DNA of 64,000 bases. Origin: Mytilus edulis (taxonomy: Eukaryota). Below, piece after piece: positions 1 to 64,000 of the stretch (positions within the stretch are counted from its first letter, which is position 1; each line of letters starts with the position of its first letter). The position numbers and the translations under genes were made by a program. Below the pieces are notes generated by a model. It did not search any database, had not been told where the DNA came from, and saw only the letters and a list, made by a program, of their open reading frames with translations. Where the stretch lies: positions 3,596,001 to 3,660,000 of the forward strand of contig NC_092348.1 in assembly GCF_963676685.1 (NCBI RefSeq). The letters are read 5' to 3'.

Positions 1-145
1 TTCATGAATATGACCTACCGAATTAGACTATTTACCGGATTTGTAATCACTTAAGCAACACGACGGGTGCCACATGTGGAGCAGGATCTGCTTACCCTTC
101 CGGAGCACCTGAGATCACCCCTAGTTTTTGGTGGGGTTCGTGTTT
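1..145 (+). mobile_element. 3' tail fragment of Penelope-like retroelement family A
   Basis: Near-identical to 21895-22040 and 53495-53620, which directly follow a Penelope-like RT C-terminus. Confidence 0.65.
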
Positions 146-3100
146 TCTTCTATCAAAAATGTGCAATGCTTGATTAAGAGATTCCTCACTTTCATCCAGA
201 ATCAGAGAGGAGTCATCTGCATATTGACTTAGTAAAAACTCAGAGTCGTTTACTGTGACACCAGAAACAATTGGGTCATATTTAAAAGCTGCACTAAGTA
301 GTTCCAACACAAGGATGAAGAGATAAGGGGATAAAGGATCCCCTTGCCTAACCCCCCTAGCCAAATTTTAAAATTCTGATAAATGTCCATTATTTTTAAC
401 TGTACTGGTAATGTCTATAAAAACATTTTATCCATCTACAAAGTGTGGGACAAAACCCATAAAAATCTAAAGTTTTTTCAATAAAGGACCATTCGACCGT
501 GTCGAAGGCTTTTTCAAATCAACCAGTAATAATATTCCTGGAAAATCTTCTTCTTCTAGTTTATCTATCAGATCTGCAATAATTCTTACACATTCACCAA
601 TGTATCTTCCTTTTAAAAATCCTTTTTTTGTGTCTGACTTATACTATTTTGCAGTAGAGGTTTTAATCTCTTTGCTATGCAAGCAGATGCTAATTTATAG
701 TCAACACATAATAAAGTAATTGGACGCCAATTTTTTATGTAGTGTTTTTCTTTTCCCTCCTTTGGTAAACATACTATTAACCCTTGTCGCTGACTTACTG
801 AGAATTTTCCTTTTTCAAGGCTCTCATTCAGCAATTGACAAGTGGAAATTTTATGTCATTCCAGAAAAAATTATAGAATTCTACAGTAAAACCATCTATG
901 CCTGGTGACTTTAAATTTTTCATATTTTTAAGGGCAATACTGCATTCCTTTAAGGTAATTTGACCCTCACAGGAATTAATCTCTTCTCTGCTAGGTTTAT
1001 TTAAGAAAGGGTTATTTTCATTCATGAATGTGACATTCTCCTCATCCCCTGGGTTAGAACTTCTGTACAAAGTTTCATAAAATAATTTTTGTTCCCTAAG
1101 AATAGCATTTGGATCTTGAATAACTTGATTTCCTTCCAAAAGTAATTTTGATATAATTTTTTCTGTATAATGTTTTTTTTCAAGATCACAAAAGAAACGT
1201 GTATTCTTCTCCCCTTTAACTTGCCATTTTGCCTTTGCTCTTATTATAATTCCATTAATCTTGTCTTCTCTTTAAATTTTAAGTTCTGTTTCAACCTTTT
1301 CAATATCAAGTCTAATTCCATCTGAATTATTTAAAGCAAATAGGTGGTTTAATTTTTCTAATTTTCCAAAAAGCATATTCTCCATCTTGTCTTTTTCTTT
1401 TTTCTTGAATGAAGAGCAAGACATGGCTGTGCCTCTTATTTTCATTTTAATAGTTTCCCAAAGTAATTGATTATCAATTTTGTATGCTTTATCAAGGTTT
1501 TCAAGATCTTCATTTGGATCACATTCATATTCAGATATAACCTCTGTAATATCATGCTTGACTTTTATAATAAAATCAATATCCTTCAATAAACTATTGT
1601 TAAATATCCAAGTCCCTTTTCCCCTGATCTGATTAATAAATTTGAGGTCAATCCTCACTGGTGAGTGGTCAGATCTATAACTAATCCCAATATCTGATGT
1701 CACAACAAACGGCTCTAAGTCCGAAGAAATACAAAAATAATCAAGGCGTCCTTGTTTTTTGTTAGGGCTCCTCCAAGAATATCTTTTAACTGAAGGATTT
1801 TGTATCCTCCAAATATCTAATAAGTCTATAAATATGTTTAAACTAATAAGTCTAAATTATTCATCATTTCATTAATCTTAACTTGAGCTCTGGGATTCAT
1901 TTCAGTCTGATAGTTCAGAGTATCAAGACTATAATTTTGTACTACATTCCAGTCTCCAACAAATATAACTGAAGAATTTTCAAAAAGACAAATTTTGCTT
2001 TCCAATGAACGAAAAAGTTCAGGACAGTCCTCATTTGGACCATACAATGCTACAAGTGTTTGTCTATAATCTTGAACAGTAATATCTAAAATAATGAAAT
2101 TTCCATTGTTATCTATAATTTCATTATTTATTTTAAATTCAAAGGAATTCTTAAACAAGACTGCCACTCCTCTGCTCCTGTTTGAATAGCTACTAAATTT
2201 ACCTGTATATCCCCATTCTTGAAGCCATTTATTTTCATTTTCTAAACAACAGTGAGTATCAACCAACACTGCAATATCATAACGTTTCTTACAAATTGAA
2301 AAAAATATCTAATCTTTTTACCTTATTTGCTAATCCCCTACAGTTTACGGAACCTACAACTATGGATGCCATTGATATACATACACAAATTTTGTCAATA
2401 AAGTAATATCCACATATATTTCACTTTTATATTTGTTGCTGTCTGTCCCAAGTGATTTCTGGTATTAATTGTTCACCTCGTCTTTCTTCTAAGTTATGGA
2501 TCTTTATGTTTTTCTTACGGGAATATTGCTCATTCCAATTTGCCATACGAATCCCTTCTGTTACCCTTGTTTCTATTTGTTTTATCTTTTCTTTCATCTT
2601 TCTGAGTTCTGTATGCAGAGCTGCATTTTTCCCAGTAAATTTGCATTATCAAACTCTATGGAGTCCATTTTCCTGCCAACCATCTCAAATTTTTTTATCA
2701 TAACTCTCCTTCATCTTAACCCTTTAACTTTGTTTACCTCTTCAAGAATCTCTTTTTTTATTTCCGTTTTCCATTTATTTAGTAATTTCCCCATGATATT
2801 GGTGACAATTTCCTCAATGTCATCTTTTTTAACTATCTTATCCATGGATTTTTTTATGTCTTCTAATTCCCTCTCTATACATACAGAGTGATCTGAGCTA
2901 TCTGATATGCATGTACGTGGACGTTTATTAGGGTTAGATTTGTCACTTATATTTGTATTGTTCAAATCGAATACTGATTCAGTTGTATCCACTTTATCTG
3001 TAGGATTATCATTTGAGTTTTTCAATTTCCCCACAGACGCTTTGGACACAAAACTTGTAATTTGGGATTGTGACATCTTCGATAAGTCGAGTACACCCTA

Positions 3101-3311
3101 ACTGATTTGTAAACAATGTCTATTGCCAGGTGTGTACTGTTCAAAGGTCTTTTATTTCCCTACCTCCGTCTTCAAAACATATGAGTAACTATAGTTCATC
3201 TATACGAAGCACATTTATTACAGTTTAAACGACAAAAATATCTCTTTAAATGCAAAAATGGCACAATAAAGTGGGACCAATCTACCTGCGTCTGTTCATG
3301 GCCGCCATATT
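146..3311 (-). mobile_element. Degraded L1/Tx1-clade LINE (5' UTR, ORF1 remnant, APE endonuclease and partial RT); 3' part missing
   Basis: ORF2 starts at 2372 (MASIVVGSVNCRGL); APE motifs LYGPN, GDWN, SDHSPV; RT motifs KSPGIDG, NWRPITLLCVDYK, GVRQGDPLSPYLF, SQYADD; many stops and frameshifts; coiled-coil-like ORF1 at 3076-2450; ATGGCGG near the 5' end (about 3310). Confidence 0.9.
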
Positions 3312-4036
3312 ATCATTATATACTAACACAATGTTAACATTCTTGTAATTGATTGTAATCTCGATTTATATCCAATTTTCAAAAATTTCCCTGTGACGTC
3401 ACGTTTTGTGGTATTGGTACGTTCGTGTGATAGACACACAGTTCATAATTATATTATGCTGTTTTTGTGTACAGTCCTTAATTAATTTTAGTTATTCGAT
3501 AGTATTCTGTTAACATGTTGAAATGTACTATTATATTATATATTATTTATTTATGTATTTCTCTGTCCTGACCTTACTTGCATTTATTTGTACTGTATTC
3601 CCGTCATGTACTGTTGTCATTTAAGCGGTATATTTAGCATTGTCATAAAGCGCGAAGTTTGGCTAGCCACAAAACCAGGTTCAACCAATCCTATGTTCTT
3701 AACATTTCCTTTACAAAGTCAGGAATACGGCAGTTTTTATCTAATAGATCGTTTCTATGAATAATGCATTGTTGTTTTTTTTTTTGTTGCACTCCAGTGT
3801 TTCTGTTGTTTGTTTTTGTTGCACTTTAATGCTTCTGTTGTTTCGTTGTATTCCTGTTATAATTAATGTGTTTCCCTCTGTTTAAGCTTATAACCCGGAT
3901 TTGTTTTCTTTCAATCAATTTATGAATTTTGAACGGCGATATACTACTGTTGGCTTTATATACCTTCATCAGAAACGCTCAAAGCTAAATATGTAAAAGC
4001 CAAAGATTTATAAGAACTGACACAATTTCATAGCTA

Positions 4037-5088
4037 CTAGAACACACCCGCGAAATCGCGGGCATTCAGAGCGTAGTTTAAAGTATGTAAAGTGTTGTTG
4101 GAAGAATTTTGTGAAATATTGAATGACTGGAGAATTTCAGGAAAATTTTCATAAATCATAGGTAATTGTGGACAGGAAAATGTTATTTTTAATCCTTTCT
4201 CCTTTATTTCCAAAATTCACAATGTGTGGTTTTCTATCAATTCAATATGAATATACATTTAGTATGTTATGAACATTTAAGTAAGGAGCCTGTACTTCAG
4301 TGGTTGTCGTTTGTTTATGCGTTACATATTTGTTTTTCGTTCATTTTTTGTACATAAATAAGGCCGCTAGTTTTCTCGTTTTAATTGTTTTACATTTTCA
4401 TTTCGATGCCTTTTAAAGCTGAGTATGCGGTATGGTCTTTGCTTGTTGTTGAAGGCCGTACGATGACCTATAGTTGTTAATTTCTGTGTCATTTTGGTCT
4501 CTTGTGGAGAGTTGTCAACATGGCAATCATACCACATCTTCTTTTTTTTGTAATCAATGAATTTTGTAAAAGATTTAATGACTGGAGAATTTCAGAAAAG
4601 GTATCAAAAGTGCACATGAATAATAAATTTAGCGCTTATCTGTATATTATGAACATTCACTATATAAATAAAGTGTATTTACTTTCAATTATAAGTTTTC
4701 TAATCGATCCATGGTGGTCATTGATATAGTATACAGACCCTCTCTATTTAATAAACTCTGTGACCACCGTGGATAGTAAACTTGAAAATGATAGCAGATA
4801 GAATTCTGAAAATACAATTTATTCGTAGTATATGTATATTCAAAGTATACAGAAAAACGCAAGCCGGAAGTATAATCTGACTTAAAATTTTGTCCAATGA
4901 CGGGAAAATATCCGGATGCCCTATTTCTCGATTTTCTCCCAAAATAACTCAATCTGAATAATCATATGAATGGATGTCAAATGCGACTATGCACTGTACC
5001 TATAGGACACAGAGGCGTGTTGATTAATTTATTGTGGAAAGAAGAGAAGCGACACCCAAAATGAGGTCTTCTCGTTTAATAGTATAGA
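4037..5088 (-). mobile_element. Non-autonomous Helitron with a nested repeat at about 4281-4549
   Basis: On the minus strand it starts TCTATACTATTAAA (5088) and ends CTAG (4037), with a GC hairpin CCCGCGA-AA-TCGCGGG at 4047-4062; inserted between host A and T. Confidence 0.85.
4281..4549 (-). repeat. High-copy interspersed repeat (AGAAGATGTGGTATGATTGCCAATGAGACAACTCTC family)
   Basis: Similar copies at about 7344, 34312-34530, 39738-40060, 40130-40295, 47945-48105 and 57080-57260. Confidence 0.75.
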
Positions 5089-5557
5089 TGTGACAAAAAA
5101 TAACCTTTTAAATAACTAAAATGCATCCAAGGCCAACTTTGCCTGAGGGAGTTGAAACCTTATTTTGAACTTGGTTTAATGGGAAGACAAACCTCCTGCT
5201 TATATGGCAGTATTAAAAAAATCGTTAAAATAACAACACTACAGCATAAACAAACGCAAGAACACTCAAAGAGAAACGCACAAATAAATAATATAATAAT
5301 TGTTACAACATATAAACCAAAGAAAAACAACGAACATCTTCAATTAACAACGACAGCAAAAGACATCACAAACAGTGACGTATTTTTGTAACGAATATAC
5401 AATCCCGAAATTAATACCATTGTTTTCACAATACTTATCCAATCAATTATCATGATTATGGACTAACACAATACTTTATCCATTGAAAATGGAAATTAAC
5501 TCAACTATTCCGAAACAAAAACCAAACAATTCTAATTTGATATATTTAGGTCAACTC

Positions 5558-6430
5558 CACAGGCACTTGTCTCAGAATTTTTTTCCCATATACCTTAATA
5601 TAACACAAGGTACTTAATTTGCATTTTCGAAAAATGTCAGGCGGTGACGAAATTCCGTTGTATTCCGCTTGTCAACCCCACAAAAACTTTGTAATATCGT
5701 AAATCTAAATTGATTTATCTTTACAATGGTGTATAAAACGCCTACATTTGTTGTTGGAATCACCCGTAGCAATCCTACCCAAGTATGTCAATCGTAATAA
5801 TTTTTCCAACCGCTGTAAATTTGGCAATAAACGTCTCGCAGTAAATGATTAATTATTAAAACTGTTTAGGAAAAAACTGTTATGTTTTGTCTGAATAGAA
5901 CTTATCACCCAGATAGTAAACTTTTATAAGATACCGTGAAAAAAACCTAACAAGTCTTATTTGTGGTATGTCTAATAAGTTACGAGTTTCCTTTTTTAGA
6001 TTCAAATTTTCCCGTGACGTCAATGTCATTCAGACTCTCTCTTGACTTTACGTATGAAAATGAAACAAGATCAGATAACTCCGAGAATCATTTGACTTTC
6101 CCATTAAATTCACCAATCGGCAACCGAGATATAAGTAGACGTGACGCGTTTATAGCCAAATCATCAGTGGTTGGCAAACTTATTACGATTGAAATACTTG
6201 GGTAGGATTTGCTACGAATGATTCTGACAACAAATGTAGGCATGTTATGCACCATTGTAAAGATAAATTAATTTAGATTTACGCTATAACAAGTGTTAGC
6301 GGGGTTGACAGCCCAGAAAGCGGCATACAACGGAATTTCGTCACCGTCTGACATTTTTCGAAAATGCAAGTTAAGTACCTTGTGTTATATTAAGGTATAT
6401 AGGAAAAAAATTCTGAGACAAGTGCCTGTG
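5558..6430. mobile_element. Non-autonomous foldback-type DNA transposon (hAT- or P-like) with about 285-bp inverted repeats
   Basis: Termini CACAGGCACTTGTCTCAGAATTTTTT / AAAAAATTCTGAGACAAGTGCCTGTG; arms align over about 5558-5840 and 6145-6430; 8-bp target duplication GTCAACTC (5550-5557) / GTCAAATC (6431-6438). Confidence 0.85.
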
Positions 6431-6630
6431 GTCAAATCACAGCTTTCAATAATATGCAGATTTCTAAGCGATATGCCAATCGCTAAAACAGACCCGTCTT
6501 TGTATTCCGTTTAAACCAAAATTAAACGAAATAACAAATATCACTGCAATTAACTGAAAAAAATCACTTCTACAATTAGTTGTTCTTAGTTTCTTAAACA
6601 TTTCACCCATGTCAGCTAAATAATTTTTAG

Positions 6631-6820
6631 GCTATTAGTAGATTAGGTAGTCAGCATATGAAGCAGGAGTGTGACACTTTGAGAACCAAAACTCTTGACC
6701 AAAGTAATCGGGAGATAATGCTAGACATCAAGAATGCATATGATGAAATAAGAGAGTTAAAACATTCAGTAGAGATATTGAAAAAATCAAGTGAAGATAC
6801 AGTACCTTGGAATGTTAGAG
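6631..6820 (+). CDS. NLR-like gene copy 1: coding exon (HEPN C-terminal helix and coiled coil)
   Basis: AG acceptor at 6629-6630, GTAAGT donor at 6821; 190 bp reading AISRLGSQHMKQECDTLRTKTLDQ...DTVPWNVR; same length and phase as paralogous exon 57991-58180; splices in frame to 9058. Confidence 0.9.
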
Positions 6821-7515
6821 GTAAGTCTATTTGGTAAAAAATGCATAATGATTTGGTTCGATAGCATGTTATATTTGAAACTTTTGGAAATGATTATTGG
6901 CGGTATTTAAGGTTAAAGGTTAAGATTTCGAGGCTATGGTTCATATAAAAAATAATTAAACCAAACACTAGGATGTGTATATCAAATACTAGTTAAAAAA
7001 ACAGATAGTTTGAATAAGAAACATTCTTTAGTTGTATTTACCTCCTATCGGCCTTTTTCAAAAGTTTAAAAGTGAATCAACACAAGTGCAACAACAGTAA
7101 CTCCATGAAATAAAAAAAAACCATACACACAGAACATCATATGGTTTTAAATGAAAGACAAGCTAATATGCAAGATGTGATTTCCCCAATAATTAAATCA
7201 ACAAGATATTGAACAGCGATTATCAAAAATCTGTCATCATATTTCCTCGAGAACATAAAACATTTAAATGTAACTTGAGACCCGACTTTCACGTTGAATA
7301 AATGGCTATTGAACACCTAAGATCTACAACAGTTACTAGACATAAGAAGATGATGTATGATTGCTAATGAGACAACTCTCTTTAAAAGTCACTATTTGTA
7401 AAGGTATACTATAAACATTATAAGTACGATCTTCAACACGGAGCCTTGGTTCACACCAAACAGTAATCTAAAACAAAACGGACCAAAAATGCCTGTGTAA
7501 AACGAGAAACAAGAA

Positions 7516-7667
7516 TCACTTATGAACCACATCAACAAACGACAACCACTGAACACCTGGTTACTCACTTATGAACCACATCATCAAACGACAACCACTG
7601 AACACCTGGTTACTCACTTATGAACCACATCAACAAACGGCAACCACTGAACACCTGGTTACTCACT
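7516..7667 (+). repeat. 49-bp tandem repeat, about 3 copies
   Basis: TCACTTATGAACCACATCAACAAACGACAACCACTGAACACCTGGTTAC units start at 7516, 7565 and 7614. Confidence 0.9.
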
Positions 7668-9057
7668 AAGGACAGGTGCAGACAAATGCAGCGGGTTTAA
7701 TCGTTTTAATATGGGTTAAATCCTTCACCCTTACATGAAACAAAAGTGTACATCACAACACAGAAAGACACACTATAAAGTATAAATTGAAATGGCTTAA
7801 CTCAATCAAATGCCAAGTTAACAAAACCAAGTGAACATACACTATACGAATAAATTTGGTCTAAGACACAATGTTAATACAAAATCAAGAAAATAAGGGA
7901 TGATATGTTAAAACATATCAGAAAACAACCATTATCTTGGACAAAGTGTCGCCGATTGAAATATTGTACACAGGTAAAAGAAAATAATTTTGTTGTAAGG
8001 TATACAGTAATGGAGTTCTGAAATATTTTTTACAAAATAAATGACTCTGTTGTTCAAATTACGAGAACAGAAGTGAAAATTTAGTCATACCAAACAATTA
8101 TAAAAGCTGGTATACATAAAAAATGAAGAGACGAGATATAAAACAAAAAAAGTAAACATAAAGGGAAAACATCATTACAAATTGTATCAAGAGGTCAAAT
8201 TATAACAAAAGTACAGTTTGGAAGTACTCGGAGTTACTCAAAGCTAGGTAAAAGCAACAAAAAAACACGATTAATAATAAAAGATCATGTATCAGAGACT
8301 AAAATTAACTAAACACATCCCAGGGATTTAGTATTTTAACGAATTTCTACTTCGTCGACTTCGCCTTTATTTTTATTGTTGCATATAATACCAGTTCTAT
8401 ATGTACAATTTGTTTGATAAAGAAAAAAAGTACAAAAACCTTTACTTTTTCTTTACATAGAAATTTTTACCTGACAAAAGCAATATCACATTAACTGGTA
8501 GTAAATTCAAATGTATTCACTTACAAAATACTCTCAGAGGCTTTATTGACTTAAAAATATTAACTACTTAATAACGAATTTGAATTGGGGAATCTGACTG
8601 ACCTTGGCATAGATCCTACACAGTTTCCTTTTTATCTTCCTACATAAGTAGTATAACATTAACACACCATAAGAGAAAATACTGTGATAAAAATGCAAAA
8701 TTGAATTACCAAACTTATCTCGTAATGCAAATTTCTATTTCGAAACAGGAAATATGTGTAAACTTTTTTCATTTACACTTCTTCTTTTTTATCAAATTTA
8801 GCGTACAATTTTACACAATCACACGATATGCAAGTTTTATTCTCTATCCTGCTGACCATGTTTCACATGTAATAGTAAGTTTCATAGCAATAAATTTTCT
8901 TTAAAAACAAATGGCTAACATGTATCTTGCATTATGCATAAGAGGAGTAAAAGATAAATGTCAGTAAAAGGATATTCCATTTTTTACAGAGGGGAAAGAT
9001 TGAGTTATAAAAATAAAATTTAAACTTGATTATGTTAAAGTTTTTATCGTGTTTTAG

Positions 9058-12000
9058 CACAAATAAAGCAGATACTTGAAGAATGGAAGACAAATGATCA
9101 GATGTATATAAACACCAACGGGGCAGAATATGCATTGAAATGTGTTAAGGAGAAGAGTTGTGTAACTATAACAGCAAGTTCTGGAGTAGGGAAGACAGCT
9201 ACTCTCCGACATGTAGCTTTACAGATGGCAGATGAAGGATACGATGTTCTCTTCGTGAATGAACCAGGTGAAATTGTCAGGTTTTACAATCCAAAGCAGA
9301 AAACATTGTTTGTGATAGATGATTTATGTGGAAACTATTCGTTAAGCCAAATTGACATGAAAAGGTGGGAACCTGTGATGGAACGTTTAGAGAATATTCT
9401 CCAAAAACAAGAGACAAAGATCATTGTCGCATGTCGATTGCAGGTATACCAGGATAACAAGTTTGAATCTTTATCGTTATTTAAGTCATGTGTCTGTAAC
9501 CTGTTATCAGAACTTTTGCGTTTGTCAAAGACTGAAAAACAATTAATAGCTGAGTTATATCTTGGAACAAAAGCTCCACAAGTTATTGGTTATTATGATT
9601 ATCATGATTGTTTTCCCCTTATATGTAAATTGTACAATGACAAATCTGATATGAATATTACAAACTTTTTTCAAAATCCATTTTCAGTTTACGAAGAAGA
9701 GATTGAGAAGCTATCAAAAAAGGGGTACTATGCAAAATATGGTGCTTTGGCTTTATGTGTCATGTTTAACAACAGAATAAATGAAGAAATATTGATAGAC
9801 GATATAGACGACGACACAACATCCGTCATCGAACACACATGTGAGGCATGTAGACTTGACAAAGGGACATCAAGACTTATCTTGAAAGATGAACTCGATT
9901 CATTAATACATACGTATATCAAAAAAGAACAAAATATCTATAAAAGTATACATGACAAAGTATTTGACTTTCTTACTTTTCATTTCGGACAGAAAATAAT
10001 CCAGTGTTTAATTAAGTATGCACATAAGAGGTTGATCTGTGAAAGATTTATATTAGAAAAACAAGATTCTGACCAGTTTATAATAGTTGTGCCTCCTAAG
10101 TTTCATCAAATGTACATACAAAGGTTGATTAACGACTGGTCAAAGGGAATAGTAAATGAAGTATTTTGTAATACCAATATGAATAGTTCACAGTTTAGGA
10201 AAAGATTTTTATGTTTTGTGAATGACCTGGATATATCCTACCAGAGACAATTAGCACATACCTGTGATGTGGAAAACCAAGATACAGCACTGTTACTATC
10301 TTGTTTTGATGGTGATATTCCTATGATTCAATGGTGTTTTAAACATAATGTTGATTGTAATCTATATAGAAATGATGAAACAACTCCTATGGAGATAGCT
10401 GTCCAACAAGGACATACAGAAATAGTACGGGTGTTGTTAGACAGAGGAGTACATTATGATAAATGTAACAATGATGGTTTTTCACCTCTGATGACTGCTT
10501 GTAGCAATGGTTATACAGATATAGTCAATGTTTTGTTAGAAAAAGGAGCAGATTATAACAAATGTCACAATAATGGTTGGTCTCCTGTAACGATGGCCTG
10601 TGGAAATGGGCATTCAAAAATAGTAAAATTGTTTATAGACCATGGCGTTGATTATAACGAATTTGACATAAACCATTCTTCACCCCTAATGATTGCTTGT
10701 GACAATGGACACACAGAAATAGTACGGATGTTGTTAGCTACAGGTGTGGAGTATGTCAAATGCAATATTTATAATTGGTCACCTCTCATGTCTGCCTGTA
10801 AACTTGGATATACTGAAATAGTTGGGATGTTGTTAGAGCAAAGAATAGATTATGATAAATGTAACGAAAGTGATTGGTCACCTATTATGTTTGCTTGTGA
10901 AAACGGACACACAGAAATTGTACAGATGTTGCTTGACAAAGGAGCAGATTATGATAGATGTAACAATAATGAAAGTTCGCCTTTAATGTATGCTTGTAAA
11001 AATGGACATACAGACATAGTAAGGATGTTGTTAGATAAAGGAGCTGATTATGAAAAATGTGATAGAGATTCATTGTCACCATTAATGTTTGCCTGTAACA
11101 AAGATCACATAGAAATAGCTCGGATGTTTTCAGAGAGAACAGCGAGTTATGATATAAGTGGTTGGTCACTTTTAATGTATGCTTGCGACAAAGGACATAC
11201 AGAAATTGTAATGATGCTGTTGGACAAAGGAGCAGATTTTGATAAATGTAACAAAGATGGTAGTTCCCCTTTAATGTTTGCCTGTAGAAATGGACATACA
11301 GAAATAGTAAGAATGTTGTTGGATAGAGGAGCAGAATATGATAGATGTAACAATAATGCAAGCTCGCCTTTAATGTTTGCTTGTAAAACTGGAGATGCCG
11401 AAATAGTAAGGATGTTGTTAGATAAAGGATCAGATTTTAATAATTGTGATAAACATGAGAGGTCACCTGTAATGTTTGCCTGTGATAATGGATTAACGAC
11501 AATAGTAAGGATGTTGTTAGATAGAGGAGCAGATTATGAAAAATGTGATAAAGATGGTTGGACACCATTAATGTTTGCCTGTAACAAAGAACACATAGAA
11601 ATAGCTCGGATTTTGTTAGACAGAAGAGCGAATTATGATAAAAGTGACAAATGTGGTTGGTCACATTTAATGTATGCTTGCGACAAAGGACATACAGAAA
11701 TTGTAGTGATGCTGTTGGACAAAGGAGCAGATTGTGATAAATGTAACAAAGATGGTAGTTCACCGTTAATGTTTGCCTGTAAAAATGGACATACAGATAT
11801 AGTAAGGTTGTTGTTGGAAGGAGGAGCAAATTATGATAAATGTAACAATGATGAACAGACACCTTTAATGTGGGCTTGTAAAAAAAGATATACAGAAATA
11901 GTTAAAATGTTATTAGACAAGGGAGTAGATAATAATAAATGTAACAATGATGGACAGTCACCTTTTATGTGGGCTTGTAAAAAAGGATTTACAGAAATAG

Positions 12001-15000
12001 TTGAAATGTTGTTTGACAAAGGAGTGGATTATAATAAATGTAACAATGATGGACAGTCACCTTTTATGTGCGCTTGTGAAAGTGGAAATAAAGAAATAGT
12101 TAAAATGTTGTTAGACAAAGGAGTAGATTATAATAGATGTGACAATGTTGGACAGTCACCTTTAAGGTGGGCTTGTGAAAAAGGATATACAGAATTAGTG
12201 AAAATGTTGTTAGACAAAGGAGTAGATTATAATAAATGTAACAATGATGGACAGTCACCTTTCATGTGCGCTTGTGAACATGGATGTAAAGAAATAGTTA
12301 AAATGTTGTTAGACAAAGGAGTAGATTATGATAAATGTGACAATTATGGACAGTCACCTTTCATGTGCGCTTGTGAAAATGGATATTTAGAAATAGTTAA
12401 AATGTTGTTAGACAGAGGAGCAGATTATAATCAAAGTAACTTTCATGAATGGTCACCTTTAATATTTGCCTGTGCCATTGGACATACACAAATAGTTAAA
12501 ATGATTTTAGACAAAGGAGGAGATTATGATAAATGTAACAATGATGAACAGACACCTTTAATGTTGGCTTGTAAAAAAGGATTTACAGAAATAGTCAAAA
12601 TTTTGTTAGACAAAGGAGTAGATTATAATAAATGTAACAACGATGGACAGTCACCTTTTATGTGCGCTTACGAAAATGGATATAAAGAAATAGTTAAAAT
12701 GTTGTTAGACAAAGGAGTAGATTATGATAAATGTGACTATGATGGACAGTCACCTTTTATGTGGGCTTGTGAACAGGGATATACAGAAATAGTTAAAATC
12801 TTGTTAGACAAAGGAGTAAATTATAATAAATGTGACAATGTTGGACAGCCACCTTTAATGTGGGCTTGTGAACAGGGATATACAGAAATAGTTAAAATGT
12901 TGTTAGACAAAGTAGTAGATTATAATGAATGTGACAATGATGGACAGTCACCTTTAATGTGGGCTTGTGTAAAAGGATATACAGAAATAGTTAAAATGTT
13001 GTTAGACAAAGGAGTAGATTATAATAAATGTGACAATAATGGACAGTCACCTTTAATGTGGGCTTGTAAAAAAGGATATACAGAAATAGTTAAAATGTTG
13101 TTAGACAAAGGAGCAGATTATGATAAATGTAACAATGATGGACAGTCACCCTTTATGCGTGCTTGTGCAAATAAACATAAAGAAATAGTTGAAATGTTGT
13201 TAGACAAAGGAGTAGATTATGATAAATGTGACAATGATGGACAGTCACCCTTTATGTGCGCTTGTGCAAATGCATATAAAGAAATAGTTAAAATTTTGTT
13301 AGACAGAGGAGCAGATTATAATAAATGTGACAATAATGGATGGTCATCTTTAATATTTACCTGTGCCATTGGACATACACAAATAGTTAAAATGTTGTTA
13401 GACAAAGGAGCAGATTATGATAAATGTAACAATGCTGGAGAATCACCTTTAATGTGCGCTTTTGAATATGGACATACAGAAATAGTTGAAATGCTGTTAG
13501 ACAGAGGAGTTGATTATGAGATATGGGACAAAAATAAAAAGACACCTTTAATGTGTGCGTGTGCCAATGGACACACAAAAGCAGTAAATATGTTGTTAGA
13601 CAGGGGCGTAGATTATAATAAATGTAACAATTATGGACAGTCACCTTTTATGTGCGCTTATGAAAATGGATATAAAGAAATAGTTAAAATGTTGTTAGAC
13701 AAAGGAGTAGATTATAATAAATGTAACAAATATGGACAGTCACCTTTAATGTGCGCTTGTGTAAATGGATATATAGAAATAGTTAAAATGTTGTTAGACA
13801 AAGGAGTAGACTATGATAAATGTGACAAAAAGGGACAGTCACCTTTAATGTGCGCTTGTGTAAATGGATATCTAGAAATAGTGAAAATGTTGTTAGACAG
13901 AGGAGCAGATTATAATCAAAGTAACATTCATGAGTGGTCACCTTTAATATTTGCCTGTGCCATTGGACATACACAAATAGTTAAAATGTTGTTAGACAAA
14001 GGAGGAGATTATGATAAATGTAACAATGATGAACAGACACCTTTAATGTTGGCTTGTAAAGATGGATTTACAAAAATAGTTAAAATGTTGTTAGACAAAG
14101 GAGTAGATTATAATAAATGTAACAATTATGGACAGTCACCTTTTATGTGCGCTTATGAAAATGGATATAAAGAAATAGTTAAAATGTTGTTAGACAAAGG
14201 AGTAGATTATAATAAATGTGACTATGATGGACAGTCACCTTTAATGTGCGCTTGTGAAAATAGATATAAAGAAATAGTTAAAATGTTGTTAGACAAAGGA
14301 GTAGATTATAATAAATGTGACTATGATGGACAGTCACCTTTAATGTGCGCTTGTGAAAATGGATATAAAGAAATAGTTAAAATGTTGTTAGACAAAGGAG
14401 TAGATTATGATAAATGTAACAATGATGAACAGACACCTTTAATGTGGGCTTGTAAAAAAGGATTTACACAAATAGTTAAAATGTTGTTAGACAAGGGAGT
14501 AGATTATGATAAATATGACAATTATGGACAGTCACCTTTAATGTGCGCTTGTGAAACTGGATATATAAAAATAGTTAAAATGTTGTTAGACAGAGGAGCA
14601 GATTATAATAAATGTGACAATGATGGACAGTCACCTTTAATGTGCGCTTGTGAAAATGGATATATAGAAATAGTTAAAATGTTGTTGGACAAAGGAGTAG
14701 ATTATGATAAATGTAACAATGATGGACAGTCACCCTTTATGTGCGCTTTTAAAAAGGAATATAAAGAAATAGTTAAAATGTTGTTAGACAAAGGAGTAGA
14801 TTATGATAAATGTGACAATGATGGACAGTCACCTTTAATGTGCGCTTGTGAAAATGGAGATATAAAAATAGTTAAAATGTTGTTAGAAAGAGGGGCAAAT
14901 TATAATCAAAGTAACATTCATGAATGGTCACCTTTAATATTTGCCTGTGCCATTGGACATACACAAATAGTTAAAATGTTGTTAGACAAAGGAGTGGATT

Positions 15001-15650
15001 ATGATAAATGTAACAATGTTGGAAAGTCACCTTTAATGTTCGCTTGTGAAAATGGATGTACAGAAATAGTTGAAATGTTGTTAGACAGAGGAGTTGATTA
15101 TGAGATATGGGACGAAAATGAAAAGACACCTTTAATGTGTGCGTGTGCCAATGGACACACAAAAGCAGTAAATATGTTGTTAGACAGAGGAGTAGATTAT
15201 AATAAATGTAACAATGATGGACAGTCACCTTTTGTGTGCGTTTGTACAAATGGATGTACAGAAATAGTTAAAATGTTGTTAGACAAAGGAGTAGACTATA
15301 ATAAATGTAACAATGATGGACAGTCACCTTTAATGTGCGCTTGTGAAAATGGATATATAGAAATAGTTAAAATGTTGTTAGACAAAGGAGTAGATTATGA
15401 TAAATGTGACAATGATGGACAGACACTTTTAATGTTGGCTTGTAAAAAAGGATTTACAAAAATAGTTAAAATGTTGTTAGACAAAGGAGTAGATTATAAT
15501 AAATGTAACAATTATGGACAGTCACCTTTTATGTGCGCTTATGAAAATGGATATAAAGAAATAGTTAAAATGTTGTTAGACAAAGGAGTAGATTATAATA
15601 AATGTGACTATGATGGACAGTCACCTTTAATGGTCGCCTGTGAAAATTGA
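9058..15650 (+). CDS. NLR-like gene copy 1: terminal exon encoding a STAND-class (nSTAND3-like) NTPase and 54 complete ankyrin repeats
   Basis: TTTTAG acceptor at 9056-9057 in frame with the 2182-aa ORF; Walker A VTITASSGVGKT, Walker B LFVIDDLCG, sensor-1-like KIIVACR, CFP at the GxP position; ankyrin repeats from 10281; ends at a TGA that replaces a Gly codon. Confidence 0.92.
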
Positions 15651-16770
15651 TATATAGAAATAGTTAAAATGTTGTTAGACAAAGGAGTAGATTATGATAA
15701 ATGTGACAATGATGGACAGTCACCTTTAATGTGCGCTTGTAAAAATGGATATATAGAAATAGTGAAAATATTGTTAGACAGAGGAGCAGATTATAATCAA
15801 AGTAACATTCATGAGTGGTCACCTTTAATATTTGCCTGTGCCATTGGACATACACAAATATTTAAAATGTTGTTAGACAAAGGAGGAGATTATGATAAAT
15901 GTAACAATGATGAACAGACACCTTTAATGTTGGCTTGTAAAAAAGGATTTACAGAAATAGTTAAAATGTTGTTAGACAAAGGAGTAGATTATGATAAATG
16001 TAACAATGATGGACAGACACCTTCAATGTGGGCTTGTAAAAAAGGATTTACAGAAATAGTTTAAATGTTGTTAGACAAAGGAGTAGATTATAATAAATGT
16101 AACAATGATGGACAGTCACCTTTTAATGTGCGCTTGTGAAAATTGATGTACAAAAATAGTTAAAATGCTGTTAGACAGAGGAGTTGATAATGAGATACGG
16201 GACAAAAATGAAAAACACCTTTAATGTGTGTGTGTGCCAATGGACAAACAAAAGCAGTAAATATGTTGTTAGACAGAGGAGTAGATTATAATGAATGTGA
16301 CAATGTTGCACAGACACCTTTAATGTACACCTGTATACATAGACAAACAGAAATAGTAAACATTTTGTTAGACAGAGGAGTCGATTATAATAAATGTGAT
16401 AAGGATGGACAGTCACCTTTAAATTGCGCTTGTGCCAATGGACACAAAGATATTGTTATAATCAATGTAACAAGGATAATCAGACACCTTTAATATGTGC
16501 TTGTTGACATGGTCATTTAGAAATCGTAGTAATATTTTTAGACAAAGGAGTAGATTATAATAGAAGTGAAAGTGATGATCAGACACCTTTGATATCGGCC
16601 TGTGCTTATGGACATACATAAATAGTAAACCTGTTGCTAGACAGAGGTGTACTGACGTAGTCATGATAATGTTCGACAGTGAAGTATATTATAACAAATG
16701 TAAAAATGCTAAACCGACACTTTATGCGTGATTGTGCTAACGGACACACAAAAATCGCACCCTTGCTCTA
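10281..16770 (+). repeat. Coding tandem array of 99-bp ankyrin units (about 65, including degenerate units after the stop)
   Basis: Strict 99-bp phase checked at 11856, 12450, 13341, 13935, 14925 and 15816; one early unit is 9 bp short; consensus QSPLMCACENGYxEIVKMLLDKGVDYNKCNNDG. Confidence 0.95.
15651..16770 (+). pseudogene. Decaying ankyrin units downstream of the copy 1 stop codon
   Basis: In-frame continuation to TAA 16062-16064, then a +1 T frameshift at about 16121, TGA 16144, further indels and an internal deletion near 16455. Confidence 0.85.
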
Positions 16771-18326
16771 CCTACGGTAGACAGAGCTCCTGGATAATAA
16801 ATGAGAAATATCGATATTATAGGTAGCAATTTCGCTAGTTTTTATTTGATGTGACTTTATTTGACATTTTTTACTGGTGTTCAAAAACGTTTGAGTGCAA
16901 TTTGAAGGGCAGACTGAAGACATTGGAATGAAAGTCAAAAACAGAACATTTTAATCAGACAATGAAAAAATCTAGATAGCTTTAGAGGGAAAAAATTGCA
17001 ATGTACATAAAAATAAATAGAGAGAGGTTTAGAATTGATGGGCGATTAACAAACTGTCAGACAGGAGATCGCATTGCTACTTATGGTCCGATCCCAGCAC
17101 TTCTTATTGGTAAATATAGAGCGATTGTTCTCCACATGTGTCAAGAAGACACACAAAACAATCAAATGCATAAAAATGTATACATGAGGGGAATAAGCTT
17201 TTTGAATACCCAATTGCAAATGACTGGGTCAGTAGAACGTGCGGCGGCATTTGGCAAACATCTTATTACTGTACTGCTTTTTTGAACGACTGGATTTGTT
17301 ACGCCTTTGGAAATCCAGCCACGGGGCACAACTATGTAATGCTGATTTTGTCTCTTTCAGTGCAGATAGCCAATCAGAACCCGATTCAGACTCAAACGGC
17401 ACATCTAGTCATCGGGAAAATTAGCAAATTTGATAAACCCAAATTATTAGATCATTCAAATTCATAAAACAACTTTCATCCAAACACAAATAATTGAAAC
17501 TGAAATGAAATAAGACAGTAACATGCAATAAAATCAATCAAGCCAAAAAAAAAAAAACCACGAGAAAGCTGTTTCCACAGATGAAAAGAGGCAGTTTATA
17601 AAAGCTAAACAACTTAAAGTTCAAAAGGTCAAACAACTGCCTTCTATCGCTCAGCAAAGCAAGCAACACTTCTTAAACGAAGCTTTAAGATCTCGTACTC
17701 AAGCACAAAATAGTGAAACAAAAAAGTCAATAAACAAAAAAACTCCTACTGATGACCTGCAAGAAAGAAAGAGAAAGAAAAAACAACAGTATGTTAAATT
17801 CCTGTTAAAAAGAAAAGAAACTTTCACTTTACATTTGTATGTTTTTAATTTCATTCAATATGTATTTCATATTTGTGTTTGCTTTATAAAATAACCATAG
17901 ACTGTGTTTATTAAATTATGACTTTATTAATATTAATATAAACATAGTTTTTGAATGTGATGTCTTTATAAATGATTGAATGCATTCAAAGAAGAAGAAA
18001 TTACATACATGTAAACAGTTATCTAAAAATCTGTAAAATATTTCAACTATAGCTAAACCTCTAAACGAAGACTGTTTAGTAATTGAAAACGTTTTTGTAA
18101 ATAAAGAGAAAAGAACTTTATCTAAATTCAAACACTGTTATGTCCTTTTAACTGGATTTGTATTCATCAACTGTAAAAAAAAAAAAAGCAATAGTTCTGT
18201 AAAATATTCTGTTGATATGTCCTATAGTATTCACTTAAAATATATCGTTATTAGTTCGGCAACTATTCAGGTGAGCATTCCTTGAAATCTCACAAAAAAT
18301 ATATAGTTTTTATAAACGGTAAATGT

Positions 18327-18661
18327 GTGCTGGTGGACGTTTCGTCCCGATGGTATCACCAGCCAGTAGTCAGCACTTCGGTGTTGACATGAATATCAAT
18401 TATGTGGTCATTTTTATAAAATATTTCCTGTTTACAAAACTTTAAATTTATCGAAAAACTAAGGATTTTCTTACTCCATGCATATATTATCTTAGCCGTT
18501 GTTGGCACAACTTTTTGGAATTATGGATCCTCAATGCTCTTCCAATTTTTTACGTGTTTGGCTTGATAACTATTTTGATATGAGCGTCACTGATGAGTCT
18601 TATGTAGACGAAACGCGCGTCTGGCGTACTTAACTATAATCCTGGTACCTTTGATAACTGG
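18327..18661 (+). mobile_element. Non-LTR retrozyme monomer (TATGT-loop subfamily)
   Basis: Absent at the matching site in duplication copy B (about 23706); contains a hammerhead core. Confidence 0.8.
18584..18627 (+). ncRNA. Type I hammerhead ribozyme, intact core
   Basis: GCGTCA-CTGATGA-GTCT(TATGT)AGAC-GAAA-CGCGCG-TC-TGGCGT: conserved CUGAUGA and GAAA core, stem II, palindromic stem III, GUC cleavage triplet and stem I pairing. Confidence 0.88.
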
Positions 18662-18799
18662 TTATGCTTAATAAACTCTCAAAGTCCATTTCTCTAGGAT
18701 GTCAACTTACAAATTTCCATATATGGGTACAATCAGTCGAAATATCAATGTCAAAAAATAATGCTGTGTCAAAACTATATCGTCCCATAACTCTTGTAT

Positions 18800-20003
18800 T
18801 CAATTCATTGGTTTACTTCGTATTTAGCTGATAGACATCAAGTAGTATCAATTTCAAATACTTTTTCAGATGTATCTACATTAAAAGCAGGTGTAGCTCA
18901 AGGGTCCGTTTTAGGTCCTATATTATTCTTAATATTTATTAATGATTTGCCTTTGTGTAATCCTAATCCTAATCTTGATCTTTTTGCTGATGATAGCACT
19001 ATTTCTGTAATTGGAAAAGACAAAAGGTATATTATTCAGACACTCAATGTTGTATTAGAAAATATTTGTCAATGGGTTGATGAAAACAAAATGTTAGTTA
19101 ATGTGTCAAAAACTAAGACAATGTGTATAGGTTCAAAACAAAAACTGTCTGTGATGTGTAATGACACATTAAATGTATCCATTAATGGCCAAAAGGTTAA
19201 TGAAAGTCACTGTGAAAAAGTCCTGGGTATTTTTGTTGACAAAACTCTTTCTTGGTATGATCAAATTAATCATATAATCAAAAAGTTAATTCTTCATTAG
19301 CTTTATTAAAAAGAATCAAGAAATACTTGAATCACAATGCACGAATTCTATTTTACAATGCGTATATTCTTCCACATTTGGATTACTGCTGTTCAGTATG
19401 GGGAAACTGTAACAAGTTTTTAGTTGACAGTTTACTAAAATTGCAAAAAAGGGCAGCTAGAATTATTTTTAACGAACACGATATTCGTAAACCATCTTTT
19501 GAACTATTTAAGGAATCTGGAATTATTCCTGTTACTAAGAGAATATTTGACCACAAATCATTATTAATGTATAAATCAAAACACCAACTGGCACCAAAAT
19601 ATTTATCCAATCTTATTGTGCCTACAAGTAGTAAACAATCGTACAATACTCGGCTTTCATCATCGGATAATTTTATTGTCCCTAAATCAAATACAGAATT
19701 ATACAAATCAAGTTTTTCTTTTAGTGGTCCAAAAATGTGGAATTCACTGTCCAGTGAAATTAAAAAATCAAAAGGTATATCTGCATTCAAAAACTCTTAC
19801 AAGTCATTTTATTTTTAAAAGTGTTGAATTTATAAGTTAAGGCACAATGTATACCATAGTTGTTTTTGTTGTTGTTGTTATATTACTTTATATAGGTCTA
19901 TTGTTTACATGTGTGTTATAGTAGATTAATTATTATTTTATTCATATTGTTAACATTGTATATGTAGAGAGCCTTATTGAAAATTGTTTTAATCCAAATG
20001 AGC
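18800..20003 (+). mobile_element. 5'-truncated CR1/L2-type LINE (RT domain and 3' UTR) running into the gap
   Basis: WFTSYLADR, GVAQGSVLGPILFLIFINDLP, LFADD, YILPHLDYCCSVWG, LQKRAARII, GPKMWNSL; one frameshift in an A-run at about 19280; absent from duplication copy B. Confidence 0.9.
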
Positions 20004-20145
20004 NNNNNNNNNNNNNNNNNNNNNNNNNNNNNNNNNNNNNNNNNNNNNNNNNNNNNNNNNNNNNNNNNNNNNNNNNNNNNNNNNNNNNNNNNNNNNNNNN
20101 NNNNNNNNNNNNNNNNNNNNNNNNNNNNNNNNNNNNNNNNNNNNN
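20004..20145. other. Assembly gap (142 N)
   Basis: Run of n characters. Confidence 1.
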
Positions 20146-20487
20146 GAATTCTCCTAGAACTATTCAGTTGTTAATATCCCATATTATGCACATGTTGATT
20201 GTAAAAAATAGCTCAGATAACAACAAAACTTGTTAATCAAAACTATTGTTGTTGTTGTTATTTACATACATGTTTACATCTATTTCCTACAATGATCAAA
20301 CGTAAAACAACAAAAATACCTAGCTCTCCGAGGAAAATTCAGAACAGTCGTCCCTTATCAAATGACAAAAGCGCAAACACATAAAACGAATGTATAACAA
20401 CTGCCATAGTCCTGACTTAGTACAGACATTTTTTAATGTAGAAAATGGTGAATTAAACCTGGTTTTATACATGTTTTAGGTAGATAA

Positions 20488-20805
20488 TAAATAAACTCAT
20501 CATAGATACCAGGACTAAATTGAGTATGTTACCCAGACGCGCGTTTCGTCTACAAAAGACTCATCAGTGACGCTCGAATCCAAAAAAAGTTTAAAAGGCC
20601 CAATAAAGTACGAAGTTGAAGAGCATTGAGAACCAAAATTCCTAAAAGTTTTGCCAAATACCGCTAAGGTGATCTATGCCTAAGGTAGAAAAGCCTTAGT
20701 ATTTCAAAAAATTCAAAAATCTGTAAACAGTAAATTTATAAATATTATCAAATCAATGACAATTCATGTCAGCACAAAAAGTGCTGACGACTAGGCTTGT
20801 GATAA
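20488..20805 (-). mobile_element. Retrozyme monomer (TTTGT-loop subfamily) with a hammerhead at 20531-20575
   Basis: Minus strand reads GAGCGTCA-CTGATGA-GTCTTTTGTAGAC-GAAA-CGCGCG-TC-TGGGTA; core intact, stem I weakened; matches 22146-22500. Confidence 0.85.
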
Positions 20806-22145
20806 ACCTCTCCCTTGCATGACAGTCGCATAAAATTTCATTGTATTCCCGACGATGTGAAAACAAAACAAACAGACATATGTACCCTCAATTTATGAAT
20901 TAAATCATAGATTTTTGTATTATTCAAAATTATCAGTAAATTCTATGTTCTAAAAGTATCATTTGTCCTTCGCCTTTCATCTGATACCTTTATATGCAAA
21001 ATATATACTACATAGTTTAAGTTTACACCTGTGCGTAGGAACTATTTTGTTTTAAATATGTACTACTTTCCAGTATGTTATTTTTCGACCGGGCCCGATT
21101 GTTTGGTGTCACATCTTACAAAGTATATCCAAATCATTTGTGCAAAGAATTCCACTTAAGCCATTCTTATGGGTCGTCTTTACCTTACATTGAGGTGAGA
21201 GTTTGATTCCAGTTGATGTCTCACTGTGACTTTGAGATGACGAAGAGCAATACAAGTGTTGTTCATTTGCTTTTTGTATGTTTTTATGTTGTGCATTTAT
21301 TGAGTGTGTGTCAAGGATGGATACCCCATAGCCTTTGTTTTTGTATTGTTATAGGTAAAAATTCAAAAAATAGGGGTACAGAAGTCAACATTGTGTTATC
21401 ATCTAAATCACTATAAAGATTTTTTTCAAAATTTCAAGAAAGAATCACAAAAAGACATATAGACAAGCAAATTCGTCAAATTGAAAGACAAGAATACAAA
21501 AATTTACCATAGCGCAATAGCACAATGACGGTAGGTATAAGTACCCAGCCACATCAAATGGGTTTTACCAAAACATGATTAAACATTAAAGGTAATATTC
21601 ACAAAGACAAATTGAAGAATCGTACGTTATTAAGATGATAAGAAACGTCAGTACCTAAAATCTCTACGTCAAGACCAAAGTGCACCATTTGTGATGTCCT
21701 ATCATGATTTTCTTGATAGAGGGTTGCTGCTCACAAGAAAGCTATTAAACCAAGGGTTCCAAATGGTGAAGTTGAAATCGTTCCTTTGTAAATTTTACGG
21801 ACGCCATCACGAGTTGGTTGACCGTTATGAAATAACCGTTTCACAAATGATATCGGATATGTTCCTTACGTCTTAACTACAATCCCCTCACCTTTCATGA
21901 ATGTGACCTACCGAATTAGACTATTTACCAGATTTGTTATCACGTAAGAAACACGACGGGTGCCACAGGTGGAGCAGGATCTGCTTACCCATCCGGAGCA
22001 CCTGAGATCGCCTCTATTTTTTGGTAGGGTTTGTGTTGCTTATTCTTTAGTTTTCTTTGTTGTGTCATGTGTAGTATTGTTTGTCTGTTTGTCTTTTTCA
22101 TTTTTAGCCATGGCGTTGTCAGTTTATTTTCAATTGATGAGTATA

Positions 22146-22796
22146 TAAACTCATCATAGATACCAGGACTAAATTTAGTATATACGCCAGACGCGCGTTT
22201 GTCTACAAAAGACTCATCAGTGACGCTCGAATCTAAAAAAGTTAAAAAGGCCAAATAAAGTACGAAGTTGAAGAGCATTGAGGACCAAAATTCCTAAAAG
22301 TTTTGCCAAATACAGCTAAGGTAATCTATGCCTGAGGTAGAACAGCCTTAGTATTTCAAAAATTTGTAAACAGTCAATTTATAAATATAACCATATCAAC
22401 GACAATGCATGTCAGCACAAATAGTGCTGACTGCTGGGCTTGTGATACCCTCGTGGAAATAAATCTCCACCAGCAGTGGCATCGACCCAGTGGTTGTAAA
22501 TAAACTCATCATAGATACCAGGACTAAATTTAGTATATACGCCAGACGCGCGTTTCGTCTACAAAAGACTCATCAGTGACGGTCGAATCCAAAAAAGTTA
22601 AAAAGGCCAAATAAAGTACGAAGTTGAAGAGCATTTAGGACCAAAATGCCTAAAAGTTTTGCCAAAATACAGCTAAGATAATCTATGCCTGAGGTAGAAA
22701 AGCCTTAGTATTTCAAAAAAATCAATTTATGTCAGCACAAATAGTGCTGACTACTGTGCTTGTGATACCCCCGGGGAAATAAATCTCCACCAGCAG
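22146..22796 (-). mobile_element. Tandem retrozyme pair, 355-bp period
   Basis: Unit landmarks at 22146 and 22501; each unit has a hammerhead (22184-22226 lacks the G of GAAA; 22539-22582 has an intact core). Confidence 0.88.
22539..22582 (-). ncRNA. Type I hammerhead ribozyme, intact core
   Basis: Minus strand CCGTCA-CTGATGA-GTCT(TTTGT)AGAC-GAAA-CGCGCG-TC-TGGCGT. Confidence 0.87.
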
Positions 22797-24719
22797 GAGT
22801 TCAACTGTTCCTTAGGTACCTTTCGTCCCGCTTTTGTGAAGATGAAATTGAATATTTATCAAGAAGGTCTTGGTACCTTGTTCCTCATAAAGGTCAAGAC
22901 GACACACACAAAACAATAAAATGCATTAAAAATGCCTACAAGACGGCAATAAGCTTTTTGAATGCCAAATTGCAAATGACTTGGTCAGTAGAACGCGTGC
23001 GCATTTGGCAAACATCTAATTACTGTACTGCTTGTTTGAACAAATGGTTTTGTTACGCCTTTGCAGATCCAGCCATAGGGCACAATAATGTAATGCTGAT
23101 TTTATCTCTTTCAGTGCAAACAGCCAATCAGAATCCGATTCAGATTCAGACAACACATCTAGTCATTGAGAAAAAGAGCAAATTTGATAAATCAAAATTA
23201 TCATATCAGTCAAATTCATAAAACAGCTTTACATCCAAAAAATAAATAATTGAAACTGAAGAGAAATGAGACAGTAACATACAATAAAATCTATTGTCTA
23301 TTATATTATGAGTTTATTAATATTAAGACAAACATATTATTTTAATGTGATGTCTATAAATTAAATGATTGAATGGATGCAAAGAAGAAGAATTTACATA
23401 ATGTAAAGATTCATTTAAAAATAATCTGCTTGATATATCAACTATAGCGAAAAGTGTACACGAAGAGTGTCTAGTATGAAAAAACTTTTTTTGTAAAGAA
23501 AGAGAAAATAGATTTATTTAAAAACAAACACTGTTAGGTCCTTTGAACTGGTATTGTATTCAACAGCTGTAAAATTCAATAGCACTTTAAAAGATTCTAT
23601 AATATTCAATTAAAAATCTATAGTTTTCAGTTCGGCAAAAAACTATTCAGGTGATCATTTCTTGAAATCTCACAAAAGATCTATAGTTTTGATAAACGGT
23701 AAATGTCTTATGCTTAATAAACTCTCAAAGTCCATTTCTCTAGGATGTCAACTTACACATTTCAATATATGGATACAATCAGTCGAAATATCAATGTCAA
23801 CAAATAATGCTGTTTCAGAACTATATCGCCCCATAACTCTTGTATATAATGTTTTTGCTTATATAAATACTCTTAGAATTATTCAGTTGTTAACATCCAA
23901 TATTCTGCACATGTTGATTGTAAAAAAATAGCTCAGATAAAAACAAAACTTGTTAATCGAAACTATTGTTGTTAATCTTTACTTATAGTTTTACAACTAT
24001 TTCCTACAATGATCAAACGTAAAAGAACAAAATTACAGTTTTCCGAGGAAAATTCAGAACGGTCGTCCCTTATCAAATGGCAAAAGCGCAAACACATCAA
24101 ATGAATGTATAACAACTGTCATATTCCTGACTTAGTACAGACATTTTTTCGTGTTGTATGAAAGTCGCCGCATAAAATTTCATTGTATTTACAACGATGT
24201 GAAAATAAAACAAACAGACATATGAGCCCTCAATTTAAGAATTAAATCATAGATTTTTGTTTTATTTAAAATTATCAGTAAATTCTATGTTCTAAAAGGA
24301 TCATTAGTCCTTCGCATTTCATCTGATACCTTAATTATCGAAATGTATGCTACATAGTTAAAGTTTACATCCGTGCGTAGGAACTATTTTGTTTAAAATA
24401 CGTACTACTTTCCAGTATGTTATTTTTCGACCGGGCCCGATTGGGTGGTGTGACATCTTACAAAGTATATCCATTTTTTTTGTGCAAAGAATTCTGCTTC
24501 AGCCATTGTTATGGGCAGTCTTAACCTTGCAGTGACTTTGAGATGAAGAAGAGCAATACAAGTGCTGATCCTGTGCTTTTTGTATGTTTTTGTGTTGTGC
24601 ATTTACAGATTTTGTGTCATGGATGGATACCCTATAGCCTTTGTTTTTGTTTTATAATAGGTAAAAATGTCGACAATAGGGGAACAGCAGTCACTTGTGT
24701 TAAAACCTAATCACAATTA

Positions 24720-25270
24720 AAAAAAACACATATTTCAACAAAGAACCACAAAAAGACATATAGATATGCACATTTGTAAAAATGAAAGACGAGAATACAA
24801 AAACTTACCATAGCGCAATAGCACAATGACGGCTGGTAATAGTACCCAGTAACACCAAATAGATATTACCAAAACAAGATTAAACAGTAAAAGTAATATT
24901 CACAAAGACAAATTGAAGAACTGTATGTAATTAAAATTAAGATGACAAGAAACGTCAGTACCTAAAATATATACCTCAAGACAAAAGACCGTTATTTGTG
25001 AAGATAAAACGGAATATTTATCAATAAGGTCTTGGTACCTTCCGATACACATTTTAAGAAAAAGGACGAGATGTTCTTTGACATACCACTGGTTCATCAA
25101 CTTTCTGCTTAGACAATGGTGACGTTTAACAAAGTCTGAGTATCCCATATGCAAGAAAAGTTGATATATTGCTACTAAGGTTGAGGAAATTGATAATTTC
25201 AAAATAAAATCGTCTCGTTTGTCATACTGAGATTACCGCGTATGCCAATTTGAAGCATCAGTCTAAATAT
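24720..25270 (-). mobile_element. Penelope-like RT C-terminal remnant (family C) with 3' tail
   Basis: Frameshifted DKRDDF motif near 25220, then YSDFVKRHHCLSRKLMNQWYVKE...GRYQDLIDKY; homologous to families A and B. Confidence 0.65.
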
Positions 25271-26356
25271 GAGACAGAGGAAGCCGTGTCTGTTTTATTT
25301 AGTTTTATTTGTAGTTCTGGGGGATATATTATTGAAACCAAATCAGAGAAGACAATCGTTTTATTATTAACCCTATTAAGGAGTTATTCCCCTTGAAAAA
25401 TTGTATTTCGAGAACCGGAAATCGTAGAGACTTTGGACCTTCACCAATATTCTTTAATGTATGTGACCTTCAATATGCACCCAAGGTCAAAGGTCACAGA
25501 GTGCAAAATAAAATTTCGCTGCAATTTCAGGCTTACATATTAGGAAAACGATAAGACTTTGCTGCATACATACAGCGTATAAAATGTTCCTCTCGACGAG
25601 CTCTACATTTTATATAAAAAAATATGTCCAACCGTCTGTTCAAAAGTTACAACGGGATGATTCTTAAAAGTATAGTATTTTGTGTATATCTCTTTAAAAG
25701 GTAACAGATATCAACCTACTATAAACTGCAAAGATGGTCAGTAATTCAAGACCTTCAATTTGAGGTCAATATCAGGTCATGATGAAATTTCACCTTGACC
25801 TCCACATTATACTATGACCTTGACCTTGTGATATTTGAAAGGTCAAGTGGTCCTGAGTTGAATGGTGATAGTCCCATGTCTCTACGACTTCCGGTTCTCA
25901 AGTTTGGTATTACATCATATATTTGATGATTAATTGTGACCTTGGTGAACTTTAAAATTGTCCCAATTCTTTTTCTATAATGTTGTCCTGTAACTGTAGA
26001 TCGTTTACCATTTAACAGATTTGAGATATCTATTGTCGTTTGAGAGATAATGCAGTTTGAAATTTTGCGAGCGGCGGCGTGTATTTCTGAATCAACAACA
26101 GCTTAACACTTAAAATGTTTAGGAAATTGAAGAGGTTAACATTGTTATATGTTTGATCAAATACCAAAAACATTCCATGGAAAAAACATCAAAAAATCAT
26201 TTTGAAATTTTCATGTTTTGCATCAAGGATTTGTATAGTAAGAAGGATTGGAATCTCGTGGGCTTTTGCACAGACTGTGGTATAATATCTTCTGCGGCGC
26301 GAGATTTTGTGAGATTACCCGTGATGCATCTGGAAAATGCTAAACTAGCTCTGATT

Positions 26357-28983
26357 CGGATAATTTAACCAAATTCTATTAGAGGAAAAAGTACCATCAA
26401 CGTTTAAAACCGGAACAGTATCTCCGATTCTGAAGAAAGGAAAGGCATTCTATGAGGTAGAAAATTACCGTGGTATAACAGTCACATCAGTTATTGGAAA
26501 AGTATTTGAATATATCATTTTGGATAAATCTAACTTAATGAAATCGGGTCAATCTCCTTTACAGTTTGGTTTTACACAAGGACTATCTCCAAACATGGCA
26601 GCCCTAATACTTTCGGAGGCATGCTCAGAGATAACAGGAAAACAAACCATTTTCGTCACAACACTCGACAGTCAAAAAGCATTTGATGTTGTAAGTCACG
26701 TAATACTGATGGACAGGCTATATCACTACGGACTAAATCTGAATTTGTGGAACATTATCGAGGAGCTATATAGCGGCGTAACATCAACAGTAAAATGGAA
26801 AGGAGAAACAAGTACAAGCTTTGAAATACACCAGGGCGTGCGACAAGGAGGTGTCCTATCTACTCACCTATATAAGGCCTACATAAACGAACTGCTTCTA
26901 GATCTGCAAAAACGAAATCTAGGTTCTCATATAGGCAACAATTATGTTGGATGTCCTGCTTGCGCAGATGATATCGTACTTTTATCCCTCAATAGAGAAG
27001 AAATGCAAGAAATGCTGAATATTGTCGATAATTACTCAAAAGACCATCGATTTAACATCCATCCTCAAAAGAGTAATGTTATAATAAAGACTGGAAATAA
27101 ACGTAAAGATCCTGAAGATAGCGATGCTTTTAAAATGGGGAACAATGATTTAAATTGTACGGATCGTACAACCCACCTAGGCCTAACAAGATCAACAAAA
27201 GATGAAACCCGAATAAATGTAGATGATCGCATAAGTTTAGCCAGAAGAACATTATACTCTCTCATAAAGACTGGTGTACATGGCTCAAATGGTTTAAATC
27301 CTAAAACTTCATATAGGATCTATCAAGCATACGTCCTACCAAGGCTACTGTACGGGCTTGAAACTCTACATGTGAATTCTAAAGAAATGTCGCTTCTTTC
27401 AAGCTTCCACCTCGATACCTTGAGAAAACTTCAGTCTCTTCCGAAAAGGACAGCATGTGCATCAGTATACCTACTTCTGGGAGCTCTACCGCTTATTGCT
27501 GAAATTCACAAAAGACAACTTAGCCTCTTATTTGGTGTGCTCAATAGCGACAATGAAACTATTAGATCACTAGCTATGCGTCAATATATGTCCGGAAGAT
27601 CAACAAGCTTCTTCACCAAAACAGCAGAAATTTTAGAGATGTACAACCTACCTTTCTTTCTGGAATTATGCGAAAAGAAGTATTCAAAAATAGAATGGAA
27701 AAAACGGACAAAATCAGCAATAAACGGTCATTGGACTAACAAACTACGCCTAGAATGTGAAGAAAAATCAACTCTACAAAATTTAACAATTTCGAACTTA
27801 ACAATAGGTGTCACACATCCTGTTTGGGCTACAGTTTCTTCATCAGTCTCGGACATTAGAAAAGCAATTACAAAAAGCCGCATGTTAACGGGAACCTATC
27901 TATTACAAGCTCATAGACACAGATTTAACCAGGCCGAAGTAGACCCGATTTGTCCAAACTGTAGAACTGAGAACGAAGACCTATGTCATGTGTTAACAAC
28001 TTGTCCATTGTATATGAACATCAGGATAGCGTTATATACTCCAATTAAGAACTTTATAGTGAGTATTATATCTGAATCAACATGGGCAACTCACTTCAGT
28101 AACCGTGAGGCAATATGTACACTTATAGTAGACTGTCAAAGCTTCGCAAATCTGAACATTATACCGAACAACCCAGAAATACTTGGAAAGATTGAAAATA
28201 TGTCCAGAATATACTGCTATGAAATTCACAAAAAGAGACTATCAACCGAGATATAACATTTCCCTGGGTATCACAGCTCCCCATAAAGACACTAATAACA
28301 ATATTTACCACCATGTGTCTATATCTGATATATATCATAAATAGTAAAATAGTTGCCGTAATTAAAATACTTTAGTGTGATGTTTATGCATAAATATTTA
28401 GAACGTTAATATCTGCTTGCTTAACTATAATATACACCATATATACAAGCCTGAACGTGTGTACTGTGCAAGACTTTAAAATTTGAGTACAATGTAGAAC
28501 TAACTCTTATAACGCAAAAATATATCATTGCTTATTAACAAAGATATCAACATTAGATAGAAAATAACCATCTGTAGCATCCTCTAAATGCATAGTATTT
28601 TAGCTTGCACTTCTTGGCTCCCATATGAATGAAGACCTTTTAATTCATTAACTCTATCCAGTGAATTCAACAGCCAAAATAGTTAATTGATCTTATTTAA
28701 CTAGACATTACTTTTATCACCGTATCTACATCCTGGATAACGGAGGAATCTACCTGAACAAAACAGAACCTGGATAATGAATGGGTAATCCGTGTATATA
28801 ATATGTACATTTCTGTAAATAAATTTTGTGCATGTGCAACGTTCTGGTGGAGGATTTCATTACAATTTGGAATAACTTGTGGATATTATAACATTTTTAA
28901 AAACTAATCCGTTAAGGAAACACAGCTAGCTGTGTGTGCTCCAACACTGGAGGGATTTACATAAAGAAGAAGAAGAAGAAGAA
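26357..28983 (+). mobile_element. Young 5'-truncated non-LTR retrotransposon (RTE-X-like) with an intact RT and CCHC finger
   Basis: Frame open from 26364 to 28256: ENYRGITVTS, QFGF, LDSQKAFD, GVRQGGVLS, CADD, C-terminal CPNC...H...C; about 700-bp 3' UTR ending in a (GAA)n tail at 28966-28983. Clade call is tentative. Confidence 0.88.
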
Positions 28984-31900
28984 TGGCTGACATTTGCATC
29001 ACCTAAACAAATAGACATCGATATGTAAGTATCTACAATCTATATTTATCAAATATTATGCTTGAAATAAGAAGTTTAAATTGGTTCTGGTGTTATGAAT
29101 AACTTTTACGATCGCAGTAAGAATACACGGCTCCATAGAATTAATTTGCATATTGACCGAAGTGACCTCACCCTATCCCGCCTATTGGGCGGTCCTATCA
29201 TCATTTTCTATTTTTATACTCCTTCCTCAAAAAACGGAGATGAGTGATAAAATTTATATTTTCTGATATATATATGATTTCTTCGTGTATTGAGTAAATT
29301 TCGTAGTGATTGGTGCATTAGTTTTCCTTTTTTTTTACGTTTTTTTGAGTTGATTACAACAAAAATGGCGTTCTGGAGCGAAAATGGGGGTGGCTTGGGA
29401 AAAATGAATAAAGTTCTTCAATTGGCCTAGATTACTGTTCAAACATGTTTACAAACGTAAAACATTGGTGATAAAGTGTATTGAAGAAAGCTCAAACCGC
29501 TAAATAAGGGAATTGTGATGCTTTTCTGTCTTTAAACATCAATGTGGTTCTCAGATGAATAGCAATTTACCAGGCCTAAATTGGGAGGGGATCCAGTTGT
29601 CATAATAATCTGATACTTCCTTCCTGTTTATACCAAAATGAAATCGTTAAACCATGTGTTTTGAAATAGTTTTACATCAATTTTAACTAGCCATGTTCCA
29701 TAGAAAACTCCATAGATTTGCCTTTGCCGATGTGGAAAGGGACAATGCATGGATGGTAATATTTTCAAATGTTCAGCCCAGTGTTTACCAGCATCATGGT
29801 ATTGACAATTGTGAACGTACATTGTGTACAAATGAATGTACATTTTTACTGACATCAAAATAATAATACACCAACACAGCTCATCTACTTTAATGCCTTT
29901 AATGATGTTTGGGTAGTGCTGTTTTGGTCTTCATTATAAATCACTGTCCCCCTTTTATTATGCATGTTATTATTATGGACTCCCTTCTTCTCTATCTGTT
30001 TATACCACATATCACATGCATTACAAATTTAAGTCCAATTAATTATTATGCCTGTTAATTATGGCATTTTGCTAGGCTAAATAATGTTTTCCTGCAACAA
30101 CTTCAAATCCAACAATGCAATGAAAGATGTTTTCCTGCAATGGTGTCAAAGCAAAAATCAAAATAGCCTTGCAAGATTTTTTCCTGCAACAGTGTCAAAG
30201 CAAATAATTAAAATAGCAAGACGTCATAATTTTTTTAAACCTGTGCATTACAAATGTACCCGAGCTTTATCTTTTCTAGACCGAACTGCTCTAAACTAAT
30301 ACTTCAGTCAAGTCCAGTTAGAGTTTTATATATATAATATATAAAGGATATTCTGTTATCTTACATTTATTCCTTTTATTGTTATTTTTGATTTTTTTGC
30401 TTGTTCTCGACATCTTTTGATCCTACAATATTGCAAAATATTTTATTTTAAAACAATAGAAACATTGCTACAAATATAAATTATTCCTGAATTTGCATAA
30501 ACCCATAGAAATCTAACATAAATTTTGCAAATATAATTATTCGAGCAGAGATCTTGAGGTAGTATTGCTATTGTTAACGACATATTTGATATTGGAATTG
30601 TTTAAGCCATATGATATTGTATTATTATTGCCACATGTAACTATATTACACCTTTTTTTCAGTATTTTCCAAAATGCTCAAACTGGTGAATGTTAAGAAG
30701 AAAAGTCTAGGCACAAGGATTCAAGTCCCCAAAAAAGTCTAAGCAGTTGTGTGCAAACAGCAGTTGGCCATTCATGCACTTATCATGTGGACTAACATAT
30801 ATACATGATATATATGGCATGCCTTAAAATAGAAATAGAAATACTAGTGTACAACTGAATGCCACTTTTGACCAGAACGTTCCTTTGAATATCATTTATG
30901 GAGGATATACCAACAATGTTTCATTGGATCATTAACATTTAATCTCTTCTACCTAAACCTGAAAGCTATGCTTTGTGTGTAGGGAACTTTGATAGTGACT
31001 TGATAGATGATCATGTGATACCTGGGTTAAATTGGATTATTTCTATATTTTAATATAAAAATAAATCATTTAACATCTTCTTTTAAATTCCATTACATGC
31101 CAGATTCATTTAATACTTCAAATCTGCTTGGTGTTGAGTGTATATTGACGATGTACATGTATGTGTAGTAAAATAAGCAAGGAGACATGGGATATGATTG
31201 AAATGAGACAACTATCCATTCAATATCAAATGAAGATTTTAAAAACTAGTAGTCTACATGTACAATGATTGAATCAATGAATGTATGTCAATCACCATCA
31301 ACAAAACCCATGCAGCATAGCAGGTCAATAAATATTATTACATGAAACATAATACATGCACAAAAAATTGTTTTTATACCAAATTTGAAGTTAAGACATA
31401 AGAGTTAAGAGATGCGGGATGTGGTATGCTTGCTAATGGAATTTAGACCGCTCAGTTCACCAAAGAAACAAATGATGTTGATGTAAGCAATTATTCAATC
31501 TATTGTTATTTCTTATCTTGATAGACAAAAATTGTTTTACATGTATTATACAGTATATTCGTAATTATGAGCTATAAAATCAATACATGTACAAGGCAAA
31601 ATTGTACAAAAAGTATCTTCTGTTAGACAAGAAACATTTTAGTTATGTTTACAAAGACATTTATTGATAAATATCTATAGACACTACAGTTTAGACCTAC
31701 CAAGCATGAAAGTTACAAACAGAAAAGTATTACCTTTGTTTTAATACTTGATGTAAACTGCTGTTGCGTACCTCATATGAAGTGTATCAATGTACAATCA
31801 GAAAAAGATAGTCTTCTTTGATATATGACACGTCGCTCTTTAAGTTAATTTCTGTATTATACGTGAATAATACATAACCAGGAATAATTCCATGACTGAC

Positions 31901-32557
31901 TACTTGAGAGGCCGTTATACATGTATGACATGTATGACAGAGAGCTGACACTATAAAATTGCCCTATCAAATTCATGCACAAATTGATGAAAGTGCTCTG
32001 ATAAGAAACAAAAGTGCATTTAAAGATGTAATGTTATTAGTACAATTAAAAAAATGTGCTTGCATTGATAATTTATAACACACTGGCTAACGTTTCTTTT
32101 ATGCCTATATATGTTTATGATGATTGAAACCAGCTACAGTAACATGCAGAGGCAGTTTTATAGGGTTACCCAGTGGGCTCCCTCTTTAACAGTACTTGTT
32201 CCAAACTTATGATCATGACTAGCCACTATGTATATGAAACGCAATGCAGTAATTCGTCCTGAAATGTGTTGTCAGTTCTTTTTTCCACAAAAAATGTTTT
32301 GCACCTGTTTCCCGAGATTGAAAGAGTTTCCGAAGATGCAAATTCGCATATCTATAATGACATAATTTACAAGAATAAGATTTTTTTTAAATTTCTTTGA
32401 CAATTGATTGAAAATAAAAAATTACAGAAGTTAACATACAAACACATTGTCAACTGCCGTTATACACATTGCATTACAATGTCCATCAAATAAACAGTTA
32501 AATTATGCTTTTTCGTCAATTGAAACTTGAGTGAAAATCAATAATTATTACGTTTAA

Positions 32558-35500
32558 GGGCATCCGATACAGTTTCAAGGGAGTTAACTCTTGGCGCGAC
32601 GTTGAGCGTTTGAATTCCCGCAAAACGTCACTTTTTGCGGGACGTAATGCGTGTCATTTTCCGTAATAAGAAACGTAATGTGGAATTTCCATGCTCCAAT
32701 TTCTGTTTCTCCCGCATGCTAATTTCTACGCCATTAATATTAGTCAGTGCATTTGATTCTACCAGGATAACAGTCTAATAACATAATAATAAATAAAACA
32801 CATTACTGTTTCTTTGAGATCTTCAACAAATATCGTATAGTGAGCAATCTCAAGACGACTGACCCTTTTGGTGTTACTAATATCATGCCTGTCAATTAAA
32901 ATTTTAGAATCATTCATCATCCACGATTTGGTCCGGATTCGATTTTTTATTACACGTAACAGCACAGAAAACCAATGATATTTTAAAACTAATACCGAAA
33001 ATGTATGTACACGAAGAAGTCAATTTCCTTTCTAAACTAACAATGTATTCAATTTATTTATGTAAAAAAAATAATGGTATGCCGCTAATACAAACAATGA
33101 TACAACTTTTATAAAAGAACAAAGTTTCTATTTCCTCCACATTGCACGTAGTTTATCTAACAAAAGGCAATAGCAAACAATATGTTTATACACCCGTAAA
33201 AATTTTGACGGGACATAATGGTATAAAAATGCCCGCGTCCGTCTGTCCGTCGTAAATATGTTAACGGCATATTATCATTAAACTGAACATGGTTTTTTTC
33301 AGTCATGATGGTCAAACGATCTGTATCATTTTTGGTGAACTTTATGAGTTACAGGACTTCGTAACTAGAACAGTTTTTTTTTACAGTTCGCGCTGTATCT
33401 AGAAAACGTTTTATGACTATTATTCAAAACTTTACACACTTCTTGGTTATATAATTGTGAAGAATTTGTATATACTTTTGAGAATGATTCAGAATTTGAT
33501 TTTAGAGTTATTGAGTTTATGACAAAAAGGGGGTGGGGGTTCACATGTCGCGCCGTATCTCAGAAACTATCTATAATTATTGCATAAAACTTCACATACT
33601 TTTTAGTTAAATTATTCTTAAGATCTGTATACTTTGGTGATGATTCTTTAATTCATTTTTGAGTTCTTGAATTTTTATTGAGCTTCAATTTGGGGATCAT
33701 ATAAAACATGTTGTGATATATATAAACTTCCTATTGAGCAAGAATAATGAATGAGTCAGGATATACCTAGCATGACTTCCCGTACAACCCACGTGTTATT
33801 TTAAAAACACATATTATGTTGGGTTTTTTTTTCATAAGACGAAGGGCGTATCATGCGCTCGAAGCGCAGCTGTTTATTTTTTTCTTTATTTTTTTTATAG
33901 ATATATTAGAGAAATGACGGAATGACAGAAAATACAATGCAATTTTCTATACAATTCGAACGTGTCCATACGATATCAGTTTTATAGAAAGTTGGCAAGA
34001 ATGGTACACTTGAAAAATCTAATTAACCAGAAGTCCGGAAGGACAGACAGGGGAATGGACATGCGGTATTCTATGTACGCGCTGTGGTGAAAAAAATATA
34101 TAGTTATTTACCATTAAAATTACGCTATGAGAGAATGATTTTATAATCCCAACTAATCGTAATATATCCAGTCCTCTCGCTATTAATTCAATCGTTTTTT
34201 AGCCAAATCAAAAATTTCAAAATTATAGTTTCTCTGTCTGGACAAAAGCATCCATTAGCAAATTGAAGATTCTCCTTTGTAAGATTTTGCTTCTGTTTTC
34301 TGACCACATAAAACAGAAGATGTGGTATAATTGTCAATTAGACAACTCTCAATAAGAGACAAACATGACACAGAAATTAACAACTATAGGTCACCGTACG
34401 GTCTTCAACAATGAGCAAAACCCATACCGCATAGTCAGCTATAAAAGGACCCGAAATGACAAGGTAAAACAACTCAAACGAGAAAAGAAACGGCATAATT
34501 TATGTGCTTCAATTTATGTACAAAAAAAGAAGTTCCGTTTGCAGGAGAATGCTGAGTTCACACGTAATTCGAATTAGTTTAATTCGCAATCGAAATGTTT
34601 TACGTCCTAGCGTAAATTCTAATTCAAATTGAAATGCGTGTCAAATTTGATTACTGTCCAATCGACGCTAACTTTTTTAAAATTCGTATCAACAAAAACG
34701 GATTTTCTCAGTGATAAAAACGTAAATTAAAGGATATTAAGGAGTATGTGTAATGAAACAGCAGCCACCAAACAAAACAAAACAAAGAACAACATATAGA
34801 GGTCATCATACAGTATGAAATAATATACGAGTGTGTACAGTAAATGTACCTGTATGTCATGTTCTAAATTGCCGAGTCTTTAACGTTTGAAAGCCGTAAA
34901 AATTATCAACAGTCCGTAATAACTTTTCTTGAGATGTTTCTCACTTAGACCACAAACACAGAGAGGTTATTCACATGATTTTACTTTCGAAAACAATGTT
35001 ACCAATTTATAGATAGTACTTTACAAGCAATATTTATACATTTGAAAAATGTCGCCGGTAATTTAAGCGTAACGTCGAAATTGTCTGCCAGCGACGTCGT
35101 GCACTTTAGCGCTAACGTTGAGGTTACAAAGGGGTGACGCAATTTTTTAGGATAAATCGCGCTTATCATAGAATCCAGGACGGTGACCTATATTTTTTAT
35201 TTGAGATTTGAAGAAAGCATGACAAAATGCAGTTTATGCAGAAAAATGATAAAAATGACATTTTCAGAAACAGTTTTTTTTTCCATTTTTTTAGGTTTAG
35301 AAAAATACCACTTTGAGCATCTGGTTCGCAATGTCAAGCAAGACTTGAATAATTTTATAGTTATTCCTGTAGTGATTTATTTTTTTCTTTATTGCCATTT
35401 ATCACAGCTTCAGATTGAACCCGATCTTGATAATTTACGACGAAGAATATCTGCTCCAAAAATTTTATAACATTGCCTAATTTTTTTACAAAATTGCACA

Positions 35501-35648
35501 AATCCCCAATTTTCAGCCTCAATTTTCTCGAAAACAAGCACGGTGACCTATGTTTTATTTTGTGTTTTATTTTATAACTCGCCAAGGCCTACAACATATT
35601 TCAAAATTATAAAAATGACATTATATCGAGAAACTGTATCGGATGCCC
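32558..35648. mobile_element. Non-autonomous Kolobok-like DNA transposon with nested repeats
   Basis: Perfect 19-bp TIR GGGCATCCGATACAGTTTC at both ends; TTAA duplications at 32554-32557 and 35649-35652; purine-purine termini. Confidence 0.85.
33184..33880 (+). mobile_element. Probable Helentron-associated non-autonomous element nested in the Kolobok-like element
   Basis: 5' hairpin CCCGT...ACGGG, GTCC-type microsatellite, internal diverged repeats, 3' hairpin TGCGCTCGAAGCGCA. Confidence 0.55.
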
Positions 35649-35939
35649 TTAAGAATGAATAAAGTCCTTAACCATTACAACATTGTCTATACGTGACAAA
35701 AATGAGAACACAACTCATGCATGTGTACAAAAAATCACGTTCCGATAGCGTAAGTGACGAGTAGTAGTAGTAGTAATAGTGGCGAGTACCGAAGTCTCGA
35801 CGCGGAAGAGATTACGATAAACCGCGAGATTCCAATCCTTCTTACTATACAAATCCTTGTTTGCATTGACTTTGTAAGTTTCATAACTTCTATTTATATC
35901 GTTGATATTGTATCATTTTTGTCACTTTGTCAAATGGGG

Positions 35940-36440
35940 TCATTTGATATATCAAATTGAAGGTCTCAATAAACTCTACTTAAAAATGAAAATTTCAAAC
36001 CTCTTTTTCATCCCAGGGGGAAGGGTTGGGTCATTTAGTGCAAAAATTCAAATTTCTCAGATGTTAAGGTTGTTGCATATCAAATGAAAGAACATAAAGC
36101 CTACATTTCAAATTTGAAATTGACATCCCCCAAAAATTGGTTGAGTGCAAAAAAAAAAAAACTTTTACGATAGGGTTGTTGTATATCAAATGAAATGTCA
36201 TGATGTGTACATTTTAAATAGCAAATTCCCGACCTCTAAAAATTAGTTGGATGGGGTTATCAAGTGCAAAAATCAAACTTTCTAGAACATGACGTTGTCG
36301 CATATCAAATGAAAGGTCATCATGTCTATGTTACATATATCATACTTCCGATCCCGAAAATGTAGGCGGATGAGGTCATTAAGTGTTAAAAGCGCAAAGT
36401 TTCAGAAGGTATGCTTGTCGAATATCAAACGACAGGTCGT
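35940..36440 (+). repeat. Diverged tandem repeat with a period of about 105-130 bp, 4-5 copies
   Basis: Recurrent ATATCAAATGAAAG-like motif near 35948, 36077, 36183, 36302 and 36422. Confidence 0.6.
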
Positions 36441-36779
36441 TCAAAGTACATAACGAAAACATCCCCTTTACTGGAGAGACCTTTCAATTGTTTTACAAAC
36501 AATTGAGATACTAGTTGTGATTATTTTTGTTCCTCTGTGTAGCATTTGTCATCTTTATGTAAACTTTTAATAAAATATGCCGTAAGATATATACCCCAAA
36601 GTTATAAAATAGCGTAAGTGTACTATGTTAAAAAGCCTTGTAGACTCTTTCTTTAAGACGATTTTCAAAATTTCATATGGGGAATGGTGTTGATAAATCA
36701 ACAGTTTTGATGAAACTACTTTCCGAGAACGATCGAGATTTAAAATTGTCCAGAGGTTCTTGTGAGCTTTTTCTAGTTA

Positions 36780-37060
36780 ATAGTCTAATTAGTGAAAAGG
36801 GAACGGGATTGTAGTTACGACATAAGGAACATATATGATATCATCTGTGAAACCGATATTCCATAACGATTAACTAACTCGTGATGGAGTACGTAAAATT
36901 TACGAAAGGATGAATTCAACTTCACCATTTGGAACTCTTTGTCTAATAGCAGCACATCTATATCTAGGAAATTATGAAAGAAAATACAAGCCTGGGAATA
37001 TCGTGTCAATTAGGAAATATATATTCCGTATACAGGCGCTGCTGGAATGTTGCTACATAG
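36780..37060 (-). mobile_element. Degraded Penelope-like family A fragment
   Basis: ORF 36815-37009 (EFQMVKLNSSFRKFY...HHELVNRYGISVSQMIS) matches 52966-53445. Confidence 0.75.
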
Positions 37061-37744
37061 CATAGAAATGTGTAGCTGTAGGATACAATAGAAACAGACT
37101 GGAATATAAATTGGAATTTTAGATGTTACCTCCTTGTTATGTAGAAAGTTGCTGATATTGATTGCATTTATTTATTTATTAATAAATTGAACAGGAATGA
37201 ATTTCCCTTTTTCCTCATGTAAAGGGTCTGAACTTGTTTGAAAAGATGAATAAGGGCAACATCACAAATTATACTGACAAATCTGTATATTGAGAGAATG
37301 TATTGATGCATTCTTTGTCAAATGCATAATGTCTCAAACATTTTAGAAAATTCACAAGCAGTGACAATTAGCCCTAGCGAATGATGACAATGTAAAAGAA
37401 GGTCATCAAACCAAATTCCATGTATTCAACCTGTGCACTCGGGTATACATTACCTGCTTAAGGCTGAAACTTGATATTTAATGCTACTGATAAAGCAAAC
37501 GAATTCAACATTTTTTTGAGATGCAGGCAATATTAGTTGATACCGAAGCCAAACATGTATATAAAGAACCCTGAATTGCGTGTCTTTATCATCAGACCGG
37601 TGTTGATTCATCTATTTACGCAAAGTTTGTCGAGTTTCACCAACACAAAGTAAGCCACACAAAGTACATTCAATTCTGTAAACGATATTGTCAGTGGAAT
37701 AATCACCCAACTACGATTAACAATCTTCATATGTGTTTTTTTAA

Positions 37745-38070
37745 ATTATCAAAGGCTAGTAATGAAAGAAAAACGCTACAGACTATATACTTGGTTTCAA
37801 CAACAAAAGTGTGACATTTAAATGGCATGAGAACCCCATTTTTCAAAACATATTATAACGACTTCAGTAACTAATTTCCTGGTAAACACTGAGATGGTTG
37901 AGGTGATAAAAAAAACTCAAAAGGTCTTTCTTTCTTTGTGAACAAAACACTTGATTTTAAGCTAATAAACGAATTTTTTGACAATGAAGGAAGAATAATC
38001 ATAATTAATTTTCGAAATTCCAGATGACATATTTACTTAAATCAACTTGTTTGCACGAAATGAAGTTCGC
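37745..38070 (+). mobile_element. Highly degraded L1-type APE endonuclease fragment
   Basis: Frameshifted pieces KGLVMKEKRYRLYTWFQQQKCDI, NSKG, DNEGRIIII and INLFA resemble the N-terminus of L1 ORF2. Confidence 0.55.
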
Positions 38071-38269
38071 ATGATTAATTTGTCAGTCCAAGACTCATGT
38101 TTTTGTTATTAGTTATAATTAGTTTTGAAGTAGTTGTCAGTAGCAACGAATACTCTCAGAAATGTACTAATAGTATGTGTCTTATTATTATGAGAAATTT
38201 GTAAATTATATATAAATAAACTCATCATAGGTACCAGGATTAAATTTAGTGTATACTAAATTATATATA

Positions 38270-38537
38270 GCCCAGGTGGTCGTGTGGTCGTGTGGTCTAG
38301 CGGGACGGCTACAGTGCATGCGATTTGGTGTCACGATATCTCAGTAGCATGGGTTCGTGTTCCGGCGAGGGAAGAACAAAACATTTGCGAAAGCAAATTT
38401 ACAGATCTAACATTGTTGGGTTGATGTTTAGACGAGTTGTATATACATATATAATGTACACAGCCATGTATCACCATCATTGCTGGTGATCCGATGGATA
38501 AATCTGTTGTAGAGTTGTCACTGACTCAGACGTACTT
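38270..38537 (+). mobile_element. tRNA-derived SINE
   Basis: A-box-like TGGTCGTGTGG (locally duplicated), B-box-like GGTTCGTGTTCC, non-tRNA body; direct repeat CTAAATTATATATAG at 38256-38270 and 38538-38552. Confidence 0.75.
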
Positions 38538-40789
38538 CTAAATTATATATAGATATACTAAATAAATAAATGATTTGGAAAATACGTTGAAGGTATAAAA
38601 AGTCATGAGAATTCCTAATGGAATTAAGTTCTATCTTGGCACTTTGGTTCTGCACCTTGTTTCCATCTGGGTTTTTTTGGTTCTGAACCTTGGTTCTATC
38701 CGGGTTCTTTGGTTCGAAACCATGGTAACTGGTTCAACATTCGGGTTGTTTGGTTATAACAACCCAAGTTCTTGGTTCAATCTGGGTTCTATTCTAGATC
38801 ATTCTAATGTTCCCGTTGAACTCGGAGAAGATAATCGCAAGTATCCGAATAAAAAGATAAAGTAGGTTAAAGACGCTAAAATTCTTATATAACATTAATC
38901 GTTTCAGCATCGACGGTAAAAGAAGCTGAAAGGTATTTATTTTCTCATTTTAATTGTTTTGATTAGGAAACTAGATAAAAATAAAGCATCTTATAGGTTT
39001 TTAAGAATAAACCTAAATATACTATTTAGCGAACTTCCTTTTATCTAATTCAGTCGTTCTGTTTTCATTTATTTTTCTTTACTCGTCCCTTTATTCCGTT
39101 AATATTTCTAGTAGTTTTAAAACTACCCAACTAGGATATGTTGTTCAATTGGCCAACGATATGTGCATCTAGCCACTTGACCAGTTGACGACTTGCCATT
39201 ATATATATTTGATCGCACATTTATTTTCAAGTTTTACTAAATTTTATTTAATTGGCTTTGTACTGAATAATATAAGATTTGAAATTTGTATAGTATATAT
39301 ATGTAACAAATCGTTTTGTTCAAAAAAGAATATTAAAATACAAATGCAAAAGAAAGTGATGATCAATTTAAGTTTGTAAGCTTTAATTAGTTGAAAAACA
39401 AGCTATAAAATATTACAAAAATGTATATGTACAATAAATTTGTCAAATTTGATACTCCGTATGAAGGGCATGCATAACCATTCGGCCAAAAAAAAAGAAA
39501 TCAAAATTAAGATGGAATATTTTTATAATAAAATTGTGTGTGTGTGTGTGTGTTAATGACAGTGCTAGTGGGATGAGTATCACCACCATAATAGTCAGAC
39601 CTTCTGTGTTGGGGCCATAGTGGAGGGGCATAACGTGTTACCCATGTCCGACCGTCCTGAACGTCCCGAAAAAATAGATTCCGTTTTCCAAACTTTAGTT
39701 TGCCTTAATCAAATACAACAAAACTTATACACAATATAAAAAAGAAGATGTGGCATGAGTGGCAATGAGTACTCTCCACAAGAGACAAAATGACACAGAA
39801 ATTAACAACTGTAGGTCGCCATACGGCCTTCAACAATGAGCAAAGTCCATACCGCATAGTCGGCTATGAAAGGCATCGAAATGACAATGTAAAACAATTC
39901 AAACGAGAAAACTAATTTATGTAAAACAAAATGCATGAAAAACAAATATGTAACACAAACAAACGACAATCACTGAATCACAGACTCCTGACTTGGGACA
40001 GGCACATACATACAAAAACGGCGGGGTTTAACTTGTTAGTGGAATACCCACCCTCCATCCAATGTGTCATGAGTGCCATACAGAAAAGGCGGGGTTTATC
40101 TTGTTAGCGAAATCCACACCCTCCACCTAATGTGGCATGAGTGCCAATGAAAACTCTCCACAAGAGACCAGATGACACAGAAATTAACAGCTAGTATAGG
40201 GTACCATACGGCCTTCAACAATGAGCAAAGTCCATACCGCAAAGTCAACTATAAAAGGCACCGAAATTACTATGTAAAACAATTCAAACGTGAATTAAAT
40301 GAGCAATGATTTATTATGTCCCTTTAAAAACATAGAAAATGCTGGATTTTTCGTTTCCGTTCTCTTAAATAAGTTTGACTCAATCAAATTTTATAAACCT
40401 TATATGCAATGCGTATTATCCCATAACACAGCTCTATCAAGTTCGATATTGGTTGGCGTCACTGTTCATGAGTTATTAGATGAAGGTAGATGTGGTACGA
40501 GTACCAATGATACAAATTTCAACTCGGGGCATTAAGATAGGAAAAATGCTAAATCTGTTGTTTCCATTCTTTAACTTTAGTTTGCCTCACCAAATGTTTT
40601 AAAACTTTTACAACATGCAACATGGCAAATAAACATATTCTACATTTATTTCAATGAACAGCTTATTAACTTGCTTATTTTTTCAGGAACTCGGTGCAGT
40701 TTGGTAACAGACAGTGATGTTTCAAGTACATGTTACCAGCATAACAAAGTGTTTCACTAGATTGAGCTCTATGTCTAAACGTACTTTAA

Positions 40790-41535
40790 AGGTTTATTAA
40801 GAAGGGATATGATTACGATACTGTTGTCAAGTCATTAAAGATTGCAAATTTTGGCGTTAATATTGAGTCACTGATAAGGTCTTTGCATCGGAACTAAACA
40901 CATTTATTCTAAAAACAGTTGTTGGCATGACACGGGTTATGTTCTTCTCATATATGTTATGATGGTATGATACTAAACCCCTAACGGGAAGGATTGTGCC
41001 TGATGTTCATATGATGAAATCATAATCTTTCAGTCAGTTTAATTGAAGTCTGGAGCTGGCATGTCAGTTAACTGCTAGTAGTCTGTTGTTATTTATGTAT
41101 TATTGTCATTCTGTTTATTTTCTTTGGTTACATCTTCTGACATCAGACTCGGACTTCACTTGAACTGAATTTTAATGTGCGTATTGTTATGCGTTTACTT
41201 TTCTACATTGGTTAGAGGTATAGGGGGAGGGTTGAGATCTCACAAACATGTTTAACCCCGCCGCATTTTTGCGCCTGTCCCAAGTCAGGAGCCTCTGGCC
41301 TATGTTAGTCTTGTATTATTTTAATTTTAGTTTCTTGTGTACAATTTGGAAATTAGTATGGCGTTCATTATCACTGGACTAGTATATATTTGTTTAGGGG
41401 CCAGCTGAGTGACGCCTCCGGGTGGGGGAATTTCTCGCTGCATTGAAGACCTGTTGGTGACCCTCTGCTGTTGTTTTTTATTTGGTCGGGTTGTTGTCTC
41501 TTTGACACATTCCCCATTTCCATTCTCAATTTTAT
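40790..41535 (+). mobile_element. Penelope-like family B 3' end
   Basis: Collinear with 50335-51080; encodes IKKGYDYDTVVKSLKIA...SLHRN followed by a stop. Confidence 0.75.
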
Positions 41536-44225
41536 TTAAAGGTGCTTTGCACTGAGTTCAGTTTACTGATATGCGTATACCTTCCATGTGCATGTTTAAG
41601 ATGTAAGAACAGACTATCCATACCTACATGTCCATGAAATAAAGTATAAGGTAAAATGATTGAAACATTTTGCATTATCTATCACAACTGGCAGCACATG
41701 GTGCTACTGAAGCAGTAAATGTTCTCTCTAATTTTTCACGGGAAAGTACAGGATTTAGTTTTCATTTGAACCAAACATTTTTCAAAATTGAGAATGGAAA
41801 TGTGGAATATGTAAAAGAGACAGAAACATGACAAAAGAGCACAAAGTAGTCGAAGGCCACCGATGGGTGTTCAACAAAGCGATAAATTCCCTCGCCCGGA
41901 GGCGGGCTTCAGATGGCCCATTAACAAAATGTGAACTGGTATACTGCAGAATATAAAAATTAATCTACAATTAAAAACATACAAGACTATCAAAAACCAG
42001 AGACTCCTGACTTGATGTCAAGGTTATCATACAAAGAAACACACCCAATATGCATAGGTCAAGAATCAAAAAGTTATAGTCTGGTCAAGAGTTCCTTGTC
42101 AAAAAACACAAAGTAGATTTTGAGGGAACGGTTCATCGTGCATGTCGTGGTACACAATACAAACAAATATAGATATATATCTAATATAAATATAAGGAGA
42201 TGTGGTATGAGAGCCAATCAGGTAATTCTCCATTTTATTCAAACAAAATATACAAGGTGTACATTGAGGGCAAAGGTTAAGCTCACATGAAGTTTCTCGT
42301 TCCACTAGACTCACCATCGTATGACAATACTTCTGCATGCCACATATTCAGAAGCAAGGTCAATTGAAAATTATGTTTTGAGGTCAAGGTAATATACCAA
42401 GGAACACACTGTATCATGATGGCACACCCAACGTGCATATGTCAAAAGTCAAAAAGTCATAGTTGGGTCAAGAGTTCCATGTTAAAAATACACACAGCAG
42501 TCCTGCACGAAAGTTCATTATGGTACACGTAACAATGTCTTGTGTCATGATGCACTACACATGCCAAATACAGAAAACCTAGGTCAGAGACAGAAACACA
42601 AGACATGTAACTAAACTCAATTGAACGGTACTTGTATTGCAGATCACTACAATGGCCTTCAACATAGAACATAAACTCTCGCAACACTGCAAAGTTAAAA
42701 CCGTCTTTCACAAAAGTTTGAGCAGGATTCTTTGCAACTATTATCTTAATGTTGATTCAAAATCGAGTCGTTCAGTTAGGTCAATAAATTAAAACGACAA
42801 GATTCGACATTAAAACACTAAAAACTAGGGTTTACCATGAATTTCTGACCTACCCATGTGATAGTACTATGGTAAACTGATTGAAACACATGATACAGTC
42901 ATAAAATTGAATATTTGAAATAGTACGACTGACAATACAAGACAAAGTTGTAAACAAAACATACGAATTTTTAATCACAATGCACAAATAAGGAACCGTA
43001 TTTATTCATCTAAAATTTATACTTTCGTAAAACAATGGAAATTAGCACTGTATATTTATATAAACGATCATTCTTGTAACCTAGGTATAAATAAACAAAA
43101 GTATAACCCCTATCCCTTTGTGATCTTTCCCGTCACTCCAATAACCCTATAACCTGATACATAATTTTAACCAAAATCCTCAACGTAAAATCTAATGATG
43201 AGCCCTTAGATCAAAAGCTTCATTGCAAGCCGTCACTCTAAACACAGTACGCTTCTTCTGGGAAATGGAAAGTTGGCAATCGAAAAAAATTGATTCATAA
43301 CGTTAGTAATATTTATTTCTTTGCCTTTGTCCTTTAGTCATTTAATAATGTCCATCTAAATCGCAATTTTGTCACTGACATTGTCTGCGACTTATCCTCT
43401 TATATTTATTCCTTATATCGCAAGAGCCAGGATAAGGTATATATCTAGTTATCACTTGAATTCCTCCATCTGAAACATAAAGCGAGTACCTAGGATACGT
43501 CATCACAATGACATCACAAACTGAAAATGTACACCTTTTCATTTCATTTTCCCATGTCTGCTCTGTGTTATATTGGATAATGTGTGGTATTGAATGATAT
43601 ACCTATGTTGCGTCATCTGTAACTTTGAATGTTTCCCCTTCAACATTATTAAAACTTTGCAAAATGTGCCAATTTCAGATTTCTGAAAATGTCGTGATCA
43701 TTTTATAGCCTTGTTTTGTCGATTGTAATGATAACAAAAATAATAATTTGTATAACCACCATTTTCTGCATAAGGAAATTCCTGTACCCAGTCTGGAATA
43801 TAAAAGTTGTTTTCCATTCGTTTGATGTGTTCGAGCTTATGATTTTCCCAATTGATAAGGGACTTTCCGTTCTGAATTTTACTTGGAGTTTGGTATTTTT
43901 GTAATTTTACTTTTTTTTACTAATGTTTCGCATTCTTGGGCTTTCTATTCAGGCGATTTTATTTTCATATATAAAAACATTTTAATAATGCTCATTATAA
44001 CGATCGTCTGAAAATACTTATTTCTAACCAAAGCATACGGTGCATTAAAGCATGTTTGGCTTTACCAGACAACTATATATTAGAACATATTGATCAGACT
44101 GGTGACAACCAGATATTTTATGTACTTTTCTATGTAGAGAAGACTAAGGTTATAGTATTATTTCAAATAAAAAATTTAGATCCGAATTTCAAACAGAACT
44201 TACATAATAGGTTCTTTTTAAAATT

Positions 44226-44585
44226 ATCTGACAAAAAATAAAAGTGTAAGACAAAAAGAAAAACAGACCGAAAGCAGCGGAGTAAAGGCAAAAGTGCGAA
44301 CTAAAAGCAAATTAATTGGACAAAAAGCAAAACAGACTGAGAGCAAAAGTGTTGGATCAAAAGTAAAATTAGCGGGCGGGGGGGGGGGGAAGAAAAACAG
44401 ACCAAAGGCAACGGACAAAAGTAAAAGTATTGGACAATAACTAAATTTTAGGACAAAAAGAAAAGTGTTGAACAAGAAGTAAAAGTGTCTAACAAAAGGC
44501 AAAACAGACCAAAAGCTGCGGCCATAAAGCAAAAGTGTCATACTCAAATGAAAATAACCGGACAAAAAGCAAAAGTAACCTTCGG
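44226..44585 (+). repeat. A-rich degenerate minisatellite (GACAAAAAGCAAAAGT-like units)
   Basis: Repeated ACAAAAAG, CAAAAGT and AACAGACC motifs. Confidence 0.55.
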
Positions 44586-47500
44586 CTCATAACTTTCGTT
44601 TCGGAGATGTTAAGGAACGTACGTGCTGTTTTAAACGACAAAATGACTGACGTACAAAATGACTGACATGTTAACATTTGGGAAATCCCTCGTTATTAAC
44701 ATGCGACGTGGATCTAGATGAATAGATAAAACTCTAATAATAAACCTGTATAAAACCGAAGGTAATCAATAGTGCATTCAGATTAGACAAGTTTTTTTGA
44801 GTATCGGATGAACTTAATCACATTTCAACCGGTTCAGAAGTAGAAAAAAGTGTTTACTCATAGGATATAACCAACTTCAGCAAATGTGTAAGTATATAAG
44901 ATATTGAAAAATGGGGAATCTGTATCTTTAAAAGTAAAACTGTCTTTACTGCTACCATGTTATTTTTAGTGGAAGAAGACGTCAAGTCTTCTGAAGACTT
45001 AAGGGGCTGACCTTTGGCATTGAGCCTCCGTATGCCGCATTCGTTTCGTGTATTACAATTTCATAACAACTTAAGATTCCTGACACCGATTTTTACACAT
45101 GATTAGGCATCTGGATCATTTAATTTGTAAATTAGGATTGAAAAACAATCACTATCGTAAATATGAACCTTTTATTTATGTAAATTATCAGATTTCATCT
45201 CATCCACATGAACGTTATTTGTTTACTTGTCACAGGATGTTTTAACTGTAGATATTTGTATTACGCATGCGTGAATTTGGTATCGGGACAACTCGCCCTG
45301 TTTACAAGTTCGCCCTTGAAGTTACGAATTTGCAATCCTGCAGACAAGAAGATTTTGTTTTTTTGTAAATAAAAAGGATATATTTCTTATTAAATTGTTG
45401 TCTTAATTCATTGTTTTCCTTTGTCATGTGAATTAGATGCCCTTCTACTCCAAATGGTTTGAATCTATTTATAAAATTATTCAAGACTCAGTTGACAAGA
45501 GCAATACGTTGCTGTTTGGAGAATGTGATTAAAATCTAAGCTCATAGAAAAAGAAATATAATTGAAACTCAATGTACCTCCTTCTGAAGAATGTATTGCA
45601 ATATAAATATAAATTCCTTTTGACAAGAGAAATCTGACTTTTGTCAGAAATATTTTTTTCACATGTGCAAAGGTAATCACGTGTGTCGGCCATATTGGTT
45701 TGTTTACAACTATGTGAAGAACCATGACCTAAACATAAATAGTCTCTGAAAGCGTAAACTTCAAGCAATACTATTTTATCAATCATGAATATTTTCATAA
45801 ATTTAAATTTGATTATTTAAAGAAATAAAATTATAACAATTACGATTTTTGATAAGAGATTCTACACAGACATGCTTTAATCTATTTATAGCCAAATTAG
45901 TTTACCTGTGTGAAAATGTAAATAATTTGTTTACTAAACAAGTAAAGACAAACTATGGATGGAAGATAATAATTTACATAAATACTTCAGGACATTTAAT
46001 TGATTTTAATAAATATAGGATTTAAAAACTGCAAGTGGAAACAAATTTATTCATTAGCTACATAATCAGCTGATAATTTTATTTCACAAACATCGTGGTG
46101 ATGTTATTGATAAAAATCACTCCATCAATCCTCCAGCCCTTTCACATATTAAGCAATAGATCTACTCATTATTGTAGAATATTTAATGAATATACATTCA
46201 TCGTCTTATTGAATATATCGGGTAATCAGATATTTTTAGCTGACAATCTGGGTATCCCATTGGCCGGAGTCTACTGTACTACCAAAAACATGATAAAGAT
46301 AGTAAATAGTATTTTTTCACTAATTTATTGACAATTTATTGACATAATACTGGTTGTAACATATTTTATTTTTGTATTTAGGTTGGTACCCCCCACCCCA
46401 CCCCCACCCCAATTATGAGTGGTGTCCCTTAAATGAGGGACTGTCCCTAAAACAAGGGGTCATTTTACTGTTGAAAAAAAATAAAGTACATTTTGAAGAT
46501 TTTTATTAAACTCAAAAGTGGAAAAATGCATATTTGGTACAACTTTTCTAAATGAGGGGTCAAATTATTAAAAAAGATATAAGTTTAGAAACAACAGAAA
46601 ATTCTTTTGACATGTTTTGACTATTCAGTACTTTATAGATGCATAGTTCTTGGGGTAAAGTTTCATCAAATAATATGAATATAAATGACTTTTTTGGTGC
46701 TCATTTTTTACAGTGGGTTATACTGATCTTCCAGTTAGGTTAATCTCATTTGGAGTGTTGTTCCCAACCTGTTAAAGGTCCATCTTTGTGCATAATTTAA
46801 AATTGGAAATTTCAACAAGCATCTAATATTCTTACTCTGGAAAATAAACCCTGGTCTGCTAGCTTCATGTATATTTTTTCTACCGAATTAAAACTAGAAT
46901 CATGCAAACAGACTTAAGAAAAAGGCATGTAAGTTAATCATACAAATATGACACTTTTTCTAGACAATCAAGATCGTGCAAAATACATCGCTAAAAATTA
47001 TAACCTTTAAAAAAAAAATTTGTGCAGGAAAAACCCATATGGGAATTGGGAACTTTCAAAAGTTGGCGGGTATGTAACGAGCCTTACTTTTTTAAGCTCC
47101 ATTTGTGGGCAATATGTTTTCTAGTCTGTCCGTCCGTCCTGCTTCTGGTTATAAAGTTTAGGGTCGAGGTAGTTTTTGATGAAGTTGAAATCCAATCAAC
47201 TTGAAACTTAGTACACATGTGTTCCTTATGATATGATCTTCTTAATTTTACTGCCAAATTAAAGATTTTACCTAATTTTCATAGTCAACTGAACATAGAA
47301 AATGATTGTACGGATGGGAAATCCATGTACTTATGACCTTTTCTTGTTTGAAGAAAAAAAATACATTATAACGATAATGGAACAAAGCAGCCTGGGTTAG
47401 TGGGGCTGCTTTTATGGTAATTCAAGTTACCTTTTATTCACCTTCTTCCACTTCAGAGCTATCAGCTCTTTGATTCAGCTGTTATTATGATATTGTATAC

Positions 47501-49984
47501 ACATGGGATTCAAAAACAAACAATGGATTTATTTTTTTACATAAAAGTTAATTTGAATTTGTGAAAAGATACAAGCTATATAACATATACATGCATCACC
47601 CATATTTAACATTATATAATATTGTTTATATTCTATACACCTATTCTATATTAATCAGGTTCATAACAAATATTTCTGAATACTTGCACAGATTTGAATC
47701 TGATATAGTCAGAATGATTTTGCATGAATATTAGATATTTCATATTGAGGAAATGTTTCCATGAACTCATATTATACAAAATGAAATTCTATATTATTAT
47801 GTTTTAATGAAATATGTATTGGTACAGCATAAGTATTACTAAAAATAAATGTTCAAAATAACGTATGATCAACATAATTCCTTTGAAGCTATTATTTTTC
47901 ATTCAAAACCATGATCATGATGATGTAGGCTTCTCATTTCAAGTGTTTTACATTTGTCATTTTGGGACCTTTTAAATATATATAGCTGACTATATTGTAT
48001 ATGTGTTACTCATTGTTGAAGGTCATTTTGGTTGTTTATTTCTATGTCATTTTGGTTTCTTGTGGAGAGTTGTATCATTGGCAAGCCTACCACATCTTAT
48101 TTTTTATTCATTCATATCTTGTTAAGGACAAAAATATGTTGATATATTTATTTTCATCTAGTGATGTTATCACAATACAAAAAAGACCTTTGTACCATTT
48201 ATATGATAAAATCGGAGTTTTTAATGTAATGTAAGTTTACTGATTTTTTTAATTGATAAGTTCATTTTCGATCTGCGTCTAATAGTTACCAGTGTGTCAA
48301 TAATTACATGTTAACATTATATGGTAACAGAAATATTTCTTCAATAAATTCTACCCGTAACACCTCGATACAAATGAATCCGGAAGTTGATGGGGATGAC
48401 AACAGTTTCGAATGACTTTCAAATATTTATTTGAGTATATATCAATGTGTCAATGTGCAGGTTACTTTATCTAATCAATTATACAGGTGTTGCAAGTTTA
48501 AGATTTTGTATAATACGTTTGATAAAACTGCTCAATGCAAAACGCACAGACATGGTGCAAATTTCTACGTTTTTTTAGGTAAACAATAAGGAATATCTTT
48601 TCTTTCATAAATTTTTGTGTATCAACACTTTAAAGGGCATCTATATTTATATTTTTATTTCGCTTATATGAACATCTGAGGTCTTCGATGGTCAACCCGA
48701 CACTTACTTAGATGGCGTCTAGTGTAATACACACGAAACTAAGCTACATATACTCGAGTCCTGTAAATTAATTATTTGAGACTTTTTATAATTGGGAAAC
48801 ATGTGTTACATTGTTATAAATCAAAGTATCAGAATTTAAGTCAATTAGTGAAGATGAATTTGACAGCTGTTGCCCCACTAAAAGTATTAATTATTCGATG
48901 TCTGAACTTAGTGGTACACGGTAAATTCGATTTGAACGCGTCGACGTCCGGATTCATTTGTATTGGGATAATACGGGATAAAAGTTTTGATATAGAGATA
49001 TGACTTTGATTAAGATTCAATATTTTATTCTATTATAGTCTCACCACATACATGCAAATGATAAGGTTCAATAGAAATACCAATATTTTACTATCTGGTT
49101 GTAATCCAAAACGTTCGTTAAAACGTATTATAGCTTCTCGTATCATGATTTGTCTTATAATGGATCATTGGTGAATCGTCGCATTCAAAAGTTGAAAAAC
49201 TGTGTTTAATAATCGACCAAAGTTCAATTTCAGCGACAAACAGACATTGAAATGTCTATCATCTTTTTACAATAAGTATGTTGTTGTACGCGTCAAATAC
49301 CTTTGTATGTAAATCGTACTGCTACAAATGTCTTGTAAAAGAATTCAGAATAAATATACACTCCGGTGATACCACATACAAAAACATACCAGTCTGGCTA
49401 ATGATAAGTCCTTCATGGTTATATTGTTTTAAAGTACACACAACTGCAGTGCAAAGATCTGCAAAGGTTGACAAGTATGAAAATTAAGAATATGCGCTTT
49501 TCTCTAAGAATTAAAAAGACATACTGCATTATACTTGACTAAATGTATGTAAACTTATATAGATATTTTTATAGAGACAGAGAATCACTCTTAGCTGTGA
49601 AAAGTAAAATAACATAAAATCCAAAATTCGTTGAAAATTCTAAACGGAAAGACCCTAAGCAAATAGCAAAATTCAAAACCAAAATACATGTATTAAACGA
49701 AGTAATAACGACTGTCATATTCGCGACCTGGTACAGTCATTTTCTTGTGTAGAAAATGATGGATTAAATCTGAAATTAGGTCAAAGGTTATTTTGAAGGT
49801 AATGTTCTATTGGCACGTTCCTAGTGTGTATATGCTTCGCAACTTATTCGCTACATCCTTGTTTGTAGTCACTGTTCAGATTTGTATGAATGAAACTTAT
49901 AAATGTGTAACTGATCGATTTTTAAGTCAAGGACTTTGTTACTTTTGGTTAATCAACAAAATATTTAAAATAAAGGAGATAATT

Positions 49985-51080
49985 TTTCATTTCCTCCATT
50001 TTTAGATGGTGACGTTCCCTTGTCATCATCTTATGGTGTTTATATATCTAAACTTGTGCGATTCGCTCTTGCATGTAACAACGTATTAGATTTTAGCGAG
50101 AGAAATTTATGTATTACTGAAAAATTATTACACCAGGGTTTTCGATATCACATTCTAGTCAAAACATTTACTAAATTTTATCATCGGTATAAGGAAATAA
50201 TTCGTAAATATAACTCAACATGCAGACATCTTATACGTTCAGGTATTTCACATCCAATTCTTTATGATAATATTCTATACAAAGCACAAAAATGTCAGTT
50301 TTCACCTCAAAAGCATATAAAACCTTTGAACAGACTTATTAAGGATGGATATAGTTACGATACTGTTGTCAGGTCATTAAAGATTGCATATTTTGGCTTT
50401 AATATTGATTCACTTATAGGGTCTTTGCATCGGAACTAAACACATTTATTTAAAAAACAGTTGTTGTCATGACACGGGTTATGTTCTTCTCATATATTTT
50501 ATGATAGTAGGATACCAAACCCCTAACGGGAGGGATTTTGCCTGATATTCGTATGATGAAGACATAATCTTCCAATCAGTTTAATTAAGGTCTGTAGCTA
50601 GCATGTCAGTTAGCTGCTAGTAGTCTGTTATTATTTATGTATTATTGTCATTTTATTTATTTTCTTTTGTTACATCTTCTGACATCGGACTCTGACTTCT
50701 CTTGAACTGAATTTTGATGTGCCTATCGTTCTGCGTTTACTTTTCTACATTGGCTAGAGGTATATGGGGATGGTTTAGTTTTCATAAACATATTTGACGA
50801 ATAAACAATTTTGCGCCTGTCACAAGTCAGGAGCCTCTGGCCTTTGTTAGTCTTGTATGATTTTTAATTTTAGTTTCTTGTGTATAATTCGGAGTTTAGT
50901 ATGACGTCCATTATCACTGTACTAGTATGCATATTTTTTAAGGGGCCAGCTGAAGGACACCTACGGGTGTGAGAGTTTCTCGCTGCATTGAATACCAATT
51001 GGTGGCCTTCGACTGTTGTCTGCTTTATGGTCGGGTTGTTGTCGCTTTGACACATTCCCCTTTTCCTTTCTCAATTTTAT
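49985..51080 (+). mobile_element. Penelope-like RT C-terminal remnant (family B) with 3' tail
   Basis: FLDGDVPLSSSYGVYISKLVRFALAC...KLLHQGFRY...TFTKFYHRY, homologous to the family A thumb region. Confidence 0.75.
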
Positions 51081-51884
51081 TTACCTTTATTTATTTTTTT
51101 CATAAATACACAGATTTATTTAGAATGTTTGACTGTTATTAAAAACGCAAATCTATGCGATTCATAAAGTTAAGGATCATATGAACAATGTTAGTGTATA
51201 GGTTATCAATTTATCACAGGAGTAAAATCTTTTAATGTGGCTCGTGTTGTTTATTCTTTAGTTTTCTATGTTGTGGCATGTGTACTATTGTTTGTCTGCT
51301 TGTCTTTTTCATTTTTAGCCATGGCGTTGTCAGTTTATTTTAGATTTATGAGTTTGACTGTCCCTTTGGTATCTTTCGTCCCTCTTTTAATGATGTATTC
51401 ATTGCTATCAACATTGTTTTTGTTTTTAAGCCCACCTACGATAGTAGAGGGGCATTTATTTTCTGGTCTGTGTGTCCGTTCGTTCGTCTGTCCTGCTTCA
51501 GGTTAAAGTTTTTGATCAAGGTAGTTTTTTATGAAGATTTTACCCTAACTTTACGGTCCACTGAAGAAAGAAAATTATAGTGCGAGTGGGGGATCCATGT
51601 GCTATGAACACATGTGGAGTATTAAAACATAATGAACATTACTAAATATTATTGCTATAACTATACAATAATTAGAACCAAATATGTACATATGTTTGAT
51701 AACTTTTACTAATTGTTTGGCTTGCACAGTTTCATGCGTTTTTTGGACCATTTTATATCGTTCAAACACTAAATGTGGGAGAACCTTACTTGCTTGTGAA
51801 TGGATTTTAACTTATTTTCAGTAACTGCAATTACTCTTATTCAGGTGTTTTGTGTCATTGGTTTCTACCTCGTACCGGTTTTTT

Positions 51885-52634
51885 TTTTTAGCTCACCTGG
51901 TCCGAAGGGCCATGTGAGCTTTTCTCATCACTGGGCGTCCGTCGTCCGTCGTCCGTCGTCGTCGTTAACTTTTTACATTTTGAACTTCTTCTAGAGAACC
52001 ACTGAATGGAATGTAACCAAACATAGCATGAATGTTCCTTATGAAGTGCTGACCAAGTGTTGTTACTTTGTAGCCGAGGCTTTATCTAAGATGGTCGCCA
52101 GCGGGGGACTTAGTTTAACATAGGACCCTATGGGAAATGCATACACACGACTTCTTTTAGAGAACCACCAAAGGGAATGTAAGCAAACATAGCATGAATG
52201 TTCCTTATGAGATGCTGACCAAGTGTTGATACTTTGTAGCCGATCCATCATCCAAGATGGCCGCCAGCGGGGGACTTAGTTTAAACATAGGACCCTATGG
52301 GAAATGCATACGGATGACTTCGTTTAGAGAACCACTGAATGGAATGAAACCAAACATAGCATGAATGTTCTTTACGAGGTGCTGACCAAGTGTTGTTACT
52401 TTGTAGCCGATCCATCATATAAGATGGCCGCCGGAGGGAGACTTGGTTTAACATAGGACCCTATGGAAAATGCATACAAATGACTTCTTTTAGAGCATCA
52501 CTGAATGGAATGAAACCAAACATAGCATGAATGTTCCTGATGAGATGCTGACCAAATTTTATCTTTTTTTATATGATTTCAAAAACCCAAGTAGAGTCAG
52601 GTGAGCGATACAGGCTCTTGAGAGCCTCTAGTTT
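51885..52634 (+). mobile_element. Helentron-associated non-autonomous element (HINE/DINE-like) with an internal 166-167-bp satellite
   Basis: Subterminal inverted repeats GCTCACCTG (51891) / CAGGTGAGC (52598); GTC/GTCC microsatellite; repeat units at 51993, 52159, 52326 and 52492; 3' hairpin AGGCTC-TTGA-GAGCCT; T-rich flanks. Shorter similar elements at about 47090-47348 and 51425-51612. Confidence 0.85.
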
Positions 52635-52974
52635 ACTTTTTTTACCAGATGAGTGGAGTGTTGAGCGCTCGCTAATATATTTCCTCCAGCAACATTCTTT
52701 AGTTATCCAAAGTCAGGAACCTGTAATTCATGTTTGTCGTTGGTTCATTTCATTGTATTTGTTTTACGCAAATTATTTTGATATGAATTAGGCTGTTAGT
52801 TTTCTTATTTGATTTGATTCACATTTCTTATGCAAAAATCTTTTATAATCGACTATACGATATGAAAGGGTTTAACAACAGTACACTTGGATATAATTTG
52901 GAAAGCTGTTTGATAGTATTCATATTGGCAATAGTACGACTACTCCCCATTTCTCGTAGAATATTATGGACAAA

Positions 52975-53665
52975 ACTTACTATAAAAAGTTAGCAATATC
53001 CTTTAATTTTACTTTACGCTATATATATGATGTTCTCTCACTAGTTAATTCAATATTTGGTGACTATGTTGACAGCATCTATCCAATTGAACTAGAGATA
53101 AAGAATATAACTGATACAGTTAAGAAGGCCTCATATCTTGACATACATCTAGAAATTGACAAGGAGGGTCTGTTGAAAACAAAACGTTACGACAAAAGAG
53201 ATGATTTCAGCTTTCCAATTGTGAACTATCCATTTCTAAGTAGCAACATTCCAGCAGCACCTGCATACGGGGTATATATCTCCCGTGCATGTATGTCCTA
53301 TCATGATTTTCTTGATAGAGGGTTATTACTCACAAGGAAGCTCTTAAACCAAGAGTTCCAAATGGAGAAGTTAAAATCGTCCATTCGTAAATTTTACGGA
53401 CGCCATCACGAGTTGTTTGACCGTTATGGAATAACCGTTTCATAGATTATATCGGATATTTTCCTTACGTCGTAACTACTATCACCTTCCCTTTCAAGAA
53501 TGTGACCTACCGAATTAGACTTTTTACCGGGTTTGTAATAACATGAGCATATGTGGGGCAGGGTCTACTTACCCTTCCGGAGTACCTGAGATCACATCAA
53601 GTTGTTAGTGGGGTTCGTGTTGTCTTTATTTCAATTTTAGCCATGGCGTTGTCAGTTTATTTACT
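52975..53665 (+). mobile_element. Penelope-like RT C-terminal remnant (family A) with 3' tail
   Basis: RYIYDVL (decayed YIDD), SYLD, YDKRDDFSFPIVNYPFLSSNIPAAPAYGVYIS; no endonuclease domain follows. Confidence 0.8.
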
Positions 53666-54272
53666 TCATAATAAAATTAGTTGAAAACAGCAAAGGAACG
53701 ATGGACATAATAGTAGGGTAACATTTAGTTTTTCTATCATATTTCTACAGTTGTTTGCAGTACACTGTTTAGGAAAATAAATAACTCCGGTTTGCATTGT
53801 GCATTTGAAAATTATACTTCATATTTAACGAAAAAACAATTTCACAGTAGTTGAATCAGCCACCTTCTACATAAGGAAAAGCAGGCACCAAGTCAGGAAA
53901 ATGACAGTTGTTCTACATTCGTTTAATGTGTTTGAGCTTGAGAATATGCCATTTTTTTCTATTGAGTTAAATATATTTTGCATCAATAAATTTTTTAAAC
54001 CTTCATAAAGTGAAAAACATGATCACGGAGTAGCATGTTATATATTAATTTTAAGCCCTGAAGTTGATGCTATTTTTTTTCTTTCTTTTTCAGGACGTAT
54101 TCTTGCGATAATATAAACGAAAAAAAATAACAACCGAATTTGAAGTTATATTGATTTTTTTAACAACATGAAACTTATGGTCACAAACAACTGACTAAGA
54201 TCTAAATACGTGCAACAAAATTGGAAAAAATAAAACCATAAACTTGATGGAAGTTAAGTAAAACCAAAAAAA

Positions 54273-54489
54273 ATGGCATCACTTTCACCAGAAGAAGAAA
54301 ACTTTGTGAGACTTAACTTGTTACTGACAGGAATTTCTCCTCGCGCAGTGCGTACCTTGTTTGATTATGAATTTGCTCCAGTTTGTCTAGATGCAACACT
54401 GAAGAAAGAGTTCAACAAACTGAGAGATCTTCAAAAGAAACGTGTAATTAATCAGTCGCAGTGGAACTTACTGACCCCAAGGTTTCCTG
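54273..54489 (+). CDS. NLR-like gene copy 2: first coding exon (N-half of DZIP3-type HEPN)
   Basis: AAAATGG start context; MASLSPEEENFVRLNLLLTGISPRAVRTLFDYEF...INQSQWNLLTPRFP; GTAAGT donor at 54490 (phase 1); candidate acceptor TTTTTCAG at 54093 implies an upstream non-coding exon. Confidence 0.85.
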
Positions 54490-55846
54490 GTAAGTACATA
54501 TAAACCGGGTTATTGCCTTACTTACTCAATCTTTTGTTTTCTATGTTGTGTTTTGTTTACTATTGTTTGTCTCTTGGTATTTTTTTGTTTTTAGCCATGG
54601 CGTTGTTAGTTTATTTTCGACTTGGAAGTTTAAATGTCCCTTTGGAATGTTTCGTATCTCTTTTATCCCTACATTTCTTGGTAAGTATGTAGAATTATAC
54701 AAGTCATAGTGGAACTAATTTATCCCTAGACTTCCTGGTGAGTTCAGAGACACAAGCAGCTAAATGATAGTTACAGTAGAAATAACTTTTCGCTAGATTT
54801 CGTTGTTAGCACCGTCAAAAATTTTAAATATCAAATATCTACGTATAGTGGTATCAGTTAATATTTTTGCAATCAAAATTCATCAGAAATCTAGGAAAAG
54901 TTGTAAAAGAGAGGCGAATATAAATAAATAAAACAGTTACAAGGACAACAACTTACGATGTTGTTGACATGTTACAAAGACATAAACATGATATGTTCAT
55001 TTTATTTTAATTTCGTTAGAGTGCATATAAATTGAACTAAAAATGCACATATAAAGGCCATCTAATGTAGATCAGAATTGGAAATGCCAGGAACTAATAA
55101 ATGATGGTATAATAAGGTTTTTTTTTGTTCCATTCAGATAACATATGCTATCTATAACAACTTAATTGTACATTTTGTTGCTATTTCATCTAGGCGTACA
55201 AAATTTGTCTATGATGAGTTTATTTCCGTATTGTTCAGGAACCTTTTTACAAATGAAGAACATAAATCTTTTTTTTTATTAACAACATAATAATATTTAT
55301 TTATCTAATCTTGTTTGTTACAAATTTAACCAAGAGTCCTACAACGTAAATCTTCTTAATAAAGGCAACAGTAGTATACCGCTGTTCGGTAGTCATAAAT
55401 CGATTGAAAGGGGGAAAATCAGGGGAAGACGAAACGCGCGATTGGCGTACTAGATCATAATCCTGGTACCTTTAATAACTATTTACAAACCAATACTGAA
55501 GGAAACACATCAACTATAAGATGAAAACAACGAAACAATAGAAACAAAAAGTGCAACAAAAAACAAAACTTCAATGCAACAAAATATACTCATGGACCGA
55601 GCATCTCGCGCTTTTGTGTAAATTTTGAATATAACACTAAAATGACAACGTTACATGACAGGACTACAGTAAAAATAAATGCAAGAACATTCAGGACAGA
55701 AATATACACAACTAAACATTACAATAGGACATTTCGACATGCTAATAATAATTAAAGGTACCAGGCTGATAGTTTAATACACCATACGTACAAACTTACA
55801 AACTTCTATAGATACTGCTGTACTTATATATTATTATTTCCCCCAG

Positions 55847-56076
55847 ATTCTCCAGATTCCAAGAACTTTGATGTTACTCTAATGAGTTTACTTCTAAGAA
55901 ATCTCACAACAATAGCCCCTCCTCATGGAGGGTATGACAATTTGCCTTCATCATCAGAAACGACACCTGCTGCTGACTTGGCCAGAATAAAGTATTACAG
56001 AAATGTCCTCGCTCATCTAGATGATGGTAATATACAGAATACCGAGTTTTCCGCAGCATGGGATGATATTACTGGT
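55847..56076 (+). CDS. NLR-like gene copy 2: second coding exon (HEPN core with RNVLAH)
   Basis: CCCCAG acceptor, in frame with exon 1; DSKNFDVTLMSLLLRNL...ADLARIKYYRNVLAH...AWDDITG; GTAAGC donor at 56077 (phase 0). Confidence 0.88.
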
Positions 56077-56185
56077 GTAAGCAGCATTTAATTCATATTT
56101 TTCTAGTTAAAATTTTTTGTTATGGTCATGATAATATAATTCTGTGTTGTATATATTGAACATAGGGATACTACTATTGTCTTGA

Positions 56186-56420
56186 TAGTTATCAAAGGTA
56201 CCAGGATTATAATTTAGTACGCCAGACGCGCGTTTCATCTACATAAGACTCATCAGTGACGTTCACATCAAAATATTTATAAAGCCAAACTAGTACAAAG
56301 TTGAAGAGCATTTAGGATCCAAAGATTCAAAAAAGTTGTGTCAAATACGGCTAAGGTAATTTATGCCTGGGATAAAAAAAAATCCTAAGTATTTCGAAAA
56401 ATTCAAAGTTTCTTAAATTA
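56186..56420 (-). mobile_element. Partial retrozyme (TATGT-loop subfamily) with a hammerhead at 56219-56262, antisense in intron 2
   Basis: Minus strand ACGTCA-CTGATGA-GTCTTATGTAGAT-GAAA-CGCGCG-TC-TGGCGT; the stem II closing pair is G-U. Confidence 0.8.
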
Positions 56421-57990
56421 TAGATAAGACATCAAGAAATAAGAAATAGCTTTAGATCGATATAAAAAGATGTGGTATGATTGTCAATGAGACATAGTCA
56501 CAATTTGTATAAGTAACCCATTTAAAAGTGTGTTTAGGTAAAATAGCATTTTCACTCATTGCCCTCACGCGGTATTATTTTTTTTTTTTTTTATCTTTCT
56601 AACGTTCAATTTTTTATTCATGTTGAAATATCAAGATATGATATAGCACAGGGTTGAAAATTGAAACAGACACACAGTTAACGAGTTCTAGTTACATTAA
56701 TGCCCCCATGAAATTTTAATGTCTGAAATAGTCTAACGATTATTCAACTTTAGAAAATAAAATTGTCCTAAATTTCATATGTGGTGCAATGACGATAAAT
56801 GGCTTTGAACTGATCAAAATTTGTTGTTATCTGTGAGACAGATATTCCTAAACTGTTAACCAAATCTTAGTGGCAGTCAGAGAACTGTCGAAAGGGAACA
56901 TAAACTCTACCAGGGAACTTTGGTTCAAACGCTTCATTTCTTTAAATCCTTTATAGATTTGGAAAATCGTGTGACGAAAAAATGCCAATACTACTCACAT
57001 CTGTTTACTACCCTTTTTGTCAAAATTACTGTTCTAGGTAAGGTGCACAAGCAAACAATGTTAACAACGCCACATCCATGTTAGTTTTTTCGTTTGAATT
57101 GTTTACATTGTCATTTCGGACCTTTTATAGCTGACTATGCGGTATAGGCTTTGCTCATTGTTGAAGGCCGTACGGTGACCTATAGTTATTAATTTCTGTG
57201 TCATTTTGGTATCTTGTGGAGAGTTGTCTCATTGGCAATCATACCACATCTTCTTTTTAATACATTAAGTATGTTCCCGTTACATATCAGGCGCCTGTAA
57301 TTCAGTGGTTGTCGTTCGCTTCTATAAATCATATTTGTTGTTCATTTATTGTTTTATATCAGTAATCCGATTGTTAGGTTTTTTTTCATGTGGATGGTTT
57401 TACTTTTGTATTTTTGGGGTAACTTAATGTAGCAGGAGCAATTCTGCTGGAGATTCGGGGTTGCGAACCACAGCTTGTAGACTTCTACTCAAGTTGAAAA
57501 CAGGTTAAACAGGAAATGATGTATTTTCCATAAGTACCAAAATTTCACAAAAAAAAATTCATTGTAACGATAAGCGAAATAATTTACTTTGGAGATGCAA
57601 ATGGATAAATTTGGACTACTTTGTTTTATATTTTAATGTGTGGATGCATCATGTCAAAGTCTTATTGCATTTTAGTTAATGTGTTTAGAGATTGTAAGTA
57701 ATAAGATTTCTATAAAAAGCAAAACTCGTAAATCAAAGAATACAAAGTCGATTACATGTGAATTAGTTCCTCTCTTGGTATGATTCTTATTTTGTGGGCT
57801 CCAACTGTCAAAAGTCCCTTTAAAGTGTAAGCGAAAACAAGAGATAATGTCGTTGATGTAACGGCTCTCATGTGCCTCCCTTTCATGAACAAATTATTTT
57901 ATTATTTAAATTTTTACATGTAGTTACCACTTGTGTTCATGATTTTGATGAAAAATATTTATCCATGCATACTCCTTTGTACAATTGTAG

Positions 57991-58180
57991 GCCATTAGTA
58001 GATTAGGTGGGCAACATATGAAGCAGGAGTGTGACAATTTGAGAACCAAAACTCTTGACCAAAGTAATCGAGAAATAATGCTAGATATCAAGCATTCAAA
58101 TGATGAAATAAGAGAGTTAAAGCAGTCAGTAGAGATTTTGAAAAAAGTCAGTGAAGATACAGTACCTTGGAATGTTAGAG
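57991..58180 (+). CDS. NLR-like gene copy 2: third coding exon (coiled coil)
   Basis: TTGTAG acceptor, GTAAGG donor at 58181; AISRLGGQHMKQECDNLRTKTLDQ...VPWNVR; paralogous to 6631-6820. Confidence 0.9.
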
Positions 58181-59889
58181 GTAAGGCTATTTTGATTTAT
58201 GTAGGAAAGTTTCTACAAGGAAAATCACAGAATACGAAACATATAAAATTATTAACTTTTGGTGTCAGCATAAACAATTAAAACTTTGTAATTCAGAAAG
58301 GAAAATACGTCATGCTTTGTATGCAGTTACCTAGTTTTGCGAAGTTTTTGTCTGTCATATGTTCTTTCATGTTCAGAGACTGCTTGAATGTATTTTTTAG
58401 TGTTTTTGTCATGTGAAATACGCATTGATGATGTGAAATTGAATTTATATAGTTGGAATATGTGATCCTTGCAAATTCTAAATGTCCGTCTTTCAAGGTA
58501 TATCCGGTGTCGTCTTCATTTTGTGGTCAGTGATCAATGTCAAGTTTTTGTGCTCAAGTCGTTATCAACTATATTTGTTCCATGGAATAATCTTAACAGG
58601 TACGACTGATTCGCGACCCCAACCTAAGCTCTAAGCTAGTATAGTTTTGTTTGTTACCATGAAACTATAATCTGTCTGTTAACTATATTTGTTGTACGGC
58701 AGGATTGTATGAGATGCATGTCTCATTTGCAGGGTGATTATTTCTTTTTCGCATGCTATCAAGAGTTAGTCTGACAATATGAGGTGTATAGTATGAATGC
58801 GATCATGATAACTACATATGTAAAACCGTCAAACATTTAGTTTGTGCACTCTTGTGCTTACTGCTCACTGAACAATGGTTGTACTGTGAAAGACAAGTGG
58901 TAATTATGAAGCTCTATTAATATTTGGATGTCGGTTTAATATCATGAAGTATCAGAGTAGTTATCAAAAGTTCCATGGAATGTTAGATAACAACAAATTC
59001 TTGGAATAGATCTAGTCTTCAATTATTGTAGATACTGTTGATTTTAAACGATCTTAATAACTAGGAGTATAGTGTTATATCTATATATATAATAATTGTT
59101 ACCTAAAAATACCAGAAATAAGCAACGTTACCTCATAGGTTAACCTTTTGCATATTAGAAATTAACAAATTATAGGTCATCATTGATTCCTATGTATGAT
59201 AGATGTAAGGCTTAGAATGCTCTTCAACTTTGTAATAGTTTACCTTTATAACTATTTTAATGTGAGCGTCACTGATTATGTAGACGAAACGTGCGTCTGG
59301 CGTATTAAATTGTAAGAACGATCCCTTTGATTATTATAAGAAGTTTTTAAATGGCAGAATTTGCACGCTGATTTGTGTCGATATCATGGCAAGTTTAAAA
59401 TGATTTTTGGAAACATGTAAAGTTAAATGTTAAGATTTGGAGGTTTATGTTAAACGAAAAACACTACTTACAATCACTATTAGATGTTTATAGCAATAAC
59501 TTGCTTTTTAAAAATTGCTTCAAATTGAACACTTTCTTATAATACACATAAAAGTTTAATACGAACAAGCACAACACATAACAGCAACACTATTAATAAA
59601 AAAACAAATCATACATAGAGGGTATCATATGGTATTTTATAAAGGACAAGCTAATATACAGGTCCGAGACTGCTATTATTTCGTAGTGCATTTCTTTTAG
59701 AACATAAATGAAAATTTAAAAAAAAATCACCTGCGGTTTCTCAATAATTTTTTTACAGTGTGTTTTACTACTTATGGGACAAATTATATCAAAATTATAG
59801 AAAACCTCATCGGCTCTAACTCAAAATATGGACAATATTATGTTTAGGGGGTCTTGAAATCTTTTGACAGCTTCAAAAGTGCAAATTTC

Positions 59890-60063
59890 TGTATTTGGCA
59901 AAACTTTTAGGAATTTTGGTCCTCAATGCTCTTTAACTTCGTACTTTATTTGGCATTTTTAACTTTTTTTGGATTCGAGCGTCACTGATGAGTCTTTTGT
60001 AGACGAAACGCGCGTCTGGCGTATATACAAAGTTTAGTCCTGGTATATATGATGAGTTTATTT
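59890..60063 (+). mobile_element. Partial retrozyme (TTTGT-loop subfamily), sense orientation in intron 3 of copy 2
   Basis: Reverse complement of about 22146-22315; interrupts another repeat. Confidence 0.85.
59979..60022 (+). ncRNA. Type I hammerhead ribozyme, intact core
   Basis: GCGTCA-CTGATGA-GTCT(TTTGT)AGAC-GAAA-CGCGCG-TC-TGGCGT; predicted cleavage after 60016. Confidence 0.88.
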
Positions 60064-60491
60064 TCTCACCTTTTTCAGCTGGACCAAATAACTACTTCCC
60101 TTTAAAATTCTGGACCCATTTTTTTTCAATGTAATTTTAGCCCCTACTTGCAATTTGAGGCATAAAACATGGAGAAATAAATTTGGAAGGGGATACAAAA
60201 AATTGGCAAGTAACCCACTGTCAACAATAGGGTCTACATTCGTGGAAAATGAAAATCAAGGGACGACAATTGTGGTCTAGGACCTAACAACATAAGTAGT
60301 TTCTTATAAACTAACTCGTAATAGATACCACGATAAATATTTTGTACGCCAGACGAGTGTGTCTTCTAAAAAAAACCTCATCAGTGGTGCGATTGTTTCT
60401 AGTGTAACAAGTTATCATATTTCCTTAAGAACAATAAACACTTAAATGCAACTTGATTGCAATTCTTTAGTTTTCTATATTATGTCATGTA

Positions 60492-60943
60492 TATGGAACG
60501 GGGACCCAATTATTTGCCCCATTGGAACGCATTAAAAATCATAGTAAATACATAGGGTCTTATTCAATAAAGAATGTTGATAGCCACCTTGGGACTTCTG
60601 GTTCATGTTAGGCATTCATTTTGAAGTGTCTAAGTACAATCTCAGTGCCTCATGACCGGCATTCCGTTGCAACATTTTGTTTTTATTGACAACAGGGTCA
60701 GTCTGTCTACTTCCGGGGAAAAATAAAGGCTAGAATTTAGGCAATTTACTCTATGTACCGACGCCAGATTACATTTACAGAAATTCAAACTAGAAAGCCT
60801 ACCCTTTCAAATAAATCTACATTCAGTTACAGAACTAGTGAAATAATAACACTATACAATTTATAACAAAAGTTATATATTTTTTTTAAGAACTACATTC
60901 GTGGGTACCGGACTGGTTGCCCTAACTGGGATCCTATTCCATA
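60492..60943. mobile_element. MITE-like element inserted in a Penelope-like tail fragment
   Basis: Imperfect 21-bp inverted termini TATGGAACGGGGACCCAATTA / TAACTGGGATCCTATTCCATA flanked by TA; the host repeat resumes at about 60945. Confidence 0.6.
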
Positions 60944-62463
60944 TACTATTGTTTGTCTGTTTGTCTTTCTCATTTTTAGCCATGGCGTTGTCAGTTTATT
61001 TTTGATTTATGAGTGTAGCTGTCCCTATGGTATCTTTCGTCCCTTTAGAGACCCCACTTTCAGATTCAGTACAAGGCTTAAATCTCCGACAGACAACACT
61101 GTAATGTTTTGTTTATATGACGGCTTTAAATGTATCCGTTTCCTCATTTGTTATAAATCTGCAACAAAAATATTATTTTCAAAATGTGCAACCTAGATAT
61201 GACTAAAACTGATACTGAATTTTATGGTAAATTCTAAATAGGTTGAGATTAATTTAGATTAGCATGGGCCATGTTATACTGTTCAAACTACTTTGCTGGA
61301 CGTTATAGTTTCTACGTTATTAACTTTAAAAACGTTTTCAGCTTTTTGAATTAGCGATGAAATAGGTTAAGTTAAAGGTACACATCTCATACGCTAACTT
61401 TACATAGATTGTGGTACTGGAGAAGAAACAAACTTCTCTTAATACAGTAACATTTACAGATAAAAACATTCAAATGCATTCACTTATAAACCTGTATAAA
61501 ATAATTATCAGATTTGATAAAGGACAAGGTTCACTTATGGCACAAAATGACCTAAAATATCTACTTTGTCATAGAACACCAGAGAGGTCACAAATAGGTT
61601 CGTTAATGGGTCTATTTCAAAAGCCTTAATGCTAAATAAATCAGTTCTTTACATAAAAGTACATGATATTCTCCAAAGTTAGACCATTTTGAACATTTTG
61701 TCAAAACATGATGATTTTGTACAATTTTTATATCTAAAAGTTTAAAAACACTTTGGCCGCCACCTACGATCCAAAATATTTTGTTACCAAAAGATTCCAA
61801 ATTTGATATAGAATTCATCAATACAATTTTTTGGATCTTGGACGGCGGACAAGGATAATTATGACAAAAACAATAACCAAAATGGTAAAAATTTACGATT
61901 TAAAAAAATAAAAAAAAATTTAGGGCCAATTTCGTGAACCTTCTCCTTTATTCTCTTTTTTATCTATTAACTACTCAATAACGAAATTGAAAAGGGAATT
62001 GAACTGACCTTGGCATTGATCAAACACAGTTTCCTTCTATAGTTTTAATAAGATACGATGTAAAATGGACATACCTAAGTAGAGAATACATTGGCTAAAA
62101 AGGTAACATTGCCCCAAAGACTCTGATTTCTTAATGCATGCTTCTGTTTCAAGACACAAAATACGTGTTTACTTTTGTCATGACACTTTTTCAGTAAATT
62201 TAGAGGGTTTGTAATCAAACACAATCACATGCTATGCAAGTTTTTTTCTTTCTCCACTTGCCAATGATTCCCATTTAATCATAGGTTTCGTATCAGAATA
62301 TTTCTTTCATGAAAACTGGTTAACATGTATCTAACATTTAATATACATAAAAGGTGTAAAAAAAATTTCAATGAAATTAAATGTTGTTTTATTACAGAGG
62401 GAAACATTGAGTCATTAAAATAAATTTCAAACTTGATAATGTAAACATTTTATTGTATTATAG

Positions 62464-63518
62464 CACAAATCAAACAGATACTTGAAGACTGGAAGGAAAC
62501 GGATCAAATATATGTAAACACCAATGGAGCTGACTATGCACTAAAATGTATAAAGGAGAAGAGTTGTGTAGTTATAACTGCAAGTTCTGGTGTAGGGAAG
62601 ACAGCAACTCTCCGACATGTGGCTTTACAGATGGCAGATAAGGGATACGATATTCTTTTGGTGAATGATCCAGGTGACATTGTCAAGTTTTACAATCCAA
62701 AGCAGAAAACATTGTTTGTGATAGATGATTTATGCGGAAACTATTCTTTCAACCAAATTGACATGAAAATTTGGGAACCTGTGCTGGCACGTTTAGAGGA
62801 AATTCTTCAAACACAAGTGGTAAAGATTATTGTTGCATGTCGATTGCAGGTGTACCAGGATAACAAGTTTGAAACTTTATCTTTATTTAAGTCATGTGTC
62901 TGTAACCTGTTATCAGAGACATTATGTTTGTCGAAGACTGAAAAAAGGTTAATTGCTGAGTTATATCTCAAAACAAAAGCTCCTAAAGTTACTAAATATT
63001 ATGATTTATATGATTGTTTTCCACTGATATGTAAACTGTACCATGACAAATCTGATATGGATATTACAAACTTTTTTCAAAATCCCTTTTCAGTTTACGA
63101 ATCAGAGATTGAGAAGCTGCCAAAGAAAGGATGTAACGCAAAATATGGTGCTTTGGCTTTGTGTGTAATGTTTAACAACAACATAAAGGAAGAATTATTG
63201 ACAGACGATTTAGACGAAGAAACATTAGCTATCATTGAACACACATGTGAGGCATGTAGACTCGACAAAGGGACATCGAGACTTATCTTGAAAGATGAAC
63301 TAGATTCATTAATGCATACATATATAAAAAAGGAACAAAATATTTATAAAAGTATACATGACAAAGTGTTTGACTTTCTAACTTTTCATTTCGGACAGAA
63401 AATAATCCAGTGTTTAATTAAGTATTCACATAAGAGGTTGATCTGTGAAAGATTTCTTTTAGAAAAACAACAAGATTCTGACCAGTTCATAATAGTTGTG
63501 CCTCCTAAGTTCCATTAA
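62464..63518 (+). CDS. NLR-like gene copy 2: fourth coding exon, STAND NTPase up to a premature stop
   Basis: TATAG acceptor at 62462-62463 in frame with exon 3; VITASSGVGKT, LFVIDDLCG, IIVACR; the spliced product would be 563 aa; TAA at 63516-63518 aligns to CAA (Gln) in copy 1. Confidence 0.85.
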
Positions 63519-64000
63519 ATGTACATGGAAAGGTTGGTTAACGACTGGTCAAAGGGAATAGTAAATGAAGTATTTTGTAATACGAATATGAACATTCCTA
63601 AATTCAGGATAAGATTTTTAAGTTTATTGAATAGATTGGACAAATGTTACCAAAGACGTTTAGCACATACCTGTGATTTCGAAAACCAAGATACTGCACT
63701 GTTGTTGTCTTGTTTTGATGGTGATATTCCTATGCTTAGATGGTGTTTTCAACATGAAGTTGATTGTAATGTATATAGAAATGATGAGACAACTCCTTTG
63801 GAGATAGCTGTTCAACAAGGACATACAGAAATAGTAAGGATGTTGTTAGACAGAGGAGTAGATTACAACAAATGTAACAAAGATGGGTGGTCACCTATGA
63901 TGACTGCTTGTAGCAATGGTAATACAGATATAGTCAATGTTTTGTTAGAGAAGGGAGCCGATTATAATACATGTCACAATAATGGTTGGTCTCCTGTAAT
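63519..64000 (+). pseudogene. Open in-frame continuation of copy 2 (linker and first ankyrin repeats) beyond the premature stop
   Basis: MYMERLVNDWSKGIVNEVFC...DTALLLSCFDGD...TTPLEIAVQQGH...WSPMMTACSNG with no further stop up to the window end; closely paralogous to about 10110-10590. Confidence 0.8.

What the first reader, a model, noticed from the sequence alone, without database searches (positions are those of the whole stretch)
11856..15650. Near-identical ankyrin units with variation focused on the binding face
Seen: from repeat 17 onward the 99-bp units share an almost fixed scaffold (EIVKMLLDKGVDYxKC, QSPxM), while a few positions toggle: the residue before AC (W/C/F/L/R), the pair after it (KK, EN, EQ, AN, VN, AI, ET) and the hairpin (NND, DYD, DNY, NKY, DKK). 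Established: helix 1 and the beta-hairpin form the ankyrin binding groove randomised in DARPins, and fungal NLRs such as HET-E diversify high-identity repeats in a similar way. Inference: a recombination-rewritable recognition surface in an invertebrate receptor.
Basis: partly seen in the sequence, partly recalled or inferred. Interest (0 to 1): 0.8.

Follow-up and report, generated by a model that had tools for sequence, protein, structure and literature searches.

The report
Mussel immune-like gene's diversifying ankyrin array
A blue-mussel gene built like an innate-immune sensor carries about 53 similar ankyrin repeats whose predicted ligand-contacting residues change faster than silent sites, the pattern known from fungal immune receptors, but this copy is cut short by a stop codon and nothing shows rewriting within one animal.

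Summary
Window 10410-16442 holds 61 tandem 99-bp ankyrin units in one large exon, fused to an nSTAND3 NTPase. HEPN RNase exons lie about 17 kb upstream.

At the six positions randomised in DARPins, chosen beforehand, nonsynonymous change runs at about 1.9 times the synonymous rate (p = 2e-4). Framework positions run at 0.58. Variation also touches positions 16-18, 8 and 31, so "focused on the binding face" holds as an enrichment only.

The first five units match the neighbouring paralogue unit for unit. The central units match only each other, which indicates germline concerted evolution with patchwork block exchange.

The pattern holds across the family: at least 98 paralogues in this genome, some far more homogenised (68 units, most with a 100% identical twin), and 101 of 126 Mytilus proteins examined.

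This copy ends at a GGA-to-TGA stop at 15648 and is followed by a decaying tail. The RefSeq model covers only 8 units. No expression or between-individual data could be obtained, so somatic rewriting is untested.

It is a new member of a known kind: receptors with highly internally conserved repeats, described in fungi and noted in animals only in surveys. The scan had already met this gene family on other DNA.

The parts
6631..6825 (+). Coiled-coil linker exon (AISRLGSQHMKQECDTLRTK...TVPWNVR) between the HEPN exons and the NTPase exon
   Evidence: tblastn of Mytilus family proteins P0001-P0005, residues about 150-229, 50-58% identity. Translation is open. The exon is also used in RefSeq model P0034.
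9045..10367 (+). Start of the large exon: nSTAND3 P-loop NTPase (Walker A GVGKT at 9186-9200, Walker B LFVIDD) plus a helical/winged region and an N-terminal capping half-repeat
   Evidence: Pfam PF20720 nSTAND3 scores 94.5 bits against a cut-off of 27.2, covering profile positions 1-152 of 155. A ttttag acceptor lies just upstream of the match that begins at 9045 (tblastn). At least 98 paralogues are present in the genome.
10368..11843 (+). Ankyrin units 1-15: diverged 5' units, one of them 93 bp long
   Evidence: Units 1-5 are 77-91% identical to the same-position units of the neighbouring paralogue but only 72-78% identical to siblings in their own array. Logan contigs of three runs cover 10145-11695.
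11844..15647 (+).
   Evidence: Each unit is 91-100% identical to a sibling but only 70-80% identical to any unit of the neighbouring paralogue, and at most 84% to any unit of the five other arrays compared. Omega is 1.94 at the DARPin positions and 0.58 at framework positions. AlphaFold gives pLDDT 91 with helix 1 at positions 7-14 and helix 2 at positions 17-25.
15648..15650 (+). Premature TGA stop inside a unit, where siblings have GGA (Gly15)
   Evidence: Sequence ...tgtgaaaat TGA tatatagaa.... The ORF 9102-15650 encodes 2182 aa.
15651..16800 (+). Untranslated remainder of the same array, about 11 units and decaying
   Evidence: Aligned to the unit consensus, it shows further in-register stops at about 16062, 16144, 16505 and 16619, and frame-breaking indels at about 16121 (+1), 16210 (-1), 16456 (-28), 16648 (+35) and 16721 (-2). 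The block 15649-16006 is 95.5-96.6% identical to blocks inside the ORF.

Best explanation
This is the sensor arm of one copy of a very large Mytilus family of NLR-like STAND genes. The family architecture is a DZIP3-type HEPN (predicted RNase) head, a coiled coil, an nSTAND3 NTPase switch and a long ankyrin solenoid.

The array evolves in the germline by unit duplication, unequal crossing-over and short-tract conversion, which keep the framework of the central units alike. Selection favours amino-acid differences at the residues that line the concave groove: hairpin positions 1-3 and 5, and helix-1 positions 10, 13 and 14. This is the 'high internal conservation' (HIC) repeat regime described for fungal NLRs.

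By analogy with other STAND receptors, ligand binding on the ankyrin groove would release NTPase-driven oligomerisation and activate the HEPN effector.

What is shown: the architecture, the fold, the site-specific excess of nonsynonymous change, array-specific homogenisation, and the family-wide pattern. What is inferred: ligand sensing, activation and RNase output.

This copy lost its 3' end to a nonsense mutation. The 6.6-kb frame upstream is still clean, so it was kept by selection until recently, or still is.
For: Architecture:
- nSTAND3 scores 94.5 bits.
- HEPN_DZIP3 scores 66 bits on the upstream exon and carries an RNFLAH (Rx4H) motif.
- The exon order matches family proteins.

Fold and register:
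- phmmer against solved structures gives E = 5e-93 to ankyrin-1/2 and 5e-91 to a DARPin, in one register.
- The AlphaFold model has pLDDT 91.

Selection:
- Pairwise pN/pS over the central units is 1.17.
- Counts on a minimum spanning tree give S = 45 and N = 211.
- Omega is 1.94 at DARPin positions 2, 3, 5, 13, 14 and 33 (p = 1.7e-4) and 0.58 at 16 framework positions (p = 0.006).
- The homogenised paralogue arrays L034, L036 and L037 show the same pattern, with omega 2.2-3.0.

Concerted evolution:
- The 5' units are positional orthologues of the neighbour's units. The central units match only siblings.
- Blocks of 180-360 bp at 94-97% identity occur at offsets of 1 to 35 units.

Constraint on the frame:
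- There are no disabling lesions in 6.6 kb of ORF, against at least 10 in the 1.15-kb tail.

Family-wide pattern:
- 101 of 126 family proteins from five Mytilus species have similarity to the array consensus of at least 0.70. Their most variable positions are 1, 3, 2, 5, 14, 13, 10 and 9.
Against: - Omega over the whole unit is about 1.0, so much of the array is only weakly constrained.
- Positions 16-18, at the helix turn and the start of helix 2 and not on the classical groove, also vary fast in this array.
- The minimum-spanning-tree and Nei-Gojobori count is not a full codon model, and recombination between units violates tree assumptions.
- The gene ends in a premature stop and lacks the C-terminal cap that paralogues keep.
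- RefSeq annotates only a 764-aa product with 8 units and no HEPN.
- No RNA read was laid from the one RNA run tried.
- The link between the HEPN exons 17 kb upstream and this exon is by order and homology only.
- No ligand, expression or between-individual data were obtained.
Confidence: 0.7

Rival explanations
1. Neutral accordion in a dying gene. The array is a recent tandem expansion in a copy that is already a pseudogene. Surface positions vary simply because nothing constrains them, and the apparent excess of nonsynonymous change is a by-product of short sequences, recombination and the counting method.
For: Omega over all 33 positions is about 1.0. A premature stop is followed by a decayed tail. 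The RefSeq model stops after unit 8. No RNA reads were laid. Other scan notes report truncated giant arrays in this family.
Against: Omega at positions chosen beforehand is 1.94, significantly above 1, while framework positions are significantly below 1. The same split appears in three intact paralogues that keep a proper C-terminal cap. No stop or frameshift occurs in 6.6 kb, against at least 10 in the next 1.15 kb.
Confidence: 0.2
2. Somatic rewriting. Recombination among the units, with the silent tail as a donor store, reshuffles the recognition surface within an individual, as lamprey VLR genes or chicken Ig pseudogene conversion do.
For: Only permissive evidence. Many similar cassettes lie in tandem. 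A silent block behind the stop is 95-97% identical to blocks inside the ORF. Joints between distant units appear in Logan contigs.
Against: Those joints rest on about 20 nt at the shorter side in de Bruijn contigs of a repeat, which is below the tool's own 30-nt caution. The tail is full of frameshifts and stops, as expected of plain decay. The family has hundreds of germline copies that differ in array content, which already accounts for the diversity. No dedicated flanking cassette store or recombination signal was seen.
Confidence: 0.03
3. Assembly artefact. The length and order of the units are mis-assembled from long reads, so the unit-to-unit comparisons are unreliable.
For: Public short-read contigs do not span the central array. 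One 200-bp bin (14900-15099) has no depth in two runs.
Against: The unique 5' part is reproduced exactly in two runs and at about 99% in a third. The frame is unbroken over 2182 codons. The same pattern is seen in six arrays of this genome and in annotated proteins of five species. Site-wise conclusions depend on unit sequences, not on their order.
Confidence: 0.05

Closest known systems
Fungal NLRs with highly internally conserved (HIC) repeats: HET-E/D/R (WD40) and the Podospora PNP_UDP/NACHT/ANK gene Pa_3_8560 (Dyrka et al. 2014, PMC4986451; Ament-Velasquez and Saupe 2026, PMC13449251)
   Same: Effector, STAND NTPase and superstructure-forming repeats in one protein. Repeats are kept alike by intragenic exchange. 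Positive selection acts on a handful of positions that map to the inner helix and hairpin of the ANK groove. Unit number differs widely between family members.
   Different: The NTPase is nSTAND3, not NACHT or NB-ARC, and the effector is a DZIP3-type HEPN domain. This is an animal genome with hundreds of copies, and the arrays are far longer (53-68 units here). This array meets the loose HIC criterion (similarity to consensus 0.73-0.78, threshold 0.70) but not the strict 85% one. Polymorphism between individuals was not shown here.
Animal DZIP3/hRUL138-like HEPN proteins fused to NACHT-type NTPases, ankyrin, CARD, Death or LRR, with lineage-specific expansions in Nematostella and oyster (Anantharaman et al. 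2013, PMC3710099); Pfam nSTAND3 PF20720
   Same: Same domain families in the same order. A bivalve lineage-specific expansion.
   Different: That work describes domain architectures. It does not describe repeat-level homogenisation or site-specific diversification of the ankyrin arm.
Designed ankyrin repeat proteins (DARPins)
   Same: The same 33-residue register. The naturally variable positions here (2, 3, 5, 13, 14) coincide with five of the six library positions on the concave face (alignment; PMC8229355).
   Different: Position 33 is a conserved Cys here. Positions 1, 9-10 and, in this array, 16-18 vary as well. This is natural evolution, not a designed library.
Somatically assembled repeat receptors (lamprey VLR)
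   Same: Solenoid repeat cassettes serve as the variable recognition surface.
   Different: No evidence here of somatic assembly, of a germline-incomplete gene, or of flanking donor cassette banks. The diversity seen is between germline copies.

Membership tests
Ankyrin repeat (Pfam clan Ank) | 33-residue helix-turn-helix-hairpin units matching the Ank profiles and stacking into a solenoid | tested here: met
   Ank_2 scores 120.5 bits against a cut-off of 27.3. phmmer gives E = 5e-93 to ankyrin-1/2 chains. The AlphaFold model has pLDDT 91 with two helices per unit.
nSTAND3 NTPase (PF20720) | Profile match above the gathering score, with Walker A and Walker B intact | tested here: met
   94.5 bits against a cut-off of 27.2, covering profile positions 1-152 of 155. 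GVGKT and LFVIDD are present.
HEPN_DZIP3 (PF18738) | Profile match and the Rx4-6H catalytic motif, in the same gene | tested here: inconclusive
   The upstream exon scores 66.1 bits against a cut-off of 27 and carries RNFLAH. It lies about 17 kb upstream, across LINE fragments. Joining it to this exon rests on exon order and homology only. RefSeq model P0034 does not include it.
HIC (high internal conservation) NLR-type receptor | Effector, STAND NTPase and repeat architecture | tested here: met
   with the caveat on the HEPN link given in the HEPN_DZIP3 row.
HIC (high internal conservation) NLR-type receptor | Repeats highly similar to one another: T-REKS Psim of at least 0.70 (PMC13449251), or at least 85% identity over at least 100 aa (PMC4986451) | tested here: inconclusive
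   A similarity-to-consensus measure computed here (not T-REKS itself) gives 0.73 for all 53 units and 0.78 for the central 38. That passes 0.70 and fails 0.85. Paralogues L034, L037 and L036 reach 0.86-0.88.
HIC (high internal conservation) NLR-type receptor | Positive selection confined to a few positions on the binding surface | tested here: met
   Omega is 1.94 at DARPin positions (p = 1.7e-4) and 0.58 at framework positions. This is a counting method, not HyPhy or PARRIS.
HIC (high internal conservation) NLR-type receptor | Repeat-number and repeat-content polymorphism between individuals | tested here: inconclusive
   Logan contigs of three runs do not span the central array. No haplotig is present in the assembly. 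Array length does differ widely between paralogues, with open frames running from a few hundred aa to 2694 aa.
Somatically diversified receptor | Sequence differences between tissues or cells of one individual | not testable with these tools
   No same-individual multi-tissue long reads were available.

The most novel reading that the evidence does not exclude
Beyond germline turnover, mussels might reshuffle these ankyrin cassettes somatically, for example in haemocytes, using silent in-array units as donors. That would give an anticipatory repertoire from an NLR-like gene family. Nothing seen here requires it, and nothing here tests it.
Probability: 0.03. Interest if true: 0.95.

Novelty: new member of a known kind. 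Interest (0 to 1): 0.5.

Why it matters
If the family-wide pattern holds up, mussels use in hundreds of HEPN-STAND-ankyrin genes the diversification strategy known from fungal NLRs: a rigid, homogenised repeat scaffold with a selected, shuffled binding face. That would be a convergent route to a large and fast-evolving intracellular sensor repertoire in an animal without adaptive immunity.

It would also offer a concrete place to look for the basis of mussel resistance to viruses or to transmissible cancers.

It gives testable residues (positions 1-3, 5, 9-10, 13-14) and testable loci. The more homogenised paralogues, such as those at C1:125.47 Mb and C1:66.31 Mb, are better subjects than this truncated copy.

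Tried and rejected
- **Higher-order repeat.** I looked for a clean multi-unit period. Diagonal scans show none, only scattered blocks of 2-3.6 units. The repeat finder output was uninformative for this array.
- **Between-individual variation and expression.** The single read-laying run gave short Logan contigs that resolve only the diverged 5' units. The 'joints' have about 20 nt on the shorter side and were disregarded. RNA run X23 laid no read from about 6% of the run, which is not a test.
- **Second haplotype in the assembly.** None was found. The nearest DNA is the neighbouring paralogue at 80% identity.
- **Orthologue with a comparable array in other Mytilus proteomes.** The best full-length relative is 69% identical in the NTPase. 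The only 100% match is the truncated RefSeq model P0034.
- **Solvent accessibility.** Model coordinates are not exposed to scripts, so positions were mapped by register against DARPin and ankyrin chains and by the model's helix boundaries.
- **Post-hoc 'face' set.** I replaced that set with the a priori DARPin set for the significance test.
- **Spliced protein.** The exons were searched one by one.

Full report
**What is there**

The window is G000:C5:3596001-3660000 of a 1.37-Gb genome. Contig lengths equal those recorded for Mytilus edulis RefSeq proteins (C1 126,317,657 for P0002; C5 97,338,103 for P0034).

Tandem Repeats Finder reports one array at 10410-16442: period 99, 61 copies, 80% matches. 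A 2182-codon ORF at 9102-15650 contains it.

The first 433 residues of the ORF are an nSTAND3 P-loop NTPase (PF20720, 94.5 bits against a cut-off of 27.2). The match begins at 9045, just downstream of a ttttag acceptor.

Family proteins from other Mytilus species carry PF18738 (HEPN_DZIP3) ahead of nSTAND3 and ankyrin. By tblastn, this gene has the following exons:
- a coiled-coil exon at window 6631-6825;
- two HEPN exons about 17 kb upstream, at C5:3584885-3585100 and about C5:3585805-3586044.

The second HEPN exon scores 66 bits on PF18738 and carries RNFLAH. LINE fragments fill the long intron. I searched the exons one at a time and built no joined product.

**The observation**

In frame, the units from about 11844 on read like NNDGQSPLMCACENGYTEIVKMLLDKGVDYNKC.

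The wording needs tempering in two respects:
- The central units average 85% DNA identity and 67% protein identity, though each has a sibling at 91-100%.
- Positions 8, 16-18, 21, 26, 28 and 31 also vary, so 39 units carry 35 different scaffold strings.

**Register and fold**

phmmer against solved structures aligns the units with ankyrin-1/2 (E = 5e-93) and a DARPin (E = 5e-91) in a single register.

In that register the DARPin's own variable residues fall at positions 2, 3, 5, 13, 14 and 33. That these are the library positions is my knowledge of the Binz/Plückthun design. PMC8229355 states that DARPins bind through the randomised positions on the concave face.

An AlphaFold model of eight units has pLDDT 91. 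Helix 1 spans positions 7-14 and helix 2 spans positions 17-25. Positions 10, 13 and 14 therefore lie on one side of helix 1, and positions 1-5 lie in the hairpin.

**Is the variation more than relaxed constraint?**

| Measure | Value |
|---|---|
| Pairwise Nei-Gojobori pS, central units | 0.136 |
| Pairwise Nei-Gojobori pN, central units | 0.160 |
| Synonymous changes on the spanning tree (37 unique units) | 45 |
| Nonsynonymous changes on the spanning tree | 211 |
| Omega, all positions | about 1.0 |
| Omega, six DARPin positions (a priori) | 1.94 (binomial p = 1.7e-4) |
| Omega, 16 framework positions | 0.58 (p = 0.006) |

Seven groove positions, 21% of the unit, take 43% of the nonsynonymous changes. 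Positions 16-18 take another 15%, at a rate about 1.6 times the silent rate (calculated). 'Focused on the binding face' is therefore an enrichment, not an exclusive pattern.

The method is a count, not a codon model, and recombination among units breaks tree assumptions. Ignoring transition bias makes it conservative.

**Recombination**

Units 1-5 are 77-91% identical to the same-numbered units of the tandem paralogue at 54273-64000 and beyond, but only 72-78% identical to their own siblings. Units 16-53 are 91-100% identical to a sibling and only 70-80% identical to any unit of that paralogue. Across the NTPase and first units the two genes are 80% identical in DNA.

The centre of the array has therefore been rebuilt in place since the gene duplication.

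There is no regular higher-order period. Instead, blocks of 180-360 bp at 94-97% identity recur at offsets of 1 to 35 units. That pattern fits repeated unequal exchange or short-tract conversion in the germline.

**State of this copy**

At 15648 a GGA codon has become TGA. The array continues for about 11 more units. These carry four further in-register stops and at least five frame-breaking indels. Paralogues end in a conserved capping unit that this gene has lost.

There are no lesions in the 6.6 kb before the stop, against at least 10 in the 1.15 kb after it. This argues that the upstream frame was kept by selection while the tail decayed.

RefSeq's product for the locus (P0034, 764 aa) is much shorter than the ORF:
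- it starts at 5726;
- it uses exons 6631-6825 and 9045-11087;
- it then removes 46 nt and stops at 11152;
- it therefore has eight units and no HEPN domain.

I could not test that model. The single reads call showed the diverged 5' units in three DNA runs: identical in two, and about 1% different in a third under another species label. It left the central array unresolved, and an RNA run laid no read.

**The family**

At least 98 loci in this genome match the NTPase, out of 550 first-look candidates. Their open frames run from a few hundred aa to 2694 aa.

| Array | Gap-free units | Mean unit DNA identity | Mean unit protein identity | Omega at DARPin positions |
|---|---|---|---|---|
| L034 | 68 | 91% | 81% | 2.99 |
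| L036 | 47 | 89% | 79% | 2.23 |
| L037 | 36 | 89% | 78% | 2.15 |
| This window | 53 | 78% | 60% | 1.94 |

Identities are means over all gap-free units of each array.

In L034 most units have a 100% identical twin. In L034 and L037 the framework GHTEIVRMLLDIGADYNKC is nearly invariant, and the differences sit at positions 1-3, 5, 9, 10, 13 and 14. Those arrays are clearer examples than the one in this window.

Among 126 annotated family proteins from five Mytilus species, 101 have similarity to their array consensus of at least 0.70 and 29 of at least 0.85. The positions most often among the six most variable are 1, 3, 2, 5, 14, 13, 10 and 9.

**Comparison with what is known**

- The domain combination was described computationally in 2013: DZIP3-type HEPN with NACHT ATPase, ankyrin and other domains, expanded in Nematostella and oyster (PMC3710099).
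[quoted passage not shown] In those ANK repeats the selected sites map to the inner helices and the hairpin (PMC4986451).
- A 2026 survey reports that HIC repeats associated with ATPase domains, nSTAND3 included, also occur in animals (PMC13449251, section read).
- I found no paper describing this for mussels or measuring site-wise selection there.
- Other agents of this scan had already recorded the gene family, and a truncated giant array with a decaying tail, elsewhere in this genome.

**Verdict**

It is unproven about 'rewriting', and it overlooks that this copy is truncated.

This is a new member of a known kind. Its interest lies mainly at the family level.

Noticed in passing
window 5726-5779, 11088-11152: RefSeq model P0034 (764 aa) for this locus starts at a small exon at 5726. 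It removes a 46-nt 'intron' inside the irregular 93-bp unit, which shifts the frame to a stop at 11152. So the annotation leaves out the HEPN exons and 45 of the 53 units.
   Followed up: partly
window 15648-15650 and about 16144: The same Gly15 codon change (GGA to TGA, context AAT TGA T) occurs in two different units of the tail. Either the stop was copied by a later unit duplication or conversion, or it arose twice.
   Followed up: partly
window 54273-64000 (continues in L032): A tandem paralogue has all four exons (54273-54488, 55831-56085, 57991-58203 and 62451 onwards). It has one TAA inside the NTPase region and a more diverged array of 36 gap-free units. Another agent of this scan has already reported it.
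   Followed up: partly
window 10885-11862, 13387-13644, 14971-15249 (minus strand); L034 plus strand: Long open frames run antisense to the ankyrin arrays, up to 158 aa here and up to 754 aa in paralogue L034. They are most simply explained by the repeat unit having no stop in that frame.
   Followed up: no
window 92-2269 (-), 18794-19818 (+), 26520-28256 (+): Reverse-transcriptase-like ORFs of LINE-type elements flank the gene. The 92-2269 fragments lie in the long intron between the HEPN exons and the coiled-coil exon.
   Followed up: no
window 20004-20145: A run of 142 N (assembly gap or masked stretch), which I left untouched.
   Followed up: no
window 51984-52555 and 7516-7667: Unrelated tandem repeats: 166 bp x 3.4 copies at 88% matches, and 49 bp x 3.1 copies at 97% matches.
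   Followed up: no
L034 (G000:C1:125472261-125482260, minus strand): A paralogue has 68 ankyrin units in which runs of about 30 units recur almost exactly (residues about 611-1540 against 1574-2500). This is either a very recent multi-kilobase internal duplication or an assembly expansion.
   Followed up: no

Follow-up and report, generated by a model that had tools for sequence, protein, structure and literature searches.

A damaged copy from a large HEPN-STAND-ankyrin gene family of the blue mussel, Mytilus edulis

Overview

The locus that begins at position 54273 of the window (the whole 64,000-nucleotide stretch of DNA analysed here) is one damaged member of a large, lineage-specific family of HEPN-STAND-ankyrin genes in the blue mussel, Mytilus edulis. 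It was originally predicted to encode a ligand-gated RNase immune receptor, but no HEPN-STAND-ankyrin polypeptide can be made from this copy because a TAA codon at 63516 closes the frame ahead of the ankyrin repeats and a frameshift follows later in the array. We consider it probable that the family works by a STAND-receptor mechanism in its intact copies and that the 54273 copy, given the TAA and the frameshift in its ankyrin array, is a young pseudogene or null allele. It is reasonable to read the intact members as NLR-like receptors whose effector is a HEPN RNase, a reading that has already been published.

Such members carry an N-terminal HEPN domain of the DZIP3/hRUL138 type, a short coiled coil predicted to dimerise, an nSTAND3 P-loop NTPase and a long ankyrin array of variable length, and would operate in the STAND receptor mode of NLRs, Apaf-1 and bacterial Avs. 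The ankyrin array would keep the NTPase off until a ligand binds; nucleotide-dependent oligomerisation would then bring the HEPN domains, paired through their coiled coils, into an active arrangement, and RNA would be cut. We infer these steps (ligand gating, oligomerisation and RNA cutting) from the families involved; no functional or biochemical work on any family member, whether on RNase or NTPase activity, oligomerisation or ligand, was found in the literature searched. In the 54273 copy a recent CAA-to-TAA change at 63516 would end the protein after the NTPase module, and the locus could at most yield a sensor-less HEPN-coil-STAND protein of 563 aa or the annotated coil-STAND protein of 405 aa.

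Exon structure and domain content

All features described here lie on the forward strand. Exon 1 (54273-54489) opens with an ATG at 54273, ends at a GTAAGT donor at 54490 and encodes the N-terminal helices of a HEPN_DZIP3 domain; taken alone it matches Pfam PF18738 at E 1e-3 (profile positions 4-34), and the N-terminus of the annotated Mytilus protein P0001 is 81% identical to it. The core of the domain lies in exon 2 (55847-56076), identified by junction comparisons and by its own match to PF18738 (E 1.6e-25, 90 bits against a curated cut-off of 27, profile 30-113). Within it, at 55999-56016, the predicted RNVLAH, the Rx4H motif of HEPN nucleases, is read intact. Exon 3 (57991-58180), 14 residues shorter than its equivalent in P0001, supplies the last HEPN helix and a short coiled-coil linker; the coiled coil that had been proposed is present as a short helical stretch, its one line of backing being the dimer model of a homologue described below.

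The first part of exon 4 (62464-63515) encodes an nSTAND3 P-loop NTPase followed by a helical region. The match to PF20720 covers profile positions 1-154 of 155 (E 3.3e-26, 92.3 bits against a cut-off of 27.2), with a Walker A motif SSGVGKTA at 62583-62606, a Walker B motif TLFVIDDL at 62709-62732 and a sensor-like arginine in VACRLQV, all three being invariant columns across 14 paralogues. Ankyrin families are matched in exon 4 at E 1e-18 to 1e-24. The HEPN, STAND and ankyrin domains called originally are thus all present above curated Pfam cut-offs, but the TAA at 63516-63518 breaks the frame between the last two.

The four exons join in frame as predicted, through three canonical GT-AG introns in phases 1/0/1, and the joined frame stays open for 563 codons up to the stop at 63516; at each of the three junctions the residues are identical to those of annotated Mytilus proteins (P0001, P0002, P0003, P0005 and P0202). 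The Pfam searches were run exon by exon, the count of codons and stops being the sole operation on the joined sequence, and no protein reading through the stop was used in any search. An NLR- or Avs-like layout lacking NACHT and LRR had been expected, and this is what the best matches, nSTAND3 and ankyrin, indicate: neither NACHT nor LRR families matched any exon at E up to 0.1, and kinase and KEN families matched none. Sequence and profile searches of solved structures returned generic P-loop matches for the STAND module and none for the HEPN exon, and Rfam at gathering thresholds found nothing between 54000 and 64000.

The premature stop and the frameshift

An in-frame TAA lies at 63516-63518, between the STAND module and the ankyrin repeats. 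Its counterpart in the neighbouring paralogue is CAA (Q) at 10107-10109, while P0218 has Q and P0001 has E at this position. Thirteen of the 16 STAND-ankyrin exons examined read through the boundary, and the 54273 copy is the only one with a stop exactly there; an uninterrupted polypeptide from STAND into repeats is found in the neighbour and in 12 of the 14 other paralogues. With three of 16 copies disrupted, the locus illustrates the birth-and-death turnover of the family. (The original prediction was silent on the broken state of this copy.)

The same frame resumes directly after the stop with a linker and the first ankyrin repeats (63519-64000, from the open reading frame and Pfam), and stays open past the end of the window to L001:3376, a run of 1286 aa with about 37 repeats. 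A frameshift about 3.35 kb beyond the window end (near L001:3350) breaks the end of the array, and some 3.5 further repeats follow it, to L001:3711; the array as a whole extends 3.7 kb past the window. As it stands in the assembly, then, with both a TAA and a frameshift, the copy is not an intact protein-coding gene. The public annotation of the locus, P0180, is a 405-aa coiled-coil/STAND protein with neither HEPN nor ankyrin, which starts at the ATG at 58018 in exon 3 and ends exactly at the TAA. Against the neighbour, dN/dS is 0.15-0.28 in every part of the 54273 copy; as it stays this low even in the 160 codons beyond the stop, the lesion appears to be young, and the sequence comparison suggests that it arose recently.

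The same figures bear on whether the gene might be intact elsewhere in the population. The TAA would then be a consensus artefact or a null allele, either rare or heterozygous, and a full receptor of about 1,900 aa would be encoded by the other haplotype. The value in the 160 post-stop codons (0.28) is not above that of other parts, the 1286 codons after the stop are open, the conserved HEPN and NTPase residues are all retained, and a close relative from M. galloprovincialis has Q at the TAA codon; strong haplotype differences are, moreover, known in mussel immune-type families (for the pearl oyster case, see PMC9646362). Such an intact haplotype nevertheless seems to us rather improbable. A contig built from reads of run X1 agrees with the assembly throughout 63396-63567, TAA included, no run has an alternative letter at 63516 among the rows listed, the public annotation stops at the TAA, and there is the second lesion near L001:3350. 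Run X1 and the assembly may derive from one individual, in which case the TAA could represent a single allele at a heterozygous position.

The neighbouring paralogue and the family in the genome

The paralogue predicted about 50 kb upstream was found at 53 kb, with an exon 3 at 6631-6820 (88% amino-acid identity) and an exon 4 at 9058-15647, the two being 84-91% identical in DNA to those of the 54273 copy. Its exon 4 runs from STAND straight into about 60 ankyrin repeats in a single open frame of 2203 aa; beyond a stop at 15648 that frame continues into more repeats, as far as about 16650. That this neighbour might be without a HEPN head was considered and rejected, its HEPN exons having been located 16.5 kb ahead of its exon 3, which puts them beyond the window, some 10-11 kb before its start.

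In a search of the M. edulis genome, at least 150 HEPN exon 2 matches were scored out of 352 candidates (148 stop-free), along with at least 40 STAND loci, 27 of which are preceded by a HEPN exon in the same orientation. Many short models with nSTAND3 only, or with HEPN and nSTAND3 only, also appear in Mytilus annotations. The family comprises hundreds of animal genes that combine a conserved HEPN nuclease motif with an NTPase of the Pfam family of bacterial Avs5, and it deserves experimental attention. The truncated 54273 locus is a poor entry point; better ones are the neighbour (9058-15647) and those copies on other chromosomes that are intact.

Expression and a possible truncated product

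Truncated NLRs in plants act as regulators or decoys. A comparable use can be imagined for the 563-aa or 405-aa product of the 54273 locus, which would pair through its coil or NTPase with full-length relatives. The locus is indeed annotated as a 405-aa protein, short models are numerous in Mytilus, as noted above, and a homologue is predicted to form a coiled-coil dimer; contigs from the possible RNA run X15 cover exon 4 only, at a depth of 2-5. We regard this as very unlikely, however. In draft annotations a short model is often just a fragment, neither junction reads nor coverage of exon 3 were seen, and the low post-stop dN/dS indicates that selection acted on the ankyrin part until recently, which is unexpected for a long-standing truncated form. 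Equally far-fetched, in our estimation, is a natural split in which the truncated protein is expressed, pairs with full-length relatives such as the neighbour and tunes or primes their RNase output, and in which, more broadly, the intact members would be the first nuclease-bearing, Avs-like STAND receptors of animals.

RNA-seq reads across the junctions had been put forward as a check on the gene model, and here the prediction gained nothing: no read crossed the predicted splice junctions in the runs examined, and in the part of run X22 that was read (about 6%; raw RNA from a sister species) none of the reads fell on exons 3 or 4. The absence of junction reads is no proof of silence.

Relationship to known receptor systems

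The architecture had been thought to be known only from automated bivalve annotations. This does not hold, and the receptor design is not new: papers of 2013, 2021 and 2022 set it out for this HEPN family. Anantharaman et al., 2013 (PMC3710099) described DZIP3/hRUL138 HEPN domains fused to ankyrin, NACHT, Death and LRR domains, with expansions in oyster and Nematostella; a 2021 survey of cnidarian receptors (PMC8260672) counted 17-83 HEPN-NACHT proteins per anthozoan; and Takeuchi et al., 2022 (PMC9646362) reported more than 50 HEPN_DZIP3-NACHT NLR-like genes in the pearl oyster, proposing RNA degradation as their role. These bivalve and cnidarian proteins share with the mussel copy the N-terminal HEPN family, including Rx4H with N after R, and with the mussel family a central STAND-class NTPase, C-terminal repeats and a strong lineage-specific growth in copy number in sessile marine invertebrates. 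The role hypothesised for them in print, RNase L-like or antiviral RNA degradation, is also the same. The mussel proteins differ in having an nSTAND3 NTPase in place of NACHT, ankyrin repeats in place of LRR, TPR or WD40, and an added short coiled coil between HEPN and NTPase; the 54273 copy is, in addition, truncated by its stop.

The mussel NTPase falls in nSTAND3 (PF20720), which is the NTPase family of Avs5 (bioRxiv 10.1101/2025.07.08.663546). Avs5 (AVAST type 5; SIR2 - nSTAND3 - TPR/Sel1/PPR) thus has this NTPase and the layout of effector, STAND and helical repeats in common with the mussel family, but its effector is SIR2 instead of HEPN, its repeats are not ankyrin, and it is prokaryotic with an experimentally shown anti-phage role. 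PADLOC matched PDC-S73 (1e-16) and mad8 on the mussel NTPase and no Avs model at E up to 0.01; with neither an Avs match nor a SIR2 effector, membership of Avs5 is not supported for the mussel proteins. Should ligand-gated RNA cleavage prove true, animal and bacterial STAND immunity would be linked via an enzyme effector.

RNase L (ankyrin - pseudokinase - KEN/HEPN RNase), whose RNase acts on dimerisation, likewise joins an ankyrin sensor to an RNase of the HEPN superfamily. Its domain order, however, is the reverse of that in the mussel, a kinase-like dimerisation module stands in place of the P-loop STAND NTPase, and its HEPN family is KEN where that of the mussel is DZIP3; the mussel exons do not encode the kinase-like and KEN succession of RNase L and Ire1. 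Canonical animal NLRs and Apaf-1 follow the same logic of effector, STAND NTPase and repeats as the mussel proteins, but with NACHT or NB-ARC, with LRR or WD40, and with effectors that are adaptors (CARD, PYD, Death) and not enzymes, and the mussel copy is not a canonical NACHT-LRR NLR.

The HEPN domain: nuclease or binding module

The domain takes its name from human DZIP3 (hRUL138), an RNA-binding ubiquitin ligase for which, to our knowledge, nuclease activity has never been reported. The mussel HEPN domain could similarly be an RNA- or protein-binding module with no nuclease activity, signalling occurring by scaffolding. RNA binding has been reported for the HEPN domain of sacsin (PMC13669270; bioRxiv 10.64898/2025.12.18.694329), and the predicted dimer discussed below leaves the motifs apart. 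A binding role is, on balance, unlikely in view of the conservation of the motif among paralogues, which had been predicted and is strong: RNxxxH is intact in all 30 of the closest HEPN copies, whose overall identity is only 63-73%, and R, N and H are each at least 90% conserved across 42 diverse homologues. The pearl oyster, too, keeps Rx4-6H in 194 of 202 copies (PMC9646362), and such conservation of catalytic residues is what Anantharaman et al. (PMC3710099) took to mark an active family. A nuclease effector, as proposed for the intact members, is the reading that we retain.

Oligomer modelling, suggested originally as a check, was carried out on the HEPN-plus-coil segment of a homologue and gave a mixed answer. 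The homodimer model reached an ipSAE of 0.47, against 0.00 for the best control, a mark that 21 of 30 proteins whose structures were solved as pairs attained, and none of 23 solved as single chains; three runs agreed in at least 94% of contacts, with a partner pLDDT of at least 86. The segment equivalent to exon 3 is predicted to form a parallel, in-register dimer, and most of the confident interface is coiled coil. The RNxxxH residues (125-130 of P0001) lie outside that interface, so that a composite HEPN active site is not supported by the model. An AlphaFold2 model of the STAND module built with 14 paralogues was too poor (pLDDT 48) and was left out of the fold search.

The HEPN model of homologue P0054 is all-helical (pLDDT 90.4). 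Searched against the PDB with Foldseek, the HEPN homologue model had no match at E up to 0.001. VIA-align of the P0054 model placed Cas13, Csm6 and AbiF in the top five, with Z of about 7.0-7.2, which is within helical-bundle noise.

A damaged copy of a HEPN-STAND-ankyrin gene

The locus at 54273-64000 (+) is a damaged copy of a HEPN-STAND-ankyrin gene, of a kind that has already been described computationally. Exon 1 (54273-54489, +) opens with the ATG at 54273 and runs for 217 bases to a GTAAGT donor; exons 2 (55847-56076, +) and 3 (57991-58180, +) each follow a pyrimidine tract and AG acceptor and end at a GT donor, and exon 4 (+), from 62464 onward, has the same kind of acceptor. The splice sites read as introns of phases 1, 0 and 1, and 563 codons are stop-free up to 63516 across the joined exons, which were used for this local count only, all searches at the locus being made exon by exon. 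The residues flanking the three junctions (marked here by a slash) -- PRFP/D.PDSK, AWD.IT./AISRLGG and VPWN.R/AQI..IL -- are matched in annotated Mytilus proteins, and these shared junctions, together with the GT-AG sites and the phases, bear out the four in-frame exons of the original prediction.

Using Pfam, exon 1 was matched to HEPN_DZIP3 (PF18738) at E 1e-3 over profile positions 4-34, and exon 2 to the same family over profile positions 30-113 at E 1.6e-25, its 90 bits far exceeding the cut-off of 27; membership of the HEPN family is thus confirmed at profile level, with the RNVLAH motif read locally as intact at 55999-56016 (+) in exon 2. Exon 4 matches nSTAND3 (PF20720) at E 3.3e-26 over profile positions 1-154 of 155 and carries SSGVGKTA as Walker A, TLFVIDDL as Walker B and an arginine in VACRLQV; the profile match and the two Walker motifs uphold the assignment to the STAND NTPases. 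Ankyrin families are matched downstream of 63519 in the same exon. The STAND and ankyrin domains that had been predicted are therefore both present, but they do not share one open frame, since a TAA at 63516-63518 lies between them; the earlier observation is partly confirmed, and its interpretation as a ligand-gated RNase immune receptor partly supported.

The stop codon and its age

The in-frame TAA, in the context PPKFH-stop-MYMERL, falls exactly where the NTPase module gives way to the ankyrin repeats. Past it the frame continues uninterrupted for 1286 codons, encoding about 37 ankyrin repeats, when L001 (the genome stretch past the window end, with its own numbering) is included; a frameshift near L001:3350 ends that frame, with about 3.5 further repeats in a different one. 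At the position of the TAA, Q is encoded in the neighbouring paralogue (CAA) and in a close M. galloprovincialis protein, and E in P0001, an annotated homologue from M. coruscus. Among 16 STAND-ankyrin exons examined in the genome, 13 read across the boundary, first stops lying 526-2686 codons past the STAND start; the other two besides the locus copy are broken elsewhere, so that only the locus copy has the boundary stop. A contig derived from the reads of run X1, whose animal may be the assembly's own, shows no difference from the assembly over 63396-63567, and the TAA is thus present in reads. The public annotation of the locus, P0180, is a 405-aa protein, 100% identical, with neither HEPN nor ankyrin: its start codon is the ATG at 58018 within exon 3, its junction between exons 3 and 4 is that of the four-exon model, and its last codon is followed by the TAA.

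Exon 1 gives a dN/dS of 0.15 against the neighbour; the values are 0.26 in exon 2, 0.21 in exon 3, 0.24 in the STAND part and 0.28 over the 160 codons past the stop, with dS between 0.28 and 0.69 across these comparisons. The value past the stop points to purifying selection on the ankyrin part for most of the time since duplication and hence to a young stop; the substitution pattern thus suggests that the lesion is recent, and the TAA could be one allele of a polymorphism. DNA runs with two other species labels contain about 0.8 of the sampled exon 4 words, so the locus is not private to one animal.

Reads were mapped over 57900-63899. Raw RNA reads of a sister species, sampled from about 6% of their run, left exons 3 and 4 uncovered, and a run guessed to be RNA gave contigs at depth 2-5 on exon 4 only, with none on exon 3 or unique intron. 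The RNA-seq junctions proposed as a check on the gene model were not seen in the runs over this interval, a result that speaks neither for nor against expression.

Family size and relation to known systems

Genome-wide, at least 150 scored matches to HEPN exon 2 were found among 352 candidates, 148 of them without a stop, along with at least 40 scored loci for the STAND part, 27 of which have a same-strand HEPN exon upstream within 60 kb. Loss of RxxxxH among paralogues had been set beforehand as a possible refutation; R-N-x-x-x-H is intact in 30 of the 30 closest exon-2 copies, at 63-73% identity, and R, N and H are each at least 90% conserved in 42 diverse homologues. A search of 1.84 billion cluster representatives gave 927 clusters at E up to 1e-3, and UniRef names for Mytilus proteins include "DZIP3-like HEPN domain-containing protein" and "Novel STAND NTPase 3 domain-containing protein". 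The HEPN_DZIP3 exon copies are tandemly clustered on several chromosomes (for example at C3:4.6-7.1 Mb, C6:5.8-6.4 Mb and C14:59.9-62.1 Mb), and across 16 copies the ankyrin array after the STAND exon is about 180 residues long at its shortest and about 2,340 at its longest.

The architecture had been thought known only from automated bivalve annotations; that does not hold, the HEPN family design having been published in 2013, 2021 and 2022, nor is the reading as a receptor with a HEPN effector a new one. Anantharaman et al., 2013 (PMC3710099) found that the DZIP3/hRUL138 HEPN family mostly keeps Rx4-6H (their Table 1), has animal members fused with ankyrin, NACHT, CARD, Death and LRR, and is expanded in Nematostella, oyster and Capsaspora; they discussed RNase L-like or antiviral RNA degradation for the animal HEPN-NACHT/Death fusions and noted HEPN-STAND proteins of bacteria. 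A 2021 survey of cnidarian receptors counted 17-83 HEPN-NACHT proteins per anthozoan (PMC8260672). In the pearl oyster, Takeuchi et al., 2022 (PMC9646362) described more than 50 HEPN_DZIP3-NACHT NLR-like genes, with Rx4-6H in 194/202 HEPN copies, and proposed degradation of viral and transposon RNA. The mussel protein differs from the published HEPN-NACHT receptors in that its NTPase is nSTAND3 and its sensor ankyrin. No functional study of any animal member was found in the literature searched. The nSTAND3 Pfam family also occurs in bacterial Avs5 (bioRxiv 10.1101/2025.07.08.663546); using PADLOC, the mussel NTPase matched PDC-S73 and mad8 and no Avs model, and Avs5 was set aside as its class.

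Structure models and proposed mechanism

For a 213-aa homologue in which the HEPN domain is complete, a confident, all-helical model was obtained (pLDDT 90.4, pTM 0.81). Foldseek found no match to it in the PDB; the top five in VIA-align include Cas13 (Z 7.2, rmsd 7.4, 118 aligned), Csm6 (Z 7.0, rmsd 4.2, 106 aligned) and AbiF (Z 7.0, rmsd 6.4, 152 aligned), all with Z within helical-bundle noise, which agrees with a HEPN fold but does not prove it. The STAND module model (pLDDT 48) was too poor for use. Sequence searches of solved structures detected no relative.

A homodimer model of P0001 residues 1-228 reached ipSAE 0.47 against 0.00 for the best control, a mark passed by 21 of 30 proteins solved as one-chain pairs and by 0 of 23 whose solved form is a single chain, though less often by eukaryotic proteins, and a pass may reflect model memory. 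The runs agreed in at least 94% of contacts, with partner pLDDT of at least 86. In the model the two chains meet along a parallel, in-register coiled coil (residues 174-218) and at a few HEPN residues; the model supports the coiled coil, which is 14 residues shorter at the locus than in P0001, as a dimerising element. The RNxxxH residues lie outside the confident interface, so that a composite HEPN active site is not supported by the model.

In members of the family that are intact, the NTPase would be held closed by the ankyrin array as long as no ligand is bound. Ligand binding would lead to nucleotide exchange and oligomerisation, through which the HEPN domains, paired by the coiled coil, would take up the arrangement of an active RNase and cut viral, transposon or host RNA. 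We infer this ligand-gated mechanism from established STAND and HEPN nuclease behaviour and from the strict conservation of the catalytic motif. The locus copy, being without a linked sensor, could not act as such a receptor.

The neighbouring paralogue and surrounding DNA

The paralogue predicted about 50 kb upstream does exist, with exon 3 at 6631-6820 and exon 4 at 9058-15647, the latter a single open frame of 2203 codons encoding STAND and about 60 ankyrin repeats; its HEPN exons, 16.5 kb upstream of exon 3, are not in the window. Past an in-frame stop at 15648 the frame goes on to encode more repeats, until other stops appear and the frame changes near 16430. This repeat-rich last exon (9058-16650 region, +) accounts for the strong GC skew seen at 10-16 kb. 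Between the two paralogues are an assembly gap (N run, 20004-20145) and RVT_1 open frames at 18794-19300 and 26520-28256 (+), which are retrotransposon remnants.

Several very high-copy repeats make up most of intron 3 of the locus (59100-61100), and both the DNA and the RNA runs show numerous alternative joints there; unique intron sequence is at normal depth. A full-length Hammerhead_1 (RF00163) match at 59979-60022 (+), with 32.5 bits against a gathering score of 34 and E 3.2e-06, falls within a repeat of extremely high copy number, where the summed word depth is 1e5-1e6 and unique sequence has about 6-20; raw RNA reads of the sister species cover it at depth of about 77-103. The match has the look of a repetitive element carrying a hammerhead and not of a piece of the gene. 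Three 33-residue ankyrin units at L001:1472-1967 (1.5-2.0 kb beyond the window) are identical in protein sequence, two adjacent and the third three units further on, a pattern that fits recent unequal crossing-over within the array.
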